Of a stretch of 64,000 nucleotides of DNA, positions 1 through 64,000 are shown piece by piece. The DNA lies in assembly GCA_903860135.1 (NCBI GenBank), contig CAIOPG010000006.1, positions 21,117 through 85,116 on the forward strand, in the 5' to 3' direction. The stretch comes from Candidatus Omnitrophota bacterium (GTDB lineage: Bacteria > Omnitrophota > Gorgyraeia > Zapsychrales > Fredricksoniimonadaceae). How positions within the stretch are numbered: position 1 is the stretch's first letter; every line of letters begins with the position of its first letter. The position numbers were made by a program, and so were the translations under genes. The notes beneath the pieces are model-generated. The model had not been told where the DNA came from, did no database searches, and saw only the letters and a list, made by a program, of their open reading frames with translations.

Positions 1-188
1 AGTCCGGAGAATTGGCCGGATCTCTTAAAGATGTGGCCGACACCTACGAACAGGAAATTTCCGAAACAACCCGCTCGGCAACAACCTTGCTTGAACCTCT
101 GCTTATTCTTGTCGTCGGGCTTGTGGTTGGGTTTATTGTCTTGGCCATGCTGTTGCCGATCTTTAGGATGGAGATGTTCGTTTCCTGA
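1..188 (+). CDS. gspF: C-terminal fragment of a T2SS/T4P platform protein (GspF/PilC family). The start lies upstream of the window; frame 3 reads ...LAGSLKDVADTYEQEISETTRSATTLLEPLLILVVGLVVGFIVLAMLLPIF...
   Basis: Translating frame 3 by hand gives the characteristic GspF/PilC C-terminal TM helix and tail. The ORF is open at the window start, with a stop at 186-188. The provided ORF track shows a different, spurious frame here. Confidence 0.55.
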   Translation, partial: SGELAGSLKDVADTYEQEISETTRSATTLLEPLLILVVGLVVGFIVLAMLLPIFRMEMFVS

Positions 189-284
189 TTTTTTCTTTTT
201 ACACAGCCATATTTTTAAGTTATGGTATTTTATTCCAGATGATCGGTCATAACCGTTCACGGATAACCATTAGGGAGGGTTGAT

Positions 285-710
285 ATGATTGACAGTACAA
301 ATATGTCCCGGCACCGGGGGTTTACACTCATCGAGATCATGCTGGTGGTCATTATTATCGGGGCACTGGCCGCGATGATCGTTCCACGCCTGGCCGGGCG
401 GTCGGAACAGGCTAAAGCTTCGGTTGCCAAGGCGGACCTGATGAATATTTCAACGGCCCTTAAGCTGTATGAATTGGATAACGGTTCTTTCCCGTCGACA
501 TCCCAAGGGCTGTCTGCCTTGCGCGAGAAATCTTCTGCCGCGCCGGCGCCAAGGAACTGGAATGGTCCTTATCTTGAGAAGGATCCGCTGGATCCGTGGG
601 GCAATGCTTATGTTTATGCTTCGCCGGGAACGCATCGTCCGGACTATGACCTTTCCTCCAAGGGCAAGGATGCCGCCGCTGCAGACGATGATATTGTTAA
701 CTGGCAGTAG
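285..710 (+). CDS. gspG: Major pseudopilin GspG (prepilin-type N-terminal cleavage/methylation domain)
   Basis: N-terminus MSRHRGFTLIEIMLVVIIIGALAAM matches the classic G|FTLIE prepilin motif. The sequence shows GspG-like length and a C-terminal region. A GGGAGG RBS sits 6 nt upstream. Confidence 0.85.
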   Translation: MIDSTNMSRHRGFTLIEIMLVVIIIGALAAMIVPRLAGRSEQAKASVAKADLMNISTALKLYELDNGSFPSTSQGLSALREKSSAAPAPRNWNGPYLEKDPLDPWGNAYVYASPGTHRPDYDLSSKGKDAAAADDDIVNWQ

Positions 711-1131
711 CTTCTTTCGCCGTCGGTGTGGCATCACCTTCATCGAGGTGATGTTGACCGTTGTGATCCTTTCCGGCGGCTTGGTCGCGCTTTACCGTTC
801 CTTTTTTTCCGCCGTGGATTATCTTGATCGTTTGTCCCTACGGCTTACCGCGATCAACTTGCTAGCAGACCGTGTGGCCATTGTCGAGAAGGACTTTCGT
901 TCTGCCAAAGATTTCGACATAGGTGTGCTCGATGAGGACGTGGTGATCAACAATCATCCGGTCAAGTTTCATTACACCGTTGGCCTCAAGCCTGTGGGGA
1001 CGCTGCTATCGGTCTTTGAACTCGAGATGGGGCTCGGGTGGCAGGATCATGGGCGTAGCACGACGCTTTCCCGCACTGTTTATGTTTCGGGGGTTACGTC
1101 GCTTGTGCCGGAACCCGGGAAGGGGACTTGA
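694..1131 (+). CDS. Minor pseudopilin (GspH/I-like) with a prepilin N-terminal motif; the TTG start is inferred
   Basis: Motif GITFIEVMLTVVILSGGLVAL. The only in-frame start codon near the motif is TTG at 694, which overlaps the gspG end. The exact start is uncertain. Confidence 0.5.
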   Translation: MLTGSSFFRRRCGITFIEVMLTVVILSGGLVALYRSFFSAVDYLDRLSLRLTAINLLADRVAIVEKDFRSAKDFDIGVLDEDVVINNHPVKFHYTVGLKPVGTLLSVFELEMGLGWQDHGRSTTLSRTVYVSGVTSLVPEPGKGT

Positions 1132-1718
1132 TGCGCCGGGGCGGGTTTACGTTCATTGAGGTTATGCTGGTTTCGGCACTGTTCGCGATCCTTTCTGTTT
1201 CGATCTTCAAGTGCCTGCTCGATGGCATCAGACTTTCTGCACGGGCGAAGCAAATGATGTCCGGCGAGGATTCCGTACTTTTGTTCGACCGCCTGTCCTC
1301 TGATCTTCGCAACACATTCTTTTTTTCAAATATAGATTTTTCCGGTGATGAATTAAGCGTGGCATTTCCCTGCGTTATCTGGACACCGGCTGACCGCGTG
1401 AGCCTGCGCGCCGGGGAAGGCGTTGTTGACCAGATTGGCCGGGTTTCTTATGTTTATGATCCTTTCAAGGAAACGCTGGTGCGTCGTCAGGCCAATTATT
1501 CCCAGGCGCTGGCCGGCACCTGGGGACTCGATGAAGTGATGGTCGCCGGCGTTAAATCATTCCGGTTGCGATATTATTTCAAAGCCTCGCCGGAGCCTTC
1601 CACCCATGTCGCGGCGGCAGACGGTATCCCGTCAGGTGTTGAGCTTGAGTTGTCTGTGGTGGCCACGGACGGGACAAAGGTATTCAAACGTTATGTGGCT
1701 GTTCCGGCGGGGGTATAG
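1131..1718 (+). CDS. Minor pseudopilin (GspJ-like)
   Basis: N-terminus MRRGGFTFIEVMLVSALFAILSV. ATG 1131 overlaps the stop of the upstream gene (TGATG). Confidence 0.6.
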   Translation: MRRGGFTFIEVMLVSALFAILSVSIFKCLLDGIRLSARAKQMMSGEDSVLLFDRLSSDLRNTFFFSNIDFSGDELSVAFPCVIWTPADRVSLRAGEGVVDQIGRVSYVYDPFKETLVRRQANYSQALAGTWGLDEVMVAGVKSFRLRYYFKASPEPSTHVAAADGIPSGVELELSVVATDGTKVFKRYVAVPAGV

Positions 1719-2741
1719 ATGACGGCGATGCGGCGGCAAGGGTTTATCCTGATAACAGCACTATGGACACTGGCATTTTTGGCTGTGCTTGCTGTTACAC
1801 TTTTGGCCGGTGTGCGCCAGCGGATATTCCTTTTTCAGAGGATCGAGGATCGGCTGCGTGTCCAGTCTGCCGCCGAGGCCGGAGCCAAGAAAGCGCAGGC
1901 GGTTATCCTTGATGCCATGGAAGATGCCGCGGGAACATTCTCGGCGCAAGTAAAACAGCGTCTGGGCAATAATCCGGCGGAATTTTCCGCCATCGTTGTC
2001 GACGGTGTTTCTGTCGAGGTGGTGCATGAAACACCTGATGCGTTGACGGCGAGCCTTGTGGCGGTGTGGGGAGTGGCGGACGAGCAGTCCAGGTTCAACA
2101 TCAACACCGTTGCGCGCGATGTGCTGGCACGCCTGGCCGCAGAGGTCCTTGCCTGCAACGAGGCTGAAGCCCGCGCGGTTGCTGACGCGGTTGTGGACTG
2201 GCGTGATTACGGACGACATGAAACCGAAGGTTTTTTTAGCGGTGATTATTACAAGAGCCTTGAGTTTCCCTATCCGGTAAAAGAAAAACCGTTTGAGCGT
2301 GTCGATGAGCTTCTCCTTGTGAAAGGGTTTGACCGTAAGATATTTGACCGCCTAGCGCCTTTTGTGACTGTCTATGGTGACGGTCGCGTCAACATCAATA
2401 CCGCGTCGCGACCAGTGCTTATCGCGCTCGGCTTCGATGCCATGCTGGTTGACAAAATCCTCCGTGTCCGTCGAGGCGTAGACAATGTCGAGGCTACGGC
2501 GGACGATCATGTTTTTACCTTCGCCTTTGATATCGCGGCTGAAACGGCCAAGGCCGTGGCGCTGGAGCCGCGCGAGGTCAACCAGATCAATGAGCTGAAT
2601 GCCCGGAATCTGCTGGCCACCGAGTCCGGTATTTATTCTTTTTTAAGCCGGGTGCCTGCGCCTGACGGCGGATACAAGAGGTCTATCAGCTGTGTTTTTA
2701 GTGTATTTGAAAGCAAGGTATTGTACTGGTATGAAAAATAA
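1719..2741 (+). CDS. gspK: T2SS minor pseudopilin GspK-like
   Basis: Motif GFILITALWTLAFLAVLAVTL. Size of 340 aa is typical of GspK. The start immediately follows the upstream stop (TAGATG). Confidence 0.6.
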   Translation: MTAMRRQGFILITALWTLAFLAVLAVTLLAGVRQRIFLFQRIEDRLRVQSAAEAGAKKAQAVILDAMEDAAGTFSAQVKQRLGNNPAEFSAIVVDGVSVEVVHETPDALTASLVAVWGVADEQSRFNINTVARDVLARLAAEVLACNEAEARAVADAVVDWRDYGRHETEGFFSGDYYKSLEFPYPVKEKPFERVDELLLVKGFDRKIFDRLAPFVTVYGDGRVNINTASRPVLIALGFDAMLVDKILRVRRGVDNVEATADDHVFTFAFDIAAETAKAVALEPREVNQINELNARNLLATESGIYSFLSRVPAPDGGYKRSISCVFSVFESKVLYWYEK

Positions 2742-2796
2742 TCAATTTTATGTTGATGCCCTTTAAAGACATAGTCTATAATGTTCGCAACAAAGA

Positions 2797-4293
2797 TTGG
2801 ATACTATGACGCATAAATATAAAAAGTACATTACGATCTCGATCAACCCGGCCAGTGTCAAAGTGGCGCAGATCACATCCGGCGGTTTTGTGGAGAAGCT
2901 CTCCCGGCGCAGCATTTCAGGCGGGGCGGTGGATGCCGTATTACGCGATGCGTTGACAGGGTTTCAGACACGGCAGGCTGGGATCGTATGTGTGATCCCC
3001 GGTGATGTGGCCACTACAAAATTCCTGGATGTTCCTGCCGTTGACAATGACGAGATAGATGCCATCCTTGCTTTGCAGGCGTCGCGCCATACGCCATTTA
3101 GTAAGGACGAGATTTTGACCGGTTACGTCAAGATCCGTTCCCCGCGTGCGAATTTTACCAGCGTTCTTCTGGTGGTGGTTAAACGTCAGATCGTCAAGGA
3201 AAAGATCGCTGTTATGCGTATGGCGGGGCTGGAAGTTGCCGCTGTCACATTTGTGCCCGAAGGGGTAGCCCGTCTTTACGCGCAAGCACTTAATTTTCGC
3301 AAAAATGGTTCTGCTTTTATTGTTGATGTGGATGTGCAGAACACGCATTTTGTTATTTTGGCCGAAGGGACGGCTGTTATGGCGCGCAGTATCCCTGTCG
3401 GGATCGAACAGCTCAAGGCTGATCCGGCCACTGTCGCGAGGATCGCGGCCGAGGCAAAGGCATCAGTTGATGCCTTTGTCCAGGAGGGTGGGGTTCGTCC
3501 GGCCAGGCTTATCCTGACATCCGATCATCCTGCCTTGACAGCCCTGAGCGATCCACTGGCAGAAGCCCTTTTGCTGAAAGCAGAATATTTGCCTTATCAG
3601 AATTTAGCCAAGGGCTTCCCTGGCATGAAACAGCAGATCAACAGGGATTATATTGATGATACCGCCCTTGACGTTCTTGCGGCGGGGGTAACAATACAAA
3701 AGTGCGCAGCTGAACTTTTGCCGCAGGATCTGAAGGATCAGCGGATGGTCGCTGAAAAAGGCGGCGAAACCATGAAAGCAGGTATTCTTGTCCTGATGGC
3801 GTTCCTTTTCATCGGCGCGGGGCTTTTGAGCCGTGTTTATTTCAAGGATCTTTTCTTCAGGCAGAATCTTGTTGAGAAATATGCAGGCCAGAAAAAAGAG
3901 GTTGATCTCCTGGAAAAGATGATCGTCAAGACGGATATTTTACATACGTATATTCAGGATCGTCAAATCCCGCTCGAGGCGATCACCGAGCTTTACAGGA
4001 TCATCCCTGAGGAAATTTATCTTTCGGGTGTCAGCATTGATGAAAAAGGTGAGGTTGCTATCCAGGGCATTTCTGAATCGATGTCACGCGTTTTCTCTCT
4101 GGTTACGGCACTTGAAGAATCGCCACTTTTTGAAAATGTCAAGACCCGGTCGACCACGGCCAGGAAAGATCGCGGTAAGGATGTCGCGGTATTTGAAATT
4201 GCGTTCAAGCTTTCGACAGCCACAAAGGATGCAGGAGTAAAAGACGATACAATCACACGGCAGGGAAACCAAGGAGCGGGCCTTGATAAGTAA
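2797..4293 (+). CDS. PilM-like actin-fold ATPase domain fused to a PilN/GspL-like transmembrane and periplasmic domain (T2SS/T4P inner-membrane assembly protein)
   Basis: N-terminal about 330 aa are PilM-like. A TM segment (MKAGILVLMAFLFIGAGLL) follows, then a PilN-like C-terminal domain. Position is inside the pseudopilin operon. Confidence 0.55.
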   Translation: MDTMTHKYKKYITISINPASVKVAQITSGGFVEKLSRRSISGGAVDAVLRDALTGFQTRQAGIVCVIPGDVATTKFLDVPAVDNDEIDAILALQASRHTPFSKDEILTGYVKIRSPRANFTSVLLVVVKRQIVKEKIAVMRMAGLEVAAVTFVPEGVARLYAQALNFRKNGSAFIVDVDVQNTHFVILAEGTAVMARSIPVGIEQLKADPATVARIAAEAKASVDAFVQEGGVRPARLILTSDHPALTALSDPLAEALLLKAEYLPYQNLAKGFPGMKQQINRDYIDDTALDVLAAGVTIQKCAAELLPQDLKDQRMVAEKGGETMKAGILVLMAFLFIGAGLLSRVYFKDLFFRQNLVEKYAGQKKEVDLLEKMIVKTDILHTYIQDRQIPLEAITELYRIIPEEIYLSGVSIDEKGEVAIQGISESMSRVFSLVTALEESPLFENVKTRSTTARKDRGKDVAVFEIAFKLSTATKDAGVKDDTITRQGNQGAGLDK

Positions 4294-4909
4294 ATTTATT
4301 TCCGGGCTTTCTTCAAATGAACGCAAGATACTTACGGTCGCGTCCTTGTTTGTTCTTTTTGCTCTTTTCGACAGGCTTCTGGTGGGGCCTTCGTTGGGCC
4401 GGATGAAAGAACTCGACGAAAGCATCGCCAAAGAAGAAGATACTGTCCGCAGGAATCTTCGTTTTCTGGGTTACAAGGAGCGCATTGTCGGGCAAGCGGC
4501 CGCTTTCCGTGATTTCTATACGCAAGAGGTGCGCAGTGAAGATGAGGTTATTGCGGATTTCCTGAAAAAGATGGAAGGCATGGGATCGCAGGCGCAGGTT
4601 ACCTTGTCGAAGATATCGCCTGCCGGTCAGGAAGCGCAGAAGGATTATATCAAATATTTTGTGACCATGGATTGTACGGGCAAGCTTGAGAATCTCATGA
4701 CTCTTGTCTATACGATCAACAATGCGCAGGAATTGATCAAAGTTGAGAAAGTCAGTTTTTCCGGCAATTCGCGCGGAGCTGATACCGTCCAGGCTAACCT
4801 GACGGTTTCCAAAATGATCATCGGCGTAGATCCTTCCGTCGAAGCCAAAGCCCTTGTGCATGAAAAAGAGGTTGTCAAGGCCGAGGTCAACGCGGACATG
4901 GCAAAATGA
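4283..4909 (+). CDS. GspM/PilO-like bitopic inner-membrane assembly protein
   Basis: N-terminal TM helix and about 180 aa periplasmic domain. Overlaps the upstream gene by 11 nt. Called by context; direct similarity is weak. Confidence 0.4.
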   Translation: MISKFISGLSSNERKILTVASLFVLFALFDRLLVGPSLGRMKELDESIAKEEDTVRRNLRFLGYKERIVGQAAAFRDFYTQEVRSEDEVIADFLKKMEGMGSQAQVTLSKISPAGQEAQKDYIKYFVTMDCTGKLENLMTLVYTINNAQELIKVEKVSFSGNSRGADTVQANLTVSKMIIGVDPSVEAKALVHEKEVVKAEVNADMAK

Positions 4910-5700
4910 TCCCCTTCTGGCACCGGGCTTTTGCCTTGTGCGTCCTTTTTTTATGGGTATCCTCTGTTTGTGTTTCTGCCCTTCCATTAAGCCGGGAACA
5001 GTTATTTCAGCTGGCCACCATCGCGGCGGGAGAACATCAATTCGAACGTGCCATTGAACTTTTTCAGAAGGTCATTGAGAAAGAGCCTGCGTTCGCGCCA
5101 GCTTATAACGGGATCGGGCTTGTTCATCAATCAGACGAGAATGGTTCGATGGCTGAAGCGCTCCGCTATTTCAGGCTCGCTGTTGACATAGATCCGCAAT
5201 ACATTGAAGGTTGGAATAATCTGGGGCGTACATATTATACCCAAGGGAGTTTTGTAGAAGCGGAGCAGGCTTTTTTGTCCTCACTGCGCCTGAAACCCGG
5301 GCAAACAGATATTGAATTTTCCCTGGGCTGGGATTATCTTCTGGGGCAGTCCCGTCCAGATGAGGCCATTGATTATTTTGATAAAGTGATCGCGCATCAG
5401 GATAATCCCATGATCTATTACGGGATGGGGCTGGCGAATCTCCTTAAAGGCGATCGGTTAAAAGTGATCGAGGCTGTGACGCAATTACGCCGCCACCAGC
5501 GGGAAGAACAGGCTGTCCGCCTTGAAACCATGCTCAGGGAAAATGTCCTGATCAATTCCAAACCGGGGTTGCCATTGGTGACGGGTACGAAAGAGGATGA
5601 GTCATTGTTTGATCGTCAGCTTAAAGAGCTTGAGGCTAAAGGGTATAATGGCCAGGGTAAGGAAGGTATCAAGGTTCGTCTGAAAGGACCTTTATTGTGA
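4906..5700 (+). CDS. Secreted TPR-repeat protein
   Basis: Signal peptide then TPR-like repeats (AYNGIGLVH..., GWNNLGRTYYTQGSFVEA...). ATGA overlap with the upstream gene. Confidence 0.55.
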   Translation: MIPFWHRAFALCVLFLWVSSVCVSALPLSREQLFQLATIAAGEHQFERAIELFQKVIEKEPAFAPAYNGIGLVHQSDENGSMAEALRYFRLAVDIDPQYIEGWNNLGRTYYTQGSFVEAEQAFLSSLRLKPGQTDIEFSLGWDYLLGQSRPDEAIDYFDKVIAHQDNPMIYYGMGLANLLKGDRLKVIEAVTQLRRHQREEQAVRLETMLRENVLINSKPGLPLVTGTKEDESLFDRQLKELEAKGYNGQGKEGIKVRLKGPLL

Positions 5701-6836
5701 AGAAGAACTTTATCGTCTGTGTTGCGCTGGGGACGCGTCCTGAGGCTATCAAGCTTGCGCCTGTGATCATGGCCTTGCGTGCCACCTCGGGGGTCACGGT
5801 GCGCGTGCTTGTCACGGGACAGCACCGTGTCATGATGGACGAGGCGCTGGCGGTGTTTGGCATCACCCCTGATCATGATCTGAATATTATGCGTAAAGGC
5901 CAGGCCCTGTTTGATGTCACCGCACGTATCCTTCAGGGGGTGCCGCGCGTCCTGGCGCAGGAACCGGTTGACCTGATGGTCGTTCAGGGGGACACGGCGA
6001 CCACCTTTGCCTGTGCCCTGGCGGCGTATTATCACCGTATCCCGGTGGCGCATGTTGAGGCGGGGTTACGGACGGGAGATAAATACAGGCCTTTTCCTGA
6101 AGAAGTAAATCGGCGTTTGACCGGTGTCCTAGCAGACCTTCATTTTCCGCCAACGCCGCAAGCAGAGCAGGCACTCTTGCGCGAAGGGGTTGCCCGTCAG
6201 CGGGTGATCATGACCGGCAATACGGTGGTCGATGCGCTTCGCCAGGCGGCCGTGGCCAAACAAGGTTTTACGCATCCGCTATTGAAGACACTCGATGCGT
6301 CTGGCCGCAAGCTGGTGCTGGTGACCTTGCATCGGCGGGAGAGTTTCGGTGATGGGTTGCGCCAGGTCCTGCTGGCCTTGCGGGATATCAGCGTACTGCC
6401 CGGCGTGGATGTGGTGTATCCGGTGCATTTGAATCCGCAGGTGCGCGCGCAGGTCAAGGAAACGCTGGCCGGCGGGAAGGTGCATCTCCTGGAACCTTTG
6501 ACGTATGATCAATTTATTCTTTTGATGAAGAAAGCGCGCGTGATCGTGACGGATTCAGGCGGTATTCAGGAAGAGGCTTGCGCGTTAAGAAAGCCGGTGC
6601 TTATCACCCGTGAGACAACGGAACGCCCGGAGGCTGTCGCGTCGGGGTTTGCGGAACTGCTTGGGTTTGACCGCCCCCGCATTACGGCTGCCGCTGAGCG
6701 ACTCCTGACAGATGAAAAATATTACCGTGAACGCACGCGCCATGTGAATCCTTTCGGTGACGGAAAAGCGTCTGTACGTATCGCCAAGGCGTGTTTGAGT
6801 TACCTTAAAGAAAATCAATCCCGAGGTAAAATATGA
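5697..6836 (+). CDS. wecB: UDP-N-acetylglucosamine 2-epimerase (non-hydrolysing)
   Basis: Motifs VALGTRPEAIKLAPV, VTGQHR, HVEAGLRT, DSGGIQEE. GTG start overlaps the TPR gene stop (GTGA). Confidence 0.9.
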   Translation: MKKNFIVCVALGTRPEAIKLAPVIMALRATSGVTVRVLVTGQHRVMMDEALAVFGITPDHDLNIMRKGQALFDVTARILQGVPRVLAQEPVDLMVVQGDTATTFACALAAYYHRIPVAHVEAGLRTGDKYRPFPEEVNRRLTGVLADLHFPPTPQAEQALLREGVARQRVIMTGNTVVDALRQAAVAKQGFTHPLLKTLDASGRKLVLVTLHRRESFGDGLRQVLLALRDISVLPGVDVVYPVHLNPQVRAQVKETLAGGKVHLLEPLTYDQFILLMKKARVIVTDSGGIQEEACALRKPVLITRETTERPEAVASGFAELLGFDRPRITAAAERLLTDEKYYRERTRHVNPFGDGKASVRIAKACLSYLKENQSRGKI

Positions 6837-7528
6837 TATCCATTGTCGTTCCTGCGTATAACGAAGAAGAGGTTATTGTGCGTTTCCTGGAAGCATGTGT
6901 CCGGGACATCCGGCGCGACCTGCCTTTTGAGATCGTGGTCGTCAATGACGGCAGCCGTGATAATACGCGTGAACTGGTGCGCGGGTTTACGGCCAAGTAC
7001 GCGTTCATCCGTCTCGTGGACCACGAGGTCAACCGTGGCCTGGGGAAGGCACTGGAAACCGGCATCGCGGCGGCGCGCGGGGATGTTATTGTCACCATGG
7101 ATTCAGACCTGACCCATCCGCCGGCCATGATCCGTGAATTGGCAGCCGGCCTCAAGGATGCGGATATCTGCATCGCATCACGTTATGTGAAAGGCGGCGG
7201 CATGAAGGATGTCCCTGCCTGGCGCGTGTGGGTCAGCCGTTTGGCGAACTATCTGTTCGATCTGATCTTCTGGACGAACATCAAGGATCTTTCTTCCGGT
7301 TTCAAGGCATACCGCGCCCAACATCTGAAGAAGGCGCCGATCATGTCCAACGGATTCGAGTGCCAGATGGAGATCATGCTTTATTTTATCAAGAACAAAC
7401 TGCGTTCGCGTGAAATCCCGCTCATGCTCAAGAACCGTGAATTTGGCACGTCCAAGTTCCAGTTTGTCAAGATGGGGATGAAGTATGTGCGCAGCCTCAA
7501 GCGTTTCCTCGTCTACCGCTGGTCATGA
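6833..7528 (+). CDS. GT2 polyprenyl-phosphate sugar synthase (DPM1/ArnC/GtrB-like)
   Basis: Motifs ISIVVPAYNEEE, VVNDGSRDNT, DSDLTHPP. ATGA overlap with wecB. Confidence 0.85.
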   Translation: MISIVVPAYNEEEVIVRFLEACVRDIRRDLPFEIVVVNDGSRDNTRELVRGFTAKYAFIRLVDHEVNRGLGKALETGIAAARGDVIVTMDSDLTHPPAMIRELAAGLKDADICIASRYVKGGGMKDVPAWRVWVSRLANYLFDLIFWTNIKDLSSGFKAYRAQHLKKAPIMSNGFECQMEIMLYFIKNKLRSREIPLMLKNREFGTSKFQFVKMGMKYVRSLKRFLVYRWS

Positions 7529-7529
7529 T

Positions 7530-9182
7530 ATGAACCGGCCTGTTTTTTCATGGTTGACGGTGAGATCTTTTCAGATCGGGCTTATTGCCCTCGGGTTGGT
7601 GTTGCGCTGCATTCATTACGTCGAGAACCGCTCGTTCTGGCAGGATGAGCTATGCCTGGCGCTGAGCATTGTCAACCGTTCGTTCACGGAAATATTCCAT
7701 AACACCCTTCTTTTTCCTGATTTTGCCCAAGCACCGCTGTTGTTTCAATTCATGGTAAAGATCTTTGCCGGTGTGTTCGGCAACAATGAAATGGCACTCC
7801 GGTTTTTTCCGTTTGTGACCGGGGTCGCCGCGCTTTTCCTTGCCCGGCGTTTTTTTAATCGCCTGCTGGCACCCATCCCTGCCACCCTGGCGCTAGGCCT
7901 TTTCGCCCTGGCCGAACCGCTTGTTTATTTTTCAGCAGAACTCAAACCGTACGGCGTTGATGTTTTTGCGGCGTTGTTGGTGTATGAAATGTTTTTTGCC
8001 TTGAAGGAACGCTGGACATTGCGGCATTTGGCTGTTTTTATGGCGGGTGGAGCCTTGGTGATCTGGCTGTCGAATGCCATGCTCTTTATTCTTGCCGGAG
8101 CAGGGCTTGTGTTCGGCCTTGATCATCTGAAGCGGCAGGAATGGTCTAAAGTGCGTCAGCTGGCGATGGCTTATGGTCTATGGCTGGTTAGTTTTTTAAT
8201 CTTGTACAAGGTTTCGTTGAGCGGGATGCTCAATCATGACCTGGTGAGGAACTGGCGTCTGGCAGGCGGGTTTTCGCCCGAACCTGCGTTCTCGTTGGGC
8301 TGGCTGGTGTGGATCGCCAAGGCTTTTCTGGATATGTTCCGTTCACCCTTAGGGCTCGGCTGGACGGGGTTGATGGCGGTCTTCTTCTTCTGCGGTTGCT
8401 GGTTTATTTATCGCCGGGACAGGTTGCTTCTGTGGCTATTAATGGCACCGCTCTTGCTGGTGTTGTCGGCTGGTGCTTTCGACAAGTACCCCTTCTTTGA
8501 ACGACTAGTTCTTTTCCTTGTGCCCGCCGTGCTTGTCATCCTAGCTGAGGGTGTCTGTGGCGTTGCTTTTTCCAGGGTCTGGCAGGGGCGGGCCTGGGGG
8601 TCATGGATCGTTATAGCCGCTGTCCTGTGGTATCCTGTGTCGGCGGCGGCCTGGCAGGCGGTGCATCCGCGCGGGCATGAAGATAACCGTGCGGCCATGC
8701 AGTACCTGACAGATCATTACCGCCCAGGTGACATGGTGGCGATAAGCCCTCAAGCCCAGTATCCATTCTGGTATTACAGCCAGCGCATGGGGCTCACCAG
8801 CCGTTTGCCGATGCATCCGGCGGGGGCATCGGGAGAGCGCGTGACACCCGTGATCCAGCTGTTTCCTGATATTGTGCCTGAATCTGGGCAGGAGATGCTC
8901 GCGTTGCGCCAGACCCTCAGTGTGTATGATGCCGCCGGTTATTATCGTTCTTTCCGGCTGGCTGGGCGCTCGAGTGCCCCTTTGTTTGTCCCCGCGGCAT
9001 CGCCCGCGATCCTCAAAGGCATGGGCCGGGTATGGGTCTTCTTGTCGCATCACAATAATGCCCGTTACCCGTTATTTGTGGATCAGGTGTTTTCACGTGC
9101 CGGAGAGCGGCTGGATTACTTCGAACGGCCTGGTGTTTGTGTTGGCCTTTATGACGTTCCTTTGGCCGATAAGAAAAAGTAA
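7530..9182 (+). CDS. Polytopic GT-C glycosyltransferase of the ArnT/PMT (COG1807-like) family with a C-terminal periplasmic domain
   Basis: More than 10 predicted TM helices. A QDE motif lies in the first loop after TM1. Sits 1 nt after the GT2 stop. ATG at the MNRP codon was chosen over the upstream in-frame ATG at 7485, which overlaps the GT2 gene. Confidence 0.6.
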   Translation: MNRPVFSWLTVRSFQIGLIALGLVLRCIHYVENRSFWQDELCLALSIVNRSFTEIFHNTLLFPDFAQAPLLFQFMVKIFAGVFGNNEMALRFFPFVTGVAALFLARRFFNRLLAPIPATLALGLFALAEPLVYFSAELKPYGVDVFAALLVYEMFFALKERWTLRHLAVFMAGGALVIWLSNAMLFILAGAGLVFGLDHLKRQEWSKVRQLAMAYGLWLVSFLILYKVSLSGMLNHDLVRNWRLAGGFSPEPAFSLGWLVWIAKAFLDMFRSPLGLGWTGLMAVFFFCGCWFIYRRDRLLLWLLMAPLLLVLSAGAFDKYPFFERLVLFLVPAVLVILAEGVCGVAFSRVWQGRAWGSWIVIAAVLWYPVSAAAWQAVHPRGHEDNRAAMQYLTDHYRPGDMVAISPQAQYPFWYYSQRMGLTSRLPMHPAGASGERVTPVIQLFPDIVPESGQEMLALRQTLSVYDAAGYYRSFRLAGRSSAPLFVPAASPAILKGMGRVWVFLSHHNNARYPLFVDQVFSRAGERLDYFERPGVCVGLYDVPLADKKK

Positions 9183-9261
9183 AACGCAACGCCTTTGCCT
9201 TGTTTTTGAGAAAGCACGTTGTGTTTGGTATAGCGAATTAAAAATTGTTCCCCCGTGTGCC

Positions 9262-9290
9262 TTGAAAACCCCATTAGTATATGGTATCTT
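9262..9290 (+). promoter_or_regulatory. Putative sigma70 promoter with an extended -10: TTGAAA, 17-nt spacer, TGgTATCTT
   Basis: -35 TTGAAA at 9262-9267. TGnTATCTT at 9282-9290. Contains the recurrent TATATGnTAT(C/A)TT motif. Confidence 0.35.
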
Positions 9291-9307
9291 TTCCTTTGTG
9301 AAGAAAG

Positions 9308-9414
9308 TCTAAGGGCAAACTACTTGAAAAAGTAGGGCGCAAAGCCGTGAGCCTGAACCCGTCGTGTTGCGGGAAGGTTGTCTGGTTGCCGATGTGAGTA
9401 CGTTAACTCACGGC
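9308..9414 (+). promoter_or_regulatory. c-di-GMP-I (GEMM) riboswitch aptamer candidate
   Basis: AAGGGCAAACuacuuGAAAAAaguagGGCGCAAAGCCgugaGCCUGAACC...GUUGCCGAUG closely parallels the Vibrio Vc2 aptamer GGGCAAACcauucGAAAgagugGGACGCAAAGCCuccgGCCUAAACC...GUUACCGAUGG. A GNRA-type hairpin is present. The outer stem gccgugag/cucacggc closes the element. Confidence 0.6.
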
Positions 9415-9446
9415 AAAACCCTTCGATCTTTTCGAAGGGTTTTTTC
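9415..9446 (+). terminator. Intrinsic terminator serving as the riboswitch expression platform
   Basis: Stem cccttcga/tcgaaggg (9419-9426 and 9432-9439), 5-nt loop, then a run of six T. Lies 54 nt upstream of the 9500 start codon. Confidence 0.7.
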
Positions 9447-9499
9447 ATTTCAGGGGGTTTCCCTGAGGTGGCGCCCTGCATGCATAGGAGGTCTGGCAT

Positions 9500-11140
9500 A
9501 TGGGGCGTTATTTATCGATAACCTTTGCGGCTACAGTCGCAATTATTTCTTTATTTCCTTTACATAATGTTGCGGCGAGGGAAGATATTCCTATGATGAT
9601 GCCGCAGGAACAACCCATGATGCCATTCCCTTATCAAATGCCCGTTAATCCTGGTGTGCCTGTGCCGGCAACGGGGTCTGTTGTGCCGTTGCCCGTGCCT
9701 GTGTTGCCCAAGGGGGATGCCCTGGTTGCCTGGATGGCGTCTAATGTCAGTTCCAAGACAGGCATGTTTTTCAGTTTTCAGGTCTTACCTGAAGAAAAAG
9801 CCGAGATCTACGGTGCCATGGGCGAGGCTTCTTCTGTGCCCGGGATCGTTGAACGCACCATTGTCGAAGAAGGGCTGGATATTTACGATGGCGCTGTCGG
9901 GCAGATCGCGTTGACCGTTGCCGGCGGGGAGGATAAATTAGCAGTGGCCAGGCATCAACTGGATGTGTACTGGTCAGGAAAATTGGAGAGCCTGATCAGT
10001 ATCCGGGCAGGGTATCCTAATTATAATTTTGTTTATGATCCCAAAGATCCGGAGGTCGTGACGTCGTTGCTGACAGACGAGGGCCGGCGCGGATTTATTT
10101 TTCGTATCATCAATGCCAATGGCAACTACCTGGTGCGGGATCCCTTGGACGGCAAGGAACGGATGGCGGGTTTCCCGGAAGCACCGGATCTACACTGGGA
10201 AGACTGGAAGCCGGTTGCCGGAGAGAATGCCTGGATCGTGATCGCGGCCATGCAGTTGTATCACAAAGAGTATTATAAAGCGGATGTGGATCAATACGTT
10301 GCGCCTGAAGGACCTGTCGAACTGCGCCTTGCCGAAGAATTGGCGCGTGCGGCCATGGTCCTGCAATCGGAGACCGGCGGCATAAGGATGGCACCGATAG
10401 GGACGTACCGTGAGAATGAATTTTATTCAACGTCCACCCAGGGCCAGTGGTGGTACAACCAGATTTCGACAGAGAATAATCTTTCCTGGTACAGCGCGTT
10501 CCGGATGCTGTACCGTGTGACCAGCAAAGAGATCTATCTCCAGGCGATGCAGAAGATGGCAGGTTTCTTCAAGCAGGTTTATGATCCGGTAACGCAGACT
10601 TTTTATCAGGGGATGACCTATAAAGCAGGTGTCTGGCAGGTGAACAGCTCGAATTTTGCGGTGGATGTGCAGACCTGGGGTATTTTATCGCTCGGCGCGG
10701 CTACCATTGAAGACTGGTTCGGAGAGGGCGTTGCCTATTCATTCTGGGCGAAGGCGCGGGAATATTCGGGCACCTGTAATGATCAAGGCTTATTGATGGG
10801 CGTGGGGTATACCAAAGAAAAAGGCCGTGTTTCTGTGGAGTGGAGCGCAGGGGCGATCATGGCGGCGCGTGAACTGGCGGTATTCTATCGTAATTCCCAT
10901 CGTGAACTGGCGCAGGCCGCGGGGCACGATGCGGAGCAGATGCGTGTCGGCATGGAATTACTGCGCCGCGACCTCCCGGGAGGCCAGTCTGCTTATGCCT
11001 ATTCATCCAAACGCGGCTGGATCCCTTTTGGCTGGAATTCGCATGACCCGCGTGTCGTCAGCCTGGCGTCGACCGGTTGGATGTTCTTTGTTGACAAGAA
11101 ATTTAATCCTTTTTGGCTCGATGGCAAAGGCCAGGACTGA
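9500..11140 (+). CDS. Secreted hypothetical protein with a Pro/Met-rich linker; possibly an (alpha/alpha)-barrel polysaccharide-active enzyme (weak)
   Basis: Signal peptide MGRYLSITFAATVAIISLFPLHNVAA. AGGAGG RBS. Trp/Tyr-rich motifs (WWYNQISTENNLSWY, AWIVIAAMQLY). No confident family assignment. Confidence 0.7.
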   Translation: MGRYLSITFAATVAIISLFPLHNVAAREDIPMMMPQEQPMMPFPYQMPVNPGVPVPATGSVVPLPVPVLPKGDALVAWMASNVSSKTGMFFSFQVLPEEKAEIYGAMGEASSVPGIVERTIVEEGLDIYDGAVGQIALTVAGGEDKLAVARHQLDVYWSGKLESLISIRAGYPNYNFVYDPKDPEVVTSLLTDEGRRGFIFRIINANGNYLVRDPLDGKERMAGFPEAPDLHWEDWKPVAGENAWIVIAAMQLYHKEYYKADVDQYVAPEGPVELRLAEELARAAMVLQSETGGIRMAPIGTYRENEFYSTSTQGQWWYNQISTENNLSWYSAFRMLYRVTSKEIYLQAMQKMAGFFKQVYDPVTQTFYQGMTYKAGVWQVNSSNFAVDVQTWGILSLGAATIEDWFGEGVAYSFWAKAREYSGTCNDQGLLMGVGYTKEKGRVSVEWSAGAIMAARELAVFYRNSHRELAQAAGHDAEQMRVGMELLRRDLPGGQSAYAYSSKRGWIPFGWNSHDPRVVSLASTGWMFFVDKKFNPFWLDGKGQD

Positions 11141-11186
11141 TCGCCCTGCCTTCCTGATAGAATCCCCCCAAAAATCTGTCTGTCAT

Positions 11187-11216
11187 TTGGTACATTTGAT
11201 ATTTATATGTTATCTT
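11187..11216 (+). promoter_or_regulatory. Putative extended -10 promoter (TGtTATCTT) for paralog A
   Basis: TATATGTTATCTT at 11204-11216. Weak -35 TTGGTA. Same motif as at 9282, 46170 and 54716. Confidence 0.3.
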
Positions 11217-11258
11217 TATTTCTAGATGGATGGAGTCTATTCAAGCAAGGGATAAAGA

Positions 11259-13466
11259 TTGAATATAAGAGTGATAGCGCACAGATGCTTGATGCTTTTT
11301 TTGATGCTGACTTTAGCGGCGTCAGATGTGCGTGTCTATGCGCAGGGAGTTCCCCCACCCGGCACCCGCCTGGCCTTGAGCCCTGTTTTCGCGCCGCCGC
11401 TACTCAAGGGCATCAAGGTGTTCCGCAACGATCCTTTTCGTTTTGATTTCATTTTGGATAAGGGGGATGTCCATCAACCGCTGCCCAGCGAACTTGAAAT
11501 AAAGCGCCTGATCAAATACTTCCTCGCTTCTTTGACGGTGCCCGAGAAAGATTTGTGGGTCAATTTAAGCCCTTATGAAAAAGACCGCATTGTGCCCGAA
11601 GCCTTTGGCCAGACCGAAATGGGGCGTGACTTACTGGCTCAAGACTACATTCTCAAACAGATAACAGCGTCAGTGATTTATCCTGATGAAAAAGTCGGCA
11701 AGGAATTTTGGTCTAAAGTCTATGCCGAAGCTCAGAAACGCTACGGCACCACCGACATCCCCGTCGACACTTTCAACAAAGTCTGGATCACCCCCGCTAA
11801 AGCCACCGTCTACGAACACCAAGACGCCGCCTATGTTGTCGAATCCAGGTTAAAGGTCATGTTGGAGTCCGATTATAAAGCCGCTATAGAAAATAAGGAA
11901 TTCGCACGTAGGGGCGGGTCCGTGACCCGCCCTATTTTATTAAATACGCCCCCAGCGTCACCCGCCCCCGCCGCAGCGTGGGGCGGGCATGGGAGGGGGG
12001 ATGACATCGCCAAACAAGTCCTCCGCGACGTCATCATCCCTATCCTCAACAAAGAAGTCAACGAAGGCCAAAACTTCGCCACCCTGCGCCAGGTCTACAA
12101 TTCCCTTATCCTTGCCACTTGGTATAAGCGTAAAGTCAAAACCAGCATCATGGGCAAGGCGTACGTCGATCAGAAGAAAGTTTCTGGCATTGACATCGCC
12201 GACAAGAACGAAAAAGAAAAGATCTGGTCTCAATATGTTGAAGCTTTCAAGAGGGGTGCTTTTAATCTGATCAAGGAAGAGAAAGACACGACGACTCAAG
12301 AAATGATCCCGCGGCAGTATTTTTCCGGTGGGGCGGATATGTCGATGGAGGTTTTTGAGGTAACAGATGCGGCCATGCCAGCAGAGGTAAATATTGATAA
12401 TTGCAGTATCGTAAATGTTGATGGGGGTATGCTGTTAGTGAATTCCGGTCTATCTAATCGCAAATGGGTAACAACTGATTTATTTGAACACAATCCACGG
12501 AAGTTTATGTATTCTGTAAAAATGTCTGGCCTTGCCAGGCTATTAAAACCACCAGCACAAGGCGATCCAATTTCGTATTCACTTGCTTTGATCAGTGATA
12601 GTTATTTGAAAACATTTAATCGAGGTGGTGGTGGCAATGTTGGATTAGTCTTTGATTTTGCGGATGAGGATGTTCTGGCAATTTTGGCATCGATGAACGA
12701 TATCGCGGCCTTTGATAAGACAGAGGAGACGCAACGTGAATTCATTAAAAAACAATTAAAACGTGATCCTAGTAATGTTATGTATCAAACTATTGTTGAC
12801 AATAGTCCTCCTAGGCAGCTTGCTATTGTGCCTGAAGAATTGATTAGGGCTTCAATCAAGGCAGGAAATAAGAATAATGAAGTAATTGTTAAGAATAATT
12901 TAACTCTGCAACCTAAAGCAATTATCTTGATTGTAAGGTGTCAGGGAGGATCACGTTTGTTTCGGGAAGATGTCGATGCCTTAAAGGTTAATCCAATGTT
13001 AAGTGAGGTCTATTCTGCAATGACAGCTGGGAAATTACCAGTTGTTATTGTCGGTGAAAATGGTTCCCCATTGAAGACTGCTAGGAGAATCTTTAAGCAT
13101 ATGTTTAGGGATCTTCAGGAAACAAGACCGTTCTTTTTTGAAAAGAAGTCTGGCCCATCGCCGGCAAAGTCCGGGTTTATAGGATGGATCGGTGTGTTCG
13201 TGAAGCAAAATCCTTCTGCTATTACACGTATAGATCGTGGCCAGAAGAATAGTGACAATGCCGAGAAGCTTGGCGGTATCGACCTTGATCCGGCCAAGAT
13301 CGACTTAAGTACAAAGAATTCCGGCGGCGAAATTGCGTTCAACCTCGACCCCGCGATGCTCGCCCGTATGCAGCATGCTTCTGGGATTTCGCCTGTTATT
13401 GTCAGTGTGCACCCGATGGAAAGCCTTTCGGCATTTCTGGGGATTGTGAAGCCGGGAGGGCGGTAG
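11259..13466 (+). CDS. Secreted protein of an uncharacterised paralogous family (paralog A, 735 aa)
   Basis: Signal peptide ending VYAQ. A roughly 300-aa N-terminal domain is highly similar to the 54826 gene (LIKYFLASLT, EEDLWVNLSPYE, GTTDIPVDTFNKVWIT, LKVMLESDY, EVNEGQNFA, PR.YFSGG). The last about 40 aa also match (DPAMLARMQ / DPIMVAEFQ). The central and C-terminal portions are AT-rich. TTG start; GTG at 11271 or ATG at 11292 are alternatives. Confidence 0.8.
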   Translation: MNIRVIAHRCLMLFLMLTLAASDVRVYAQGVPPPGTRLALSPVFAPPLLKGIKVFRNDPFRFDFILDKGDVHQPLPSELEIKRLIKYFLASLTVPEKDLWVNLSPYEKDRIVPEAFGQTEMGRDLLAQDYILKQITASVIYPDEKVGKEFWSKVYAEAQKRYGTTDIPVDTFNKVWITPAKATVYEHQDAAYVVESRLKVMLESDYKAAIENKEFARRGGSVTRPILLNTPPASPAPAAAWGGHGRGDDIAKQVLRDVIIPILNKEVNEGQNFATLRQVYNSLILATWYKRKVKTSIMGKAYVDQKKVSGIDIADKNEKEKIWSQYVEAFKRGAFNLIKEEKDTTTQEMIPRQYFSGGADMSMEVFEVTDAAMPAEVNIDNCSIVNVDGGMLLVNSGLSNRKWVTTDLFEHNPRKFMYSVKMSGLARLLKPPAQGDPISYSLALISDSYLKTFNRGGGGNVGLVFDFADEDVLAILASMNDIAAFDKTEETQREFIKKQLKRDPSNVMYQTIVDNSPPRQLAIVPEELIRASIKAGNKNNEVIVKNNLTLQPKAIILIVRCQGGSRLFREDVDALKVNPMLSEVYSAMTAGKLPVVIVGENGSPLKTARRIFKHMFRDLQETRPFFFEKKSGPSPAKSGFIGWIGVFVKQNPSAITRIDRGQKNSDNAEKLGGIDLDPAKIDLSTKNSGGEIAFNLDPAMLARMQHASGISPVIVSVHPMESLSAFLGIVKPGGR

Positions 13467-13533
13467 GCTTATTTATCCGTGTTAAACGGCAAGGGTTCAA
13501 ACGACGATAAATATGACAATTATAAGAAATCGG

Positions 13534-13561
13534 TAGACAATTTGTTCCACATTTGTATAAT
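13534..13561 (+). promoter_or_regulatory. Putative sigma70 promoter for tRNA-Lys (TAGACA, 16-nt spacer, TATAAT)
   Basis: TAGACA 13534-13539. TATAAT 13556-13561. About 30 nt upstream of the mature tRNA 5' end. Confidence 0.4.
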
Positions 13562-13591
13562 ATCGTCTCGCAGTTTTATGCCGCTCCTTGC

Positions 13592-13664
13592 GGGCCTCTA
13601 GCTCATCTGGTAGAGCAAGTGACTCTTAATCACTTGGTACCGAGTTCGACTCTCGGGAGGCCCA
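13592..13664 (+). tRNA. tRNA-Lys (anticodon CTT)
   Basis: Cloverleaf folded by hand: acceptor GGGCCTC/GAGGCCC, D-stem GCTC/GAGC, anticodon stem AGTGA/TCACT with loop CTCTTAA, T-stem CCGAG/CTCGG with TTCGACT loop, discriminator A. Length 73 nt; CCA is not encoded. Confidence 0.85.
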
Positions 13665-13672
13665 CTATTTAG

Positions 13673-13708
13673 AAAAGCCGTATCCCTTTTGGGATATGGC
13701 TTTTCTAT
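13673..13708 (+). terminator. Intrinsic terminator downstream of tRNA-Lys
   Basis: 14-bp stem aaaagccgtatccc / gggatatggctttt with a tttt loop. Confidence 0.6.
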
Positions 13709-13762
13709 TTCTTGAGAGCCGACCGAGAGGAGAAGGAGCCCCGCAGGGCGACTGGAGGGCAC

Positions 13763-13781
13763 CGACTCTCGGGAGGCCCAC
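13763..13781 (+). repeat. Direct repeat of the tRNA-Lys 3' end (19 nt identical, here followed by CCA)
   Basis: cgactctcgggaggcccac at 13763-13781 equals 13647-13665 of the intact tRNA. Confidence 0.8.
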
Positions 13782-13985
13782 CATATTAACGACGAAGAAG
13801 CTTCTCTTTAACTGGGGGAGCTTTTTTGTGATCTTCCCACGAAAAAGTGGACACAACGAAGGGGTGGTGACAGTATGAGAACTAGCTCAAAAAACGGAGG
13901 TGTTCAGTGGCAGGAGAATCGAACAAGAAAAAGCAGTTTGACCGTGAATTTAAAATGTCTGCGGTCAAGACCTGATAGCTCATCT

Positions 13986-14010
13986 GTTGGAGCAAGTGAC
14001 GATTTGTCGA
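13986..14010 (+). repeat. Degenerate copy of the tRNA-Lys D-arm and anticodon stem (23/25 nt)
   Basis: tagctcatctgttggagcaagtgac versus tRNA tagctcatctggtagagcaagtgac at 13599-13623. Confidence 0.75.
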
Positions 14011-14096
14011 GTACAAGGATTATTTGCAGGATATTAGTGAGGCCTCTTTTACAATCTCTTCTTGAGATTGTTGAGCAATAAAAATCATTTCCCCCC

Positions 14097-14125
14097 TTGC
14101 ATTTTCCATAAATAGAGAGTATATT
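14097..14125 (+). promoter_or_regulatory. Putative sigma70 promoter (TTGCAT, 17-nt spacer, TATATT)
   Basis: TTGCAT 14097-14102. TATATT 14120-14125. Confidence 0.45.
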
Positions 14126-14132
14126 TAAAACA

Positions 14133-14319
14133 TAGACAAGGTCTCACTGAGTTGTAAGACCTAACACGGCCGAACAGGCCGTGACATTTATCGGGCAAGG
14201 TTGTCCGTAAATATAAAGTATAGAAGCTTTAGATATAGTCCTGCAAAGGGCTGGCCCAAAAGGGCGGAAGACAAAGACGTCTTCAATTCATCATCAATGA
14301 ATTGAAGACGTCTTTTTTT
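14133..14319 (+). ncRNA. Candidate small structured RNA or leader of about 190 nt (promoter to strong terminator), function unknown
   Basis: Bounded by the 14097 promoter and the 14274 terminator. Internal perfect hairpins ggtctcactgagttgtaagacc and cacggccgaacaggccgtg. No convincing ORF. Confidence 0.35.
14274..14319 (+). terminator. Strong intrinsic terminator
   Basis: 18-bp perfect stem aagacgtcttcaattcat / atgaattgaagacgtctt, loop catca, then a T run. Confidence 0.75.
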
Positions 14320-14500
14320 GTTTCAATGTTGAAAATCGGCAGAAGGTTTCAAATCAGATAAATGGAGGATCTATGGGGAAAGTAAATTGTTTGGGAAGGG
14401 ATTCGCCTTCTGGAGGGAGGTCGTAGCATTGTTGGGCGTGTGTTGTTTTAATAGGGAAGGTAGAAAACAAATCAAAGGTCAATAACAAAGGAGTAATCAC

Positions 14501-15727
14501 ATGAATTCTGGCGATACAGCATGGGTCCTTATTTCAACGGCCCTTGTCATGCTCATGACACCGGGGTTGGCGTTTTTTTATGGGGGGATGGTTCGACGGA
14601 AGAATGTCCTTAGTGTTTTGATGCAGTGTTTCTTTATCCTGTGCCTGGTGAGTGTGCTGTGGGTTGTTTACGGGTACAGCCTGGCCTTCGCACCCGGGAC
14701 AGGTTTCTGGGGCGGGTTGTCGTGGTCGATGTTGAACGGTGTCGGGCTGGATCCGTATGCTGATTATTCGGCGACCATTCCGCATCAGGCTTTCATGATC
14801 TTCCAGGCCATGTTCGCGGTGATCACGCCGGCGCTGATCATCGGAGCGTTCGCCGAGAGGATGAAGTTTTCTTCGTTTGTCGTGTTCATTGTCCTGTGGC
14901 TTACATTCGTATATGCACCGATCTGCCACTGGGTGTGGGGTATCGGTGGTTTTCTTCGTAATATGGGAGCGCTGGATTTTGCCGGTGGAACGGTGGTGCA
15001 TATCAATGCCGGTATTGCGGCGCTGGTGACCGCGCTCATGATCGGTCCGCGCAAGAATGCGGAGAAGCATATTCCTTCGCCGCATAACCTTCCGTTTGTG
15101 GCACTGGGAACGGCGTTGCTGTGGTTCGGTTGGTTCGGGTTCAATGCCGGTTCCGCGCTGGCGGCCAATGGTTTGGCGGCCAATGCGTTTGTCGTGACCA
15201 ATGTGGCGGCGGCAGCGGCAGGCTTGAGTTGGGCGATGATCGAGTGGTTCCGTAACGGCAAGCCGACGCTTTTCGGTGTGGCTTCCGGTGCTGTGGCAGG
15301 CTTGGTGGCGATCACGCCGGCGGCGGGTTACGTCAATGTGTCAGGGGCGCTCATTATCGGGCTTCTGGTGAGTGTGTTTTGTTATCTGGCTGCGGCGGTT
15401 ATTAAACCAAAAATGGGTTATGACGATGCGCTCGATGCTTTTGGCGTGCATTGTGTCGGCGGTATCTGGGGTGCTTTGGCCACGGGCCTCTTTGCCACGA
15501 AGCTGGTGAACGCGGCGGGCAATGACGGGTTTTTCTATGGCAATCCGGCGCAGTTCATGATCCAGGTGAAAGCGGTTGCGGTTACACTGATCTATTCCAC
15601 GATCGTAACGTTTATCCTGTTTAAGGTCGTAGATCTTGTTATGGGCATGAGGGTGACAACCAAGGAAGAGGATGTGGGCCTTGACTTGACCCAGCATCAT
15701 GAAAGAGCTTACACGGTATTGGAATAA
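14501..15727 (+). CDS. amtB: Ammonium transporter
   Basis: Motifs AWVLISTALVMLMTPGLAFFYGGMVRRKN and the canonical Amt TM core. AAAGGAG RBS. Confidence 0.95.
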   Translation: MNSGDTAWVLISTALVMLMTPGLAFFYGGMVRRKNVLSVLMQCFFILCLVSVLWVVYGYSLAFAPGTGFWGGLSWSMLNGVGLDPYADYSATIPHQAFMIFQAMFAVITPALIIGAFAERMKFSSFVVFIVLWLTFVYAPICHWVWGIGGFLRNMGALDFAGGTVVHINAGIAALVTALMIGPRKNAEKHIPSPHNLPFVALGTALLWFGWFGFNAGSALAANGLAANAFVVTNVAAAAAGLSWAMIEWFRNGKPTLFGVASGAVAGLVAITPAAGYVNVSGALIIGLLVSVFCYLAAAVIKPKMGYDDALDAFGVHCVGGIWGALATGLFATKLVNAAGNDGFFYGNPAQFMIQVKAVAVTLIYSTIVTFILFKVVDLVMGMRVTTKEEDVGLDLTQHHERAYTVLE

Positions 15728-15755
15728 TTAATTAATGAAAATGGAGGATAATACG

Positions 15756-16097
15756 ATGAAGATGATCATTGCGATCATTCAACCAGGGAAACTGGACGAT
15801 GTCCGTGACGAGTTATACAAGGCTGACATTAACCTGATGACAGTCACTGAAGTGCTGGGACATGGGCGTCAGAAGGGCGTCACCGAGATTTACCGCGGTG
15901 CCAGGGAGATGGGAAATTTCCTGCGCAAGGTGCGTCTGGAGATCGCGGTCAATGACACCTATGTCGAGGCTGCCGTAAAGGCGATCGTCAAGGGTGCCAA
16001 GACCGGTGAAACGGGTGACGGCAAGATATTCATTCTGCCGCTGGAGCAGTCTATCCGTATCCGCACCGAAGAACGTGGGAGTATCTCGATCGGCTAA
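15756..16097 (+). CDS. glnK: Nitrogen regulatory protein P-II
   Basis: MKMIIAIIQPGKLDDV..., the T-loop region RGAREMG, and position immediately after amtB. The start is chosen at the MKMII codon. Confidence 0.9.
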   Translation: MKMIIAIIQPGKLDDVRDELYKADINLMTVTEVLGHGRQKGVTEIYRGAREMGNFLRKVRLEIAVNDTYVEAAVKAIVKGAKTGETGDGKIFILPLEQSIRIRTEERGSISIG

Positions 16098-16147
16098 TGA
16101 AGCGGGATGCCAGAATAATGTCGGCATCACACTAGATGATCAATGGC

Positions 16148-16180
16148 GGGGAGGGGGCCTAAAAACCCCTCCCCTGTTAT
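16148..16180 (+). terminator. Intrinsic terminator after glnK
   Basis: Stem ggggagggg / cccctcccc followed by a T-rich stretch. Confidence 0.6.
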
Positions 16181-16272
16181 TAATGTAATGTTTAAGAAAT
16201 AAGTAACAATCTCCTTGAGTCTGGATTTGAAAGAAATATAATTTTAATATATTTCTTTATAAAGGAGAAGAT

Positions 16273-17319
16273 GTGAAGTCATTTATATTCATATCGTTGT
16301 TGTTGTTTGGTTTTTGGGTTACGGATGTATTTGCGCTGGACATGGATCTGGTGTCTCAAGGACTTGATGCGTATGCTAGGGAAAATAATCTCCCTGAAAG
16401 CGATGCGGCAGTGGCGACGACAGGCGTCGATGTGTCCGGCAGTGAACAGGCACCTGACATGGTTGTGATCCCGTATGTGCCGCAGGCTCCGGCGTTAAAG
16501 GTCGTGCGCAAGCAACATGAATTTGAGGTGGGTATTGAGCGGTATCAATACAAGTATCATGAGTACGCCGAGATCGGTTCAAAGTTCATGCATATGAGAG
16601 GCGCCTATAGCGGCATTTTTATGGCGTATGCCTTCCGCCCGGTCGACATTGATTCCATGGTCGAGCAGATCATCAATCTTTATCGTGTGGAATTGAGGTA
16701 TGCCACCGGTCGTGTTAATTATACAGGCGCTCAGCAGGATTCTTTGGGCAATGTTACCGGGTTTACTTATAATGGTGTTAATGATTTTGTATTTGAAGGG
16801 CGCGGGATCCTCGGTAATGAGTACGCACTGCCTCAGGCATGGACAGTGACACCTTATACGGGACTGGGCTATCGTTTGTTGAATGATAGTATGCAAGAAG
16901 CCGGCCCGGGGGGGTATGAACGGGAATCCAGCTACTGGTACTTGCCGTTGGGGGCGACACTGGCCAAAGATTTGCCGCGCGGCTGGAGATGTGAATACAA
17001 TGCCGAGTATGATTATTTTATTTCCGGGAAGCAGGTTTCACATCTTGAGGATATAGACTCGGCCCTTGATCCATTGGGGAATAAACAGAACAAGGGGTTT
17101 GGCTGGCGCACATCCTTGAAGGTGGTTAAAAGCTTTCCTCGCGTGAAATGGAGCCTTGAACCCTACTATCGTTTTTGGCACATTCAAAAGTCGTGTGTCG
17201 AGCCATGGACATCGCAAGGACAGCCTATTTCGGGGTCGGTTCCTGACACCATCATCGTTGGTTGGGAACCAGACAATATCACCCAGGAACTGGGTTTGCG
17301 CCTGGGGGCTCAGTTTTAG
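16273..17319 (+). CDS. Putative outer-membrane beta-barrel protein (signal peptide, C-terminal ...LGAQF)
   Basis: Signal peptide MKSFIFISLLLFGFWVTDVFA. Alternating amphipathic segments. Terminal Phe typical of OMP barrels. Function unknown. Confidence 0.5.
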   Translation: MKSFIFISLLLFGFWVTDVFALDMDLVSQGLDAYARENNLPESDAAVATTGVDVSGSEQAPDMVVIPYVPQAPALKVVRKQHEFEVGIERYQYKYHEYAEIGSKFMHMRGAYSGIFMAYAFRPVDIDSMVEQIINLYRVELRYATGRVNYTGAQQDSLGNVTGFTYNGVNDFVFEGRGILGNEYALPQAWTVTPYTGLGYRLLNDSMQEAGPGGYERESSYWYLPLGATLAKDLPRGWRCEYNAEYDYFISGKQVSHLEDIDSALDPLGNKQNKGFGWRTSLKVVKSFPRVKWSLEPYYRFWHIQKSCVEPWTSQGQPISGSVPDTIIVGWEPDNITQELGLRLGAQF

Positions 17320-17383
17320 CCACCGCGGTTTGACAATGGTTTCGTTTGTGGTATAGTAAACCAAATTTTTACACTAAAATAAA

Positions 17384-18133
17384 ATGACTTCTACACCCGA
17401 ATTTCCTCATATCATTGGACTGGCCGCCGAGCTTAATAAAGATAATGCTCTGGGACACTTTCTTCATTTTTGGGAAAGCACCATCTATGCGGTCATCGTG
17501 ATCGCCTTACTGGGTGTCGTAGCGTATGTTGCCACACGCCGGTGTGAGGTCCGTTCGCCTGGGCGCTTGCAGAGTGCGGCGGAGTTCTTTGTTATCTTTG
17601 TCGATGATTTTGTTCAAAGTGTCTTGGGTGCGCGCGGCCGCAAGTTCACGGCTTTTGTCGGCACGCTTTTCATTTATATCCTGGCCATGAACTACATCGG
17701 CCTGATACCTTTTTTCAAGTCTCCCAATGCCGAATGGTCAACGACCATGGGGCTTTCCCTTATCGTGTTCTTTTATGTACAATATACGGCGGTCAAGGAA
17801 CTGGGTTTCGGGGGCTATTTTGATCACTTGATGGGCCAGCCGCGCGGGATGATGGCTTTTACCCTTATCATGCCGGTGTTCATGCTTTCGGTCCATATCG
17901 TGAGTGAATTGATCCGTCCGATTAGCCTTTCCCTGCGCTTACGCAGTAATATTTACGGCGACGATATGATCCTGGCGTTGTTTGCGAGCTGGGGGCTTAA
18001 GGACGGGTTTTTATGGCTTTTTCCGAATTTTTTCCTGGTTGTGCTCACATCAACGATCCAGGCGGCGGTGTTCAGTATTTTGACGCTGGTATATTTTTCA
18101 CTTATCATGAAACATGAAGAAGCGCATCACTAA
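17384..18133 (+). CDS. atpB: ATP synthase F0 subunit a
   Basis: Conserved R in SLSLRLRSNIYGD, polytopic membrane protein, first gene of the atp cluster. Confidence 0.85.
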   Translation: MTSTPEFPHIIGLAAELNKDNALGHFLHFWESTIYAVIVIALLGVVAYVATRRCEVRSPGRLQSAAEFFVIFVDDFVQSVLGARGRKFTAFVGTLFIYILAMNYIGLIPFFKSPNAEWSTTMGLSLIVFFYVQYTAVKELGFGGYFDHLMGQPRGMMAFTLIMPVFMLSVHIVSELIRPISLSLRLRSNIYGDDMILALFASWGLKDGFLWLFPNFFLVVLTSTIQAAVFSILTLVYFSLIMKHEEAHH

Positions 18134-18156
18134 TTAATTACCAACAGGAGGGAATA

Positions 18157-18390
18157 ATGGATTTTCACGCGGCATTAGCTATTGGTTTACCGATCGGACT
18201 TGGCCTGGCGGCTCTCGGCGTCGGTACTGGTTTGGGTAACGCAGTTTCCAGCGCGCTTGAGGCTTTCGGACGTCAGCCTGAGGCGATGGGCAAGATCATG
18301 ACGCTTATGCTCCTGGGTTGCGCCATTATTGAAACGATTATTTTCTACGTGCTGGGTTTTATCGTATTCCCGCTTATCGGAAAGATCTAA
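18157..18390 (+). CDS. atpE: ATP synthase F0 subunit c
   Basis: 77 aa, two TM helices, GRQPE loop motif and a conserved Glu in helix 2. Confidence 0.9.
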   Translation: MDFHAALAIGLPIGLGLAALGVGTGLGNAVSSALEAFGRQPEAMGKIMTLMLLGCAIIETIIFYVLGFIVFPLIGKI

Positions 18391-18432
18391 TTTTTTCTCC
18401 GGACATTTACCGGAGCTGAGGATGGGGTAGTT

Positions 18433-18936
18433 ATGGAACTTTTTAAATTGCTGAATTTTCAACTGATCACCGCCCAGATGGTTTGTTTCTTTCTGGTGTT
18501 GTTCGTGTTGAAAAAGTTTCTCTGGAAACCCGTGTTTGATATCCTTGAGGCGCGCCGCAAGAAGGTTGACGACGAGATCGCGGCGGTGGATGCGTTGAAA
18601 GCCGAAGCGGTTAAGTTCCGCACGGAAATGGAAAAAGCACTGGCGGCCATTGAAGAAACAGCGCAGAAGCGGCTGAAAGAAGTTGAAAATCTTGGCGAGG
18701 TAAAATCCCGCGAGATCAGGGAAAAAGCGCGCATCGAGGCTGACCGCATCATCGAGGATGCCAAAGGTGAATTGCATTTTGAACTCCTGCGCGCCCGTGA
18801 AGCGCTCCGGGGCGATGTGGTGGATATGGTGATGAAGGTGACCGAGCAGATGATCCAGGAAAAACTGACGTTTGCCGAGGATCGTAAAATTGTCGAGTCG
18901 CTGTTGGCTGATTTAGAGAAAGTGCATGAAAAATAA
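18433..18936 (+). CDS. atpF: ATP synthase F0 subunit b
   Basis: Single N-terminal TM helix then a long charged coiled-coil. Operon position. Confidence 0.8.
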   Translation: MELFKLLNFQLITAQMVCFFLVLFVLKKFLWKPVFDILEARRKKVDDEIAAVDALKAEAVKFRTEMEKALAAIEETAQKRLKEVENLGEVKSREIREKARIEADRIIEDAKGELHFELLRAREALRGDVVDMVMKVTEQMIQEKLTFAEDRKIVESLLADLEKVHEK

Positions 18937-19474
18937 ACTGGCCGCCAAGCGCTACGCCGAAGCGTACATCGAATTTGCCCAAACGAAGATCGGCCTCGCG
19001 CGGTGCGTTGATGACATGAAGTCGTTGCGCACGGTCATGCGTGAAACACCTGACTTCCTGCATTTCCTGCGGGCACCTGAAATACCGGTTCATGAAAAAG
19101 GCGCGCTCATTGACCGTGTTCTTGGGCAGGTGCTGGCAGAGGAGACGCGCACGTTCATCAGGTATCTTCTGGTCAAAGGGCGTATTGATCTTCTCGATGG
19201 CGTAACGGATTATGTGCGGGTGGTTTATGCGCACGGCGAGGTGGTGGATGTCTTGTTGCGCACGACATTCCCGCTCGAGCTGGATGTCGTCGAGCGCCTC
19301 AAGGCGCGGGTCGAAGTGATTGCCCGGAAAAAGGCAAATCTTTATTTGGAACTGGACCCAGACCTTTTGGGCGGTGTTCAGATCGTGATAGGCAATACCA
19401 TCATTGATGGATCGGTACGCAACAGGCTGTTGCAACTTAAAAAACAAATGCTTCAAGCGAAGGTGGTTCCATGA
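18926..19474 (+). CDS. atpH: ATP synthase F1 delta subunit
   Basis: 182 aa OSCP/delta-like protein between atpF and atpA. Confidence 0.8.
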
Positions 19475-20994
19475 GTACCCTGAGGCCCGAAGAAATTTCT
19501 TCTATTCTTAAGAACGAGCTCGAAAATTTCAAGACGCATATCAAGACCGAATCTATTGGTACGGTCATCCAGGTCGGTGACGCAATCGCCCGTGTGTATG
19601 GCCTTGACGATGTTATGGCCGGCGAGATCATTGAGTTTCCCGGCAATGTGTTCGGGATGGCGGTCAACCTTGAAGAAGACAGTGTCGGTGTCATCATTTT
19701 CGGCAAGGATAATCCTGACCGGAATATTAAAGAGGGTGATACGGTCAAGCGTACCGGCAAGATCGTCCAGGTTCCTGTTGGCGAGGCACTCAAAGGGCGT
19801 GTGGTCAATGCCCTGGGGATGCCCATCGATGGGCGAGGGTCCATCATCTCGGAGCGTTTCCGGGCCATGGAATTTGCGGCACCTGACGTTGTGTCGCGCC
19901 AGCCGATCGATACGCCCCTGCAGACGGGGATCAAGGCTGTGGATGCGATGATCCCGATAGGCCGCGGACAGCGCGAGCTCATCATCGGTGACCGTCAGAC
20001 AGGCAAGACAGCGGTGGCCATGGATACGATCATCAACCAGAAGGGCAAGGATGTTTATTGCATCTATGTCGCTATCGGTCAGAAGATTTCCAGTATTGTG
20101 GCGGTGGTTGAGACCTTGAAGAAGAACGGTGCCATGGACTATACGACGGTTGTCAGCGCCTCGTCGCGCACATCGGCGTCATCGCAGTACCTGGCCCCTT
20201 ATTCTGGTTGTGCCATGGGTGAGGAATTTATGTATAAGGGCAAGGATGTCCTTATTGTGTACGATGACCTTTCCAAGCATGCGCAGGCGTATCGTCAGCT
20301 TTCGCTTTTATTGCGCCGTCCGCCGGGCCGTGAGGCGTATCCGGGAGACATTTTCTACCTGCATTCACGCCTGCTGGAACGTGCCGCCAAACTGTCTGAC
20401 AAGTTGGGCGGAGGTTCATTGACGGCATTGCCTATCATTGAAACCCAGGGCGGTGATATCACCAGTTATATTCCGACGAATGTCATTTCGATCACCGATG
20501 GCCAGATATACCTGGAATCGGATCTCTTTTTCTCGGGCGTGCGTCCGGCCATCAATGTCGGTCTTTCCGTATCACGCGTCGGTGGCAAGGCTCAGGCCAA
20601 AGCCATGCGCAAGGTCGCGGGTAAACTCCGCCTTGACTTGGCGCAGTACCGTGAACTGGTCACGTTCCTGCAGTTTGGTTCCGAACTTGATAAAGCCACC
20701 CAGGATCAGCTGACCCGCGGTGAGCGCGTTGTCGAGGTTTTGAAGCAGGGGCAGTACCAGACATTGGCGCTCGGCCAACAGGTCATTTTGATCTCGGCTA
20801 CGGTCAACGGTTACCTGGACGATCTTCCCGCGTCGAGCATCAAGCGTTTTGAGGTGGCGTTCTTGCAGTTTATGGGCCAGCGTTATCCCCAGGTTGCCAG
20901 GGTTATTGAAGAAACGGGCGATCTGGCTGGCGATAACGCCGATGTCCTGAAAGCCGCGATCATCGAATTCAAGAAAGAGTTTCTTAAGAAATAA
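19471..20994 (+). CDS. atpA: ATP synthase F1 alpha subunit
   Basis: Walker [12 protein letters not shown] and the alpha-subunit signature regions. Confidence 0.95.
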
Positions 20995-21848
20995 TGTCAC
21001 AGCAATTAAGGCAGTTAAAGTCCCGTATCCGTTCCATCGAGGGCACCTGGAAGGTGACCCGCGCGATGGAGATGGTGTCCATGGCCAAGTTCAAGGGGCT
21101 CGAAGCGCCGTTGACAGCGGCACGGTTTTATTTCACCAAGATCGAGAATATCCTCAACAATTTGCTTGCGGCAGATTCTGAGGCAACGCATCCTTATTTT
21201 CGTGCGCGCGATAAAGGGGCTGTTGCCCTTGTGGTGATCACGTCGGATACCGGGCTTTGCGGCGGTTATACGGACAAGGTATTGCGGCAGGCGGATGCGT
21301 TCATTGCGGCGCATCAAGGGCGTGATGTCCGGCTTTATGTTTATGGCCGCAAGGGGCAGTCGTATTTCCGCCGGACAGGGCGTGAGGTTTACCGTTATTT
21401 TCCCGCCGCGCACGGGCGCCTTTCCCAGGTTTTTCATCGGGCCATTGTTGAGGCGGTACTTGACGCTTATGACAAGAAAGAATTGGCTGAAGTCCATGTC
21501 TGTCATACGGTCTTTAAGTCGATGATGAAGCATGTACCTGAAGTGGTGCGTTTCTTGCACATTGATCCCAAGCCTAAAGAGGCGAGCGGGGATTTTATCA
21601 TTGAAAGCGGCATCAGAGGGATACTCGCTGACCTTCTGCCGATGTTCCTTGCCAGCCGCATGCGGCTGTTGATGCTTGAATCGTTCACCAGTGAACAGGC
21701 GGCGCGCATGGTGGCGATGAAATCGGCCAAGGACAATGCCAAGGAATTAATGGGCGACCTTATATTACTTCGAAATAAAATCAGGCAGGCGACGATCACG
21801 AAAGAGGTCATCGAGATCATTTCTTCTGCCGAAGCATTGAAAGGATAG
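20994..21848 (+). CDS. atpG: ATP synthase F1 gamma subunit
   Basis: N-terminus [29 protein letters not shown] and C-terminus typical of gamma. Confidence 0.9.
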   Translation: MSQQLRQLKSRIRSIEGTWKVTRAMEMVSMAKFKGLEAPLTAARFYFTKIENILNNLLAADSEATHPYFRARDKGAVALVVITSDTGLCGGYTDKVLRQADAFIAAHQGRDVRLYVYGRKGQSYFRRTGREVYRYFPAAHGRLSQVFHRAIVEAVLDAYDKKELAEVHVCHTVFKSMMKHVPEVVRFLHIDPKPKEASGDFIIESGIRGILADLLPMFLASRMRLLMLESFTSEQAARMVAMKSAKDNAKELMGDLILLRNKIRQATITKEVIEIISSAEALKG

Positions 21849-23258
<1,410 letters not shown>

Positions 23259-23264
23259 GACTCT

Positions 23265-23555
23265 ATGATCACGCCACAGGTACCATTGCATCTGTCTGTT
23301 TTAACACCGGCGAAAGTCCTTTTTGACGCGCCGGTGGATTATCTCTTTGTCCCCGGCGGGGCAGGGGATTTTGGCGTTCTCCGGGATCACGCGTCCATGA
23401 TCGCTTCGCTGAAACCCGGGGCTTTTGAGATCCGTCCGTTGTCCGGAGGGGTGCTGAATTTTAAAACAGGACAGCCTGCGCTTTTTGAGGTCGTCAATAA
23501 CAAGGCCTCTATTCTTCTCGATGCGGGGGACACGGCTTCTTTCCCCAAGATATAA
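23265..23555 (+). CDS. atpC: ATP synthase F1 epsilon subunit (short form)
   Basis: 96 aa beta-sandwich N-domain-like protein at the end of the atp operon. Confidence 0.75.
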   Translation: MITPQVPLHLSVLTPAKVLFDAPVDYLFVPGGAGDFGVLRDHASMIASLKPGAFEIRPLSGGVLNFKTGQPALFEVVNNKASILLDAGDTASFPKI

Positions 23556-23585
23556 GATTGATCTTCGGGAGGCAAAAGCCCAGCC

Positions 23586-24983
23586 ATGAGCTTTTGCGGT
23601 TTTCCTATGGTATCTGTCCGTCAATATATCACCCAGCATTTTTTTCGTTCCCCCACGCGTGTGGCCATTACGCTTTTTACGTTACTGGTCTTTGCCGGAA
23701 CTTTGTTGTTAAGGCTTCCGCTGGCAACAACCTCAGGTCAAATTTCCTTCATTGATGCGCTGTTCACCACTGTGTCGGCTGTCAGTGTTACCGGGCTCGG
23801 GGTGGTGGATACAGGGACGTATTTCACGGCTTTCGGTCAGGTTGTGATCATGCTTCTGGTTCAGTTGGGCGGGGTCGGGATCATGACGTTTTCAACCTTG
23901 TTCATCCTCATGGCAGGGCGCAAGCCGGGCATTGTTGCCGGCCAGACGATCCAGGATACCTATACGCAAACGGGCGATCGGTCACCGTTGGATATCCTCA
24001 AGGCGGTGTTGGTCTTGACTTTTGCGATCGAAGCGGTGGGGGTGGCGATCCTTGCTTGCTGTTTCTTGAGGGAAATGGCGTGGCCGCAGGCCTTGTACAC
24101 GGGGCTCTTCCACAGCATTTGTGCTTTTTGCAATGCCGGGTTCTCCCTTTTCCCCGACAACCTGATGCGGTACCGGGCGGACTGGTGGGTGTCGCTGACG
24201 GTGGCGGTCCTGATCATCCTTGGCGGGACGGGGTTCCTGGTCATGACAGATATTCACCGGGCAGCCAAGTTCCGGGGGAAGGCCTGGCGGCGGCTCAGCC
24301 TGCAGACCAAGCTGGTCCTTTCGATCACCGGGATACTGCTTGTGAGCAGTACCCTTATCATCATGTGGATGGAACGCGGGCACACGCTCCACAACTTGCC
24401 GCTCAATCAAAAGATCCTGGCGTCTTTCTTTGAAGCTGTAACGGCACGCACGGCGGGATTTAACACCATCGACCACGCGGCGATGGCCAATGAGACGCTG
24501 TTCTTTGTTATTATCCTTATGTTCATCGGGGCGGCACCTGGAAGTTGTGCGGGCGGTGTCAAGATCACAAGCGTGAGCATCCTTGTCCTTTTGGGTATCG
24601 CGCATTTTAAAGGCGAAGACCGACCGCAGATATTCTACCGTTCCATCAACAAGTCTTTCGTCGATAAAGCCATCAGCACGGTCTTTCTCAGCATGATCGC
24701 GGTATTTGCCGTAACGATGTGCGTCGAGATGGCGGAGGAATTCAATGCGTTTCTTCCGCGCGGGCATGACAAGTTCCTGGACATTCTTTTTGAAGTTGTC
24801 AGCGCGTTTGGGACTGTTGGTTTATCGACCGGGTTCACCTCGAAATTTACCAGCTTGGGGAAATTTTTTCTGGTGATCATGATGGTCGTCGGCAAGCTTG
24901 GGATGATGACCCTGATCTTTGCGATGAGCCAGCGCCGGATAAAGAAATATTTTTATGCGGAAGAGAATGTGATGATCAGCTGA
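23586..24983 (+). CDS. trkH: TrkH/KtrB-family potassium uptake membrane protein
   Basis: Repeated pore-loop motifs (SAVSVTGL, CNAGFS, RTAGFNT, GTVGLSTG). 10 or more TM segments. Confidence 0.85.
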   Translation: MSFCGFPMVSVRQYITQHFFRSPTRVAITLFTLLVFAGTLLLRLPLATTSGQISFIDALFTTVSAVSVTGLGVVDTGTYFTAFGQVVIMLLVQLGGVGIMTFSTLFILMAGRKPGIVAGQTIQDTYTQTGDRSPLDILKAVLVLTFAIEAVGVAILACCFLREMAWPQALYTGLFHSICAFCNAGFSLFPDNLMRYRADWWVSLTVAVLIILGGTGFLVMTDIHRAAKFRGKAWRRLSLQTKLVLSITGILLVSSTLIIMWMERGHTLHNLPLNQKILASFFEAVTARTAGFNTIDHAAMANETLFFVIILMFIGAAPGSCAGGVKITSVSILVLLGIAHFKGEDRPQIFYRSINKSFVDKAISTVFLSMIAVFAVTMCVEMAEEFNAFLPRGHDKFLDILFEVVSAFGTVGLSTGFTSKFTSLGKFFLVIMMVVGKLGMMTLIFAMSQRRIKKYFYAEENVMIS

Positions 24984-25017
24984 TGCCTGACGGGCACAGG
25001 AGAAAACGGGAGCTTTT

Positions 25018-25674
25018 ATGAAACAGATCGTTGTTATTGGTGTCGGGAACTTCGGGCATTACCTGGCCAAGGAGCTGTATACCAAAGGGTATGAGGTGAT
25101 CGTGATCGATAAAAGCCAGGCGCGCGTCCAGGATATCCATTCTTATGTTACCCAGGCGGTGGTGGCGGACTCGACGGATATGGAAACCTTGCGTACGCTG
25201 GGTGTGGATCGGGCCGATCTGGTGATCATTGGCATCGGGTCGAACTTGAGTGAGTCGATCCTTACCGCGCTGAACGTAAAAGATCTTGGGGTGAAAAAGA
25301 TCTTCGCCAAGGCCCAGAGTGAAAATCACGGGCGCATCCTGGAGAAGCTTGGCGTCAACGAGGTGTTCTTTCCTGAAAAAGACCTGGCCGTGTCGGTGGC
25401 GCGCCAGATCCATAATCCGAACATGATCGATCATATCCCGTTCGTCGACGGTTACACCATTGTCGAAATGGCCCCGCCGCGGAGCTTCATCGGCAAGCGG
25501 TTGAAAGAGGCCAATATCATCAATAAATTCGGCGTCCAGGTCATGGCGATCAAGGATGTCCTGACCGACCAGCTGAGTGTTATCCCGACGGGCGAGTATA
25601 TGATGAAAGACAGCGATATCCTTATCCTCATGGGGCAAAAGGACAGCATTGACCGCATCAAGGATGCGGAGTAA
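25018..25674 (+). CDS. trkA: TrkA/KtrA potassium uptake regulatory protein (RCK_N plus RCK_C)
   Basis: Rossmann motif IVVIGVGNFGHYLA and a C-terminal RCK_C region. Confidence 0.85.
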   Translation: MKQIVVIGVGNFGHYLAKELYTKGYEVIVIDKSQARVQDIHSYVTQAVVADSTDMETLRTLGVDRADLVIIGIGSNLSESILTALNVKDLGVKKIFAKAQSENHGRILEKLGVNEVFFPEKDLAVSVARQIHNPNMIDHIPFVDGYTIVEMAPPRSFIGKRLKEANIINKFGVQVMAIKDVLTDQLSVIPTGEYMMKDSDILILMGQKDSIDRIKDAE

Positions 25675-25947
25675 AGATTTGTTTGCGACCGTGTAAATGT
25701 TTAGGGCGTCGAGAGGATGTCTTTAGTTGACACCCTCCCCCGCGAGCGAAGTAATGATGAAAAAGGGTGCTCGTTCAAAATATTTTGTTCATGAAATAGG
25801 GTGTCCTTGTTTTTCCAATTAACTTTAGCATTCCGTTGATTTTTCGGGCTTCAAGGTTCGCCGGCACGATCGCTTGACAGGACCACGTATTAAAGTTATC
25901 CTAAATATAGAATATTATGAGAAACATGATAAACAGGAGATTTATAC

Positions 25948-26523
25948 GTGAGCAATGAAAGGCCTTTAACTACGGGTGAAATTGCTGATCTTTGCCATGT
26001 CCATTTGAGGACGGCATTGCAGTGGATACATGACGGTAAGCTGAAGGCGTACCGCACGCCGGGCAATCACAGCCGCGTCAAGGTTGAAGATTTTATCGGT
26101 TTTCTGAAACAGTATAATATGCCGATCCCTGAAACCCTTTCCGGACGGGGGAATTCGCGCAAAGTGTTGATCGTGGATGATGATGAGAACATGGTCAGTT
26201 CGATGCGCCGTTTGTTCAAGAAGGAACCTCATTTTGAAATTGAAGCGGCGTTTGACGGCTTTGAGGCCGGGATCAAACTGCTTTTGTTCAAGCCGGACCT
26301 TGTGATCCTTGACATGAAAATGCCGGGGATGAATGGTTATGAGGTGGCGCAGAAGATCAAGCATTCGGCCAATTGTGAGCACACCAAGATCATAGGGGTT
26401 AGTGCTTATTTTGAAGATATTGACAAGGAGCGTCTGCGCGAGGTAGGGGTGGAATGTTGTTTTGACAAGCCATTTAATCCCGGTGAACTGATTGAAAAAG
26501 CGAAAGAGATGCTCGCCGCTTGA
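25948..26523 (+). CDS. Response regulator with an N-terminal excisionase/MerR-type HTH and a C-terminal receiver domain
   Basis: N-terminus LTTGEIADLCHVHLRTALQWIHDGKLKAYRTPGNHSRV (HTH_17-like). Receiver motifs LIVDDDENM, phospho-acceptor D in LVILDMKMPGMNG, and a conserved K in GVSAYF. Confidence 0.7.
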   Translation: MSNERPLTTGEIADLCHVHLRTALQWIHDGKLKAYRTPGNHSRVKVEDFIGFLKQYNMPIPETLSGRGNSRKVLIVDDDENMVSSMRRLFKKEPHFEIEAAFDGFEAGIKLLLFKPDLVILDMKMPGMNGYEVAQKIKHSANCEHTKIIGVSAYFEDIDKERLREVGVECCFDKPFNPGELIEKAKEMLAA

Positions 26524-27452
26524 TCCCCGCTGCATTCCTCGAACGTTTGTCGCTGATCGTCCCTCCGGAAGATTTGTCTGGTGTCGTTCATACTTTCTCC
26601 GTCAAGGAAGCTTTTATTCTTCGGGTCAATCCTTTAAAGGGCGAGGCAGAGGCAACGCTCGGGCGCCTGGCGGAAGAAGGTGTGAGCCTGGCCGCTGTGC
26701 CGTGGTGCGGCGACGCCTGGATTGTCGGTGCTGAAACCGTTGAGGCCATGTCCCGGCATCCGTTATTTGATGAAGGGAAGATTTATCGCCAGAGTTTGTC
26801 GAGCTTGATCCCGGCTGTCCTTCTGGGCGCTTTGCCGGGAGAGCGTGTGCTCGATGCGTGCGCCGCGCCGGGCAGTAAGGCAACGCAGATCGCGGCGATG
26901 ATGCGTCCTGAGGGGGAGGTCGTCGCGGTGGAGGCGGTCAAGGCACGATTTTTTCGCCTGCGTTCTGTTTGTGCGCTTTTGGGTGCCGCTACGGTGGCCT
27001 GCAAATTGTGCGATGTCCGTCGCCTGCGTTTACCGGACAATATGTTCTTTGACCGTGTCCTTGTCGATGCACCGTGCAGTTCCGAAGGGCGTTTCCGGGC
27101 CGATGATCCCGAAAGCTATGCATATTGGAGCCCGCGCAAGATCAAGGAAATGAGCTACAAGCAAAAAGGCATCCTCATGAGTGCCGCGCGTTTGCTCAAG
27201 CCGGGAGGCTGTCTGGTCTATGCCACATGCACGTTCGCGCCAGAGGAGAATGAGGAAGTGGTGGACTGGTTCCTGAACAAAAGTGAAGGGGCTTTTGCGC
27301 TCGAGGAGGCCGGGCTACCGGGAGTGCCACGCCTGCCGGCCGTGACGCGCTGGGGACGCGATGCCTTTTCGCCTGATATGGCGATGTGCTTACGGGTTAA
27401 ACCGGACCATCTTTATACAGGTTTCTTCGTCGCGAAATTGAGGAAGTTATGA
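26520..27452 (+). CDS. RsmB/RsmF (NOL1/NOP2/Sun) family RNA m5C methyltransferase
   Basis: Motifs DACAAPGSKATQIA and VDAPCSSEG (catalytic Cys pair). TTG start overlaps the upstream stop. Confidence 0.8.
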   Translation: MIPAAFLERLSLIVPPEDLSGVVHTFSVKEAFILRVNPLKGEAEATLGRLAEEGVSLAAVPWCGDAWIVGAETVEAMSRHPLFDEGKIYRQSLSSLIPAVLLGALPGERVLDACAAPGSKATQIAAMMRPEGEVVAVEAVKARFFRLRSVCALLGAATVACKLCDVRRLRLPDNMFFDRVLVDAPCSSEGRFRADDPESYAYWSPRKIKEMSYKQKGILMSAARLLKPGGCLVYATCTFAPEENEEVVDWFLNKSEGAFALEEAGLPGVPRLPAVTRWGRDAFSPDMAMCLRVKPDHLYTGFFVAKLRKL

Positions 27453-28375
27453 AAGACCTTCATCGTGTGGCTGGGCATTTCGGGTTTAGCGATATCCGGT
27501 TCCGCCCTGACATTGCTGTCGCCGGAAGCCCGGAACGCACAGAATTCCGCATGGTCGTCGAAGTTCCCGATGGCCAGCTGATCATCCTTGAGCAGATTAA
27601 CCCCTACCGGACAGAACATAGAAGGTCGATGGCCCGGGTCCTGGCGACCCTGTCGGCGCGCGGGTTGCCGTTGGTTGTGCCTTTCATCAAAGATGTTGCG
27701 GGTGAGACCCTCGGGGTTGTAGGAGGAGAATGCTGGCAGGCGGTGCCGTATGTTAAGGGGGTTCAGCTTGACCGTCCGGCGTATGCGTTGGAAGGCTGGC
27801 GCGGGGCAGCGTCAGCGCAGTTTTTGGTGGACATCAAGAAGGTCGCGGATACCGAAGCGGTTCTTCAGGCGGGGTTTGTGTTTGACCTGCCGGGTTATAT
27901 CGACGGGCTATGGGCGGTGATCCGTCGCCGCAGGCCGGAAGTTGCGCAGGCTTTTATTCCGATGATGCGTCATGTAGAAGAGCATCTGTACCCGTGCTAC
28001 CGGGCTTTGCCCGCGAGCTTTGGCCATGGGGATTACCATGCGCTCAACATTATCTGGGGCGATACGGTGATCAATGCTGTCATTGATTGGGAATTTTGTG
28101 GCATGAAGCCGGAATTGTACGATGCCGCCAATATGCTGTCTTGCCTGGGGATCGAGGATCCTTCAGCACTCGATGGCTCGTATGCGGATAATTTTATCGG
28201 GGTATTAAAAGCTTCCGGTTTGTTTGCGGCGAAAAGTTTCACGTCGTTGCCGGACATTATGATCGGGATGCGTTTTGCGTGGGTCTCCGAATGGCTCCGC
28301 AAGGATGATGACGAAATGCTCCAGATGGAACTCGATTATTTTGATATCCTCAAAGCCAGGTGCGGGGCTTTATAA
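27449..28375 (+). CDS. Phosphotransferase (APH/choline-kinase-like) family protein
   Basis: Motifs FGHGDYHALNIIW (HGD catalytic loop) and IDWEFCG. Substrate unknown. Confidence 0.5.
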   Translation: MKDLHRVAGHFGFSDIRFRPDIAVAGSPERTEFRMVVEVPDGQLIILEQINPYRTEHRRSMARVLATLSARGLPLVVPFIKDVAGETLGVVGGECWQAVPYVKGVQLDRPAYALEGWRGAASAQFLVDIKKVADTEAVLQAGFVFDLPGYIDGLWAVIRRRRPEVAQAFIPMMRHVEEHLYPCYRALPASFGHGDYHALNIIWGDTVINAVIDWEFCGMKPELYDAANMLSCLGIEDPSALDGSYADNFIGVLKASGLFAAKSFTSLPDIMIGMRFAWVSEWLRKDDDEMLQMELDYFDILKARCGAL

Positions 28376-28386
28376 AGAACTTGTGA

Positions 28387-30054
<1,668 letters not shown>

Positions 30055-30347
30055 ATCGGAAGAGAGGGACCTAGATAAAGATAGGCCGGGGAAAGCGGGT
30101 GTTACGCGCTTCGGAATGCCCGTGATTGATCGCTCCCTACCCATCTGATCCCCAGAATCCTGCTGTTCAGAAATGGATCCGGCAGTATTAGTAAGATCCG
30201 CGCGTTTCAATATAATTATAATTATTTGCAAAATTGAAAAGCATCAGGTATTATTCATACAGTGCAAATGGCTGTATGATCGTTGGCGTTGGACATTCCT
30301 TATTTTTCCTTAAACATCAAAAAATTCTTTCCTGAACCAGATCCGGC

Positions 30348-30836
30348 ATGATTTCTTACAACGACCACACATTGGATCAATATCTCGCTGAACTTTCACG
30401 GCGACAGCCTGTCCCTGGCGGTGGTTCGGCGGCGGCGGTGTCAGGGGCCCTGGGGGCGGCGCTCATCGCGATGTCGGCCCGTTATGCGCTGGGGAAGGGA
30501 AAAAGTGAAGCTGTTGAGCAGAAGATCAATGAAATTGTTGTCGCGGCGGATGCGGCGCGCCTGTCATTCTTGGCACTGGCAGGCCGTGATGCCGAGGCTT
30601 ATCAGGCTGTTTTGCAGACCCGCAAGGCGGCAAACAAGGCCGCTCACGCGCTGGCTTTGGCTGAAGCCGGCCGTGTCCCTGTCGATATCATGACCTTGTG
30701 CCAATCATGCCTTCAGCTGGCGCCATATCTTTATCAGGAAGGGAATCCTTTCTTGCTCAGCGATGTCAAGGCGGCCGAGGCTTTCCTGAAGGCTGGCGTC
30801 GCGGCGGCCCGCATCATGCAGGAGGTTAACGCATGA
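30348..30836 (+). CDS. Formiminotransferase-cyclodeaminase C-terminal-like (FchA-like methenyl-THF cyclohydrolase) protein
   Basis: PGGGSAAAVSGALGAALIAM motif typical of the FTCD_C family. Directly upstream of and coupled to folD. Confidence 0.6.
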   Translation: MISYNDHTLDQYLAELSRRQPVPGGGSAAAVSGALGAALIAMSARYALGKGKSEAVEQKINEIVVAADAARLSFLALAGRDAEAYQAVLQTRKAANKAAHALALAEAGRVPVDIMTLCQSCLQLAPYLYQEGNPFLLSDVKAAEAFLKAGVAAARIMQEVNA

Positions 30837-31699
30837 GTGCTGTTTTGTTGGACGGCAAAGTGTTGGCGCTGCAAGCCTTGGCCGGATTAAAGGCGGAAGT
30901 TGAGCGTCTCAAGGGGCTTACCGGTGTTATACCGCGTTTTGTCAATATTGTTATCGGGCACGATGCCGGTGCCGCTTCTTACGGCAAGTCGCAAAAACGC
31001 GCAGCCGAGGCGATCGGGGTTGATTATCAGTTTACGTTCCTGCCCGCGCAGGTGAGTCAGGAAGAGCTCCTCGAGCAGATCAATTTTCTCAATCATGATA
31101 TGGCGGTGCACGGGGTGATGCTTCACAAGCCGGTACCGGCGGGGATATTGTTTGACGCGGCGGTCAACGCGATCAGCCCGGACAAGGATCTTGAAGGCAT
31201 GGGGGTTGTTAACAGGGGCCGGTTGTTCATGGGGCAGACCAAGGTCATACCGTGCACACCGGCGGCAGCCATGGCGCTTTTGGCCGCGAGTGGCGTTGAC
31301 CTTGCCGGCAGGAATGCCGTGATCGTCGGGCGCAGTGAGATCGTCGGCAAGCCGATGGCCATGCTTTTACTGGAAAAGAACGCAACCGTAACGGTGTGCC
31401 ACAGCGGCACCAGCCGTGCCGGGCATTTGGAAGATCATGTCAGGGCGGCCGAGATCTTGGTGGTGGCCATGGGCAAGCCAGGATTCATCCGCGGAGAATG
31501 GGTGCGTGAGGGGGCTGTTGTTATCGATGTCGGCATCAACGCGGTCGACGGCAAGATCACGGGCGACGTGGGGTTTGAGGCGGCTGTTCAGCGGGCAGCG
31601 TTTATAACACCTGTTCCCGGCGGGGTCGGCCCGGTCACGGCGGTCATGCTCATGCGCAACGGGATAGAATTATTCAAACAGCATCTTGGTCAGGCATGA
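30833..31699 (+). CDS. folD: Bifunctional methylenetetrahydrofolate dehydrogenase/cyclohydrolase
   Basis: Conserved FolD regions (VGRSEIVGKPMAMLL, TPVPGGVGPVT). Confidence 0.95.
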   Translation: MSAVLLDGKVLALQALAGLKAEVERLKGLTGVIPRFVNIVIGHDAGAASYGKSQKRAAEAIGVDYQFTFLPAQVSQEELLEQINFLNHDMAVHGVMLHKPVPAGILFDAAVNAISPDKDLEGMGVVNRGRLFMGQTKVIPCTPAAAMALLAASGVDLAGRNAVIVGRSEIVGKPMAMLLLEKNATVTVCHSGTSRAGHLEDHVRAAEILVVAMGKPGFIRGEWVREGAVVIDVGINAVDGKITGDVGFEAAVQRAAFITPVPGGVGPVTAVMLMRNGIELFKQHLGQA

Positions 31700-32751
31700 A
31701 AAATATTGTTATCATCGGCCATGCGCCGGCAGCTCATGCGGCTATTTTGGCCATACTCGCGCGTGATCCGTCGACGGCCATTACCCTGATCAGCTGTGAC
31801 GGGAATCTTCCGTATGACCGTATGCTTTTGCCCGGGTTGATCGATCGTTCTGTCGCGGAAAAGAATATTTATTGCGCGCCGGTGGATTTTTATCAATCCG
31901 CCCGCATTCAGCTTGTGCTGGATAAGGAACTTTCACGCATTAATTTTGATCGCAAACGCGTCTTTACGGTCGAGGCTCCTGTGCCCGGTCGAGGCCCCGG
32001 CGCAAGGCTTCAGGTTGATTACGACGGTTTGATCATCATGGATGCTCCAGAAATAAGGCTTCCGGCCCTCAAAGGGGTACGCCGTCAGGGAGTGTTCCAC
32101 CTGGCGCGCCTCGAATCGGTTAGAAGTTTGATCCGTTATCTGGCGCTTACGGAAACGGTGGTGATCGAATTTTCAGGTTTTGCCGGTGTGCGGGCAGCGC
32201 TGGCACTCAGGTCTGCCGGCAAGGAAGTCATTGTGGCGGTGCGGCAAGACAGTCTCCTGCCGGATATTCTCGACGAAGGCCGTGCCGGCATGCTGGTGCG
32301 GGGTCTTGGCGCGCGCGGGGTGCGCCTTCTGCCGTCAGGCGGCGGGATCTCGGATATCATTGGTGAAGCCGAGGTGAAAGCGGTGCGGTTTGCTTCGGGT
32401 AAGGTCGTGGCGTGCGATATGGTTGTCCTTGAAGATGTGTCGGCTGACCTGCGTTTTCTTGATGATGCGGCGGTGGGAGTATCCGGGCGCATGGTTGTTG
32501 ATGATGCCTTTCGGACTTCTTTTGCGGATGTGTTTGCCATCGATGCTGTCTGTCAGGCAGATCAATTGAAATTGATGGGTGGATATGGCGTGGATACCAT
32601 GGCCGGCTGTGCTCAGGCCGTGACCGCCGTAGCAGGATTGTGCGATGAAGCAACGGGTTTGCCTGGATCGGGTTTTGGCCAGCGCGATATGCTCGATGCT
32701 TTTTTTCACCCGCAGGAATTGAACTTTCTTTGCCAGGAGGTTGTTCTCTGA
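31696..32751 (+). CDS. FAD-dependent pyridine nucleotide-disulfide oxidoreductase family protein
   Basis: N-terminal dinucleotide-binding IVIIGHAPAAHAA and a second Rossmann region VVIEFSGFAGVRAA. Confidence 0.6.
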   Translation: MKNIVIIGHAPAAHAAILAILARDPSTAITLISCDGNLPYDRMLLPGLIDRSVAEKNIYCAPVDFYQSARIQLVLDKELSRINFDRKRVFTVEAPVPGRGPGARLQVDYDGLIIMDAPEIRLPALKGVRRQGVFHLARLESVRSLIRYLALTETVVIEFSGFAGVRAALALRSAGKEVIVAVRQDSLLPDILDEGRAGMLVRGLGARGVRLLPSGGGISDIIGEAEVKAVRFASGKVVACDMVVLEDVSADLRFLDDAAVGVSGRMVVDDAFRTSFADVFAIDAVCQADQLKLMGGYGVDTMAGCAQAVTAVAGLCDEATGLPGSGFGQRDMLDAFFHPQELNFLCQEVVL

Positions 32752-33692
32752 TGGCCAGGACATTGTTTTTTTTATTTTTATTCTTTCCTTCCTTGTGTTT
32801 TGCGATTGAATCTCCAGGCCCATTGGAAATGCAAGATGCCTTGGCTTATCGTGCCCGTGGCGACGAACTCCAAGGGCAGGAGTCCTGGGGGCGGGCTCTC
32901 TTCTATTACGAACAAGCCGAGGCTTCGTTCCTTGCTGACGCTTCTTTTTTTAACGACAAGGGCGTGCTCTTGGAACATCTCGGGAGGATCAAAGAAGCGG
33001 AAGAATGTTATTTAAAGGCGATTGAATTGGATTTCAAATGTTTGCCGGCGTACAGCAACCTCGGTTATATGTATAAAAATCAGAAAAAGTATGATTTGTC
33101 TGCGCAATATTTCAGCAACCGCGTGCAGTATGGGAATCCAAGAGATCCCTGGATACTTGTGGCTCAGCAGGAACTTGAGAAACTTGGGTATCATTTACCG
33201 GCATTACATCAACAGCGAATGCAGAAAGAATGTGGCATCCTTGAAAATGAGCTTGTATTTCAGAAAGCTTTGCCAAAGATAGACGAAAGTCGTAAAGCAT
33301 ACGTCAGTGCTGAGATCGAATATCAGCTTGGTGTAAATTTCTTCAATGTCAGGGATTATGTTGCGGCGACGGAAGCTTTTCAGGCTTGTTTAAAATCTAA
33401 TCCACGCCACAAATCTTCACAGCATTATTTGGCACGCATTAAAGATCTTGAAGCTAGGTATCCTTCTTTAATGAAACCTGTTTTGCCGGAGATTAAGAAT
33501 ACAGACAATGCTACTGATAGGGCTATGGATAAAGCTGTTATTATTGCCACGGGTGAGTACAAGAAAGGTCTGGCGCAGATGCGGTTGGGGCGTTACACGG
33601 ACGCGGCCAAGGCTTTTGAGCTGGCGTTAGCCTTTACTCCAGATAATATTTATATCCAAGCGGCGCTTGCCCAAGCCCGTAAGGGGCGTTGA
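32730..33692 (+). CDS. Secreted TPR-repeat protein
   Basis: Signal peptide then multiple TPR-like repeats. Confidence 0.55.
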   Translation: MPGGCSLMARTLFFLFLFFPSLCFAIESPGPLEMQDALAYRARGDELQGQESWGRALFYYEQAEASFLADASFFNDKGVLLEHLGRIKEAEECYLKAIELDFKCLPAYSNLGYMYKNQKKYDLSAQYFSNRVQYGNPRDPWILVAQQELEKLGYHLPALHQQRMQKECGILENELVFQKALPKIDESRKAYVSAEIEYQLGVNFFNVRDYVAATEAFQACLKSNPRHKSSQHYLARIKDLEARYPSLMKPVLPEIKNTDNATDRAMDKAVIIATGEYKKGLAQMRLGRYTDAAKAFELALAFTPDNIYIQAALAQARKGR

Positions 33693-33693
33693 G

Positions 33694-36264
33694 GTGGCAG
33701 ACCGCATCCTTCTCATTGATGGTCATGCGCTTGCTTACCGTGCTTTTTACGCGGTTCAGGATTTACGCAATAGCCGTGGCCTACCGACCAATGCGGTGTT
33801 TGGTTTTATTAATATTTTTCGCAAGATACTAAAAACATACGCGCCTGATCATGTGGCGGGCTGCTTCGATACAGGCAAGGCCACATTCCGGCGTGAAAAG
33901 TTCGCCGCTTACAAGATCCAGCGCTCGGCCATGCCTGAAGACCTCGTCGGACAGATTCCGCTGATCAAGGCTGTGCTGCGCGCCTACGGGGTGCCTGTCT
34001 TTGAGAAAGAGGGCTATGAAGCCGATGACCTGATCGCGACATTGGTGGCGCGGTTCGGCTGGGGGCATGAGATCATCATCGCTTCGGACGACAAAGATAT
34101 GCAGCAGCTTGTTTCCGACGGCGTGCGTGTTTATAACAGCCGCCGTGATGCCCTGCTTGGCCCTGCCGATACCCTCGCGCGCTTTGGCGTTGGTCCTGCT
34201 GGGGTGGTCGATTATCTGGCGCTGGCGGGTGACGCGAGTGATAACATTCCCGGCGTTGCGGGTGTCGGGGATGTGACGGCGCAGAAGCTTTTGAAAGAAT
34301 TCGGATCGCTCGATGGCATCTTGGCGCGCTCGGCGGAGATCAAGGGTAAGCTCAGGGAGAAGATCGAGCAGGGTAAGGCTTCAGCTCTTCTCAGCCGAGA
34401 GCTGGCGACGCTCGATGCGCAGGTTCCGCTCGATTGCACGCTCGATGATATTAAATTTGGCAGGATGGATCGCAGTGCTTTGTCCAAGCTTTTTATGGAG
34501 TTTGAATTCCGGCGGCTTGCCGAAGAGTTTGCGTCTGTGCAGGAGCTGTCCCTTCCGGCTTTGATGCCAGCTGCAACTATCAATGACGGTGGCCATGACG
34601 CGGTGCAGTGTGCGGGCGTCGCCCTCTTGACAGGTTTCATTGCTCTCCTGCCTGTGACCGGAGAGGATGGGGCTGGCCGCAAGGTGTTTGAAACTGTTGT
34701 GGCGGCTTCCGGCGGTGTTGTGTTCACATTTAAGGCGGATGAATTGGCGGCCCTGGCGGATGTGTGGATGTCGCCAGATGTGGTCAAGTGTGTTTATGAT
34801 GCCAAGCCTTTATTGAAAGCACTGGCTCTGACCGGGTTTGACCTGAAAGGGGAGGTTTTTGATGTCATGCTGGCTGGATACCTGCTCAAGTCCGGCTTAT
34901 CGGCGTTCACCCTTCCGGCCTTGGCGCAGGCGTACCTGAACAGTTCTTTGCCCGAAGGGACTGATGCCTTAGGGCATCAAGCGGCGGCCCTCGAAAAACT
35001 TTATGCGCCGCTGAAGGCAGAGCTTGATGACAAGAAATTAGCGGAGCTCTTTTGGAATATTGAAATGCCATTGTGCGCGGTGCTTGCTGTCATGGAAGGC
35101 CGGGGGATATGCCTGGATACCGCTATTCTCGCGGACCTTTCGCGTGAATGCCAGCGCCGCATTGAGGATATGACCGGGGCACTGTACGCACTTGCCGGAG
35201 GGGCGTTTAATCTTAATTCGCCCAAACAACTGGGTGTGATCCTGTTTGAAAAACTGGCGTTGCCCGTTATCAAGAAAACCAAGACAGGGCCGTCGACTGA
35301 CGAAGAAGTGTTGTCGCGCCTGGCGCCCTTGCATGAACTCCCGAAGCTTATATTGGAATATCGCCAGCTGGCGAAATTACGTTCGACTTATCTTGATGCT
35401 TTGCCCCGGCTTGTTGATCCTGACGGCCGCGTGCGTTGTGCGTTCAATCAGGCGGGGACAGAAACAGGCCGCCTGAGCGCGGATCATCCGAATCTTCAGA
35501 ATATTCCGGTGCGCACCGATATTGGCCGCGCGATCCGTAAGGCTTTCTTGCCGTCTTCAGGCGGGAATGTCCTGGTGTCGGCGGATTATTCCCAGATCGA
35601 GTTGAGATTTCTGGCGCATCTTGCGGCTGATCCGCGGCTGAGCGAGGCTTTTGTCAACGGTGAGGATATCCATACATTTACAGCGGCTCTGATCTTTGAT
35701 GTCCCGCAAGCCATGGTTACGGATGTAATGCGTTACCGCGCCAAACGGATCAACTTCGGGATCATCTACGGGATGAGCGCTTTTGGCCTGGCCAAAGACC
35801 TTGGTGTCCCGCAACGTGAAGCCCAGGATTTCATAGACCGGTATTTTTTACGTTACCCGGCGATACAGGCTTTTATGGCGCGGTGTGAGGCCGAAGCAGT
35901 GGAACGGGGTTTCGCCATGACCATGTTCGGCCGGCGCCGTTATATCCCCGAGATCAACAGCCGTAACACGGCTGTGCGCCAGTTCGCCGGGCGACAGGCG
36001 GTCAATACGCCGGTGCAGGGGGCTGCTGCCGACCTGATGAAGGCGGCGATGGTCGCGGTGCACCGGATGCTTGAGGCGCAGTCTTTTTCGGCGGATATGG
36101 TGCTTACCGTGCATGACGAACTGGTATTTGATGTGCCCGAAGCCGACGCACTGCGACTTGGGCAGGCAGTCAAGCGTGTCATGGAAACAACATTAACGTT
36201 AGCAGTCCCCGTCGAGGTGACTGTCAAGGTTGGTCCCAACTGGGCGGAGATGAAAAAAATATGA
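33694..36264 (+). CDS. polA: DNA polymerase I
   Basis: 5'-3' exonuclease N-terminus ILLIDGHALAYRAFYA. Polymerase motifs RRxAKxINFGxIYG and VHDELVFDV. GTG 33694 is preferred because it directly follows the upstream stop; ATG 33667 is an alternative. Confidence 0.95.
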   Translation: MADRILLIDGHALAYRAFYAVQDLRNSRGLPTNAVFGFINIFRKILKTYAPDHVAGCFDTGKATFRREKFAAYKIQRSAMPEDLVGQIPLIKAVLRAYGVPVFEKEGYEADDLIATLVARFGWGHEIIIASDDKDMQQLVSDGVRVYNSRRDALLGPADTLARFGVGPAGVVDYLALAGDASDNIPGVAGVGDVTAQKLLKEFGSLDGILARSAEIKGKLREKIEQGKASALLSRELATLDAQVPLDCTLDDIKFGRMDRSALSKLFMEFEFRRLAEEFASVQELSLPALMPAATINDGGHDAVQCAGVALLTGFIALLPVTGEDGAGRKVFETVVAASGGVVFTFKADELAALADVWMSPDVVKCVYDAKPLLKALALTGFDLKGEVFDVMLAGYLLKSGLSAFTLPALAQAYLNSSLPEGTDALGHQAAALEKLYAPLKAELDDKKLAELFWNIEMPLCAVLAVMEGRGICLDTAILADLSRECQRRIEDMTGALYALAGGAFNLNSPKQLGVILFEKLALPVIKKTKTGPSTDEEVLSRLAPLHELPKLILEYRQLAKLRSTYLDALPRLVDPDGRVRCAFNQAGTETGRLSADHPNLQNIPVRTDIGRAIRKAFLPSSGGNVLVSADYSQIELRFLAHLAADPRLSEAFVNGEDIHTFTAALIFDVPQAMVTDVMRYRAKRINFGIIYGMSAFGLAKDLGVPQREAQDFIDRYFLRYPAIQAFMARCEAEAVERGFAMTMFGRRRYIPEINSRNTAVRQFAGRQAVNTPVQGAAADLMKAAMVAVHRMLEAQSFSADMVLTVHDELVFDVPEADALRLGQAVKRVMETTLTLAVPVEVTVKVGPNWAEMKKI

Positions 36265-37661
36265 GGATCGTCTTTGTAGCTTCCGAAGTTTTCCCGTTCG
36301 CCAAGACCGGCGGGCTGGCAGATGTCTGCGGCACCTTGCCGCTGGAACTCGAGCGGCTTGGTCATGACGTGATCATCATTATGCCGTATTACCGTTGTGT
36401 CGGCCGACAGCCGGCATTCAGTGATGATGCCATGATGGGTGTCGTCGGGAAAGACCTTAAGGTGTATTTCCTGCGTCATCTGGAATTCTTCGACAGGCCG
36501 CAGCTTTACGGCGAAGCCGGCGGTGATTACCCTGATAATATGGATCGTTTTGCGTTCCTGTGCCATGCAACGCTCCGTTTGCTCAAGGCATTGGGCAAGC
36601 CTGTGGATATCATTCATTGCCATGATTGGCAGACGGGCTTGATCCCCGTTCTTCTTAAAGAAAACTACGCTGATGACCCGTTCTTTGCGCGGACACGTTC
36701 AGTGCTGACGATTCATAATCTTGCTTATCAGGGTGTTTTTCCGAAAGAGGAAATGCCCCGTCTCGGCCTGGACGCGCGCTTGTTCAACCCCGGTGCGCTT
36801 GAGTTTTATGAAAAAATTAATTTCCTCAAAGCCGGCATTGTTTTTGCCGATCATATCACAACGGTAAGCCCGCAGTACGCGGCCGAGATTCAGACCAAGG
36901 AATCAGGTTGTGGGCTTGAAGGGGTGATTTGCCAGAACAAAGATCGACTGGCGGGCCTGTTGAACGGCCTGGATTACAGGCAGTGGGATCCGGCGACGGA
37001 CAAGCTTTTGGATCCGACGTATGCGGCCAGCAGCGTTCAGGGCAAGGCTGTGCACAAAGGGAAATTGCAAAAGGCCTTGAATCTTCCGGTGGCTAAGGCC
37101 ATCCCGGTCTTTGGTTTTGTGGGCAGGCTTTGTTATCAGAAGGGCTTCGACCTTCTGGAGATTGCTTTTGACGATCTGATGAAAAGGAACGTGCAGGTTG
37201 TTTTTATGGGGGTGGGCGAAGAAAAGTACCAGAAGCTTCTTGTCAGACTGGCAAAAAAATATCCCGGGCAATGTGGGGTGGTGATCCGTTATGATGAAAG
37301 TTTCGCGCACATGATCTATGCCGGGGCGGATATTTTCCTGATGCCGTCGATCTACGAACCTTGCGGATTGACGCAGATGATCAGTCTGCGCTATGGCACG
37401 ATCCCGCTGGTGAGTGAGGTGGGGGGGCTGGCGGATACGGTTACGGATTTCACCCTGAATGCGCTCAAGGGGAACGGTTTTGTCATGCCGGACTACACCC
37501 CCGAGGGGTTGTTGGCGGCTGTAGATCGGGCCTGTGCTGTTTTTGCCCGCAAGGATGATTGGGGCGTTTTGATCGCCAGGGCCATGGCATGCCGCTGGAC
37601 ATGGGAATCATCAGCGGTCCATTATGTGGCGTGTTATGAAAAATGCTTAAGATCGGCCTGA
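36261..37661 (+). CDS. glgA: Glycogen synthase
   Basis: N-terminus MRIVFVASEVFPFAKTGGLADV and a GT5 C-terminal domain. Confidence 0.9.
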   Translation: MRIVFVASEVFPFAKTGGLADVCGTLPLELERLGHDVIIIMPYYRCVGRQPAFSDDAMMGVVGKDLKVYFLRHLEFFDRPQLYGEAGGDYPDNMDRFAFLCHATLRLLKALGKPVDIIHCHDWQTGLIPVLLKENYADDPFFARTRSVLTIHNLAYQGVFPKEEMPRLGLDARLFNPGALEFYEKINFLKAGIVFADHITTVSPQYAAEIQTKESGCGLEGVICQNKDRLAGLLNGLDYRQWDPATDKLLDPTYAASSVQGKAVHKGKLQKALNLPVAKAIPVFGFVGRLCYQKGFDLLEIAFDDLMKRNVQVVFMGVGEEKYQKLLVRLAKKYPGQCGVVIRYDESFAHMIYAGADIFLMPSIYEPCGLTQMISLRYGTIPLVSEVGGLADTVTDFTLNALKGNGFVMPDYTPEGLLAAVDRACAVFARKDDWGVLIARAMACRWTWESSAVHYVACYEKCLRSA

Positions 37662-38296
37662 CCGGTAGTTTCGGGGCGGGTAAGTCTTTCGTCGCGGCCA
37701 TGTTCGCGGCGCGGGGCGCTCAGGTCATCCAGGCGGATGATGTGGTTCATGCTCTATACGAAAGAAATAAACATTGCCGGGATGCCATAGCCAAGGCTTT
37801 TGGCACCGGGATCGTCGGGCCGTCGGGGGTTGACCGTGCCGGCTTGGGCAGGATTGTTTTTAAGGATAAGGATGCGCTGGCACGGCTTGAAGCCATTGTG
37901 CATCCGTATGTGCGCCGTGATATCCTGGCGGCGATAAAGAAAGCGGGGAGGCGCATGGTTGTTGTTGATGCGGCTATTTTATGCGAGGCCGGTTGGCACA
38001 CCATGGTTGATACGGTGATTGTCGTCAAAGCTCGGCGAGATATCCAGATCAAACGTGCCATGGCGCGTACAGGACTTTCTAAAGCTGATGTCCTCGGGCG
38101 CATCCGTCGGCAAATGCCGTTGAGGGAAAAAATGAAATATGCGGCTTATATTATAAATAACAGCGGGTCTCCCGCTCAGACAGAACAACAAGTGGAACGG
38201 ATCATTCGGTCCCTTCACGCCGGCCCGTTAACCGGGCGCAGGATCTTGCCAACAACACCCACCAACAGGAGTAAGCAGTATGACCAAAGAATCTAA
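37643..38296 (+). CDS. coaE: Dephospho-CoA kinase
   Basis: Motif [13 protein letters not shown] (P-loop). Size about 200 aa. Confidence 0.85.
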
Positions 38297-39626
38297 AAGT
38301 GAACGCAACCAGGTCCCGCAGGAAGAAACCGTTGTTGCGGCGACGCCTCAACCCGCGGCAGATGTTCCGGCCAAGAGCCTGAACATCGAGGAATTGAAGG
38401 AAATGAAGATGCCGGAGCTTTCCCAGGTCGGGCGGAATTTGAACGTCGAAGGCGTTAGTGCGCTCAAGAAACAGGACCTGATCTTTAAGATCCTGCAGGC
38501 CCAGGCCGAGAAAGACGGGCTCATGTTCGGTTCCGGAGTCCTGGAGATACTGCCTGAAGGGTTCGGGTTCCTGCGCAGTTCCGGTTACAATTACTTGCCA
38601 TGCCCTGATGATATCTATATTTCTCCGTCGCAGATCAGGCGCTTTGACCTTAAAACGGGCGATACCGTCAGCGGTCAGATCCGGCCGCCGAAAGAAGGCG
38701 AGAAGTATTTTGCCCTGCTGAAGGTCGAGGCGGTCAATTTCGAGCACCCGGACAAGTGCAAGGACAAGATCCTTTTTGATAATCTGACACCGCTTTATCC
38801 CAACGAGCGGCTGAAGCTTGAAAATACTCCCGGCGATATTTCCATGCGCATCATGGACCTATTGACGCCCATCGGCAAGGGCCAGCGGGCCCTTATCGTT
38901 GCGCCGCCGTACAGTGGCAAAACGGTCCTGTTGCAGAAGATCGCCAATGCGATCACGATCAGCCATCCGGAAGTTGTCATGATCGTGCTTCTGATCGACG
39001 AGCGTCCGGAAGAGGTTACGGATATGCAGCGCAACGTTAAGGCCGAGGTTGTTTCTTCGACCTTCGATGAACCGGCAGAACGTCATGTCCAGGTGGCGGA
39101 AATTGTCCTTGAGAAAGCCAAACGCCTCATCGAGCACAAGCGAGATGTGGTTATCCTGCTGGATTCGATCACGCGCCTGGCCCGCGCCTACAACACGGTC
39201 GTCCCGCATTCCGGCAAGATCCTTTCCGGCGGTGTGGATTCCAGTGCCCTGCACAAGCCCAAGCGTTTCTTCGGGGCCGCGCGTAATATCGAGGAGGGCG
39301 GTTCTCTCACCATTATCGCCACGGCGCTTGTGGATACCGGCAGTCGCATGGATGAAGTTATTTTTGAAGAATTCAAGGGGACGGGCAACATGGAACTTCA
39401 GCTTGACCGAAGCCTGTTCCAGCGCCGTATTTATCCGGCCATCGACATTAAACGTTCCAACACCCGTCATGAAGAGCTTTTGGTCACCAAGGAACAGCTT
39501 CAGCGGATGTGGCTTCTGCGCAAGGTTTTTACGGATCTAAATTCAGCCGAAGCCATGGAGATCCTCATTCAAAAGATGTCACAGTCAAAGAACAACGAGG
39601 AATTCTTGCAAAATATGAACAGATAA
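38280..39626 (+). CDS. rho: Transcription termination factor Rho
   Basis: N-terminal RNA-binding region then a RecA-like core with Walker A (PPYSGKT) and Q/R loops. Charged N-terminal extension. Confidence 0.95.
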
Positions 39627-39703
39627 TGTATACTTCTCCATTCTTTGGGAAAATGCCCGGCCAGGCGGCCGGGATGTGATGTTATATGTAAAAGGAAGGT
39701 GTT

Positions 39704-39907
39704 ATGAAAGACGGTATCCATCCTGATTATCAGGAAACAACGATCGCCTGTGCCTGCGGCCATGTGATGAACACCCGCACGACCAAGAAGAATATCCGCG
39801 TCGAGATCTGTTCGAGCTGCCATCCGTTCTTCACCGGATCCAAGAAGGTGATGGATACGGCTGGCCGTATCGAGCGTTTCCAGAAGCGGTATGCTAAAGG
39901 AAAGTAA
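39704..39907 (+). CDS. rpmE: 50S ribosomal protein L31
   Basis: [20 protein letters not shown]...[10 protein letters not shown] zinc-ribbon motif. Confidence 0.9.
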
Positions 39908-40964
39908 TCTGAAGAGAATGGCGGACGCCAGGTCCCGTCATGCCGAACTGGAACAAATCTTTGCTTCAGCCGGCGCTATTGCTGACCAGGATGCGTATCA
40001 GAAGCTCGCCAAGGAATTCGCGGACCTTAAACCCGTCATCGAACTTCAGCAGGAATATGCCAGGAATATGACGCAGATCGCGGAAGCGCGCCGTATGCTC
40101 GCGGACGAGCTGGATCGTGATCTGCGTGATATGGCCCGGCAGGAGCTTGCCGAATTGGGCACAGCCGCCGAAGCGATCGAATCCCGCATCAATGATTTCT
40201 TTGATCCGTTAAAGAATGAAAAAGACCTGGATGTGATCCTTGAGATCCGTGCCGGTACAGGCGGTCAGGAAGCGAGCCTTTTTGCCGCCGATCTTTACCG
40301 TATGTATTGCAAATATGTCGCGCTCAAATCCTGGAAGATTGACCCCATTGCCGTGAGTGAAGGGGAAAAAGGTTACAAGGAAGTCATTTTCAGCGTCAGC
40401 GGGAAAGGCGCTTCCCGACGCCTCAAGTGGGAGAGCGGTACGCACCGTGTCCAGCGCGTCCCTGCCACCGAAGCGTCCGGGCGTATCCATACATCTGCCG
40501 CGACCGTAGCTGTTCTTTTTGAGCCTGAAGAGGTGGATCTGGCCATTGACCCCAAAGACTTAAAGATCGATGTTTTTCGGGCATCAGGCCCCGGCGGGCA
40601 AAGTGTCAATACCGCTGATTCGGCCATTCGCATCACGCATCTGCCGACGGGGCTTGTGGTGGTGTGCCAGGATGAACGGTCTCAGCTGAAAAACAAGATC
40701 AAAGCGATGCGCGTCTTGCGTGCCCGTATGCAGGAGCATATCCAGCAGGAACGTGCCCGTAAAGAAGCTTCCGCCCGCAAGGCCCAGGTAGGGACCGGCG
40801 ACCGCAGTGAAAAGATCCGCACTTATAATTTTCCTGATCATCGCGTGACCGACCACCGCATCGGGTTTACCACCCATCAGCTTCCGGCGGTTATGGAAGG
40901 TGACCTAGATGAGATCTTTGACGCTTTGCTCAGGGCCGAACAGGACGCCAGAGACCAAGCGTAA
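39891..40964 (+). CDS. prfA: Peptide chain release factor 1
   Basis: GGQ motif ([10 protein letters not shown]), PAT tripeptide region, RF1-like N-terminus. The start may instead be ATG 39918. Confidence 0.95.
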
Positions 40965-41755
40965 TGACCGTCGACGAGCTTTTTCTCACCGCGATCCTTG
41001 ATTGTACCCGCAGTGACCTGTATCTTCATCCACGCGTGTTAACGGACGCAGAGCAGTTTCAGCTGGATGAAAGGCGGGCTCGCCACAAGGCTGGTGAGCC
41101 GGTGCAGTATTTGAACGGGTTCACTGAATTTTACGGGTATCGTTTTGAGGTTGGTCCGGGGGTGCTGATCCCGCGTCCTGAGACGGAAATCCTGGCTGAG
41201 CTGGTTATCCGTTCCGTCAAGGCGGATAGGCGGCGGGATATCCGCATCCTTGATATAGGGACCGGTTCAGGCTGTTTGGCCATTAGCTTGGCCAGGGAGT
41301 TGCCGGAGTGCCGCGTGGTTGCCATTGATGTTTCCGAGACCGCGCTCGTTTATGCCCGGCGGAATTCGGTTCTTAACGGCACTTTGGATCGTGTGGCCTG
41401 TGTTCAGCGGGATATGTTCTGGTTTCTCGATGAGACTGCTGAGCGTTTTGATGTTGTTGTTTCAAATCCGCCGTATATCCCGGGCAGTGCCTTGGGAACG
41501 TTGCCGGCGGATGTTCGCCATGAGCCCGAGCTGGCGCTCGATGGCGGGCCGGACGGATTACATTTCTACAGGTTTCTTGTGCCGGCTTCGTGGAAGGTTC
41601 TTGTGCCGGGTGGGTTGCTGGCCGTTGAGTTTGGCGACGGGCAGGCAAAAGAGTTGGAAAATCTCTTTGCCGTCACCGGGCCTTGGGATAAAATAAAAAT
41701 TCATCAGGATAATGCCGGGAAAGCCCGTATCATGACGGCCCGGAAAGTGATATAA
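40964..41755 (+). CDS. prmC: Release factor glutamine N5-methyltransferase (HemK)
   Basis: VVSNPPY motif and SAM-binding DIGTGSGCLAI. Directly downstream of prfA. Confidence 0.85.
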   Translation: MTVDELFLTAILDCTRSDLYLHPRVLTDAEQFQLDERRARHKAGEPVQYLNGFTEFYGYRFEVGPGVLIPRPETEILAELVIRSVKADRRRDIRILDIGTGSGCLAISLARELPECRVVAIDVSETALVYARRNSVLNGTLDRVACVQRDMFWFLDETAERFDVVVSNPPYIPGSALGTLPADVRHEPELALDGGPDGLHFYRFLVPASWKVLVPGGLLAVEFGDGQAKELENLFAVTGPWDKIKIHQDNAGKARIMTARKVI

Positions 41756-41778
41756 CCCGTTAACCATGAACAGGCCTT

Positions 41779-43041
41779 ATGGACAAGATTATCATTGAAG
41801 GGGGCAAGCCCCTTAAAGGGGAAGTCAGTATCAGCGGATCTAAGAATGCGACCCTGCCGATTCTGGCAGCGACGCTGTTGACCGATGAAACATGTATTTT
41901 GCGCAATGTTCCCAAACTGCTGGATACGACCACCATGATCAAACTGCTCAAGTCATTGGGCAAGGATATAGAATGGGACAAGGACAAGTTGATCATCATG
42001 TCCGCCGGGCGACCGAATCCGGTAGCGGATTACAAACTCGTTTCGACCATGAGAGGTTCCATTTGCGTGCTGGGCCCGCTGTTGACAAAGCTGGGTGAGG
42101 CGCGGGTGTCGTTGCCGGGGGGTTGTGTTATCGGGGTGCGTCCGGTGGATTTGCATATCAAGGGAGTTGAAGCGCTCGGTGCCAAAGTGGATATCGAGGC
42201 CGGTTATATCCTTGCCAGGGCCAAACGCCTCAAGGGCACGCGCGTGTATCTTGGCGGCGCTTCGGGCCCGTCGGTGCTGGGCACAGCCAACATCATGATG
42301 GCCGCGACGCTGGCCGAAGGCGAGACGATCATTGAATGTGCCGCCTGTGAACCTGAAGTGGAAGATCTCGCCAATTTCCTGAACGAAATGGGCGCGCGGA
42401 TCAAGGGGCAGGGCAGTCCGCGCATCATTATCCAGGGCGTCAGAAAATTGCATGGCGCCGACTATAAAATATCACCGGACCGTATTGAGGCCGGCACGTT
42501 TGTGTTATTGGCGGCGATGGCGCGCAGTCACTTTGTTATCCGGGATATCGAGTATCATCAGTTGATGGCTCTGGAAGATGTGTTGCAAAAAGTAGGGGTT
42601 CACGTCGAGGCCGGCAAGAACATGGTTTCCGTTAAAGCCGCGAAGGTCATCAAGCCTGTCAGTATCACGACGTATCCTTTTCCGGGTTTCCCTACGGATT
42701 TGCAGGCGCAGTACATGGCCTTGATGACCCTGGCCGACGGCGTGAGCGTTATCCGTGATACGGTTTTTCCTGACCGTTTTATGCACATTGCCGAGCTCAA
42801 TCGCATGGGGGCGCAGATCCGCCGCGAGGGCGGCAGTGCGATCATCGAGGGCGGGCATGAGCTCAGCGGGGCACCGGTCATTGCTTCCGACCTGCGCGCT
42901 TCGGCGGCGCTGGTCATGGCCGGCCTAGTGGCTAAGGGGAAAACGGAGATCCGCCGCGTGTACCACCTTGACCGCGGGTATGAGAACATTGACAAGAAAC
43001 TGGTTGCGCTCGGTGCCAGCATCAAGCGTGAAAAAGAATAG
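41779..43041 (+). CDS. murA: UDP-N-acetylglucosamine 1-carboxyvinyltransferase
   Basis: N-terminus KIIIEGGKPLKGEVSISGSKNATLPILAATLL and full-length EPT fold. Confidence 0.95.
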   Translation: MDKIIIEGGKPLKGEVSISGSKNATLPILAATLLTDETCILRNVPKLLDTTTMIKLLKSLGKDIEWDKDKLIIMSAGRPNPVADYKLVSTMRGSICVLGPLLTKLGEARVSLPGGCVIGVRPVDLHIKGVEALGAKVDIEAGYILARAKRLKGTRVYLGGASGPSVLGTANIMMAATLAEGETIIECAACEPEVEDLANFLNEMGARIKGQGSPRIIIQGVRKLHGADYKISPDRIEAGTFVLLAAMARSHFVIRDIEYHQLMALEDVLQKVGVHVEAGKNMVSVKAAKVIKPVSITTYPFPGFPTDLQAQYMALMTLADGVSVIRDTVFPDRFMHIAELNRMGAQIRREGGSAIIEGGHELSGAPVIASDLRASAALVMAGLVAKGKTEIRRVYHLDRGYENIDKKLVALGASIKREKE

Positions 43042-43086
43042 TTCAACGGTAGGGCCGGGTCTTTGAACCCGCCGGTGTGAGTCCCC

Positions 43087-43653
43087 ATGATCCTCATGAT
43101 CGACAACTACGATTCGTTCACGTACAACATCGTCCAGTATTTTGGCGAGTTGAAGGCGACAGTAAAAGTTTACCGCAATGACGCGATCACCGTCGAGGAG
43201 GTCATTCGTCTGGCGCCGGAACGTATTGTCGTATCACCCGGGCCCAGCAGCCCCGAGCATGCAGGTGTTTCCGTTGATGTTATCAGGTCGTTGGCAGGGA
43301 AATTGCCCATCCTGGGGGTTTGCCTTGGCCATCAGGCTATTGGTTATGCGTTTGGCGGCAAGATCATCAGGGCCGGCAAGCTGATGCACGGGAAGACCTC
43401 GCAGATCCGTCACGACGGTAAAGATTTGTTCAGAGGGCTTTCCAATCCGTTTGCCGCTACACGTTACCACTCGCTGGTCATAGAAGAGACAACGATCCCG
43501 GATTGTCTCGAGATCACAGCGCGTGCCGAAGATGATCATGAGATCATGGGGGTGCGCCACAAAACGCTTCCGATCTGGGGGGTGCAGTTTCATCCCGAGT
43601 CGATCCTGACCCTTGAAGGTAAAAAACTGCTCGCGAATTTCCTTGGGCTTTGA
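43087..43653 (+). CDS. trpG: Anthranilate synthase / aminodeoxychorismate synthase glutamine amidotransferase component
   Basis: Class I GATase catalytic triad: Cys in GVCLGHQ, His and Glu in GVQFHPES. Trp-gene context favours trpG over pabA. Confidence 0.8.
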
Positions 43654-43662
43654 GGGCTTGCC

Positions 43663-44676
43663 ATGCAAGACATCCTTGAAAAACTCCAGCATAAGAAAGA
43701 CCTGACGGACGTCGAGATGCGCGCGGCGATGACCGCGATCATGACCGGTTGCGTTCTTGATGCTGACATCCGCGAATTTCTTCTTGGCCTTAATGCCAAA
43801 GGGTTTACGGTCGAGGAGATCACGTCGGCGGCGGTGGTCATGCGGGAATGTGTGGTTGCCGTCGACACAGGTGCTGTGCGCGTGTTTGACATTGTCGGCA
43901 CAGGCGGTGATGCGCGCCATTCGTTCAACATTTCAACCACGGCGGCATTTGTGATTGCTGCTGGCGGGGTTAAGGTCGCCAAGCATGGCAATCGTTCAGT
44001 CTCAAGCCTTTGCGGCAGTGCGGATGTCCTTGAAGCGCTGGGCATCAACCTGGCCATGCCGCATGAGCGCCTGGCGGCATGCCTTGAAGCGGTCGGCATT
44101 GTCTTTCTTTTCGCCCAGCGGCATCATCCGGCGATGAAGCATGTCGCCCCTGTGCGTAAAGCCCTGGGGGTTAAAACCATTTTTAATATTCTTGGCCCCT
44201 TGACCAATCCGGCGTTTGCGGCCTGTCAGATGATGGGTGTTTACAGTTATCCGCTGGTTGAGCAGATGGCGCATGTCTTGAGGAATCTGGGTGCCGCGCG
44301 CGCAGTGGTGGTTCATAGCACTGACGGTCTCGACGAGATCTCGACGGCTGCGGAAACGTTCGTGAGTGAAGTGACCGACGGGACTGTGCGTTCCTACCGG
44401 ATCGTGCCTGAAACTTACGGGTTTACGCGCGCCGCAGAGGCTGATTTTAAGGGCGGCGACAAAGCTGTGAATGCGGCCATCCTGCGTGCTATACTGGCAG
44501 GGGAGCAAGGTCCTCGGAGGGATATTGTGCTGATGAATGCGGCTTTCGGCCTTTATGCGGCAGGGGTAGTTGACTCGCCGGCCGACGGACTGGAAAGGGC
44601 TAGAACCGTTATCGATAGCGGCGATGCTCTGCGCAAACTGGAACAACTGAAAGAGTTCACTAACTGTGGCTGCTGA
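43663..44676 (+). CDS. trpD: Anthranilate phosphoribosyltransferase
   Basis: Motifs DIVGTGGD and KHGNRSVSS. Confidence 0.9.
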   Translation: MQDILEKLQHKKDLTDVEMRAAMTAIMTGCVLDADIREFLLGLNAKGFTVEEITSAAVVMRECVVAVDTGAVRVFDIVGTGGDARHSFNISTTAAFVIAAGGVKVAKHGNRSVSSLCGSADVLEALGINLAMPHERLAACLEAVGIVFLFAQRHHPAMKHVAPVRKALGVKTIFNILGPLTNPAFAACQMMGVYSYPLVEQMAHVLRNLGAARAVVVHSTDGLDEISTAAETFVSEVTDGTVRSYRIVPETYGFTRAAEADFKGGDKAVNAAILRAILAGEQGPRRDIVLMNAAFGLYAAGVVDSPADGLERARTVIDSGDALRKLEQLKEFTNCGC

Positions 44677-45451
44677 TTTCCTGAAAACGATCCTCGACAA
44701 GAAACGCGCGCACAATGAGCGCAAGCGGCCGTTTTTTGACAATATCCGCAAGCATTTAGATGCGTCCAGCTACACACGGTATGGTTTGTTCCGCCAGGCT
44801 ATTGCCCGTCCGGGGGCGGTCAACTTGATCGCTGAGATCAAGAAGGCCTCTCCTTCCAAAGGCGTGATCCGTCAGGATTTTAATCCCGGCGTCCTGGCCG
44901 GTGCGTATGAAGCGGCCGGTGCCGCTGCGATCTCGGTCCTGACTGAAGAAGATTATTTCATGGGAAAGTCGGCGTACCTGAAATTGGTGAGCGAAAAGTT
45001 CAATACCCCGACGCTGATGAAAGATTTTATCATTGATGAGGGTCAGATCTACGAGGCGCGGTATTGTGGTGCAAGCGCGGCTCTGCTGATCATGGCGGCA
45101 CTTTCTGACGAAGAAGTCCGTCGTTTCTTGACCCTGGGGGAACGGTTGGATGTGGACTGCCTCGTGGAGGTTCATCATGAAGAGGAGCTTGCCCGGGCCC
45201 TTGATTGCGGGGCCGGGATCATTGGCATCAATAACCGTGATCTGCGCACGTTCACGGTGGACATTGCCGTCAGCGAACGCATGGTCGCGCGCATTCCGGC
45301 GGGTAAGGTTATTGTCTCTGAGAGCGGTATCAGCACTCACGCGCAGGTTGTCCGGCTGCAACAGGCCGGGGTGCATGCGGTGTTGATTGGAGAAACATTC
45401 TTGCGTGAGCGGGATATTGGAAAAAAGATCAAAGAAGTCATGTTCGGTTAA
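44666..45451 (+). CDS. trpC: Indole-3-glycerol phosphate synthase
   Basis: Motifs IAEIKKASPSKG and IGINNRDLRTF. Confidence 0.9.
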   Translation: MAADFLKTILDKKRAHNERKRPFFDNIRKHLDASSYTRYGLFRQAIARPGAVNLIAEIKKASPSKGVIRQDFNPGVLAGAYEAAGAAAISVLTEEDYFMGKSAYLKLVSEKFNTPTLMKDFIIDEGQIYEARYCGASAALLIMAALSDEEVRRFLTLGERLDVDCLVEVHHEEELARALDCGAGIIGINNRDLRTFTVDIAVSERMVARIPAGKVIVSESGISTHAQVVRLQQAGVHAVLIGETFLRERDIGKKIKEVMFG

Positions 45452-45496
45452 TGTTCCCCGTCCCCGTTGCGGGAAGGGTTAGAAAAGGGTGATCCA

Positions 45497-46120
45497 ATGG
45501 TCAGAATCAAGATTTGTGGTATTACGGATAAAGATGATGCTTTCAAGGCCGTCAAGTTCGGGGCCGATGCGCTGGGGTTTGTTTTTACAAAGAAAAGCCC
45601 GCGCTATGTGTCGCCGTCGCGCGCGCGCAATATCATTTCGATCCTCCCGCCGTTCATCACGATGGTGGGGGTGTTTGTGAACGAGCGTCAGGGTGCTGTC
45701 AATGACATCATTTCTTTTGCCGGACTGAATGCGGTTCAGCTGCATGGCGACGAGGATCCCCAGTATGTTAGCCGCCTGAAACGCGGCAACTGCCAGGTCA
45801 TCAAGGCCTTCAGGGTGGGGGCTGGTTTTGATTTCAGCAGCATCAATAAATATGATGTCAACGGCATCCTGTTTGATGCTTACCAGGACGATGCTTTTGG
45901 TGGTACAGGGAAAACGTTCAACTGGGAACTGCTCCGCCAGGCCGATATCAAAAAGCCGTATATTCTTTCGGGCGGATTGAACCAGGAAAATATCCTTGAG
46001 GCGGTGACGCTGTTGAAGCCGTATGCCGTGGATGTTTCCACCGGCGTAGAGGCCGAACCGGGAAAGAAAGATCATCGCAAGATGATGTCGTTCATCCAGA
46101 ATGCCAGGATAACCGTGTGA
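45497..46120 (+). CDS. trpF: Phosphoribosylanthranilate isomerase
   Basis: MVRIKICGIT N-terminus and a TIM-barrel PRAI. Confidence 0.85.
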   Translation: MVRIKICGITDKDDAFKAVKFGADALGFVFTKKSPRYVSPSRARNIISILPPFITMVGVFVNERQGAVNDIISFAGLNAVQLHGDEDPQYVSRLKRGNCQVIKAFRVGAGFDFSSINKYDVNGILFDAYQDDAFGGTGKTFNWELLRQADIKKPYILSGGLNQENILEAVTLLKPYAVDVSTGVEAEPGKKDHRKMMSFIQNARITV

Positions 46121-46149
46121 GATGAAAATCATCGTTTTTCGTCAGCCCT

Positions 46150-46178
46150 TGTTTTGTAAAAGTCCCGTATGTTATATT
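46150..46178 (+). promoter_or_regulatory. Putative extended -10 promoter (TTGTTT, 17-nt spacer, TGtTATATT)
   Basis: GTATGTTATATTTC at 46168-46180, the same motif as at the other three sites. Ends at the 5' end of the structured element. Confidence 0.3.
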
Positions 46179-46179
46179 T

Positions 46180-46351
46180 CTTATAGCCGATAAAGGTAAA
46201 CCCGGGGAAACCCGGGGACACAAAGCGACAGACCTAATGTGCGCCATCGGGTAGTTGGGTGAAGGTGTTGATGGGGTTTTGTGGTTGGCGTAAGATGGTG
46301 GCTGCGTTGCCGAAGCGCGAGGGGAGATTCCCCAGCTTTTATCGGCTATAG
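46180..46351 (+). promoter_or_regulatory. Second c-di-GMP-I (GEMM)-like structured RNA candidate, with no obvious downstream gene
   Basis: GGUAAACccgggGAAAcccgggGACACAAAGCgacagaCCUAAu...CGGGUAGuUgGG...GUUGAUGG parallels the Vc2 motif blocks. A 15-bp outer stem pairs cttatagccgataaa with tttatcggctataag. The insertion is larger than in the canonical aptamer. Confidence 0.45.
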
Positions 46352-46363
46352 TTGATCTTGAAA

Positions 46364-46394
46364 TAAAAAAGGGAGCCGTTTGGCTCCCTTTTTT
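46364..46394. terminator. Bidirectional intrinsic terminator (A-run, GC stem, T-run)
   Basis: aaaaaaGGGAGCCgtttGGCTCCCtttttt. Ends the + strand structured-RNA unit and the convergent - strand ompA/LysM gene. Confidence 0.75.
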
Positions 46395-46412
46395 GTGGTC
46401 AGGAATAATATT

Positions 46413-47423
46413 TTATTCGATCGGGATAATGATAACCGTGCCCTTTTTCAGCTTGTTGGGATTCTTGATGCGGTTCTGGTTGATCTCATAAAGATATTTC
46501 CAGCGGTTGCCGTTGCCCATCTCATTCTTGGCGATCTTCCAGAGGGAATCATTGGGCTGAATCGTGTATTCACGTGTTGAAACATTCGGAGCGGACTCCA
46601 GGTTTTCTTTCTGCTCCATCGTGAATTTGTTTGGATCCTGGTTTTCAACAACAGCATCGGCCGGGATCTGGTCGGCGGGGACATTGAATTCCTCGACTTC
46701 GGCGATCATGAACTGGGCGTTTCTGTCTTTCTGCATGCCGGCCAGATCTTTTACCGGGGCCACAGCATCGAGCTTGCCGCGGGAAACGATCTTGATGCGT
46801 TCTTCGGCGATGCCACTGCGCAACATATAACCCTTGACGGCATCACTGCGTTTCTTGCCCAGCTTGAGGTTGTATTCATCTGAACCGCGCGCATCGCAAT
46901 TGCCTGTAATAAGGATGGATGCTTCGGGATTTTTCTCGAGCGTCTTTACCGCTTTGCTCAGGATAGGGATGTGGTCATCGCGCAATTCCGCTTTGTTGTA
47001 ATCAAAGTAAATTTTGACATTCCGGATGATCTTTTTAATGAGCAGCGATGCTTTGGGAGCAGCTGCCTGGGGTTCCACCGGTTTGACTTCCTCATTGTTC
47101 TGTCCATCATTGGCTTGGTAGTCATAGATCACTTTAAGTACATAAACGTAGCCACGGTTGCCCCAGTCTTTCTTGACTGAACCAGCCTGTTTGGGCCACC
47201 ACCAGAAACCGCCGCGGGCATCCTTCACCGGAGCCGGTAAGGCATCGGTGGGCCACCAGCTGAAGCGTTGCTGAAGGACCTTTAAATCACCGTCGCGCTT
47301 TGCCTCGCGCGCCGCCTTGGTAACAAACTGCGCATGGGCGGTGGTTGGCAGTGTCAGTACGGCTGCAAAAACCGTCAGGCATACCAATAAAACATTGCGG
47401 GAAAAACTGGAACTTTTGTTCAT
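46413..47423 (-). CDS. OmpA-family protein with a C-terminal LysM domain
   Basis: Signal peptide MNKSSSFSRNVLLVCLTVFAAVLTLPTTAHA. OmpA_C motif NCDARGSDEYNLKLGKKRSDAVKGYM. LysM (YTIQPNDSLWKIA...GTVIIIP). The start is chosen at the MNKSSS codon. Confidence 0.8.
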   Translation of the reverse strand: MNKSSSFSRNVLLVCLTVFAAVLTLPTTAHAQFVTKAAREAKRDGDLKVLQQRFSWWPTDALPAPVKDARGGFWWWPKQAGSVKKDWGNRGYVYVLKVIYDYQANDGQNNEEVKPVEPQAAAPKASLLIKKIIRNVKIYFDYNKAELRDDHIPILSKAVKTLEKNPEASILITGNCDARGSDEYNLKLGKKRSDAVKGYMLRSGIAEERIKIVSRGKLDAVAPVKDLAGMQKDRNAQFMIAEVEEFNVPADQIPADAVVENQDPNKFTMEQKENLESAPNVSTREYTIQPNDSLWKIAKNEMGNGNRWKYLYEINQNRIKNPNKLKKGTVIIIPIE

Positions 47424-47524
47424 AAGAACCCCTTTGATGATATTTAAAATATAAGATAGGTTTGATAATATCATATTTTCAAGAAAGCGGAATAAAAGTT
47501 TTGGTTTTGTGGTATAAGAGGAGT

Positions 47525-48061
47525 ATGGATTTTCAACAAGCATGGGAAGAAACCCTGAAAAATACACAGATCGTGCGCCGGCGTGTTTCCTCTTTACATA
47601 CGTTCGACGATACCCGTGTGCCGTATATGTTTTTATCCCCTTCTTTAATCAACGACGGGGATACGGTTGTGCGTAAAGGGGAAGTGGTGGTGCAGAAGCC
47701 GTCGTTGATCCTTCCTCCCAATATGCCCCGTTTTGACGGTTTTGATTTCGGGCAGGAAGCGGATGCGGATCAGGGGGCGGTCGTCAGTTTTCTCATGATG
47801 CGCGGCATATCTTTCCCTTCGATGAAATACAACAATACAACGCATTCCCTTGATGTTTTTGAGGGTGGGATTGACCGTGCGGTGTCATTCTTTGCCAATC
47901 AACTTGAGCGTGAGGAAAATGTGTCCTGCGGCCTTGTCACGGGTCATGAAGAAACCTGGCCTTTTTCCATCCTTATTTTTATTTGTGCCCAGGTCGCGCG
48001 CAATAGTGAATTTGACCTTAATCGCCTGATGGACGATTATCGCCGCCATCATCCAGACTAA
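47525..48061 (+). CDS. Hypothetical cytoplasmic protein
   Basis: ORF with an AGAGGAG RBS. No recognisable motifs. Confidence 0.4.
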   Translation: MDFQQAWEETLKNTQIVRRRVSSLHTFDDTRVPYMFLSPSLINDGDTVVRKGEVVVQKPSLILPPNMPRFDGFDFGQEADADQGAVVSFLMMRGISFPSMKYNNTTHSLDVFEGGIDRAVSFFANQLEREENVSCGLVTGHEETWPFSILIFICAQVARNSEFDLNRLMDDYRRHHPD

Positions 48062-48077
48062 TTATATAGGGAGATCC

Positions 48078-50654
48078 ATGCAACGCATTCTTCAGGTGAT
48101 AATCGCTGGATGTATTCTTTTTCTGGCTTCAATAGCCGGAGCCGATGTCCAGAGTTTCACGCTCGATAACGGACTGACGGTGCTTGTTACCGAAATGCCA
48201 TCATCCCCGGTGGCGGCTGTCTATGTTTGGGTTAAGACGGGAGCCGCCAATGAAGGGCAGTTCATCGGCAGTGGGATCACGCATTTTGTGGAACACATGG
48301 TTTTCAAAGGCACAGCCCGGCGTGCGGCAGGAGTTATTCCTGAAGAGGCGCGCGCCATGGGCGGGTATATCAATGCGTCAACGGGTTATGATCATACGTC
48401 GTATATCCTGAGTGTGCCTCCAGAGAAACTGTCCGGTGCCTTTGACCTTCTTTCGGATATGGTGATGAAGCCTGCGTTCGATCCTATTGAATTGGAGCGC
48501 GAGCGTGAGGTCATTATCAAGGAAATGCGGATGCTCCGTGACAAGCCTGACCGTCGGCTCAATGAGCTGGTTTACAGCACGGTTTATCATGTTCATCCGT
48601 ATCAATTTTCGATCATCGGCAGGGAAGATGTCTTTCTTACGCTTCAATGCGCGGATCTTCAGGAATATCATCGCCAGCTTTATGTCCCCAACAACATGAT
48701 CATCGCTGTTGCCGGAGGTGTCCGGGCAGAGGAGGTCGTTGCGCTTGTTAAAAACTTCTTTGATGGTTATCCGGCGCGGTCGTTTCCGTTGAGGAATTTG
48801 CCGCAGGAGCCTGAACAGATCAGCCAAAGAACTGTTGCGGAGGCGTATCCCACAGAGTTGACGCGCGTTATGATGGCTTATCAGGGCGTCCCTTTGCTTG
48901 ACCGCGATCTTTATGCGCTTGATGTGCTGGCCATGGCGATGGGCGAGGGAGAAAGCTCCCGTCTTTATCAGGAGCTTTACAAGCAACGCCGGCTGGTCGA
49001 ATCTATATCGGCAGGCAATTACACACCGCAGGATCGCGGGTTCTTTGAGATTTCATTGATGGTCAAAGGGCAGGATCCGGCGGTGGCTGTATCTGCCGTC
49101 GAGTCTATGGTCGCGCGCGTGAAAAAACAGGGGCTTTTTCCCGATGAGCTCAACAAGGTCAAGCGGCAGGTGGTGGCGGATAATATTTATGAACGCCAGA
49201 CCGCCGAAGGGATGGCCTGGAAGTCAGCGGCGGATCTTGCGTTCACGGGAGACAAGGATTTCTCGGCGCACTACATCCAGGGGATTCGCGCGGTTACGAC
49301 GGAAGATATCAGGCGCGTGGCCGTTCGTTATTTGATACCGTCGCACCTGAATGTTGTGACCCTGAAACCTGATGTTAAAGAAGGTTCATTAAAGGTGGCT
49401 GAGGTACCGACGGCGACTGATATAGATAAGATCGTTTTGCCTAATGGGCTTGTCCTTCTTCTCAAGGAAGATCACACCCTGCCGCTGGTTTCTGTCAATG
49501 CCGTCTTTAATGGCGGGATGCGCCTAGAGACCCTCGAGAAGAATGGTTTAACGTCCTTGTTGGGTGCGGTATGGGATAAGGGGCTTCCGGGGGCGTCTGC
49601 CATGACGATCGCCAACGCCATCGAGTCGCGTGGGGCTTCTTTATCAAGCTATGCCGGGCGCAACAGCATCGGCCTTGGCATGACGTTCCTGCGCGAAGAC
49701 ATGCCATTGATGATGGGGTATTTCGAGAAGTTTATCACGGGTCCTTCTTTCCCGCCCGATGAGATCGCCAAGGCCAGGGAAGAGTTGCGGACGGCGCTGA
49801 TCGAGCGTAAGGACAATATCATGCAGATATCATCGCGCGCCCTTATAGAGGATCTTTATCAAACACATCCTTTTCGCTTAGACGGCCTTGGTTCGGCGGA
49901 AAGCCTTGGGCGCGTTGCACGGACCGATATCCTTGATGTTTTTCATCGATGCGTACGACCGGACAATGGTGTTATCGCCGTATTTGGGGATATTGACAAG
50001 GCGGCGGTCCGTCGGGATATTGAACGCCGTTTGGGCATGTTAAAGCCTGGCAAACTTGAATTACCTCTATTTACAGAGGCCCCAGGGATTGCCTTGCGGG
50101 TTCGGGATATTTCTTCGCCAAAGAACCAGGCCGCGGTGCTTTTTGGATTTCGTGGACCATGGATCGCCTCGCCAGATCGTTATGCCACCGAGGTGATGGT
50201 AAACATTCTCGGTTCTTCGCTGGGAGGCCGGATATTTAAACGGGTGCGCGATGAGCTTGGGAAGGCTTACGCGGTCAGCGGCGGGATCACCTCCGGGGTT
50301 GATGCCGGGATGATTAGTTTTTTTGCCTTGACCAGCAATGAAGGGATCCCTTTGGTAAGGGCGATCATGGAAGAAGAGTTTGCGCGTATCCGACGTGAAT
50401 CTGTGTCGGCACAGGAGCTCGCCGCGGCCAAGATCTACCTGCAAAGTGCCATGGCCAGAAGTCAGCAGGCAATCGGGGCACAGTCTGCGACGCGGGCGGG
50501 GGATGAGCTTGCAGGGCTTGGCTATGCCAATGCCGCTCACTATGCCGAGCGCATTGCCGCCGTGACGGCCAACGACGTGGTTCAGGCGGCCATGGTCTAT
50601 CTGGATATTTCCAGCGCGGCGTTAACCGTCGTCCATGCCGCTGATAAAAAGTAA
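48078..50654 (+). CDS. Secreted tandem M16-family zinc peptidase (pitrilysin-like)
   Basis: Signal peptide. Inverted zinc motif HFVEHMVFKGT (HxxEH) in the first unit. Second M16-like unit in the C-terminal half. Confidence 0.85.
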   Translation: MQRILQVIIAGCILFLASIAGADVQSFTLDNGLTVLVTEMPSSPVAAVYVWVKTGAANEGQFIGSGITHFVEHMVFKGTARRAAGVIPEEARAMGGYINASTGYDHTSYILSVPPEKLSGAFDLLSDMVMKPAFDPIELEREREVIIKEMRMLRDKPDRRLNELVYSTVYHVHPYQFSIIGREDVFLTLQCADLQEYHRQLYVPNNMIIAVAGGVRAEEVVALVKNFFDGYPARSFPLRNLPQEPEQISQRTVAEAYPTELTRVMMAYQGVPLLDRDLYALDVLAMAMGEGESSRLYQELYKQRRLVESISAGNYTPQDRGFFEISLMVKGQDPAVAVSAVESMVARVKKQGLFPDELNKVKRQVVADNIYERQTAEGMAWKSAADLAFTGDKDFSAHYIQGIRAVTTEDIRRVAVRYLIPSHLNVVTLKPDVKEGSLKVAEVPTATDIDKIVLPNGLVLLLKEDHTLPLVSVNAVFNGGMRLETLEKNGLTSLLGAVWDKGLPGASAMTIANAIESRGASLSSYAGRNSIGLGMTFLREDMPLMMGYFEKFITGPSFPPDEIAKAREELRTALIERKDNIMQISSRALIEDLYQTHPFRLDGLGSAESLGRVARTDILDVFHRCVRPDNGVIAVFGDIDKAAVRRDIERRLGMLKPGKLELPLFTEAPGIALRVRDISSPKNQAAVLFGFRGPWIASPDRYATEVMVNILGSSLGGRIFKRVRDELGKAYAVSGGITSGVDAGMISFFALTSNEGIPLVRAIMEEEFARIRRESVSAQELAAAKIYLQSAMARSQQAIGAQSATRAGDELAGLGYANAAHYAERIAAVTANDVVQAAMVYLDISSAALTVVHAADKK

Positions 50655-50705
50655 CGGAAAAAATTTTAAAATAATATTTGATAATACTAGATCGAGGGCA
50701 ATCCA

Positions 50706-52067
50706 ATGAACAGAAACATACAGCTCGAACTTGAAGATAAGTTGCTCGACAAGATTAAAGGTCGCCTTCATGTCATCCAGCTTGACCATGAGCGTGCGGA
50801 GATAGCTTTTGCTGCTCTGGAGAGTGTGCTGATCAATGATAAATCCCGCCGGTTCTCCAATGAGTTTGCCGACACAGAGGCCAAGCATATTTTTGTCCGT
50901 GAGTTTCTTTCTTACGGTATTATTGAAAAACTTTTGTGTGACACCGATGTTGAGGATATTATCATCAACTCCCTTCAGCCTATTTATATCCATCATGCCC
51001 AGAACGGGTTTATTGAAGCCGGCATAAAGTTTTTGAATATACGCGAGCTTAATCTTTTCATCAAGAAACTCATTATTTTTGCTAATCGTGATTCCATGAA
51101 GAGGGTGATCGATCTGGAGCTCGCTAATCTCGGCGGCCGGGCAAACATCATCACATCACCGTTTGGTGCCCAGATCACCATCACCAAGGCCAAGGTGGAT
51201 CCCATCAGCGTGATCGATCTCATCACACGCGGCACCCTGACTTACGAGGTGGCGGCTCAGTTATGGCTTTATGTGGATGGTTTGTCCATACGGCCGGCCA
51301 ATATTCTTCTGGCTGGCGGTCCCGGAACGGGGAAAACAACGTTGCTCAATGCCCTGTTCAGTTTCATTCCCGACAAGGATCACGTTGTTATCATTGAAGA
51401 CACCCTTGAACTCAATACCCTGCTGATGGACACGGTTTCCCGCCTCGAGAGTGATGATGAGCTGTCGCTGGCAGACCTGGTAAAAAACAGCCTGCGCATG
51501 CGTCCGGAACGTATTATTGTCGGCGAAGTCAGGGGCATTGAAGCCCGCGATATGATCACGGCCATGAATGTGGGAAAGTTTTGCATGTGCACCATACACG
51601 CCCTCACGGCGCGCGAGGCTATCATCCGTCTGCAGAGTGACCCGATGAATATCCCTGAAGCATTGATAAACCTGATCGATGTTTTTGTGGTGCTCAAGCG
51701 GTTTCATGTGGGGGGCAAGGTGTTCCGTGTGATCGACGAGGTGAGTGAAACCGGAGGGATGGAGCAGAAGAAGATACTGCTGTCGCCGATCTATAAATAC
51801 AATTACGAGCAGAACCGTATAACACAGATGTCGCCGAGCACGATCTATCGCGATAAGCTTTCCCGTGAAGCCGGCCTTAAGCCACGCGACATTATCAACG
51901 AAACGATCGTCCGCGCGCATGTACTTGAACGGCTGCACAGCCGTGGTGTATTTACGATTAAGGATGTGACCACTTTCTGCCGTGCTTATCGTCAAAATCC
52001 CGCCGATGCCATGGACCGTATCGGCCTCAATCGCCAGGCTCTTCTAAAAGAAGTCGAAAGGTTGTAG
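50706..52067 (+). CDS. Type II/IV secretion-system ATPase of the FlaI/CpaF/VirB11 family
   Basis: Walker A LLAGGPGTGKTT. Asp/Glu box VVIIEDTLEL. His box region. N-terminal domain. No adjacent TadB/C or pilin genes. Confidence 0.75.
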   Translation: MNRNIQLELEDKLLDKIKGRLHVIQLDHERAEIAFAALESVLINDKSRRFSNEFADTEAKHIFVREFLSYGIIEKLLCDTDVEDIIINSLQPIYIHHAQNGFIEAGIKFLNIRELNLFIKKLIIFANRDSMKRVIDLELANLGGRANIITSPFGAQITITKAKVDPISVIDLITRGTLTYEVAAQLWLYVDGLSIRPANILLAGGPGTGKTTLLNALFSFIPDKDHVVIIEDTLELNTLLMDTVSRLESDDELSLADLVKNSLRMRPERIIVGEVRGIEARDMITAMNVGKFCMCTIHALTAREAIIRLQSDPMNIPEALINLIDVFVVLKRFHVGGKVFRVIDEVSETGGMEQKKILLSPIYKYNYEQNRITQMSPSTIYRDKLSREAGLKPRDIINETIVRAHVLERLHSRGVFTIKDVTTFCRAYRQNPADAMDRIGLNRQALLKEVERL

Positions 52068-52095
52068 GCATTCCCATTCATTCTGGGGGCTTGTT

Positions 52096-53178
52096 ATGGC
52101 CAAATTATTAAGAAAATCCAACGCCAGGTCCAGATCGTCTGAGTCCTTGCATTATCAGGGCCAGCCAAGGCTGGGAGACGCAAAGATCACGGTTTTTGAT
52201 TATGATGCGGACAACTGTATTGAAAAAGTTGTTACGGACGTGGAAGCGTGTTTTCCTTTTCGGAATAAACCGACGGTAACATGGGTCAATGTGGACGGTT
52301 TGCATCAGACGGATATTCTTGAAAGACTGAGCCAAGGTTATTTGCTGCACCACCTTGTGCTTGAGGATATCCTGAACATTAATCAGCGCCCAAAGGCGGA
52401 AGATTTCGGGGAGTACATTTTCTTCGCCGCCAAGATGATGGAATATAACGAAGAAAGCGGCGAGATCACCGAAGAACAGGTGAGTATCATCCTGGGTGAT
52501 AATTTTGTTATCACGTTTCAGGAAGAGAAAGTGGGCGATGTCTTTGGTGATATTCGTCAGCGGTTGCGTGCCGGCAAGGGGCGGATCCGAAAAATGAAAG
52601 CGGATTATCTGGCGTACGCCATGCTCGACGCGATCGTGGACAATTACTTTGTGATCCTTGAAAAACTGGGCGAGAGGATTGAGTCTATCGAAGAACTCCT
52701 GGTTGATAAACCGGATCGGCAGACATTGCAGGCGATCAATCGTGTTAAACGCTCCCTGATTTTTCTGAGAAAATCTGTATGGCCGTTGCGCGAGGTTGCC
52801 CGCACCGTGACGCAGACCGAGTCGCCGCTTATTCGTCAGGAATCGCTGGCTTATTTTCGGGATATTCATGATCATATTATCCAAGCCGTGGACACCATCG
52901 AGGCTTTTCGTGATACGGTGTCGGGCATGTTGGACATTTACTTGTCGAGCCTGAGCCATCGGCTCAACGAGGTGATGAAGGTCTTGACGATCATTGCCAC
53001 GATCTTTATGCCGCTGACCTTTATTGCCGGGATATACGGAATGAATTTTAATACGCATGCTTCGGCCTGGAATATGCCTGAATTGAACTGGCCGTTGGGG
53101 TATCCTTTGGCCCTTGTTCTTATGCTGAGCATTGTTACGGGGATGGTTGTGTACTTTAAGAAAAAAAATTGGTTTTGA
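52096..53178 (+). CDS. corA: Magnesium/cobalt transporter CorA
   Basis: GMN motif (IAGIYGMNFN), two C-terminal TM helices, soluble N-domain. Confidence 0.9.
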   Translation: MAKLLRKSNARSRSSESLHYQGQPRLGDAKITVFDYDADNCIEKVVTDVEACFPFRNKPTVTWVNVDGLHQTDILERLSQGYLLHHLVLEDILNINQRPKAEDFGEYIFFAAKMMEYNEESGEITEEQVSIILGDNFVITFQEEKVGDVFGDIRQRLRAGKGRIRKMKADYLAYAMLDAIVDNYFVILEKLGERIESIEELLVDKPDRQTLQAINRVKRSLIFLRKSVWPLREVARTVTQTESPLIRQESLAYFRDIHDHIIQAVDTIEAFRDTVSGMLDIYLSSLSHRLNEVMKVLTIIATIFMPLTFIAGIYGMNFNTHASAWNMPELNWPLGYPLALVLMLSIVTGMVVYFKKKNWF

Positions 53179-53189
53179 CAGGAGGGATC

Positions 53190-54014
53190 ATGCTGAATTT
53201 CAAGGTTGATACGTCCACGTGCATCAATTGCGGCCTTTGCGCCAGCGATTGTCCGGCGAAGATCATTATGATGGGGGACAACGGTCCTGCGATCGCGACT
53301 GCGGATGAAGGGCGTTGTTACAGATGCCAACATTGCCTGGCGATTTGTCCGAAAGGGGCTGTTTCTATCCTGGGGGTTCTGCCATCAGCTTGCGCCCCTC
53401 TCGAAGGGAATCTGCCGTCAGCGGACCAGGTCGAAATCCTGATCAGGGGGCGTCGTACGGTACGCCGTTATCAGGATGAGAATCTTGATCCGGCTTTGAT
53501 CGCGCGGCTGCTGAATGTCGCCTGGCAGGGTGCTAGTGCCCGAAATGAGCGCAAGGTATTGCTGACGGTCATCGATGACCGCAAGGTCATGGAGGCTTTT
53601 CGCGCGGAGACGCTGGGCGCACTGGCACGCATGATCCGTGACAACAAGCTCCCGCCCGGACGCGAACGTTTCATTGATATTGTGGCGGCATGGGAAAACA
53701 AAAAGATCGATATTATATTTCGTGGTGCTCCACACCTCGTTGTGGCTTCTGCGCCTAAAACCTGCGCGACGCCCGAGGCAGATTGCCTGATCGCCTTGAC
53801 GACCTTCGAGCTCTTTGCCAGCAGCCTTGGTGTGGGTACGGTATGGTCGGGTATGTTGCAATGGGTTATGCTCGAGATATGGCCTGCCTTGAGGGGAAAA
53901 CTTGGGATACCGGAAGATCATGTGATAGGTTTTTCGATGGTCTTCGGGAAGCCGGCGGTAAAATACACCCGTACGGTGCGGCATGAGCCGGCCTGGATCG
54001 CGAGGGTTCATTGA
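53190..54014 (+). CDS. Ferredoxin-domain nitroreductase family protein
   Basis: Two Cys motifs CINCGLCASDCP and CYRCQHCLAICP, then a nitroreductase-like domain (RRTVRRY). Confidence 0.7.
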   Translation: MLNFKVDTSTCINCGLCASDCPAKIIMMGDNGPAIATADEGRCYRCQHCLAICPKGAVSILGVLPSACAPLEGNLPSADQVEILIRGRRTVRRYQDENLDPALIARLLNVAWQGASARNERKVLLTVIDDRKVMEAFRAETLGALARMIRDNKLPPGRERFIDIVAAWENKKIDIIFRGAPHLVVASAPKTCATPEADCLIALTTFELFASSLGVGTVWSGMLQWVMLEIWPALRGKLGIPEDHVIGFSMVFGKPAVKYTRTVRHEPAWIARVH

Positions 54015-54673
54015 CAGGGATGGTGCCTGGACAAATGACCCGGGGGCGCACACTAGATCACGCCGCGGCTGTTTATGATATTTTAAGCCCGCTCATGCTG
54101 TTGGGGCAGGAACAAATGATGGCGCGACCGTGCCTGAAATATCTGGAAGATCCGGTCATTCATGACGTGCTTGACCTGGGTTGCGGGACAGGCACGCTGA
54201 CGCTTGAGATCGCCAGGCTATTGACAGCCCGTTGCGGCCAGGTGGTGGGCATTGATGCCGCCCCGCGCATGATCGAGGTTGCCAGGAAGAAAGCCGGGAT
54301 TATCCGTAATGTCCGTTTTGACGTTGTGGCCGCCGAAGCACTGCCTTACCCGGATCAAAGTTTCGACCATGTCCTTTCCACTTTCTTTTTTCATCATATA
54401 GATATGGAACTTAAATTGCGCGCCATCGACGAAGCGTTCCGTGTGCTCAGGCCGGGCGGCTCGCTCATCATTGTTGATGTTGATGCCCCGACCAATCTTT
54501 TCGGGCGAGTTTGTGCCTGGGCAGGGTATTATCTCTTCAAGCAGGAAGAAATACGCGAGAATATTGAAGGCAAACTATGCCTGGCGGCCGAACGTTCAAG
54601 GTTCGGCGCTTTCAAGCGCCTGGCGCATTATCAAGGGTATGTATCGGTATTGCAATTGACCAAGGGTTTTTGA
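54011..54673 (+). CDS. Class I SAM-dependent methyltransferase
   Basis: Motif I VLDLGCGTGTLT and post-motif LRPGGSLIIVD. Confidence 0.8.
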   Translation: MTGMVPGQMTRGRTLDHAAAVYDILSPLMLLGQEQMMARPCLKYLEDPVIHDVLDLGCGTGTLTLEIARLLTARCGQVVGIDAAPRMIEVARKKAGIIRNVRFDVVAAEALPYPDQSFDHVLSTFFFHHIDMELKLRAIDEAFRVLRPGGSLIIVDVDAPTNLFGRVCAWAGYYLFKQEEIRENIEGKLCLAAERSRFGAFKRLAHYQGYVSVLQLTKGF

Positions 54674-54695
54674 CACCCCCGCCCTTTTGTGTGTC

Positions 54696-54724
54696 TTTCC
54701 TTTTTTTCATGTATATGTTATATT
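54696..54724 (+). promoter_or_regulatory. Putative extended -10 promoter (TGtTATATT) for paralog B
   Basis: GTATATGTTATATT at 54711-54724, the same motif as upstream of paralog A and both riboswitch-like units. The -35 is weak. Confidence 0.3.
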
Positions 54725-54825
54725 GTTTTCGTCATTATTTTCTCAAATTAGATTAGTTGTCATTCGCCCAAAAAAATTTGGCTGAAAGAAATTTTCTTTC
54801 AAGTTATTTAATAAAAGGGGAAGAT

Positions 54826-56436
54826 ATGGTACAAAAAACGCTAACCTTTCGCTGGATCTCAATCTGGGTTTTGGTGAGTTTTCTGGCCACCGCCGTGATC
54901 CCGCCCAAAGTGTACGCGCAGGCACTGAACCTGCCGGCGCCCGGGGCTATGGTGGGGTTGACCCCGGCGTATGTGCCGATCCTGATGAAGGGCGTGCGGG
55001 TGCATCCCGAGAATCCGCTTCTTTTTGATTTTATTGTGGACAGCGGGAAATCAAATTTTAAAGCAGAAAGCCCGGCGTTCAAGGCGGAGTCACAGAAGCT
55101 CATCAAGTATTTCTTGGCGTCGTTGACCATCAAGGAAGAAGATCTTTGGGTTAATTTAAGCCCGTATGAAAACAACCGCATCATCCCGCAGGTACTGGGC
55201 AAGACCGAGATGGGCCGCGATATGCTGGCGCAGGATTATATCCTCAAGCAATTGACCGCTTCGCTTATATATCCCGAGAAGGACCTGGGCAAGGCGTTCT
55301 GGAACCGGATCTACACCAAAGCCAAGGAACAGTTTGGCACAACCGATATCCCGGTCGATACCTTTAACAAAGTCTGGATTACCTCCGACAAGGCAAAAGT
55401 CTTTGAACGCAACAATGTCGCTTATATCGTCGGCGCGCACCTGAAAGTCATGCTCGAATCCGATTATCAAGCTGCGCAGGCTGTTGGCGTGCGTACAGGT
55501 GATCCTGTTATCACACCCGCCCCCGCCGCAGTGTGGAGAGGGCAAGGGAGGGGGGCGTCAGAAGAACTTGCCAAACAGGTCATCCGCGACGTCGTCATCC
55601 CCGAGATCGAAAAAGAAGTCAACGAAGGCCAGAATTTTGCAATGCTGCGCCAGATGTTCTATTCGATGATCCTCGCCTCTTGGTACAAGCTCGCTTTGAA
55701 AGATGCCCTGTTGAATCAGGTGTACAGTAATAAAGATAAAACCAGCGGGGTTCTCTCCGATGACCCGGCGGTAGCCACCAAGATCTACGAACAGTACCTG
55801 CAGGCGTATAAGAAAGGCGTGTTCGATTACATCAAAGAAGATATGGACGCTGTCACCCATGACCCTCTGCCCAGAAAGTATTTCTCGGGGGGGGTCGTTG
55901 ATTTGGCTAGCAAGGTGGAAGTTGAACGTCAGTCGGGTCGTTTGAATCTGACGGAAAATACCCAGCTCATATCTTCAGTATTCCTTTTGATGGTAAAGTT
56001 TTCGTCGGTGTTGGGAGGGCGTCTTTCATTGGCCAAACATTTGTCTTTGGTTGCGCTGATGACGGGTCTGTTCGCATGTCAGCCTGCTGTCCAGCCTCCG
56101 GCTGATCTTTTCTATGATTTAAGTAATTCCGACTTGATTACTTACCCTATTCAACTTGCGCCTGCCGATGCTACAAGGGTCTTTGTTCCCTTCAAGGTGG
56201 ATCATTCTGCGGATGTCGGTGGTATCGCGCTCAATGGGAAGCTGATGGACTTGGATGTGGCCAAAGACGGGAAGGGCGTTGAGATGAAATTCGATCCGAT
56301 CATGGTGGCGGAGTTTCAGCGGGGAAATTTTACGGGGGTTGAGGGGGTTATCCTCAATATTGTTCCGATGGTCAGCCCCTTATCGTTGTTGGGTCTGGAT
56401 AAAGCTTCGGTGGAGTTGGTGTCGGCCAAAGGGTGA
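54826..56436 (+). CDS. Secreted protein of the same uncharacterised paralogous family (paralog B, 559 aa)
   Basis: Signal peptide ending VYAQA. N-terminal about 300 aa are highly similar to the 11259 gene, with nucleotide identity around 70-80% in conserved blocks. The C-terminal tail is also similar. The gene is 31 nt upstream of tpsA. Confidence 0.8.
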   Translation: MVQKTLTFRWISIWVLVSFLATAVIPPKVYAQALNLPAPGAMVGLTPAYVPILMKGVRVHPENPLLFDFIVDSGKSNFKAESPAFKAESQKLIKYFLASLTIKEEDLWVNLSPYENNRIIPQVLGKTEMGRDMLAQDYILKQLTASLIYPEKDLGKAFWNRIYTKAKEQFGTTDIPVDTFNKVWITSDKAKVFERNNVAYIVGAHLKVMLESDYQAAQAVGVRTGDPVITPAPAAVWRGQGRGASEELAKQVIRDVVIPEIEKEVNEGQNFAMLRQMFYSMILASWYKLALKDALLNQVYSNKDKTSGVLSDDPAVATKIYEQYLQAYKKGVFDYIKEDMDAVTHDPLPRKYFSGGVVDLASKVEVERQSGRLNLTENTQLISSVFLLMVKFSSVLGGRLSLAKHLSLVALMTGLFACQPAVQPPADLFYDLSNSDLITYPIQLAPADATRVFVPFKVDHSADVGGIALNGKLMDLDVAKDGKGVEMKFDPIMVAEFQRGNFTGVEGVILNIVPMVSPLSLLGLDKASVELVSAKG

Positions 56437-56467
56437 AACTGGCTTCGATTGCGTTAAGGTTATATAA

Positions 56468-59400
56468 ATGCTGAGACATATCATCAAAAGCTTATTGGGC
56501 ATATGGTGTTTGATCCTGGGGTTGACTTGTTGTGCATTGGCAGAACCGCCACAGGTTAAGGTTGTTGACGGTGACGGCACTCTTTCCCAGACGCAGGCTC
56601 CTGCGGCATCGACAACGGATTTTACGGTGTCAGGTCATATTGTAGGTGAAACCAGCCGGGCCGACATTCTTCCTGATGAGACGTGGAATGTACGCTTTTC
56701 AAATCCAAACGACAGCTTTCTTCTTCGTGTCCTTGACCCTTCGGGTACACGCATTCTTGGGAACTTGAATATTTATTACGGGAGCTTTGTCCTGTTGAAC
56801 ACCCATGGGATCGATATAGGCGCGTTGGCGAGGGTGAATGTCAATCATGCTGTTTTTGTTGCCTCGACGATCGACATTCAAAATCGTGATTTCATAGCGG
56901 GGAAGTATGCTTTTGATGCTGCGCACGGAGCCGCCAACAGAACTGTAGTTAACCACGGTTTGATCAGGACAATGGGTTCCAGTTCGGTCGTTTTGTTGGG
57001 TCAGGCCGTTGAGAATGCAGGGGTGATTGAGGCGCCACTCAGCAAGGTTGCGCTAGCCGCTGGTGATGCCGTGACATTGAGCCTCGATGCCAATGGGTTG
57101 ATCGGTGTGGAGGTCGCGGATCCGGTGAAAAGCAAGGTCCTTGACGGGGATGGCCGTGAGGTCGCCGCGCAGGTTGCCAATACGGGGACGATCACCGCCG
57201 ATGGCGGGACTGTGTTGATTAGCGCCAGGTCCTTGAATGATGTTTTCAACCGCAGCGTGAACCTTGAGGGGCGTATTCAGGCTAATCAGGCCCTGCAAGG
57301 TGCTGACGGCACCATCAGGATCGTGGCTTCGGATAAAATTGTTAATACGGGCGTGCTGGCAACGCGCAACGGCAAGCTTTATCTTACCAGTGACGGCGCG
57401 ATAGAAACGTCGGGGCATCTGGCGGCCGGGACGCTGGTGGAGCAAGGGGCGTCATGGCGCATGGGCGGTGAGGTGCAGGTCGGGACGGCCAGCATGGACA
57501 ATGCCGACGGCGCCGCGGTTTTGAGTACGGGCAGTTATACCGGGACGTTTGAGGATTCCGGCGATATCATTGTTGACAACGACGCCCGTATCACGCTGAC
57601 CGGTGCGACCGTGTTTGGGGCGGACACGGATCCCGGGACGCAGGCCCATGATGGCAACGGCATTTTCACCATGAACACCGGGTCTTCGATCATCGGCGGG
57701 GGGCATGCCTTGACGCTGTATTCCGCCGACAGGGATTCCGCCGGGGGAGCGGCGTCGTCGGTCCTTCGCGATATCAGCGGGGTCAACGGGTTGAACCTTT
57801 ATCGTTCTTCGGCGGCAACGGCCAGTCCTGCCTATACGCTGCGTGGAACCCTGGACGCAGGGGCGTACAATCTGGACATCGACGGGGATATTGTCTTGGA
57901 TCCAGGAGGCGCGTTGACCAATGCGGCTGATATTTTTATCACGGGTAACTGGACTAATAACGGTGGCACGTTCACGCCAGGGGCGAGCAGGGTGAATTTT
58001 ATCAGCACCATAGCGGATCAGCTGATCAACGGGACTGCCGTGGCACAGGTGTTTTATGACATCAGGGTGGCCAAGGGCAGTAAGACGTTAAGCGTGGGGG
58101 GCAGTACAACGGCATTGTCCTTGCACGACTTGGCCTTGGACAGTGGCATTTTCGCGACGGGGACGGCAACGACGGTCAATGTGGCGGGCAATGTGGTCTT
58201 TAATTCATTGGCAGTGACCGGATTTAATGGATTAACGCTCGATGCCGACACGTTCACGGCCAACGATGTGGTCAATATGATCGGCAACACGGCGCGCACC
58301 TATTACCCGGTTACGGATGCCGTGCTTGATGCGATGATCGCCGGCAGTCAGGTCAAGACCTTGATCATCGGCGTGCCGTATGACCAGGATGCATATGGCT
58401 GGCTGGCCAATTACTGGGGCGGCAGTGTCCCCGTCGGGACGAACCGCGTGAATATGGTTGATCGTAATTATGTTGCGTACATCGCGCATGTGAAGGACAG
58501 GATCGCCTCGGCGGGTTCAAGCCTGAAGCTTATCGTCGAGTTTGGTAATGAGTATAACCTCCATCCGGAGTGGTTTGGCGGTGATAGCCGGAACTGGTTC
58601 TCGGCGTTGACGGCGGCGGTCAGTGCTGTTCACGCGGCCTTCGGCAACAGTGTCAGGGTTTCAACAGCCACAGGTGATATTCCAGCAGATTTTGTGACGA
58701 CCATCCGGACTGGTGTTGACCTCGTTGGCGTGAACACTTATCGTGGGTTGGGCAACACCAGTTCGCTGGTAGCTGATTGGAATACGGCATGCTCTCTGAC
58801 GGGGATGGCGACACCTCTTTATGTCTCTGAATCGGGGTTCCCCTCGTGGGTCTGGGATGGTGGAGAGGCACAGCAGGACATCAATGTTCTTTCGTTGCGT
58901 GATGAGTTCCTGAAGAACAATCTTGGCATAACGTTCATGAGTTTTGAAGATAACATGAGGAAGGGCGGCTCGTTGTTTACCCAGGATTCACGTGAAGATT
59001 ATTGGGGATGGTTGCGCGCCAACGGGACGCATAAGGCGGTGTATGACACCATGTCGGCCGCTTGGGCATTGCCGGAGTTTCAGGCCGGGGCGGCGCATAT
59101 TAATGTTGCCGGTGACTGGGTCAATAACGGTGGCACATTTACCGCGGGCACAAGCACGGTGACGTTCGATGCGTCCAATGCCGGACACATCGTTAAATCC
59201 GGGACGTCGGCGTTTGCGGATGTTGTTTTTGACGATGGGGGCAAAGGCGGAGCTTGGACAGTAGCGACGGATCCCATGCAGGTCAACGGGAATTTGTCGC
59301 TGACCAGTGGCCATGTGACCCTTGGCATGAAGCTTATGGTTGGGGGCAATCTTGACATTGTCAACGCCACACTCGATGCGGTGGGTAAGACCATTGAACT

Positions 59401-59965
59401 TGCGGGGGACTGGCGCAATGCTGGACTTTTTATCCACGGGAATAATACTGTGACGCTCACCGGAGATGACCAGACGGTAGCAGGGGACAATACTTTCTAT
59501 AATTTGACCAAGACAAGTGCTAAAGGATCGGCACTGACTTTTGAGGCTGGATCTGTGCAGGCGATCGCGGGGGCACTGACATTAACAGGGTGTTCGGATG
59601 TTTACATGCGCTTGCGTTCGGACGTTCCCGGGAAGCAGTGGAAGATGCGTGCGGCTTCGGTTGATATGCAATGGCTTGACTTGAAGGACTCCTGGAATAC
59701 TGGAGACGATATCACGCCTTTGAATTTTCTGGATAGTGGCAATAATACAGGTTATGCCTTTGATCCTGATTATCCTGCTTTATCGACGGGTATTTTCCGT
59801 TTGGATGTCCTAGATATTCATGGGTTGACGTTTAATCTGGCTGTTGCACATGAGGCTCGTCTTGCGGCGCAGTTTCTGGGGTCATCCTTGATAGAAATGG
59901 ATGTGCCGTTTCCGGGAACTCCGCCCGTTATGTTTGGTTTATCCCATAAGTTCATGGTTGAATAA
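56468..59965 (+). CDS. Two-partner secretion exoprotein (TpsA/filamentous-haemagglutinin-like) with an internal GH-A-clan-like glycoside hydrolase segment
   Basis: Signal peptide. TPS-domain-like N-terminus (SNPNDSFLLRVLDPSGTRILGNLNIYYGSFVLLNTHGIDIGALARVNVNHAVFVASTIDIQNRDF). Gly/Thr/Asn-rich beta-helix-like repeats. An internal segment has VEFGNEYN (acid/base-like) and LYVSESGFPSW (nucleophile-like). Confidence 0.7.
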   Translation: MLRHIIKSLLGIWCLILGLTCCALAEPPQVKVVDGDGTLSQTQAPAASTTDFTVSGHIVGETSRADILPDETWNVRFSNPNDSFLLRVLDPSGTRILGNLNIYYGSFVLLNTHGIDIGALARVNVNHAVFVASTIDIQNRDFIAGKYAFDAAHGAANRTVVNHGLIRTMGSSSVVLLGQAVENAGVIEAPLSKVALAAGDAVTLSLDANGLIGVEVADPVKSKVLDGDGREVAAQVANTGTITADGGTVLISARSLNDVFNRSVNLEGRIQANQALQGADGTIRIVASDKIVNTGVLATRNGKLYLTSDGAIETSGHLAAGTLVEQGASWRMGGEVQVGTASMDNADGAAVLSTGSYTGTFEDSGDIIVDNDARITLTGATVFGADTDPGTQAHDGNGIFTMNTGSSIIGGGHALTLYSADRDSAGGAASSVLRDISGVNGLNLYRSSAATASPAYTLRGTLDAGAYNLDIDGDIVLDPGGALTNAADIFITGNWTNNGGTFTPGASRVNFISTIADQLINGTAVAQVFYDIRVAKGSKTLSVGGSTTALSLHDLALDSGIFATGTATTVNVAGNVVFNSLAVTGFNGLTLDADTFTANDVVNMIGNTARTYYPVTDAVLDAMIAGSQVKTLIIGVPYDQDAYGWLANYWGGSVPVGTNRVNMVDRNYVAYIAHVKDRIASAGSSLKLIVEFGNEYNLHPEWFGGDSRNWFSALTAAVSAVHAAFGNSVRVSTATGDIPADFVTTIRTGVDLVGVNTYRGLGNTSSLVADWNTACSLTGMATPLYVSESGFPSWVWDGGEAQQDINVLSLRDEFLKNNLGITFMSFEDNMRKGGSLFTQDSREDYWGWLRANGTHKAVYDTMSAAWALPEFQAGAAHINVAGDWVNNGGTFTAGTSTVTFDASNAGHIVKSGTSAFADVVFDDGGKGGAWTVATDPMQVNGNLSLTSGHVTLGMKLMVGGNLDIVNATLDAVGKTIELAGDWRNAGLFIHGNNTVTLTGDDQTVAGDNTFYNLTKTSAKGSALTFEAGSVQAIAGALTLTGCSDVYMRLRSDVPGKQWKMRAASVDMQWLDLKDSWNTGDDITPLNFLDSGNNTGYAFDPDYPALSTGIFRLDVLDIHGLTFNLAVAHEARLAAQFLGSSLIEMDVPFPGTPPVMFGLSHKFMVE

Positions 59966-59985
59966 AGGGTGAGGTTCTTGTACGT

Positions 59986-61746
59986 ATGCGCAAAGGAATG
60001 TGGGTAATAGTTGTCATCGGATTTTGGGTGTTTTTGGTCAATGCCAGCGGAGAACTATTTGCCGCTGTCCCTGACATTGAACAGGCGAGTCAGTCTTCCG
60101 TTATAGGGAAACGTGTCCCTCAGGGGATTGAAAAGGCCATGGATGATGTCCAAGCTACGTTTAAATCCAGGATGATCAAAGAGGCACTGGATGCCGTAGA
60201 ATCTGCGTTGCAAGGTGCTTCGCCTAAGGCTCTGCCGCTTGTTCCGGATAACAACGGGGTTTCTTTTTTTGTCAGGAAGGTGCAGGTGAAAGATTCGCAG
60301 TTGTTGACAGAGACTTCCCTGGCGCCTTTGCTTGAGCCTTTTGAGGGCCACCAGCAGACGATTCGGGCGATGCAGGGTCTTGCAGATATGATCACGGCTG
60401 AGTACCGCAAGCGCGGATACCTGAGCAGCCAGGCCTATATTGCGCCTCAAGAAATAGCGGATGGCGTCTTTACGGTTTCTGTGCTCGAGGGGCGTATCGG
60501 TCGGGTCATTTTCGAAGGGAACAAGCATTATTCCACAGAGGTGCTCAGTCGTTACTGCGTTATCCATGAAGGGGATTTCTTCCGTTACCAGAAATTGCAG
60601 GAATCCGTCTTTAAGCTCAATGCGCACCCTGACAGGGTTGTTCGGGCGATCATCCGTCGAGGCAGTGCCCTCGGGCAGACGGATATTATCTTTAAGGTTG
60701 ATGAAAACAAATTGTTGGCGTCAAACCTTTTGATGGATAACCGCGGCTCGAAGCCTGTCGGTCAGCATCGTGGTGGGCTAGGCTTGCGCCGTGACAATCT
60801 GTTTGGGCAGGATGATACCCTGCGCATGGGCACCATGATCGGGAAGGCGTTCAGCTCGGGATTTGTGGAGCATGCCTTGCCCATTCAAGCGTTGGGTTCC
60901 GTCTGGAAAACAGGGGTTAGTATGGCCAAGTCCGCACCCCGGAAGCAATACAAGCCTTATCGGGTCAGCAGTACTTCCATGGATTACTGGGGCAGGCTCG
61001 AGACTAGGTTTATTACCACAGAAAGCCTTGCCCTAGATTGGCGCACAGGGATGGATATTAAAGAGAGCCGCACCATGGTGCTCTCTGGGACAGACAGCCG
61101 TGAACGGCTTAGGGTTATCCGCTTCGGGCCTACGCTGACCCTGCGCGATGACGGTGGCATGACGGTGATCGATGATCAGTTCTCGCTCGGACTTAATGCG
61201 ATGGGGGCGGTGCTGAGTAGCGGGTCTTCGCAGCGGGCAGGAGTAACACCGGCTTTCTTTGCTTCGGACTTCAGCCTTGAGCGCCTACAGCGGATGCCGC
61301 TGAAGACGCGGTTATCTTTAAAGGGAAGATCGCATTTGTCGGGTGATAAACAGCCGGCGTCAGAACAAATGCTCTTGGGCGGGGCGGACACGGTGCGCGG
61401 GTATCCTGAAGGAGACTATTTTGCTGATCAGGGTGTGTTGATGAATGCGGAATATTTGGTGCCGTTTTTTTTCATTCCTGATGCATGGAAGATGCCAGGC
61501 ACAAAGAACCGTATGCGTGATGCGCTTGATTTTGCGTTTTTTTATGATCATGGCCTCGGTTGGGTGAAGTCTCCGGTCAACGGCCAGAAAGCGTCGACGA
61601 GCTTGCGCGGAACGGGTGTTGGCGTGCGCGTACGTATGGCGGCTGATGTTTACTTTACCATGGATCTTGCCTACGCTATTGGTGCCAAGCCTGATCTGAG
61701 CGACAATCATTTCAGGATCCACTCCGCCATACAAGCTAATTTCTAG
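59986..61746 (+). CDS. TpsB (ShlB/FhaC family) outer-membrane transporter
   Basis: Signal peptide. POTRA-like region then a 16-strand barrel-like C-terminal domain ending ...IQANF. Immediately downstream of the TpsA. Confidence 0.8.
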   Translation: MRKGMWVIVVIGFWVFLVNASGELFAAVPDIEQASQSSVIGKRVPQGIEKAMDDVQATFKSRMIKEALDAVESALQGASPKALPLVPDNNGVSFFVRKVQVKDSQLLTETSLAPLLEPFEGHQQTIRAMQGLADMITAEYRKRGYLSSQAYIAPQEIADGVFTVSVLEGRIGRVIFEGNKHYSTEVLSRYCVIHEGDFFRYQKLQESVFKLNAHPDRVVRAIIRRGSALGQTDIIFKVDENKLLASNLLMDNRGSKPVGQHRGGLGLRRDNLFGQDDTLRMGTMIGKAFSSGFVEHALPIQALGSVWKTGVSMAKSAPRKQYKPYRVSSTSMDYWGRLETRFITTESLALDWRTGMDIKESRTMVLSGTDSRERLRVIRFGPTLTLRDDGGMTVIDDQFSLGLNAMGAVLSSGSSQRAGVTPAFFASDFSLERLQRMPLKTRLSLKGRSHLSGDKQPASEQMLLGGADTVRGYPEGDYFADQGVLMNAEYLVPFFFIPDAWKMPGTKNRMRDALDFAFFYDHGLGWVKSPVNGQKASTSLRGTGVGVRVRMAADVYFTMDLAYAIGAKPDLSDNHFRIHSAIQANF

Positions 61747-61810
61747 CTTTTTTATTCCAAATTCAGGATCACGGCAGACAGGGAAGAGCCTAGGAACGTA
61801 AGAACGATTC

Positions 61811-62260
61811 TTACGTTGTCGGAGCTTGTTTCTTTAATCTGTACGAATGGGTGTAATGTTCTTTGAAAGAGGGGTACATAAAAAGAAGCCATATACCTAG
61901 GTAAAGGTAGCCTCTGAGCGGTGTGTCGTGGAAGGCGGAACGAACATTCAGAAATTCATAATTATGACCGACGATGAAGGTGATGGCACGCATGACGAAT
62001 AACCATTGATAAAAGCGGATCCAGCGGGGCGGTTGTGAAAAAGCGCGTTCAAAGAGAGGCACAAGGCACAGGCAGGTTACGATAACATCGAGCATAGCCA
62101 AGGCGTACCAGATCATGGACACGGGATTGAGACGCCAGAGCACATTATAGTAAATAAAAGCCGAACCATCGGGCACTCCGATGGACAGCACGGAAAGTAT
62201 TGCGAATACCGCAAAGACGATCAGATAAAGCTTTAATCCGAGATTGATTGGCAAACGCAT
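61811..62260 (-). CDS. Hypothetical integral membrane protein (4 predicted TM helices)
   Basis: Hydrophobic segments. One of only two minus-strand genes in the window. No motif recognised. Confidence 0.4.
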   Translation of the reverse strand: MRLPINLGLKLYLIVFAVFAILSVLSIGVPDGSAFIYYNVLWRLNPVSMIWYALAMLDVIVTCLCLVPLFERAFSQPPRWIRFYQWLFVMRAITFIVGHNYEFLNVRSAFHDTPLRGYLYLGIWLLFMYPSFKEHYTHSYRLKKQAPTT

Positions 62261-62354
62261 GACTTTATTGTAAAATAACTTTGCTGTTTAGGGAAAATAT
62301 ATTTGAATTATTGGCATCATCACGCAAAGGGAAGATAAAACAAGGAGGAGCAAG

Positions 62355-62909
62355 ATGCTGGTACTTTTGGTCATTCTAGGGTTGGTGGTGCTCGCGATTA
62401 TAACGGTGAGCGGAGTGTACAATGCGCTTGTTCAGTTGCGTGTGAGCGTGCAGAATGCATGGTCGCAGATCGATGTCCAGCTCAAACGGCGGCATGACCT
62501 GATCCCGAATCTTGTGGAAACGGCCAAGGGGTATATGGCGCACGAGCGCGCTACGCTGGAGAATGTTATCAAGGCCCGTCAGATGGCGGTCGATGCCGGA
62601 TCATTGAAAGACAAGGTCGCGGCGGAAAATATGCTCACCTCAACTTTAAGAAGCTTGATGGCTGTTTCTGAAAATTATCCGAACCTCAAGGCGGATCAGA
62701 CCATGTTGCGCCTGCACGAAGAATTGACCGCGACCGAGAACAAGATCGGGTTTGCGCGCCAGTATTACAACGACGAGGTGAATCGGTTAAATATCGCGGT
62801 ACAGGCTTTCCCTTCTAATATGATTGCCTCCCAGTTCGGGTTTAAGTCGGGCGAATTCTTTCAGGTGGAAGTTCCCGAAGAACGTCAGGCACCTCAGGTG
62901 AAGTTCTAG
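62355..62909 (+). CDS. lemA: LemA family protein
   Basis: N-terminal TM helix then VSGVYNALVQLRVSVQNAWSQIDVQLKRRHDLIPNLVETAKGYMAHE, a typical LemA sequence. Confidence 0.85.
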   Translation: MLVLLVILGLVVLAIITVSGVYNALVQLRVSVQNAWSQIDVQLKRRHDLIPNLVETAKGYMAHERATLENVIKARQMAVDAGSLKDKVAAENMLTSTLRSLMAVSENYPNLKADQTMLRLHEELTATENKIGFARQYYNDEVNRLNIAVQAFPSNMIASQFGFKSGEFFQVEVPEERQAPQVKF

Positions 62910-62928
62910 CTGATTAAGGACAGCGCCG

Positions 62929-64000
62929 ATGCCGTACGCATTCACCCAGATCGAGCAGAAAAAGACAGGAACGATCCAGTGGTCACTGGCGTTTCTTCTT
63001 TTGTTTTATTTCTTTTCGGCGCTATTGATCGGCTACGCGGTCAAGGTCTGGTTTTATTTTTCGGCCCTCGATACCACGTATGGCGCTTTGCCGGGGTGGC
63101 CGCCGCTCGATGGGCAAACGGTTATCCTGACACTCGCCGGAGCACTGATCGCCGGCACGATCCACTGGAAGTTCTCCCAGCACGACCTTATCAACAAGAT
63201 CCTTCAGATGATGGGCGGGAGGCTGCCCGATGATCAGCGTCAGGAAGAGCGGATATTCAGGAACGTGGTCGAGGAAGTCATGGTGGCCACTGGCGGGAAA
63301 TACCGGATTGAGCCGTATATCCTGCCGACAGCCGCGATGAATGCGTTCGCCTTGCAGGATTTCGCTGGCCGTTCTGTGATCGGCATAACCGAAGGCCTTT
63401 TGATGCGGCTTAACCGTGCCCAGCTCGAAGCGGTTGTCGGGCATGAGGCGGGGCATGTGGCCTCGGGGGACTGCTTGCAAACGACGACAACGAGCTGTCT
63501 CTTTAAGACTTTTGATAATATCTGTGATATGACACAGCGGCTGTTGACGGTGTCCGGTCAGGCGTCGTATATCGGATCGGTGTATCATGACCGGGATTCC
63601 CGGCGTTCCAATGACGGGCGCATGATGCTGTTCTTTTTAATGCTTTTTGTGCTGGCGTCGATCCTGCGCTTCATCGGATTTCTGGGTTCTATGTTCATTT
63701 CCCGTCAGCGGGAATATCGCGCGGATGCCATGGCGGCCAGGTTGACCCGTAATCCGCTGGCGCTGGCTGAAGCTCTGCACATTATCAACAATCGCTGGAA
63801 AGGCAGTGGGATGCCAGGCGAGAACATGGAAGCCATCTTTATTGCCAGTCCCCGCCGTAGTGCGCTCGAACAAACAACCAGCGTCATGGCTGAACTTTTC
63901 ACCACACATCCTCCGGCTGAGAAGCGCATCGCTATCCTTCTGGACATGGCGCACGCGAGCCGTCAGGATCTGGATGCGGCCTTGCTGAAAGCTGTTACCA
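62929..64000 (+). CDS. M48-family (HtpX-like) zinc metalloprotease, 3'-truncated by the window end
   Basis: Hand translation of frame 1 from ATG 62929 gives two N-terminal TM helices and HEAGH in AVVGHEAGHVA, and runs open to the window end. The ORF track omits it and lists an implausible ORF in another frame. Confidence 0.75.
   Translation, partial: MPYAFTQIEQKKTGTIQWSLAFLLLFYFFSALLIGYAVKVWFYFSALDTTYGALPGWPPLDGQTVILTLAGALIAGTIHWKFSQHDLINKILQMMGGRLPDDQRQEERIFRNVVEEVMVATGGKYRIEPYILPTAAMNAFALQDFAGRSVIGITEGLLMRLNRAQLEAVVGHEAGHVASGDCLQTTTTSCLFKTFDNICDMTQRLLTVSGQASYIGSVYHDRDSRRSNDGRMMLFFLMLFVLASILRFIGFLGSMFISRQREYRADAMAARLTRNPLALAEALHIINNRWKGSGMPGENMEAIFIASPRRSALEQTTSVMAELFTTHPPAEKRIAILLDMAHASRQDLDAALLKAVT

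Follow-up and report, generated by a model that had tools for sequence, protein, structure and literature searches.

Introduction

Three-component glycosylation systems combine a polyprenyl-phosphate glycosyltransferase of the GT2 family, a GtrA-type flippase and a GT-C transferase, as in GtrA/GtrB/GtrX, ArnC/ArnT, CsbB/YfhO and PpgS/Rv3779, and the majority of the characterised GT2 and GT-C pairs act on glycans or lipids. Proteins are the acceptors in the O-mannosylation by Ppm1/DPM1 and PMT (GT39) in Actinobacteria and eukaryotes, and in the Pgf system of the Gram-positive Streptococcus mutans, where the GT2 PgfS, the 4-epimerase PgfE and the membrane proteins PgfM1 and PgfM2 carry out protein O-glycosylation on surface proteins, with no link to type IV filaments. 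The PglL/TfpO O-oligosaccharyltransferases share with the locus described below a periplasmic glycosylation, putative in our case, that is associated with type IV filament proteins, but they belong to a different enzyme family (Wzy_C/O-antigen ligase-like) and transfer lipid-diphosphate oligosaccharides en bloc instead of a single sugar from a lipid monophosphate. In Pseudomonas aeruginosa Pa5196/PA7, arabinose is added to group IV type IV pilins by the GT-C enzyme TfpW, whose donor is a lipid-phosphate sugar of cytoplasmic origin, D-Araf made via DprE1/E2; periplasmic loop 1 of TfpW contains an acidic motif, the protein has its own C-terminal TPR domain, and its gene is located directly 3' of pilA (bioRxiv 10.1101/2020.04.19.049825). 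TfpW is a precedent for a GT-C enzyme that modifies a type IV pilin with sugar from a lipid-phosphate donor.

Here we analysed a stretch of 64,000 nucleotides, referred to as the window, from an uncultured Candidatus Omnitrophota bacterium (GCA_903860135.1 CAIOPG010000006.1:21117-85116), in which a trio of sugar genes forms the 3' end of a T2SS-like operon. The initial annotation of this DNA had contrasted the trio with PglL/TfpO-type pilin glycosylation; the contrast is a fair one, and no PglL/TfpO-type gene was found in the operon, but as TfpW demonstrates, GT-C pilin glycosylation from a polyprenyl-phosphate sugar was already known.

Results

Organisation of the operon

The + strand carries in a row the end of gspF, gspG, three minor pseudopilin genes, a gene for a PilM-PilN fusion, a PilO/GspM-like gene, a TPR gene, wecB, a GT2 gene and a GT-C gene (Table 1). 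The pseudopilus operon and the sugar module had together been placed at 4906-9182; this interval holds the TPR gene through the GT-C gene, whereas the pseudopilus genes occupy 1-4909.

Table 1 Genes of the T2SS-like operon and of the sugar module in the window.
Feature	Coordinates	Strand	Evidence or remark
gspF 3' end (inner-membrane platform protein; window opens inside gene)	31..252	+	75% identity to L001 GspF C-terminus
gspG, major pseudopilin	285..710	+	TIGR01710 152 bits (cutoff 88.85); Pfam T2SSG 1.4e-32
Minor pseudopilin, GspH/I-like, start uncertain	694..1131	+	prepilin-type motif RRRCG/ITFIEVML
GspJ-like minor pseudopilin	1128..1718	+	N_methyl 23.5 bits (above cutoff); T2SSJ, TIGR01711 below cutoffs
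GspK-like minor pseudopilin	1719..2741	+	T2SSK_1st 58 bits (cutoff 26.2); NF037980 3.4e-28, below cutoff
PilM-PilN fusion, GspL counterpart	2797..4293	+	PilM_2 42.8 bits, PilN 55.1 bits, both above cutoff
PilO/GspM-like assembly protein	4283..4909	+	PilO 24.6 bits (cutoff 22); NF040576 GspM 5e-10, below cutoff
Periplasmic TPR protein, signal peptide	4906..5700	+	TPR families; PilW/Tgl similarity weak, far below cutoffs
wecB, non-hydrolysing UDP-GlcNAc 2-epimerase (makes UDP-ManNAc)	5697..6836	+	TIGR00236 439.8 bits (cutoff 210.15); Epimerase_2 2.4e-107
GT2, DPM1/Ppm1-type polyprenyl-phosphate glycosyltransferase	6833..7528	+	231 aa, no transmembrane segment
GT-C fold membrane glycosyltransferase	7530..9182	+	550 aa; C-terminal periplasmic alpha/beta domain, ~residues 400-545

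The operon is T2SS-like in that GspG scores above its cutoff and both gspE and gspF belong to it, gspE being seen in relatives, where gspE (MshEN + T2SSE) and gspF lie directly upstream. GspG is 73-87% identical among relatives, and the GspH/I-like minor pseudopilin is weakly conserved there. The start candidates of the latter (TTG 694, ATG 688 and ATG 670) all overlap the end of gspG, and a start within the gspG end, at about 694, is needed to retain the G/ITFIE prepilin motif. The PilM-PilN fusion and the PilO-like protein stand in the place of canonical GspL, GspM and GspC, and there was no GspC among the profile matches. A GspD secretin gene was not found within 10 kb on either side in relatives and could be encoded elsewhere in the genome; a Tad-type secretin query gave no match in the window. 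In one relative (L018), ATP synthase genes precede gspE. The TPR protein is without a lipobox cysteine and ends in a conserved C-terminal GIKVRLKGPL motif, and its gene was found in all ten related operons whose contigs cover that region, also where the sugar module is missing.

Stop and start codons had been described as coupled from gspG all the way to the GT-C gene, and most junctions indeed overlap or abut. The TPR gene is joined to the PilO/GspM-like gene by an ATGA overlap and to wecB by a GTGA overlap, another ATGA joins wecB to the GT2 gene, and one base separates the TGA stop of the GT2 gene (7526-7528) from the ATG at 7530, which is likely the true GT-C start (the longest ORF begins at 7485). 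Further upstream, the first minor pseudopilin gene and the gspJ-like gene overlap at 1128-1131, the gspJ-like stop at 1718 abuts the gspK ATG at 1719, and the PilMN and PilO genes share 11 nt. However, 55 nt lie between gspK (2741) and PilMN (2797), and a separate spacer of 32 nt lies between gspF and gspG. The junctions from PilO through GT-C all overlap or abut, and the module forms the 3' end of the pseudopilus operon. In the window, 22 of the 43 same-strand neighbour pairs overlap or are at most 2 nt apart, 10 of them as 4-nt overlaps; because about half of the pairs are joined in the same manner, a stop/start overlap is not special here and indicates one operon only.

The next transcription unit lies 3' of the GT-C gene and contains riboswitch-controlled unknown genes; in front of it are a promoter-like site and a riboswitch for c-di-GMP together with its terminator. 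A promoter-like site is also present within the TPR gene (5378-5406) and could make expression of the module separable from that of the pseudopilus genes. In GC as well as GC3, the module agrees with the remainder of the genome, so it is not a recent import.

The GT2 and GT-C proteins

Profile scores, an alignment to a solved structure and a structural model bore out the family calls of the initial annotation, namely a UDP-GlcNAc 2-epimerase (wecB), a DPM1/ArnC-like GT2 and an ArnT/PMT-like GT-C. Residues 2-226 of the GT2 align to the Pyrococcus Dol-P-Man synthase 5mlz (1.5e-28), with DSD replacing DAD and SRYVKGG retained. The protein also matches ArnC and GtrB, whose C-terminal membrane helices are absent from it, and its best NCBIfam matches are PgfS, ArnC and PpgS, all below their cutoffs (PgfS, the best, far below: 1.1e-22, 80.6 bits against a cutoff of 500). 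By homology, it is predicted to be a polyprenyl-monophosphate sugar synthase as found in three-component systems. GT2 homologues of ~50% identity from other lineages adjoin, in three unrelated contexts, an Epimerase_2 gene and genes for GT-C-like polytopic membrane proteins, and the recurrence of the GT2-epimerase pairing ties the GT2 to the epimerase product. Database sources name close GT2 homologues 'dolichol-phosphate mannosyltransferase', and our literature search found no description of a polyprenyl-phosphate ManNAc donor.

The structural model of the GT-C (pLDDT 91) matches Pmt4, ALG12, AglB and ArnT about equally, and Asp39-Glu40 in the first periplasmic loop is invariant; the protein thus has the GT-C fold and the acidic motif in the first extracytoplasmic loop that mark the transferase of three-component systems. 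Among solved GT-C enzymes, none gave a significant sequence match (identity to Pmt4 is ~9%), and an NCBIfam search gave no match. PMT_2 scored 22.9 bits, below its cutoff of 26.1, whereas the L018 variant passes with 34.5 bits. A profile of the GT-C retrieved 6,434 cluster representatives at E<=1e-30, so that the window protein represents a minor branch within a large, general family. For 78 of the best 80 metagenomic relatives (26-36% identical), no T2SS or pilus genes were found as neighbours, and the contexts sampled for distant relatives were glycan-synthesis clusters with GT1/GT4, GT2, methyltransferase, epimerase and FemAB genes.

Compared with the three-component systems, the module has in common a DPM1/GtrB/ArnC-like GT2 gene beside a gene for a GT-C whose first outer loop carries an acidic motif, together with a nucleotide-sugar-modifying enzyme. 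It differs in that no GtrA-like flippase gene is present in the operon, whose tight packing leaves no room for one, in that it sits in a T2SS-like operon and not in a glycan locus, and in its likely sugar, ManNAc, for which the literature found describes no lipid-phosphate donor. The Pgf operon likewise unites a GT2, a nucleotide-sugar epimerase and a GT-C-like membrane protein, with a 4-epimerase where the window has a 2-epimerase. Unlike PMT enzymes, the window GT-C is without MIR domains and below the PMT_2 cutoff, and the coupling to wecB points to HexNAc and not to mannose. TfpW, compared by description, is also a GT-C with a link to type IV filament genes, and its loop 1 likewise has an acidic motif. 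However, the window GT-C gene follows the assembly genes, at a distance of 6.8 kb from gspG, and its product has a 150-aa alpha/beta C-terminal domain and no TPR repeat, a separate TPR protein being encoded upstream; WecB and a DPM1-like GT2 take the place of the D-Araf route, and a T2SS pseudopilus that of a pilus.

Conservation in related genomes

Gene-order conservation had been set beforehand as a check, and within the Omnitrophota clade it was passed. Behind the T2SS genes, TPR-wecB-GT2-GT-C recurs in this order at six further species-level loci of Omnitrophota (L001/L011, L003/L013, L010, L012, L014 and L016; GT-C identity 53-77%), and the same order is seen on a 77%-identical metagenome contig (L021) that is too short to show T2SS genes. 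In this close group, GT-C identities of 77, 60, 59, 56, 55 and 53% compare with PilMN identities of 82, 60, 58, 58, 56 and 57%. The gene order is therefore real and beyond chance. In two distant genomes (L018 and L019, PilMN ~50% identical), a GT-C (36%) and then a GT2 of an unrelated subfamily (27%) directly follow the TPR gene with no wecB; the GT-C is therefore the constant partner, and the sugar supply varies. The module is absent from two of the ten related operons that could be judged (L017 and L020), where the T2SS and TPR genes are intact, so the machine can do without it.

Other genes were also seen after the TPR gene: in L001, an extra gene of 113 aa, an additional GT-C and, in convergent orientation, an STT3 with a trypsin-like protease; in L018, STT3 behind the GT-C and GT2; in L017, an SNase gene and a protein of 1,238 aa; and in L020, a 222-aa gene followed by a PIF1 helicase. 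The product of the 113-aa gene, located 3' of the GT-C gene in relatives, is soluble and acidic. About 8 kb downstream, relatives carry lpxB, which is on the opposite strand and separated by four unrelated genes, and a gene for a Gfo/Idh/MocA oxidoreductase.

Discussion

The following enzymology of the wecB-GT2-GT-C module appears probable to us. WecB would convert UDP-GlcNAc to UDP-ManNAc in the cytoplasm, and the peripheral DPM1-type GT2 would load polyprenyl phosphate with a sugar, most likely this ManNAc, on the inner side of the membrane. A putative flippase would turn the lipid-linked sugar across the membrane, and the GT-C, by means of its Asp39-Glu40 loop, would then pass the sugar on to a periplasmic acceptor. 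The analysis itself established which genes are present, their folds, the catalytic motif and the conserved layout of the operon; we infer from these which sugar and lipid carrier are used, that flipping takes place and, most of all, what the acceptor is.

An acceptor linked to the pseudopilus is a serious possibility, short of a probable one. The acceptor could be a pseudopilin, the TPR protein of the periplasm or a cargo protein; most likely it would be a protein of the machine, given the co-transcription of the module with the pseudopilus genes and the retention of the GT-C at its position over deep divergence. The initial annotation had read the codon coupling itself as a pointer to glycosylation of pseudopilins or secreted substrates. 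This argument is weakened: such coupling is the norm in this genome, two of ten related operons lack the module, none of the 78 more distant GT-C relatives is encoded beside pilus or T2SS genes, and a search for Ser/Thr columns lost specifically in module-less genomes gave nothing above controls.

A somewhat doubtful but substantial alternative is that the sugar ends up on a glycan or lipid of the envelope (lipid A, LPS core or some other polymer of the surface), in the manner of ArnC/ArnT, Gtr, Rgt and CsbB/YfhO, and that the place of the module in the operon reflects inheritance and shared envelope expression. The ordinariness of the coupling and the T2SS operons that do without the module suit this reading, as do the glycan-synthesis clusters without pilus genes around most distant GT-C and GT2 relatives, the mostly glycan- or lipid-directed action of characterised pairs, and the GT-C model, to which ArnT fits as well as protein-modifying enzymes. 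The downstream lpxB and oxidoreductase genes of relatives would also fit, but that lpxB is on the other strand and past four unrelated genes. Moreover, the operon has no LPS or polysaccharide gene, and seven other species-level genomes retain the position directly behind the TPR gene, which two deeper ones fill with a module of different composition.

It is also conceivable, but unlikely, that the acceptor is a protein and the donor not ManNAc, with the GT2 charging polyprenyl phosphate with mannose or a different hexose, taken from a GDP- or UDP-hexose as happens in Ppm1/PMT O-mannosylation, and wecB serving another pathway and being merely co-transcribed. A hexose could replace ManNAc judging from the GT2 sequence, which is closest to a mannose-phosphate-lipid synthase and retains its signature motifs; the database names of close homologues, the outcome of our literature search for a ManNAc donor and the wecB-less modules of L018 and L019 point the same way. 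However, the GT2 of these two genomes belongs to the other subfamily, so that the missing wecB there says little, whereas wecB in the window is translationally coupled on both sides, to the TPR gene and to the GT2 gene, and the pairing with an epimerase gene recurs in the three unrelated contexts. Least of all do we favour the view that the adjacency is functionally meaningless and that the space after the TPR gene is a variable region gathering lineage-specific cargo (the sugar module, an STT3 oligosaccharyltransferase and protease, a nuclease, members of an expanded secreted-protein family), which is improbable because, although its content differs among the window, L001, L018, L017 and L020, the module is joined codon to codon with the TPR gene, has the base composition of the genome and diverges in step with the T2SS genes in the close group.

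The module is a known type of glycosylation, the three-component type, found here in a variant form inside a T2SS-like operon. We tentatively propose that in this Omnitrophota clade the trio would constitute a periplasmic single-sugar pathway of that type, the acceptor of which may be a protein of the pseudopilus machine.

Operon layout

From its start to about 9.2 kb, the window carries a single tight gene row on the + strand, in which the genes of a T2SS/T4P-like pseudopilus operon are followed by a TPR protein gene and then directly by wecB, a GT2 gene and a gene for a GT-C-like membrane protein. The initial annotation described the stop and start codons from gspG through the GT-C gene as overlapping or 1 nt apart, and from the PilO/GspM-like gene onward the junctions are as claimed: ATGA at 4906 and 6833, GTGA at 5697 and TGA-t-ATG at 7526-7532. 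Genes 5' of the TPR gene also overlap or abut, and the spacers among them are two, one ahead of the PilMN gene (55 nt) and one ahead of gspG (32 nt). Because only these 32 nt separate gspF from gspG, the Peptidase_MA_2 gene that lies between the two in relatives is missing in the window. Across the window, a 4-nt overlap joins 10 of the 43 same-strand neighbour pairs, and 22/43 overlap or are separated by 2 nt or less. The overlapping codons reflect co-transcription and no special bond between the pseudopilus and sugar halves of the operon.

Behind the GT-C gene come 317 nt of spacer with a promoter-like site, a c-di-GMP-I riboswitch and a terminator hairpin, which places the end of the operon at the GT-C gene. 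Inside the TPR gene, we observed another promoter match (TTGATA-17 nt-GATAAT, 10/12), scored against the sigma-70 consensus, which may not be that of the host; this site could be a separate transcript source for wecB-GT2-GT-C.

Coordinates of features in the window and in related loci or contigs (L numbers)
Sequence	Feature	Position	Strand	Remark
Window	gspF 3' end	31-252	+	
Window	gspG	285-710	+	TIGR01710 152 bits, cutoff 88.85
Window	second pseudopilin	about 694-1131	+	
Window	GspJ-like gene	1128-1718	+	
Window	GspK-like gene	1719-2741	+	
Window	PilM-PilN fusion	2797-4293	+	
Window	PilO/GspM-like gene	4283-4909	+	
Window	TPR protein gene	4906-5700	+	
Window	promoter match	5378-5406		
Window	wecB	5697-6836	+	TIGR00236 440 bits, cutoff 210
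Window	GT2	6833-7528	+	231 aa
Window	GT-C-like membrane protein	7530-9182	+	longest ORF from 7485, likely start ATG 7530
Window	c-di-GMP-I riboswitch	9304-9393		RF01051, 65.6 bits, E 1.3e-10
Window	terminator hairpin	9415-9443		
Window	signal-peptide protein	9500-11140		546 aa
Window	signal-peptide protein	11259-13466		735 aa; 735-aa family
Window	c-di-GMP-I-GGC riboswitch with following hairpin	46186-46395		RF03167, 61 bits
Window	two-way terminator hairpin	46371-46395		
Window	OmpA/LysM gene	46413-47567	-	
Window	T2SSE-family ATPase	50706-52067		453 aa
Window	735-aa family	54757-56436		
Window	ShlB/FhaC-type two-partner-secretion outer-membrane transporter	59986-61746		
L012	735-aa family	20507-21424		
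L014	735-aa family	20428-21345		
L017	735-aa family	13642-17358		
L019	735-aa family	19449-20516		
L001	Peptidase_MA_2	1833-2657		
L003	Peptidase_MA_2	1844-2668		
L018	Peptidase_MA_2	6605-7447		
L001	second GT-C	11956-13548		
L001	STT3 + protease	13911-17100		
L003	STT3 + protease	12190-15427		
L018	STT3 + protease	15849-19142		
L004	region of distant GT-C homologue and Tad-type locus	10802-15300		
L006	region of distant GT-C homologue and Tad-type locus	9511-15313		

The three enzymes and a proposed pathway

Judged from its profile match, wecB clearly encodes a predicted non-hydrolysing UDP-GlcNAc 2-epimerase. Residues 2-226 of the GT2 align to the catalytic and interface-helix part of the Pyrococcus dolichol-phosphate mannose synthase (5mlz, 1.5e-28), with further matches to ArnC (2e-15) and GtrB (1e-12); DSD replaces the DAD motif and SRYVKGG is kept. 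The GT2 has no membrane helices, as is also the case for human DPM1 and mycobacterial PpgS. The membrane protein scored 22.9 bits against PMT_2, under the cutoff of 26.1, had no NCBIfam match, gave no meaningful match when its profile was compared with PDB chains, and was placed by fold comparison alone. An AlphaFold model computed with 21 homologues (pLDDT 91.4, pTM 0.89) matched ALG9/12, STT3/PglB and ArnT in Foldseek with a TM of about 0.5, and the protein is thus predicted to have the GT-C fold. Asp39-Glu40, which directly follows membrane helix 1, is unchanged in 22/22 sequences and is the acidic loop-1 motif typical of GT-C enzymes.

In the scheme that we infer for sugar, carrier lipid, flipping and acceptor, WecB would make UDP-ManNAc, the GT2 would load a single sugar onto polyprenyl phosphate at the cytoplasmic face, the lipid-linked sugar would then be flipped across the membrane, and the GT-C would move it at the periplasmic side via its D39-E40 site. 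These steps are modelled on the established enzymology of GtrB, ArnC and DPM1 together with GT-C enzymes; the analysis itself establishes the operon structure, the folds, the acidic motif and the identity of the genes. The pairing of GT2 and GT-C in the initial annotation is the logic of the known three-component scheme (polyprenyl-phosphate GT2, GtrA-type flippase and GT-C). No GtrA-like flippase gene was found in the operon, and a 113-aa gene that follows the GT-C gene in relatives was rejected as flippase, its product being soluble and acidic.

The GT2 homologues form a tight Omnitrophota group (71-100% identical), with homologues from other lineages at 45-54%. Three of the latter were looked up; an Epimerase_2 gene was present in all three clusters and adjacent to the GT2 in two, and no other evidence speaks as strongly as this recurring pairing for use of the epimerase product by the GT2. 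The epimerase of one cluster, however, may belong to a diacetamido-uronic acid pathway. Two of the three GT2s adjoin polytopic membrane proteins in which a DD/ED motif comes early and which are not sequence-homologous to the window GT-C, and there was no pilus context around any of the three.

Conservation in related genomes

By the names of its homologues, the organism falls within Candidatus Omnitrophota. A GT-C homologue look-up and a PilMN protein scan of species-representative genomes gave 11 related Omnitrophota loci. The window order, from gspG through PilMN, PilO, TPR, wecB and GT2 to GT-C, was found again in six other species-level loci (L001/L011, L003/L013, L010, L012, L014 and L016), with GT-C identities of 53-77% and many of the same overlaps. 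TPR-wecB-GT2-GT-C was also repeated on a metagenome contig (L021, 77%) too short to show T2SS genes. In two loci with PilMN about 50% identical (L018 and L019), a GT-C (36%) and a 268-aa GT2 (27%) come next after the TPR gene, in this order, and wecB is absent. The module is absent from two further loci: behind the TPR gene, L017 has a nuclease gene and a 1,238-aa protein, and L020 has a 222-aa gene with a PIF1 helicase; L015 ends short of this region.

The TPR gene is kept in all 10 loci that reach the region and belongs with the secretion genes. Its product has a signal peptide and lacks a lipobox, and a GIKVRLKGPL motif is conserved at its C-terminus; a PilF/PilW/Tgl-type lipoprotein pilotin was rejected, as the lipobox cysteine is lacking and profile matches were far under cutoffs. 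The sugar module is an accessory part of the operon, because it is made up differently in two deeper lineages and absent from two others. In the close group, where divergence of the GT-C follows that of PilMN, the module has been inherited vertically, and a recent horizontal transfer was rejected because GC and GC3 are the same as in the genome.

In relatives, the end of the T2SS-sugar operon faces convergent genes for an STT3/AglB/PglB-type oligosaccharyltransferase of 813-843 aa and a trypsin-like protease, and L001 carries a second GT-C, with TPR repeats. No STT3 gene was found in the window.

A profile search of 1.8 billion proteins with the GT-C returned 36,309 cluster representatives (6,434 at E ≤ 1e-30). 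The T2SS-linked GT-Cs are a minor offshoot of this large and uncharacterised family. The best 80 metagenomic relatives include only two, L021 and L022, whose gene arrangement is like one of the two in Omnitrophota; near the remaining 78 (26-36% identical) there is no GspE, F, G, K or PilMN. About a dozen of these 78 have an adjacent GT2, and the neighbours sampled included GT1/GT4, GT2, methyltransferase, sugar epimerase, FemAB-like and LPG-synthase genes. In L004 and L006, about 5 kb with metabolic genes separate a homologue (~31% identical) from a downstream rotamase-RcpC-secretin-TadZ/CpaF locus; the latter is the Tad-type system reported beside the Omnitrophota giant genes (bioRxiv 10.1101/2023.11.21.568195). 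The 'T2SS-like locus' reported by these giant genes was rejected as a counterpart of the window operon, since it is of the Tad/RcpC type, a different system.

Neighbouring genes

The riboswitch and terminator after the GT-C gene stand directly 5' of two signal-peptide proteins. The GspE ATPases of related operons bear an MshEN domain, which is known to act as a receptor for c-di-GMP (PMC5013675); together with the riboswitch, this suggests that the machine and its neighbour genes may answer one signal. A second riboswitch lies far downstream, with an OmpA/LysM gene converging on it and no downstream + strand gene evident. A PilT/PilB-like ATPase is found alone between M16 peptidase and CorA genes, far from the pseudopilus operon.

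The N-terminal ~360 aa of the 735-aa protein belong to a hugely expanded Omnitrophota family of at least 3,338 clusters, with several paralogues per genome, a conserved C-terminal GGIDL...PVI...FLG motif, and fusions to highly diverse domains in the middle or at the C-terminus (GNAT, methyltransferase, zeta toxin, kinase, NUDIX, radical SAM, GT2 and TPR). Members recur just downstream of this operon in several genomes and for this reason could be T2SS cargo. An AF2 model of the N-domain (pLDDT 58) was too poor for a fold search. At 54757-61746, a paralogue (49% identity) precedes a 1,165-aa protein without Pfam match, behind which lies the two-partner-secretion transporter.

Discussion

The enzymology of the initial annotation and the conservation of its gene order held up, but the proposed acceptor, pseudopilins or secreted substrates, did not gain support in the alignments. 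We scanned GspG, GspJ, GspK, PilMN, PilO and TPR for Ser/Thr columns kept with the module and lost in L017/L020 and found 0-1 per protein, not above control pairs or other residue classes. By eye, the GspG alignment had neither a conserved site nor a conserved bacterial N-glycosylation sequon. A Ser/Thr-rich stretch before PxP in the GspG loop, which is PAGDP in L017, was set aside as a site and given no weight, because the change is seen in one genome and because we take such a stretch to be usual in GspG, as in PulG and EpsG. We still tentatively favour a protein acceptor from within the secretion machine or from its cargo, short of calling it probable, because of the operon context and because the GT-C is retained at its position over deep divergence. 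Nearly as likely is a glycan or lipid, the kind of acceptor that most characterised systems use, and the fold matches are neutral between protein, lipid and glycan acceptors.

In P. aeruginosa group IV strains, the GT-C TfpW arabinosylates pilin from a lipid-phosphate sugar, is encoded next to pilA and has its own TPR domain (bioRxiv 10.1101/2020.04.19.049825). The novelty seen in the initial annotation relative to PglL/TfpO-type glycosylation is weakened by this precedent. Host machine, layout and sugar supply differ: the window module lies at the operon end rather than beside the gene for the major subunit, a separate gene encodes the TPR protein, the machine's genes form a T2SS-type pseudopilus operon in which the assembly genes are of PilMNO type and near which no secretin lies, and the sugar supply is WecB with a DPM1-type GT2. 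In the published literature we found no description of this arrangement, of pseudopilin-specific glycosylation or of a polyprenyl-phosphate ManNAc donor.

The full proposal, that a T2SS-type system with its own module glycosylates pseudopilins or cargo in the periplasm via polyprenyl-phosphate ManNAc, is rather unlikely as a whole. If true, it would be the first case of a type II secretion machine with a glycosylation pathway of its own. Omnitrophota are thought to be predatory or host-dependent nanobacteria, and the sugar might then shield the machine or secreted proteins, its type varying by lineage like surface-antigen modifications. With lipid A or a polysaccharide as acceptor, the genes would be an ordinary envelope-modification module riding on a secretion operon. 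To our knowledge, GT-C protein glycosylation has so far comprised actinobacterial O-mannosylation and TfpW on pili; if the acceptor is a pseudopilin or secreted protein, it would extend to type II secretion machines, and would provide a new lipid-linked sugar donor and a way into the cell-surface biology of the Omnitrophota phylum, which is known almost solely from metagenomes.

Follow-up and report, generated by a model that had tools for sequence, protein, structure and literature searches.

Organization of the locus

The window, i.e., the whole 64-kb stretch of DNA that was analyzed, carries on its plus strand an open reading frame of 546 amino acids (9500-11140), and ahead of it lies a long structured leader. 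The elements follow one another on this strand in this order: a promoter-like site, an aptamer, a hairpin, an intrinsic terminator, a second hairpin, a short box, a Shine-Dalgarno (SD) sequence, and the ATG. The arrangement of promoter-like site, terminator, SD, and ATG is conserved in relatives, and the entire leader folds far better than shuffled versions of itself (z -4.5).

The promoter-like site (9262-9290, plus strand) is a match to the sigma-70-like consensus only, with TTGAAA as the -35 element, a spacer of 17 nucleotides, and a TG-extended TATCTT as the -10 element; the implied transcription start is near 9297. The arrangement CTTGAAAAC...TG(T/G)TATCTTT recurs upstream of the aptamer in relatives. 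An earlier note on this DNA had placed an intrinsic terminator right after the aptamer, and an AGGAGG ribosome-binding site before the 546-aa reading frame, and both are found. The terminator (9415-9449, plus strand), assigned from folding and conservation, consists of AAAACCCUUCGA, the loop UCUUU, and UCGAAGGGUUUU, followed by a U-run; its stem (9415-9426/9432-9443) has 12 bp, five of them G-C, the T-run extends to 9445, and the predicted stability is about -21 kcal/mol. It is followed by a conserved hairpin, CAUUUCAGGG-GGUUU-CCCUGAGGUG (9446-9470, plus strand), whose structure is retained in the related loci L001 and L003 despite a different sequence, by the box discussed below, and by the SD AGGAGG (9486-9491, plus strand), 8 nt before the ATG at 9500.

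What does the regulated gene encode? The 546-aa protein has no sequence match in Pfam, NCBIfam, or the PDB, and its named homologs are nearly all "hypothetical protein" from Candidatus Omnitrophota/Omnitrophica metagenome-assembled genomes (MAGs). The nearest genome locus is again from an Omnitrophota MAG (72% identity), and by sequence similarity the family is almost confined to this phylum. An AlphaFold2 model, computed from a 26-sequence alignment (pLDDT 84, pTM 0.84), starts with a hydrophobic, signal-peptide-like helix, continues with a disordered Pro/Met-rich linker (residues 25-69), and ends in an (alpha/alpha)6 barrel. The N-terminal helix agrees with the secreted target proposed in the earlier note. 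The fold is closest to (alpha/alpha)6-barrel polysaccharide hydrolases, namely MmpH (7qsj), the GH8, GH76, and GH15 families, and PssZ (6r2m), although the identity to these is only about 7-15%. On the basis of the model, the protein is probably a secreted polysaccharide-active enzyme.

A class I aptamer in the leader

Three matches above the Rfam gathering scores were returned by cmscan for the entire window, and among these is RF01051, the c-di-GMP-I (GEMM-I) family, at 9304-9393 on the plus strand. The match spans model positions 1-87 of 87 with 65.6 bits (E 1.3e-10), against a gathering score of 35, and its alignment contains one non-canonical pair. Our own covariance model, R1, gives the same aptamer 70.4 bits; it was built from 20 distinct aptamers located by pattern search, and since its hand-drawn structure had the inner part of P3 in the wrong register for most sequences, with pair 116-203 never pairing, RNAalifold was used there.

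In the RF01051 alignment, P1a pairs G9315-C9316 with G9339-C9340 (9315-9316/9339-9340), P2 pairs CUACUU with AAGUAG (9320-9325/9330-9335) around a GAAA loop (9326-9329), and P3 spans 9343-9361/9370-9387, all on the plus strand. The conserved blocks that had been likened to those of the Vibrio Vc2 aptamer, together with the GAAA-capped hairpin, are all present within 9313-9394: GGGCAAAC at 9313-9320, GGGCGCAAAGCC at 9335-9346, GCCUGAACC at 9351-9359, and GUUGCCGAUG at 9385-9394. In type 1 GEMM RNAs, a GNRA tetraloop on P2 docks into a receptor in P3. The window's P3 includes a receptor-like internal loop, with CCUGAA (9352-9357) opposite GAAGG (9373-9377), which is near the 11-nt tetraloop receptor and yet not identical to it, the standard motif being CCUAAG/UAUGG and the window reading CCUGAA/GAAGG. 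By model alignment, the residues G20, A47, and C92 (Vc2 numbering) correspond to G9314, A9341, and C9389; in Vc2, these are the nucleotides that contact the ligand (PMC6140456).

The window element shows the defining features of RF01051 that sequence analysis can test, and with Vc2 it shares the P1a/P2/P3 architecture, the GAAA tetraloop with a receptor-like P3 internal loop, and the three contact residues. It differs from Vc2 in the host, an Omnitrophota bacterium, in the expression platform and target gene, and in P1, which in the window's subclade is short and in a non-canonical register, shifted by one.

The aptamer had been proposed to extend from 9308 to 9414. The aptamer itself holds, but not its end: the proper limit is at about 9393, and 9394-9411 (plus strand) forms a distinct linker hairpin, GUGAGU-ACGUUA-ACUCAC, which separates the aptamer from the terminator. 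An equivalent hairpin, of varying sequence, is found in all relatives of the terminator class. In the window, it can be extended by pairing UUGCCG (9386-9391) with CGGCAA (9411-9416), an extension that would sequester C92.

Conservation among relatives

A metagenome scan with a protein alignment of the 546-aa family yielded 75 loci, 62 of which have at least 250 nt of upstream sequence. In 46 of these 62, our covariance model places the aptamer on the same strand, directly ahead of the homolog. It is missing from 16 loci, which with one exception belong to the most distant homologs (40-48% identity), and no other Rfam riboswitch was found in 15 more distant homolog loci that lack the aptamer. 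Among closer relatives, the aptamer is present in all eight (L001, the nearest genome locus, and 7/7 further loci fetched by exact-protein look-up). A direct Rfam scan of a 20-locus sample placed 14 above the RF01051 gathering score, while two loci of a group here called clade B matched the related family RF03167 instead.

The helices P1a, P2, and P3 covary over about 40 homologous loci. RNAalifold, applied to a MAFFT alignment of 21 relatives, recovered all three, with double-sided changes at 15 of 25 pairs. When 41 sequences were aligned to the model, 85.8% of the cells could pair, compared with 70.9% in shuffles, and none of 500 shuffles reached the observed value; double changes occur at 10 pairs, and the signal peaks sharply at zero slide and collapses upon a shift of a single column. 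A47 and C92 are invariant in all 41 relatives, and 34 of these have G at position 20. With both a strong RF01051 match and covariation of its helices, the assignment made in the earlier note stands, and comparative sequence analysis confirms 9304-9393 as a c-di-GMP riboswitch aptamer of class I, situated in the 5' leader of a gene whose product is a putative secreted protein.

By expression platform, the orthologous loci can be sorted into classes. In the terminator class, to which the window belongs, a strong intrinsic terminator lies between aptamer and start codon in 18/18 loci tested, all of which keep the stem core CCCUUYGA...UCRAAGGG; the same core occurs in loci L077-L081. In clade B (about 25 loci), there is no terminator, and the AUG stands one nucleotide past the aptamer model, without an SD. 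A third solution is seen in L082, where the SD is placed inside a terminator-like hairpin. The orthologs of this one aptamer-gene pair use at least three expression platforms: a terminator, an AUG that abuts the aptamer, or an SD placed within a terminator-like hairpin. No papers on riboswitches in Omnitrophota turned up in a literature search.

Direction of switching

Does binding of the ligand stop transcription, or does it allow it? The earlier note gave no direction. The aptamer (ending at 9393) and the terminator (starting at 9415) share no nucleotides, and a fold in which the aptamer is enforced keeps the terminator. The proposed switching strand is CGGCAAAACCCUUCGAU (9411-9427, plus strand), which comprises the terminator 5' arm and is the candidate antiterminator partner. 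It is complementary to UUGCCG (9386-9391), to GAAGGUU (9373-9379), and to GUC-U-AAGGG (9307-9315, including G20). For transcripts ending at 9427-9432, the minimum free energy (MFE) fold pairs 9307-9315, the strand with G20, with 9419-9427, and 9386-9390, the strand with C92, with 9412-9416; from 9438 on, when the 3' arm is present, the terminator takes over in the MFE folds of the growing transcript. Pairing of the terminator 5' arm with the G20- and C92-containing strands is predicted in truncated folds of the window and of L001, L003, and L004. The full-length MFE fold always contains the terminator, so that a model in which the ligand turns the gene OFF depends on co-transcriptional kinetics.

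An alternative pairing is that of GAAGGUU (9373-9379) with AACCCUUC (9417-9424), and the two alternative antiterminators fit the window about equally well. In the window's subclade, antiterminator duplexes are no better than shuffled controls (z -0.4 to -0.5), and both pairings of the window stand as candidates. The sister subclade (L004, L077-L081) gives a clearer picture: the P3 3' strand AAGGCUGUCUGGUUG finds its complement in CGACCAGAC-CCUU, a stretch that overlaps the terminator 5' arm or base, with duplex energies of -10.6 to -21 kcal/mol and z from -1.4 to -5.0 in L077-L081. Two other candidates for a general antiterminator were set aside. A helix of the leader, or of the 5' strand, with the terminator 5' arm is significant only in L035 and L016, not in the window, and pairing of the P2 loop and 3' strand with the terminator 5' arm (AAAGGGU/ACCCUUU, in L016-type loci) is not general.

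The closest known parallel is Cd1 of Clostridioides difficile, an OFF switch whose aptamer and terminator can form together, each in competition with an antiterminator (PMC9262584). As in Cd1, the window aptamer and its separate downstream terminator can coexist, ligand-favored termination is predicted, and an antiterminator may be drawn from an aptamer strand and the terminator 5' arm, ambiguous as this is in the window. There are differences as well: Cd1 was shown by experiment to be an OFF switch of flagellar genes (PMC9262584), whereas in the window the direction is inferred, and the window has an extra element after the terminator that involves the box and the initiation region. From the Cd1-like architecture and the antiterminator of the relatives, the window riboswitch most likely, by analogy, turns transcription OFF in the manner of Cd1. 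When c-di-GMP is bound, the 5' strand with G20, P3, and the 3' strand with C92 would be locked in the aptamer, and 9415-9426 would be free to pair with 9432-9443 as the terminator, so that transcription would stop before the reading frame. Without ligand, 9411-9427 would pair with aptamer strands upon emerging, the terminator would be delayed, and RNA polymerase would read through. Taken as a whole, a c-di-GMP-I aptamer acting as a Cd1-type OFF switch of a secreted (alpha/alpha)6-barrel gene is the best explanation of the locus, with a probability that we place at roughly 0.6.

The same aptamer and the same ligand could also make an ON switch, for example if the helix between the 5' strand and the terminator 5' arm were an extended P1 stabilized by the ligand. 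Both signs are known among GEMM-I riboswitches, pilM being ON and Cd1 OFF (PMC9262584). The 5'-strand antiterminator fits the aptamer secondary structure and conflicts with it only at G19-G21 and at the weak P1. When the Rfam aptamer pairs are enforced, the model still contains the helix 9307-9314/9420-9427, which encloses the aptamer as a long P1 would. However, this helix ties up G20 (9314) and the 5' strand of P1 (9307-9309), both needed in the bound state. In ON designs such as pilM, moreover, aptamer and terminator are mutually exclusive (PMC9262584), whereas no nucleotides are common to the two here. In L077-L081, the antiterminator draws on the 3' strand of P3 and a folded aptamer excludes it, and the logic of the box at 9471-9479 likewise points to OFF. 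We consider an ON switch unlikely.

A candidate translational layer

The proposed Cd1-type OFF switch may not be the only use that this leader makes of its aptamer. Between terminator and SD lies the conserved box GCGCCCUGC (9471-9479, plus strand), a candidate element directed against the initiation region. It is the exact reverse complement of GUAGGGCGC (9332-9340), an aptamer segment made up of the P2 3' end, the junction, and the 3' strand of P1a, and the motif occurs only once on the plus strand of the 64-kb window. A group of related loci, clade A, shares the box as GCGCCCUG(C), 26-32 nt before the AUG and between terminator and SD; in nine of them, the 9-bp complement of segment and box has energies from -11.6 to -21 kcal/mol and z from -1.9 to -5.9.

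In local folds, the box has a second partner. For the window, L001, and L003, this is the UG of the start codon together with GGGGCGU (9501-9508 in the window); for L004, L006, L018, and L077-L081, it is a G-rich stretch near the SD, and for L028, AUGGGCAGG. Overall, the local MFE fold joins the box to the SD or to the AUG region in 12 of 13 loci, a small sample in which the box of four loci outside clade A was picked by its complementarity. Double-sided changes preserve the helix between segment and box in three cases. In L081, GGACGC goes with GCGUCC, and the partner in the initiation region changes too, to GCAGGA; in L018, GGGCUC goes with GGGCCC, and the 9-nt aptamer sequence AGGGCUCAA is repeated just before the AUG; in L028, GGCAC goes with GUGCC. 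A formal count for this helix gives 92.6% paired cells and three double-changed cells, a number reached by 4 of 500 shuffles, with a clear slide control.

For the full leader of the window, the fold with the segment-box helix forced (-91.0 kcal/mol), that with the aptamer enforced (-89.6 kcal/mol), and the MFE fold (-91.7 kcal/mol) are nearly isoenergetic. Forcing the helix lifts the predicted accessibility of 9486-9505 from 0.29 to 0.42, a modest effect. In a read-through mRNA without ligand, the box (9471-9479) would pair with the aptamer segment (9332-9340) and leave the initiation region open; with the aptamer locked by ligand, the box would pair with the start-codon region (9501-9508) and close it. 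Read in the simplest way, the box may be part of an anti-anti-SD arrangement, a second OFF layer that acts on read-through mRNA. A single aptamer acting on both completion of the transcript and initiation of translation would recall the dual-acting lysC, thiM, ribB, and btuB riboswitches of E. coli (PMC5499598). In these, the transcriptional arm is Rho or RNase E and is a consequence of blocked translation (PMC5499598), whereas in the window an intrinsic terminator and an anti-initiation box would both take their state from alternative pairing with the aptamer. The full proposition, in which terminator and box toggle form a two-layer OFF switch and the aptamer-gene pair is an Omnitrophota-wide regulon whose orthologs with A20 or C20 have possibly changed ligand, is tentative, and we give it clearly less than even odds.

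If the box is taken to its extreme, control could be mainly translational, through the hairpin of box and initiation region, and the terminator would be a leaky attenuator, largely independent of the ligand. In its favor, the subclade of the window gives a weak antiterminator signal, the complementarity of the box is both strong and conserved, and in many relatives (clade B) there is no terminator and the AUG abuts the aptamer. Such a reading has to face a terminator stem that is conserved in sequence and kept in every terminator-class locus examined, as well as the clear antiterminator of the sister subclade, and it appears distinctly improbable to us.

Ligand specificity

A further question is which molecule the aptamer recognizes. 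Initially, every GEMM-I aptamer was annotated as a sensor of c-di-GMP; some of them later turned out to sense cGAMP (PMC6140456, PMC9262584). This history, and the presence of A or C at position 20 in orthologous Omnitrophota loci (A20 in L016, L009, L012, L011, and L035), would speak for another or an additional cyclic dinucleotide, such as 3',3'-cGAMP, or for a bispecific RNA. With the GEMM-Ib cGAMP riboswitches of Geobacter (pilM, Gs1761), the window element shares the fold, the Rfam clan, and a role in the control of extracellular or surface functions; these riboswitches, however, have A20 and are ON switches. The A20 signature of cGAMP is absent from the window, where 9314 is G and the full set G20, A47, and C92 is present, and wild-type Vc2, which has G20, binds c-di-GMP with a Kd in the picomolar range, against about 10 uM for cGAMP (PMC6140456). 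A ligand other than c-di-GMP alone is very unlikely for this RNA.

As for a chance match or a decayed, non-functional aptamer, nothing was found in its favor, and it is effectively refuted by the RF01051 score (65.6 bits, E 1.3e-10) and by retention of the aptamer, with covariation, at the same position in dozens of divergent loci, where the encoded proteins share only 48-72% identity.

The window contains a second aptamer, at 46186-46315, which scores on RF03167. The label c-di-GMP-I-GGC that goes with this family was rejected, both for this aptamer and for the clade B loci, on account of the retained A47: both window aptamers read CGCAAAG, and the RF03167 variant would have G in place of A47 (CGCGAA, not CGCAAA).

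Biological implications

Riboswitches for c-di-GMP are a well-known class, and any annotation based on Rfam would flag the window element, so that the core finding is unsurprising. What is new is the conserved target gene, together with the possible second, translational layer of control. Omnitrophota are an uncultured phylum of very small cells, and the aptamer offers a first functional handle on a conserved hypothetical family nearly restricted to them, tying it to second-messenger control. The model of the locus suggests that high c-di-GMP most likely represses a secreted polysaccharide-active enzyme, and this would follow the expected logic of c-di-GMP, in which an enzyme degrading the matrix or the envelope is repressed when the messenger is abundant. 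If true, the aptamer-gene pair would be a lineage-wide regulon of Omnitrophota for a secreted, glycan-active (alpha/alpha)6 enzyme that is so far uncharacterized.

On one orthologous pair, the varied platforms and the variation at position 20 provide a natural series for the evolution of expression platforms and of specificity. The possible dual control by terminator and box can be tested by simple in vitro assays.

Genomic surroundings

The next gene downstream (11259-13466, plus strand) encodes a 735-aa protein with no Pfam or NCBIfam match, one of a hugely expanded Omnitrophota family whose members share an N-terminal module. Its position is as the earlier note had it; the term operon was too strong. 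No terminator was found between the two reading frames, but a promoter-like TTGGTA-N17-TATCTT, of the same type as the riboswitch promoter, lies at about 11188-11216, ahead of the 735-aa frame. Relatives of the 735-aa protein follow 546-aa homologs in only three of about 80 loci (L033, L056, L057), and on this count the gene was discarded as a conserved operon partner. In the closest relative, L001, a member of the 735-aa family lies upstream instead, and in other relatives the next gene is unrelated (a transketolase, a response regulator, PFOR, or a tRNA). Judging from the sequence, the two genes of the window may be co-transcribed; since the linkage is not conserved and the next genes are unrelated, the regulated unit that is conserved is the (alpha/alpha)6 gene by itself.

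The same strand carries, upstream, genes for a TPR protein, a UDP-GlcNAc 2-epimerase, a GT2 glycosyltransferase, and a PMT_2-like membrane protein, a neighborhood that by these annotations is glycan-related. A motif search found no GGDEF, EAL, or HD-GYP genes in the 64-kb window. In L016, a PAS-PAS-GAF-GGDEF-EAL gene, confirmed with Pfam, stands immediately upstream of the riboswitch, so that the lineage does have c-di-GMP metabolism; in the corresponding place, L009, L012, L020, and L039 have large reading frames with GGDEF motifs, as detected by motif search only.

Variation at Ligand-Specificity Position 20 and Leaders in Relatives

The orthologous riboswitches that precede the same gene family in relatives are not uniform at ligand-specificity position 20 (Vc2 numbering). 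G is replaced by A at L016:2696-2787, L009:2707-2797, L012:2674-2757, L011:2661-2751, and L035, and by C at L020:2654-2743 and L039:2693-2780. A20 is the signature of cGAMP riboswitches (GEMM-Ib). At L016, a Pfam-confirmed PAS-PAS-GAF-GGDEF-EAL gene adjoins the riboswitch on its upstream side, and large ORFs with a GGDEF motif occupy the matching position at L009, L012, L020, and L039; in the L009 copy, the guanine-recognising Asp of GHxxGD is replaced by G.

The leaders have features of their own. A conserved motif, GCUCUUU(U/A)AGA, lies 5-15 nt 5' of the aptamer in the flanks of L016 (2675-2695), L009, L012, L020, L039, L011, L019, and L031; it is similar to the 5' arm of the terminator (CCCUUUGAA), with which it pairs in some truncated folds. 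In clade B, whose leaders contain no terminator, the start codon is found 1 nt 3' of the aptamer (…GGUUACCGAAA-A-AUG), as at L013:2115-2196, L017:2821-2904, and about 25 other loci, and no Shine-Dalgarno sequence is recognisable at these start codons; ribosomes would need to initiate on RNA belonging to, or abutting, the folded aptamer. In the window, a 10-bp hairpin (9446-9470, +) directly follows the U-run of the riboswitch terminator, and its structure is conserved in L001 and L003, where the sequence is different.

A Second Aptamer in the Window

Another GEMM-I aptamer occurs at 46185-46315 (+), scoring 61 bits with RF03167, the c-di-GMP-I-GGC variant model, and 56.9 bits with our own covariance model built from aptamers of relatives. 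It has G20/A47/C92-type residues and an insert of ∼60 nt in P3, and is enclosed by a long-range helix of 17 bp, in which 46181-46197 pairs with 46337-46353 (+); a small hairpin with a U-run is located on its 3' side (46321-46345, +). Further 3', at about 46367-46396, there is a bidirectional terminator that also serves a convergent OmpA/LysM gene (46413-47567, -). No + strand ORF follows the aptamer, and the element resembles the ORF-less merRNA of Bdellovibrio (PMC3627812); another possibility is an antisense transcript gated by the riboswitch.

The 735-aa Protein and the Genomic Neighbourhood

The N-terminal module of the 735-aa protein (11259-13466, +), its first ∼370 residues, matches no Pfam or NCBIfam entry and occurs in >3300 proteins, which seem to come almost exclusively from Omnitrophota, with several paralogs per genome; a second window member is encoded at 54757-56436 (+). 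At the C-terminal side it is fused to enzyme domains of many kinds, among them acetyltransferase, methyltransferase, radical SAM, kinase, and Nudix, and the module may serve secretion or targeting of varied cargo domains.

Directly 5' of the riboswitch locus, a same-strand cluster (4906-9182, +) encodes a TPR protein, a UDP-GlcNAc 2-epimerase, a GT2 glycosyltransferase, and a PMT_2-like 565-aa membrane protein, glycan-related content that fits a polysaccharide-related role of the riboswitch-controlled enzyme. The riboswitch gene of two close relatives is located directly 3' of a 23S-5S rRNA operon and 5' of a tRNA (L077:1-943 and 3123-3211; L081:1-1343 and 3484-3572). In the window, a tRNA (13592-13664) comes soon after the 546-aa/735-aa gene pair.

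Follow-up and report, generated by a model that had tools for sequence, protein, structure and literature searches.

The -10 hexamer of an extended -10 promoter is preceded, one base upstream, by a TG dinucleotide. It is well established that sigma70 makes contacts with such promoters through its region 2 and its region 3.0, and weak -35 elements are both usual for and tolerated by promoters of this kind. An extension of the TG element, the TRTG or -16 region (T-17 R-16 T-15 G-14), has also been described, and the resulting TRTGn is reported to be common in Firmicutes (PMC12641261; for the -16 region see also Voskuil and Chambliss, 2002, as cited in PMC2613000).

Our literature search found no paper on the promoters of Omnitrophota. 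The giant genes of this phylum are reported to lie beside PilZ genes and type II secretion-like loci (bioRxiv 10.1101/2023.11.21.568195). Here, we analyse a 64-kb stretch of DNA (64,000 nucleotides, referred to below as the window), assigned by homology searches to a Candidatus Omnitrophota metagenome-assembled genome, in which one short motif recurs upstream of several genes and riboswitches. From the features described below, we infer promoter function for these sites: they are probably extended -10 core promoters of the primary sigma factor (sigma70/RpoD), and they are probably copies or variants of one expression module. The promoter type itself is a textbook one, and what is new is its instance in a phylum without promoter data.

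Four sites with a common motif

Four sites of the window, each on the + strand, carry the TATATGnTATnTT motif (Table 1). Written as TATGKTATMTT, it has exactly four copies, at 9280-9290, 11206-11216, 46168-46178 and 54714-54724. A longer form, TATATGKTATMTT, matches three of the four sites, and site 3 has CGTATG instead. The preliminary description had named the same four sites; its strings were correct and all four are present, with some coordinates shifted by 1-2 nt, so that AGTATATGGTATCTT is properly placed at 9276-9290 and GTATGTTATATT at 46167-46178. Each site is intergenic and lies on the same strand as its transcription unit. The preceding genes end at 9182, 11140, 46120 and 54673, and the motif begins at 9278, 11204, 46168 and 54712, respectively.

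Table 1. Positions of the motif sites, their promoter elements and the surrounding features in the window. Transcription starts are predicted.
Feature	Position	Strand	Remarks
Fifth, looser site	221..231	+	TATGG-TATTTT; upstream of gspG (285-710); no -35
Site 1 -35 hexamer	9262..9267	+	TTGAAA; 17-nt spacer; promoter scan
Site 1	9278-9290	+	TATATGGTATCTT; TATATGG-TATCTT; start ~9297-9301
Site 1 TRTG	9280-9283	+
Site 1 TG	9282-9283	+
Site 1 -10 hexamer	9285-9290	+
Riboswitch 1, c-di-GMP-I aptamer	9304..9393	+	Rfam RF01051, 65.6 bits vs threshold 35
Riboswitch-1 intrinsic terminator (expression platform)	9415..9445	+	terminator scan and fold
546-aa secreted-looking protein	9500..11140	+	downstream of riboswitch 1, putatively controlled by it
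Site 2 -35 hexamer	11187..11192	+	TTGGTA, weak; 18-nt spacer
Site 2	11204-11216	+	TATATGTTATCTT; TATATGT-TATCTT; start ~11223-11225; PWM rank 2 in the window
Site 2 -10 hexamer	11211-11216	+
Paralog A	11259..13466	+	735 aa; family member; N-domain ~360 aa
atpB comparison promoter	17330..17357	+	TTGACA-N16-(TGTGG)TATAGT
Site 3 -35 hexamer	46149..46154	+	TTGTTT, weak; 18-nt spacer
Site 3	46168-46178	+	(CG)TATGTTATATT; TATGT-TATATT; start ~46185
Site 3 -10 hexamer	46173-46178	+
Riboswitch-2 enclosing 15-bp helix	46183-46197 / 46335-46349		fold z = -6.6
Riboswitch 2, c-di-GMP-I-GGC aptamer	46186..46315	+	Rfam RF03167, 61 bits vs threshold 59 (marginal)
Strong A-tract/T-tract terminator, bidirectional-looking	46365..46394	+	shared with the convergent OmpA/LysM gene
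OmpA/LysM gene	46413-47567	-	convergent to riboswitch 2
Site 4	54712-54724	+	TATATGTTATATT; TATATGT-TATATT; start ~54731
Site 4 -10 hexamer	54719-54724	+	poor -35 TTTCCT, 17 nt
Paralog B	54826..56436	+	536 aa; family member
TpsA-like 1165-aa protein and ShlB/FhaC-type TpsB	56468..61746	+	directly after paralog B

The earlier reading of these sites as extended -10 elements agrees with what was found, since all four have TGn followed by TATnnT in the right orientation and at the right distance from the downstream unit. The TG occupies -15/-14, one base before the hexamer (TGG-TATCTT, TGT-TATCTT, TGT-TATATT and TGT-TATATT for sites 1 to 4), and the invariant A-11 and T-7 of TAnnnT are present throughout, in two TATCTT and two TATATT hexamers. 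A consensus scan calls site 1 as TTGAAA-17-TATCTT with TG. A TTGACA-type -35 element is found at 16-18 nt, though it is weak at sites 2-4. The hexamer ends 14 nt before the Rfam aptamer start of riboswitch 1 and 8 nt before that of riboswitch 2; the distance from the end of the hexamer to the start codon is 43 nt for paralog A (TTG) and 102 nt for paralog B (ATG).

An extra conserved TATA upstream of the TG had also been noted. Part of it is not extra: T-17 and the purine at -16 precede the TG, giving TATG at all four sites, and this is the known TRTG element (-17 to -14). What stands is T-19 A-18, for which this promoter class has a real preference. A Bacteroidota-type promoter (TTTG ... TAnnTTTG, with TAnnTTTG as the -7 motif and a -33 TTTG) was considered because TATCTT is the hexamer of B. 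thetaiotaomicron (PMC12641261). It was rejected, as the sites here have the register TATnnTTT(C), with TTGACA further upstream.

When the pattern is relaxed to TATGnTATnTT, two more copies appear, one intergenic at 221-231 and one coding at 54074, inside a methyltransferase gene. The intergenic copy scores low with the flank profile described below and falls outside the top 25 in the window. A multiple alignment of the five sites showed no similarity beyond the motif, and on this ground a duplicated or mobile element was rejected as the origin of the repeats.

How far the repetition exceeds chance depends on how it is counted. In whole-window dinucleotide shuffles, 0.12 copies of TATGKTATMTT are expected against 4 observed, for a pattern that was chosen post hoc. 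In an unbiased comparison of 9-11-mers among intergenic regions, the motif comes out on top with 4 regions, and the same maximum is reached in 33 of 40 shuffles; such unbiased k-mer sharing tests within the window are thus not significant, and the window alone cannot prove more than chance. De novo motif discovery by EM was drawn towards GC-rich coding sequence or T-rich and RBS signals, and anchored profiles were used in its place. With a position weight matrix (PWM) of the flanks built from other genomes only, the four sites rank 1, 2, 4 and 5 among the 92 TGnTAnnnT sites of the window, and site 1 has the highest score (8.5).

The same promoter form at a family of secreted proteins

Two of the four sites precede paralogs A and B, which have in common a ~360-aa N-terminal domain (11259-12340 and 54826-55900) with 49% identity. 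A database entry, P0001, is 100% identical to paralog B over the queried N-terminal 360 aa. The family is restricted to Omnitrophota, with 1345 matches at E<=1e-10 in a homology search. Its members are secreted proteins, often of 800-3400 aa, in which the N-domain comes first, the C-termini vary and a short C-terminal motif is conserved; their genes often stand in tandem arrays of 2-3. The N-domain has no relative in Pfam, NCBIfam or PDB sequences, and a Foldseek search of the PDB with its AlphaFold model (pLDDT 69.6) gave no match. An exact-sequence look-up of paralog B gave no match, and that of ShlB returned only a short metagenome contig (L001) without copies of the motif.

For the comparison across the phylum we used 79 loci (L002-L080; 1.1 Mb; locus GC 35-58%) that encode family members, taken from GTDB-representative Omnitrophota metagenome-assembled genomes (MAGs). 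An N-domain HMM run on six-frame translations identified 102 family genes and is the basis on which family and non-family genes were separated. At 48 of the family genes, the 300 nt upstream contain 56 TGnTATnnT sites in all, and the consensus of these sites is tTGaca-N16/17 followed by aatATATGnTATnYTTt. At 16-18 nt upstream, 27 of the 56 have a -35 element matching TTGACA in at least four of six positions (perfectly in 10), with spacers mostly of 16-17 nt. The commonest hexamers are TATATT (14) and TATCTT (8), and TATAAT occurs once in 56. The commonest upstream hexamers are TATATG (12), which is that of the window motif, and AATATG (10); T-17 is present in 64% of the sites and R-16 in 87%. 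Outside the core the sites are unrelated (44 sites fall into 43 clusters), so that the conservation reflects selection and not recent copying.

Enrichment upstream of genes, by which the proposal of a shared motif can be judged, is pronounced. TRTGnTATnnT is found before 31 of 99 family genes and before only 8 of 315 other genes (Fisher p~1e-14), and the reverse-strand control at family genes gives 4 hits against 31. Because TTGACA usually stands 16-17 nt upstream and TRTGn is a known element, the family sites can be regarded as sigma70-type promoters. As far as sequence can tell, the motif form is the characteristic promoter of this Omnitrophota family, and on the evidence from other genomes its sharing among the four window sites is judged to be real.

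The riboswitches tie the promoter to the family in another way. For riboswitch 1, a metagenome scan with the 546-aa protein, which has no Pfam or NCBIfam match, found a single ortholog with 72% identity, in locus L081. There the ortholog is preceded by the same promoter and by a riboswitch that passes the Rfam threshold. In the alignment with the window nothing upstream is similar, GCCTTGAAA is kept in 9 of 9 positions and the mid-spacer has diverged; similarity resumes at ATATGnTATnTTTT, after which the whole transcribed leader is conserved. The gene upstream of the riboswitch-1 ortholog in L081 ends in the family C-terminal motif.

For riboswitch 2, the homolog in L062 has the same closing helix and terminator as the window. 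Its promoter is TTGCGA-N17-TATATT, in which the 13 nt TATGTTATATTTC are identical to site 3 of the window, and the sequence further upstream is unrelated. The L062 homolog is an RF03167 riboswitch (9536-9682) that, together with its family-type promoter and its terminator, stands before a family gene (region 9500-9990). A third case is found in L080, where an RF03167 riboswitch (11212-11290), with the promoter TTGCTT-N17-(TAGATGG)TATGCT, precedes an 841-aa family gene (region 11160-11360). Both the L062 and the L080 riboswitches pass the Rfam gathering threshold. Riboswitch homologs were sought by regular expression, nhmmer and Rfam, as an alignment of four sequences was too poor for a covariance model.

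The proposed linkage of both c-di-GMP elements to the two paralogs is therefore real in substance, since riboswitches with this promoter sit in family-gene leaders (L062 and L080); its form differs from the one proposed, in that the link is in cis, the elements being leaders of family genes. Such an arrangement points to control of the Omnitrophota family by c-di-GMP. Riboswitch 2 of the window is followed by no gene on its own strand and appears to have lost its gene. It is either an orphan leader or it gates antisense transcription into the OmpA/LysM gene. The sequence GCCGATAA, identical to the -10 consensus of E. coli sigma28, is present at the 5' foot of both riboswitch 2 (46186-46193) and the L062 homolog (~9527-9534). 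It forms half of the closing helix, and the helix alone explains its conservation.

The four units had been called secretion-related. This description holds for the unit of paralog B, which is followed by the TpsA/TpsB pair, and also for gspG, the gene behind the looser fifth site, whereas for the riboswitch-2 unit, where no gene follows on the same strand, it is only tentative. The TpsB protein has POTRA_2 and ShlB domains, and the TpsA-like protein has a weak, sub-threshold match to the TPS domain TIGR01901.

Some further features of the window may be recorded here. The region 1-9182, before the riboswitch-1 unit, holds a T2SS/pilus-like block in its first 7.5 kb (the end of a GspF-like gene, the GspG pseudopilin, T2SS-K and a PilM/PilN fusion) and a PMT_2-like glycosyltransferase. 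This secretion block resembles the conserved secretion locus reported upstream of Omnitrophota giant genes (bioRxiv 10.1101/2023.11.21.568195). Downstream of paralog A, the last 19 nt of a tRNA-Lys gene (13592-13664; the 19 nt at 13647-13665) are repeated exactly at 13763-13781, 116 nt downstream, and a degenerate fragment resembling a tRNA 5' part lies near 13975-14000. The repeat and the fragment may be remnants of an integration site.

Ordinary holoenzyme or dedicated factor

The following mechanism would account for the likeness of the four sites. Region 2 of sigma70 would bind and melt the -10 hexamer TAT(C/A)TT, and region 3.0 would contact the T-17 A-16 T-15 G-14 ('TRTGn') duplex just upstream of it. 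The TRTGn contact would compensate for the weak -35 hexamers of sites 2-4, site 1 having TTGAAA at 17 nt. Transcription is predicted to start ~7 nt downstream of each hexamer, which would be at the foot of the aptamer for both riboswitches and would give 5' UTRs of ~36 nt for paralog A and ~95 nt for paralog B. Promoter, c-di-GMP riboswitch leader (present or absent) and then a family gene or its neighbour would together make up one conserved expression module, held by selection on the core-promoter positions. The resemblance of the four window sites would then come from their being copies or variants of this module. As the shared ordinary RNA polymerase holoenzyme would be sufficient, a dedicated regulator would not be required.

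The preliminary description had instead read the sharing as a regulon under a special sigma factor or regulator. One half of this proposal fares well in a modified form, because the motif does mark a particular gene set, as the counts of 31/99 and 8/315 indicate. The other half does not, since the architecture, TTGACA-N16/17-TATnnT, is that of the primary sigma factor. Put in its strongest form, the regulon would have the whole block T-19 A-18 T-17 A-16 TGnTATnYTTT(CA) read by a dedicated trans factor. The factor might be a sigma70 paralog of group 2 that prefers a -10 and discriminator of its own, or a DNA-binding regulator over the -10 region, and it would co-ordinate the family genes, the c-di-GMP riboswitch leaders and the neighbouring secretion genes. 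We regard this as rather unlikely.

Promoters of other genes bear on this question. In the window, atpB (ATP synthase A-chain) has TTGACA-N16-TGTGGTATAGT, i.e. a housekeeping promoter with TRTGn, and the promoters of tRNA-Ala, tRNA-Lys and tRNA-Pro in other MAGs have TGnTATAyT, with TGn only. Housekeeping promoters thus also use TGn, and no special sigma factor is required for it. What these atpB and tRNA promoters share with the family is only the core TGn/TRTGn, and the flanks are missing. Among sites with a good -35 element, TG at -15/-14 is found in 15 of 31 family and 18 of 83 non-family candidates, and A at -8 in 2 of 31 and 32 of 83, respectively, in a comparison set that is small and contains false positives. 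The flank score, computed with each locus left out in turn, is 3.8 for the family, against -2.5 for those other TGn promoters whose -35 is usable (p = 5e-5). From such comparisons, the predicted family promoters are a distinguishable subclass, marked by TATATG, by TATnYT instead of TATAAT and by a T-rich discriminator. They are not set apart from primary-sigma promoters, as the -35 element, the spacing and TAnnnT are canonical and only -19/-18, -8 and -6 to -3 differ.

Several features speak for a dedicated factor. Positions -19/-18 and -6 to -3 are conserved beyond the canonical contacts, and other TGn promoters lack this; A at -8 and TATAAT are systematically avoided; and the four window sites stand out when scored with the PWM built from other genomes. 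Added to this is the phylum-wide concentration on one family (31% versus 2.5%). The rarity of TATAAT (1 of 56) does not obviously follow from selection for maximal sigma70 strength, and a promoter subclass bound so closely to a single family could have a sigma paralog or regulator of its own. Against this, both the -35 element and its spacing fit the primary sigma factor, and the block is neither palindromic nor repeated, unlike usual operators. The motif is absent from about half of the family genes, no candidate factor gene adjoins the sites, and a crude pattern search found no sigma gene in the 1.2 Mb examined. Similar promoters also stand before toxin-antitoxin and other unrelated genes: high-scoring family-type look-alikes precede Gp49/HigB-like, PIN, TacA, AbiEii and Fic genes and a GAF-ANTAR regulator.

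The best non-family matches (L054 13506, L080 10472, L077 8361, L002 14778 on the - strand, and L079 8003) precede genes of the toxin-antitoxin or abortive-infection type that adjoin family genes.

It is improbable, at roughly one chance in five, that aatATATGnTATnYTTTca forms a dedicated class through which a specialised sigma70 paralog or tuning factor switches the family, the leaders and the secretion genes as a set. If it did, there would be a two-layer circuit, of promoter class and c-di-GMP, over the cell-surface or prey-contact arsenal of ultra-small, probably host-dependent bacteria.

Two other explanations fare worse than a dedicated factor. The motif could be an RNA element of the transcribed leader, with the real starts further upstream. 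Such an element would fit the observation that conservation runs unbroken from the motif into the riboswitch, so that the motif borders a conserved transcribed block. In both comparisons between genomes, however, nothing is conserved before the -35 or the extended -10 element, and the spacer between the two is free to vary; many family sites have TTGACA at a constant distance of 16-18 nt upstream; the closing helix of riboswitch 2 does not include the motif; and the preceding gene ends only ~40-100 nt from the motif at three of the four sites. This makes an RNA element very unlikely. Chance resemblance of AT-rich intergenic sequence, with which the non-significant k-mer test on the intergenic DNA of the window would agree, is scarcely credible in view of the exact matches in the orthologous loci L081 and L062, the position of all sites on the coding strand at promoter distance, the family enrichment over 80 loci with its reverse-strand control and the high ranks given by an independently trained PWM.

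Comparison with known promoters and riboswitch units

Read as sigma70-type extended -10 promoters, the sites provide a usable, cross-validated promoter model for Omnitrophota, tTGaca-N16/17 with a TRTGn extended -10 and TATnYT, which ties the promoter to a family of >1300 members of unknown function. In practice, the model can be used for annotating transcription units and riboswitch-controlled genes in MAGs, and it suggests which genes are expressed together. Control of some family members by c-di-GMP would agree with the position of giant genes near T2SS-like loci and PilZ (bioRxiv 10.1101/2023.11.21.568195).

The window and its relatives can be set against four described systems. The first is the -10 region of E. 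coli sigmaS promoters, which was considered as a model and not adopted. E. coli sigmaS prefers TATACT, an AT-rich discriminator and C at -13. The family promoters resemble them in the pyrimidine at -8 and in the T/A-rich discriminator, as opposed to the housekeeping TATAAT. They differ in that C at -13 is absent (T or G is found here) and TG is at the standard -15/-14. RpoS is not known from Omnitrophota.

The second is the c-di-GMP-I (GEMM-I) unit. Here as there, the predicted start precedes the aptamer by a few nucleotides, and the expression platform is an intrinsic terminator. In contrast to the known units, the genes that would be regulated belong to an Omnitrophota-specific family without a known domain, and riboswitch 2 of the window lacks a same-strand downstream gene.

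The third comprises the galP1-like extended -10 sigma70 promoters of E. coli. The likeness extends to TG one base before TAnnnT, to the spacing, to the orientation relative to genes and to a -35 element that is weak or dispensable, here at three of the four sites. In the sites described here, however, the hexamer is TATnYT and almost never TATAAT, the positions -19/-18 and -6 to -3 are also constrained, and the host is an uncultured phylum of the PVC group without mapped promoters.

The fourth is the TRTGn promoter of Firmicutes (Bacillus subtilis). It is matched by TATG at the four sites, by TGTG at atpB and by the element at 31 of 99 family genes. Whereas TRTGn is general to many promoters in Firmicutes, in Omnitrophota it is found in 2.5% of the other upstream regions and is concentrated on one family.

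Follow-up and report, generated by a model that had tools for sequence, protein, structure and literature searches.

ORF A, a gene of an Omnitrophota bacterium, is a compositional mosaic. Its middle is AT-rich, its two ends have the composition of the host, and this dip is real, is the most extreme in the window (the whole stretch of 64,000 nucleotides that was analysed) and lies almost wholly at synonymous sites. We consider it probable that ORF A encodes an exported protein of three modules with an interchangeable AT-rich enzyme cargo, and that the mosaic reflects separate histories of scaffold and cargo. The parts of the gene, and its paralog in the window, are the following.

11259..13466 (+): ORF A, 735 aa, TTG start; a modular, predicted exported protein of a multi-copy Omnitrophota family (ORF list)
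11259..11342 (+): predicted Sec signal peptide, aa 1-28, hydrophobic core LMLFLMLTLAA (read from the sequence and alignments)
11346..12332 (+): conserved N-domain, aa 30-358, ending in PRxYFSGG; GC 0.51, GC at third codon positions (GC3) 0.60, host-like
11910..11999 (+): hypervariable Pro/Ala/Gly-rich loop within the N-domain, aa 218-247, locally GC-rich (0.62-0.64)
12351..13238 (+): AT-rich block, the variable cargo region, codons 365-660; GC 0.396, GC3 0.324 (breakpoint fit, codon-usage test)
12456..13148 (+): folded cargo domain, aa ~400-630, a rare alpha/beta domain of ~230 aa with a predicted ADP-ribosyltransferase-like fold
13149..13262 (+): linker specific to ORF A, aa 631-668; AF2 pLDDT <50 (alignment)
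13263..13463 (+): conserved C-terminal module (C-module), aa 669-735; GC3 0.63, host-like; AF2 pLDDT ~80-86
54757..56436 (+): paralog B, 559 aa, with the same N-domain and C-module (tblastn, alignment)

The TTG start yields the N-terminus MNIRVIAHRCL..., which agrees with that of a homolog (P0006, MNIRRFIHKFL...); in public assemblies the identical protein (P0001) is called from a start 11 codons further downstream. The end of the signal peptide, ...VYA/QG, is conserved in the alignments of the family. The loop of the N-domain shows indels and no conservation in these alignments, and its AF2 pLDDT is <50 at aa 224-244. The linker at aa 631-668 is missing in two relatives, P0002 and P0003; in a third (L085/P0121) a second cargo, guanylate-kinase-like, stands in its place. 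The consensus of the C-module reads GGIDLxPxxIDL...F(N)xDPAML..Q.A.G..PVI...P..SL..FLG. The idea that its GGIDL marks module junctions or cleavage sites repeatedly along these proteins was rejected, as it usually occurs once per protein, at the C-module. From the predicted signal peptide and the nature of the cargo, ORF A would be exported and act as an effector.

An earlier note on this DNA had put the middle of the gene at about 33-42% GC by hand counting, and recomputation agrees (0.408 for 12421-12540, 0.333 for 12721-12780). Its background of 55-60% GC, however, was too high: the whole window has 52.5% and the N-domain of the same gene 51.0%. The sharp shift that it saw inside one ORF is borne out by a maximum-likelihood two-breakpoint fit to the third codon positions of ORF A, with 100 permutations as the null. 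GC3 is 0.604 in codons 1-364, 0.324 in codons 365-660 (nt 12351-13238) and 0.627 in the last 75 codons; the support intervals of the two breakpoints are codons 360-379 and 597-668, and the gain in log-likelihood is 29.0 versus a maximum of 10.5 in the permutations. The composition is a sandwich. The block is central, as the note had it, but not C-terminal: the last ~75 codons (13239-13463) are back to normal, and the C-terminus is conserved. Both breakpoints (codons 365 and 660) coincide with module boundaries, namely the end of the N-domain (YFSGG, aa 354-358) and the start of the C-module (aa ~669).

Sliding-window GC and codon analysis, which the note had proposed, upheld the dip. The bin 12001-13000 has the lowest GC (41.6%) of the 64 1-kb bins, and all 15 windows of 250 codons with the lowest GC3, among 746 such windows, belong to ORF A. 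In the 42 other genes of the window these 250-codon windows have a GC3 of 0.623 +/- 0.052 and go no lower than 0.428. The mean codon log-likelihood of the cargo is -1.27, as against -1.063 +/- 0.053 (minimum -1.183) in host windows. The note had allowed that composition might turn out uniform when computed properly; within ORF A, GC3 changes from 0.60 to 0.32. It had also allowed for an effect of the amino acids. Yet from N-domain to cargo GC1 falls only from 0.54 to 0.49 and GC2 from 0.37 to 0.36, and ~95% of the GC drop is synonymous. From its amino acids and host codon usage the cargo is expected to have a GC of 0.504, while 0.396 is observed; for the N-domain the same test yields 0.512 expected and 0.510 observed. 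As nearly all of the dip resides at synonymous sites, amino-acid composition does not explain it.

The scaffold is widespread. The family of ORF A comprises more than 3,338 matches, nearly all from Candidatus Omnitrophota (those that are named are Omnitrophota), and its layout is a signal peptide, a conserved N-domain of ~330 aa, a variable middle and a conserved C-module of ~65 aa. Copies per genome are many, at least 8-9 in single MAGs. Pfam and NCBIfam yield no match to ORF A or paralog B at E<=1 and have no model for the scaffold family, no relative of the N-domain was found among solved structures, and no description of the family was found in the literature. As judged from its sequences, it is a previously undescribed, Omnitrophota-specific family with N-domain and C-module as the scaffold. 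In 121 sequences 39 columns of the N-domain are invariant; HMMs of N-domain and C-module match 101 and 75 ORFs, respectively, of the fetched loci. Among the best 120 relatives listed, all have the N-domain and 106 the C-module, while the middle of ORF A is found in only two, apart from the self-match. The closest family members among the matches listed are 70-77% identical to ORF A at aa 30-358. What lies 3' of the N-domain varies: Pfam finds GNAT, SAM methyltransferases, histidine phosphatase, PPDK_N, zeta toxin, epimerase, TPR, radical SAM, HATPase_c, GDSL, CheR, FHA, protein kinase, NUDIX, GT2 and ART-PolyVal. Clustering of the cargo yields 75 clusters in 90 members.

The cargo of ORF A is probably an ADP-ribosyltransferase-like effector domain, if the predicted fold is trusted; the corresponding activity is a prediction. 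Candidate catalytic residues are H411 (12489-12491), Y440/S441 (12576-12581) and E541 (12879-12881). The relatives keep the His (as HDP or HNP), nearly always the Ser of Y-S, and without exception the Glu of NNE[IV][IV]V; such an H / Y-S / E set would befit an effector- or toxin-type enzyme. The motifs are ~30 and ~100 residues apart, to be compared, at the level of sequence, with R65/S97/E220 in CteC. CteC is a type III effector of Chromobacterium violaceum that ADP-ribosylates Thr66 of ubiquitin (PDB 8ux2; PMC10810742). Its identity to the cargo is 12%, with no relationship detectable at the sequence level. Its first motif residue is Arg, whereas the cargo has His and looks more like the H-Y-E class; unlike CteC, it also carries an additional alpha/beta part at its C-terminus (LPVVIVGE).

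This domain is a new and rare family. Pfam matches neither the cargo of ORF A nor any of 14 relatives, and PDB sequence-profile searches with family and cargo profiles gave only spurious matches. It forms 16 clusters among 1.84 billion representatives; a metagenome scan with four cargo sequences yielded two loci, one of them new. The closest relatives of the ORF A cargo are 47-51% identical.

The cassette reading of the middle, which the earlier note had put forward as a variable region grafted onto a conserved domain, is strongly supported by the match of breakpoints with module boundaries and by discordant similarities of the modules. The note had suggested searching the middle alone; exhaustive HMMER searches with the cargo region alone place the domain in other scaffolds, in giant proteins and in a stand-alone protein. 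It occurs beside GNAT+MTase+LysM in P0123, beside the guanylate-kinase-like domain in P0121/L085, inside proteins of 4,600 and 5,383 aa, both of which lack the N-domain, and by itself in a protein of 271 aa; on phages and plasmids no match was found. The similarity rankings of N-domain, cargo and C-module are mutually discordant. The best N-domain matches of ORF A, L007 (79%) and P0004 (77%), have different cargo, its best C-module match is L085 (79% identity), and its cargo is equidistant (49-51%) from L085, P0002 and P0003. No cargo is shared within the pairs whose N-domains are closest (80-87.5%), and in two pairs the cargo is more similar than the scaffold (L012/L023, 76% vs 67%; L015/L018, 67% vs 62%). 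Loci with the same cargo are not syntenic. Around the cargo no repeats, inversion sites or recombination sites, as in shufflon- or DGR-like mechanisms, were found.

The dip is not a peculiarity of ORF A. In 65 members the GC3 of the cargo differs from that of the N-domain by -0.105 +/- 0.093 on average, the difference being negative in 89% (Wilcoxon p = 4e-11); ORF A ranks as the 4th most extreme. N-domain GC3 differs from background by only -0.013 across the family, i.e., it is at background. The earlier note had named, as a possible refutation, a similar AT-rich middle in all family members attributable to amino-acid composition: the dip is indeed widespread in the family, but it is synonymous and not driven by amino acids. 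A dip of -0.15 to -0.28 is also seen in five of six scaffolded copies of the ORF A cargo type that were examined, which are 27-51% identical to each other. In L085, however, this cargo type has a GC3 of 0.553 versus 0.601 in the N-domain, barely a dip, and the dip therefore is not intrinsic to the cargo type. The note had suggested a horizontally acquired or cassette-like region. The cassette part of this suggestion holds; recent acquisition as the cause of AT-richness is less well supported, as the relatives at 47-51% identity dip too, and no recent transfer of the ORF A cargo was found.

How, then, did the mosaic arise? According to the explanation we favour, signal peptide and N-domain at one end and the C-module at the other would be a scaffold common to thousands of Omnitrophota proteins, and the AT-rich block (12351-13238) would be an interchangeable enzyme cargo between them. 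Cargo modules would be reassorted among scaffolds, giant multi-enzyme proteins and stand-alone genes, the likely mechanism being recombination within the conserved flanking modules. Scaffold and cargo would have evolved along separate lines, and the composition would be mosaic for this reason: the cargo may have come from, or been kept in, a state of lower GC3, with the scaffold modules at or above host composition. A foreign origin of lower GC may thus underlie the AT-richness. A recent import that is not yet ameliorated, however, does not predict a dip in divergences as old as those of the five copies, and a host-independent AT-biased process would also produce a dip that scales with host GC3.

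The latter points lead to the most serious rival, which we deem rather unlikely. It assumes no transfer into ORF A at all: scaffold and cargo would have long been linked but subject to different evolutionary regimes, the N- and C-modules being held GC3-high either by constraint at the nucleotide level or by GC-biased gene conversion between the many paralogs and strains, the fast-evolving, locus-specific cargo recombining little and drifting to an AT-biased mutational equilibrium. As the dip is general in cargo regions and persists in same-cargo relatives despite their divergence, a region-specific regime could indeed produce it without recent transfer. The growth of the dip with host GC3 (slope 0.60) fits as well. 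Further, third-position identity of the N-domain between genomes and paralogs is 0.45-0.89, as compared to ~0.2-0.7 in shared cargo; N-domain GC3 regresses on background with a slope of 0.68, and in a low-GC genome (L087) it reaches 0.49 and exceeds the 0.32-0.43 of neighbouring genes. A scaffold held GC-rich may thus account for some of the contrast. Single-copy genes of the window, however, have a GC3 of ~0.62 without any paralogs for conversion, so that the cargo is anomalous relative to everything, not just to the scaffold. A uniform regime also sits badly with the dips of -0.01 to -0.31 within one genome (MJ-2014-D6_bin-075) and with the nearly host-like cargo of L085, and exchange does occur in the family, as module discordance and the two cargo-over-scaffold pairs show.

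Three other explanations have little to recommend them. A chimera of metagenome assembly, in which reads of a lower-GC family member were joined via the conserved N- and C-modules, is very improbable. Of course, a multi-copy N-domain with up to ~93% nucleotide identity in short stretches between genomes can mislead assemblers. A chimera, however, would require two crossovers within 900 bp, both precise and in frame; the identical protein comes from two sources, on 5 contigs in all; three separate assemblies contain the relative P0002 in identical form and with the same pattern; and dozens of MAGs show this pattern independently. Even less credible is the idea that the AT-rich block is part of a mobile element that has integrated at the neighbouring tRNA-Lys. 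This tRNA gene lies 126 nt downstream of the stop codon of ORF A, and copies of parts of it lie at 13763-13784 and 13976-14000, a typical integration scar; the block, however, is in frame inside the ORF, with a normal C-module between it and the tRNA, the tRNA repeats do not bracket it, and no integrase and no phage or plasmid similarity was found. Hardly any credit, finally, is left for low GC resulting only from the Lys, Asn and Ile of the middle: the cargo is somewhat rich in these residues and GC1 is slightly down, but the comparison of expected and observed GC rules this cause out, and the same domain type reaches a GC3 of 0.553 in L085.

A system of interchangeable cargo recalls the polymorphic toxin and effector systems (Rhs/YD-repeat proteins, CdiA), a concept reportedly due to Zhang, Aravind and colleagues. 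There, too, a conserved part common to paralogs is combined with a swapped enzymatic part, and toxin-type domains such as zeta toxin, ART-PolyVal, GNAT and the ART-like domain are found in the ORF A family. Rhs elements classically combine an AT-rich variable tip with a GC-rich core, the same kind of mosaic as in ORF A. The differences are considerable. In polymorphic toxins the variable part is C-terminal, while in ORF A it is internal and framed by N-domain and C-module; ORF A has no YD/Rhs, PAAR, LXG or haemagglutinin repeats (no Pfam match); and neither a cognate immunity gene nor orphan toxin or immunity cassettes are found directly downstream of it, where the tRNA-Lys and ~830 nt devoid of credible ORFs lie. 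In L001, L004 and the P0121 contig, the genes that follow differ from locus to locus and are not conserved. Export of the family apparently uses a Sec signal peptide, unlike that of polymorphic toxin systems, and its cargo often is not obviously toxic (TPR, glycosyltransferase, methyltransferase, kinase).

The second relative in kind are the archaeovorin-type giant proteins (West-Roberts et al. 2023, bioRxiv 10.1101/2023.11.21.568195; 2026 preprint 10.64898/2026.06.07.730766). They stem from the same phylum and share with the ORF A family methyltransferases, glycosyltransferases, NUDIX, HATPase_c, radical SAM, TPR, PPDK_N and GNAT. The cargo domain of ORF A, too, recurs in giant proteins, those of 4,600 and 5,383 aa. 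They are, however, arrays of enzyme domains of tens of thousands of aa, whereas ORF A has 735 aa and a single cargo. A description of its N-domain and C-module was not found by keyword search of the archaeovorin papers, and the N-domain is absent from three tested proteins of 4,600, 5,383 and 1,677 aa.

Omnitrophota are widespread, uncultured nanobacteria that are apparently host-dependent or predatory. Attention so far has focused on their giant genes. The compositional oddity of ORF A points to a far more numerous class of short Omnitrophota proteins (more than 3,300 sequences). Should they prove to be delivered effectors, the family would amount to an inventory of the ways in which Omnitrophota act on their hosts. 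Tentatively, and with less confidence than we have in the reading of ORF A itself, one may imagine a phylum-wide carrier-cargo system: thousands of Sec-exported proteins in which N-domain and C-module frame enzyme cassettes from the archaeovorin pool, the cassettes being moved by recombination in the conserved modules, which would leave an AT-rich scar, and the whole serving these nanobacteria as an effector arsenal against prey or host cells. The family also offers a clean natural system for the shuffling of domain cassettes, as scaffold and cargo can be separated by nucleotide composition alone, and a scaffold conserved at synonymous sites next to AT-shifted cargo bears on how recombination shapes GC within genes.

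Paralog B repeats the arrangement in the same window. It shares 49% identity with ORF A in the N-domain (aa 4-358 of ORF A) and 32% in the C-module; its middle is short, ~100 aa, and unrelated to the cargo of ORF A, and its GC3 dip is milder, from 0.66 to 0.47.

The earlier note had described ORF A, its paralog A, as a compositional mosaic. A maximum-likelihood two-breakpoint fit on third codon positions divides the gene as follows.

11259-13466, + strand: ORF A, 735 aa
codons 1-364: segment 1, GC3 0.604
codons 365-660 (nt 12351-13238): segment 2, AT-rich, GC3 0.324
codons 661-735: segment 3, GC3 0.627

The likelihood gain is 29.0, compared with at most 10.5 in 100 permutations, and the support intervals of the breakpoints are codons 360-379 and 597-668. 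The sharp shift within one ORF is real: it is the fall of GC3 from 0.604 to 0.324 at codon 365. Also the hand counts were sound (on recount 40.8% GC at 12421-12540 and 33.3% at 12721-12780), but the background of 55-60% was set too high; the window mean is 52.5%, and the N-terminal part of ORF A has 51.0%. AT-richness had been claimed for the central and C-terminal portion. The central part of this claim holds; the final ~75 codons, however, are of normal composition, and the AT-rich part is therefore a central insert. Among the 64 one-kb bins of the window, 12001-13000 has the lowest GC (41.6%).

Synonymous sites account for the drop; GC1 and GC2 are almost unchanged. From its amino acids and the codon preferences of the window, the AT-rich middle, here called cargo, should have a GC of 0.504; the observed value is 0.396, and amino acid composition, by which the earlier note would have been refuted, is thus rejected as the cause. 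In the same test the N-domain (aa 30-358) yields 0.510 observed and 0.512 expected. By sliding window and by codon usage alike, the middle of ORF A lies outside the genes of the window: 42 other genes have a GC3 of 0.623 ± 0.052 in 250-codon windows (minimum 0.428), ORF A holds all 15 lowest windows overall, and the mean codon log-likelihood of the cargo, -1.27, is outside the host range (-1.063 ± 0.053, minimum -1.183). The breakpoints, codons 365 and 660, fall on both module boundaries, i.e., the YFSGG motif at aa 354-358 and the start of the C-module at aa ~669. A second compositional outlier, the gene at 32730-33692 (GC 0.451; GC3 0.445 versus ~0.62 in other genes), contributes the lowest GC3 windows once ORF A is set aside.

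A tblastn search of the window with ORF A reveals a single paralog.

54757-56436: paralog B, 49% identity to A aa 4-358 and 32% to A aa 666-731 (tblastn)

Between aa 358 and 666, tblastn and alignment detect no similarity of A and B. A, B and the middle of A alone match no Pfam or NCBIfam model; for the scaffold family, neither a model nor a describing paper was found. The 1,165-aa ORF directly downstream of B (56468-59965) is without Pfam match and unlike ORF A by tblastn. The database search with the whole protein yielded more than 3,338 significant matches; the named ones are nearly all hypothetical proteins of Candidatus Omnitrophota/Omnitrophica MAGs. Among the matches listed, just P0002 and P0003 cover the full length, besides the self-match; the remaining ones (440-1,290 aa) align with the N-terminal half, ~45-55% of the query. 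By BLAST, all 120 listed matches have the N-domain, 106 have the C-terminal ~65 aa and three, self-match counted, have the middle of A. The Pfam domains downstream of the N-domain differ between relatives: GNAT acetyltransferases, several SAM-methyltransferase families, histidine phosphatase, PPDK_N, zeta toxin, NAD-epimerase, TPR, radical SAM, HATPase_c, GDSL, CheR, FHA, protein kinase, NUDIX, GT2 and ART-PolyVal. From module presence and these differing domains the order in the family, as read from the sequences, is a signal-peptide-like N-terminus, N-domain, variable middle and C-module.

The N-terminus, judged by eye, appears signal-peptide-like, and its ...VYA|QG is conserved family-wide. 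The N-domain is very conserved, with 39 invariant columns in 121 sequences, and ends with PRxYFSGG; the C-module has the conserved motif GGIDLxPxxI...DPAML..Q.A.G..PVI...P..SL..FLG. A hypervariable, locally GC-rich Pro/Ala/Gly loop (11910-11999, ORF A aa 218-247) splits the N-domain; its motif PAPAA(A/V)W.G.GRG is common to A and B, and P0005 has the related SPSWGGTGRG. At aa ~290-440, the N-domain of locus L085 carries a ~30-aa insert in duplicate, GHVA(S/P)FANVSP.PLPSEL.LN.KA. We found 80 loci in GTDB species representatives, with at least 8-9 in single MAGs, and 75 cargo clusters, 63 of them singletons, among 90 members with complete N-domain. The MAGs with loci L027, L041, L056, L058, L060, L070, L071, L073 and L077, and L054 and L067, bear the label 'uncultured Planctomycetales' or 'Candidatus Elulimicrobium', the latter assigned by NCBI to a candidate phylum of its own; either the family is wider than Omnitrophota or the labels depart from the GTDB placement.

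Several comparisons indicate that scaffold and cargo evolved apart. The 39 most similar N-domain pairs (78-87.5% aa identity, distinct members) share no cargo similarity at all; they include the same-MAG pairs L001/L005 and L007/L008 of ELA167. Along such pairs identity is 0.8-1.0 in the N-domain and reaches background within one 30-codon window past YFSGG. Conversely, A, P0002 (locus L001) and P0003 (locus L004) have the same cargo architecture, yet their N-domains are mutually just 71-76% identical and closer to those of paralogs with other cargo (L001-L005 86.8%, L004-L014 83.8%, A-L007 79.2%). The ranking of A's relatives also differs by module.

Amino acid identity of relatives to A by module
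L085 (P0121): N-domain 63%, cargo 49%, C-module 79%
P0002: N-domain 76%, cargo 50%, C-module 47%
P0003: N-domain 71%, cargo 51%, C-module 50%
P0004: N-domain 77%, cargo none, C-module 58%

In two pairs the cargo is closer than the normally slower-evolving scaffold (L012/L023, 76% versus 67%; L015/L018, 67% versus 62%). A, L001, L004 and the P0121 contig share no synteny in their gene neighbourhoods. Similar N-domains without similar cargo, discordant rankings and non-synteny together show that modules are reassorted within the family. Movement of the cargo and homogenisation of the N-domain would both be recombination that breaks at the module boundary, and the data favour neither. The proposal of a cassette-like variable region on a conserved domain is borne out by these boundaries and the discordant modules. 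Repeats flanking the cargo were not found.

The cargo of A (aa 359-630) is rare. Exhaustive phmmer against 1.84 billion representative proteins yielded 16 clusters only, with contexts beyond the scaffold of ORF A. It occurs in the same scaffold with GNAT, methyltransferase and LysM (P0123, 2,235 aa), beside other cargo (P0127, P0134) or followed by a guanylate-kinase-like domain (P0121); without N-domain in proteins of 4,600, 5,383 and 1,677 aa; and alone as 271-aa and 396-aa proteins. These several contexts characterise it as an autonomous, mobile domain. Alignment of 15 copies reveals the motifs W.TTD..HDP..F.Y.VK, YYS.SLIS, IGL..DFPDEDVLAVL, NNE[IV][IV]V.N and LPVVIVGE; no copy deviates at the Glu of NNE, and the Ser of YS is nearly invariant. 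CteC, the type III effector of Chromobacterium violaceum that ADP-ribosylates ubiquitin, has the catalytic motif R65-S97-E220 (PMC10810742). Candidate counterparts in ORF A, H411, Y440/S441 and E541, are similarly spaced, E541 at the start of a beta-strand. From these residues the cargo is a probable effector or toxin-type enzyme resembling ADP-ribosyltransferases (ART), an assignment to which Pfam and PDB sequence profiles lend no support.

AT-rich cargo is not peculiar to ORF A; the whole family leans this way, and ORF A is an extreme case. Over 65 non-redundant members that have both modules, the difference between cargo and N-domain GC3 averages -0.105 ± 0.093 and is negative in 89% (Wilcoxon p = 4e-11); ORF A, with -0.27, ranks fourth. 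Compared with background GC3, the N-domain is level (-0.013) and the C-module close (-0.053). Hosts of higher GC3 show a larger dip, -0.153 in high-GC against -0.045 in low-GC hosts, and cargo GC3 regresses on N-domain GC3 with a slope of 0.60.

Dip of the ART-like cargo (cargo GC3 minus N-domain GC3) in six scaffolds
A: -0.28
L001: -0.19
L004: -0.15
L085: -0.05
L087: -0.21
L088: -0.18

The dip is thus common in ART-like cargo, but its variation over these scaffolds shows that it does not belong to the domain as such. The AT-rich cargo of L085 is the neighbouring guanylate-kinase-like one (GC3 0.445). In L087 (Ga0073936_10000419, 3001-9708), a multi-cargo member of 2,235 aa, GC3 steps from module to module: N-domain 0.49, ART-like 0.28, GNAT 0.40, methyltransferase 0.29, C-module 0.42. 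Single cassettes within this protein seem to have a composition each of its own.

Most likely, if by no means certainly, the AT-rich block of ORF A is a cargo cassette with a history apart from its scaffold. Recombination within the conserved modules would reassort such cassettes, which would stem from a state of lower GC3 or be kept in one. Import into ORF A could be dispensed with if two regimes operated in one gene, the GC of the scaffold being maintained by recombination or constraint, while the recombination-poor, fast-evolving cargo drifts towards AT. We consider this, the main rival, less likely: dips range from -0.01 to -0.31 inside a single genome, MJ-2014-D6_bin-075, and the ART-like cargo of L085 hardly dips. 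It does account for ART-like copies that diverged anciently (27-51% identity) and mostly still dip, and for N-domain third-position identities that are unusually high between genomes and paralogs (0.45-0.89, peaking at aa ~240-300). In the low-GC locus L087, moreover, N-domain GC3 exceeds that of neighbouring genes (0.32-0.43). The last two observations imply that the contrast may be due in part to the scaffold, kept high in GC3 by constraint, by gene conversion or through mobility of its own. Of the earlier suggestion, a horizontally acquired or cassette-like region, the cassette is the better supported; a reading as simple foreign DNA is made more difficult by the old dipping copies and the conserved N-domain sites. 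Cassette import and two regimes are not mutually exclusive, and the present data do not apportion them. An assembly chimera is rejected, since 5 contigs encode the identical ORF A protein, three assemblies agree exactly in P0002, and dozens of MAGs repeat the pattern. So is an element inserted at the neighbouring tRNA-Lys, because the AT-rich block lies in frame inside the ORF and the tRNA repeats do not bracket it. No phage or plasmid relatives of the cargo were found.

The N-domain stretch DDIAKQVLRDVIIPILNKEVNEGQNFATLRQVYNSLILATWYKRKVK (11976-12155, ORF A aa ~240-300; also in L001 and L007) is kept at the nucleotide level across genomes and paralogs, clearly more so than the remaining N-domain: nucleotide identity is 0.89-0.93, third-position identity at identical residues 0.83-0.89. 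Gene conversion, a hot spot of recombination or a signal embedded in the nucleotide sequence may be the cause.

Conceptually, polymorphic toxin systems come closest to the family. Rhs elements are the classical mosaic of a GC-rich core and an AT-rich tip. ORF A, however, is not a member of the polymorphic toxins: it lacks YD, PAAR and LXG domains (Pfam), neither an immunity gene nor orphan cassettes lie downstream, and its variable part is internal, flanked by two conserved modules. With the archaeovorins, the giant proteins of Omnitrophota, it shares the domain pool; in contrast to them it is short and has a different scaffold of its own. Published accounts of Omnitrophota present them as predatory or dependent on a host; the giants have the same enzyme repertoire, with type II / type IV pilus-like secretion genes on either side (10.1101/2023.11.21.568195; 10.64898/2026.06.07.730766). 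In view of this lifestyle, repertoire and secretion, N-domain and C-module may form one shared unit, for carriage or for recognition, and the cargo may be an effector, in ORF A an ART-like enzyme. The putative signal peptide predicts export. Since most cargo domains require cytoplasmic cofactors (SAM, acetyl-CoA, ATP, NAD+), the enzymes would act inside another cell, by analogy to polymorphic toxin and effector systems. The missing immunity gene fits non-kin targets, or simply co-translational export.

The neighbourhood comprises further features.

9304-9393: c-di-GMP-I riboswitch aptamer, Rfam 65.6 bits
46186-46315: c-di-GMP-I riboswitch aptamer, Rfam 61 bits
13592-13665: tRNA-Lys(CTT)

The first riboswitch precedes an ORF at 9500-11140 (546 aa, signal peptide, no Pfam match), which lies directly upstream of ORF A with a gap of 118 nt, so that c-di-GMP might co-regulate ORF A. 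Between tRNA-Lys and amtB-glnB, ~830 nt of AT-rich DNA are non-coding. The 3' end of the tRNA is copied at 13763-13784 (95%), its 5' part at 13976-14000 (92%), and long hairpins are seen at 13670-13707 and 14273-14315, the second with a perfect 19-bp stem. The region (13592-14500) looks like integration/excision scars at the tRNA.
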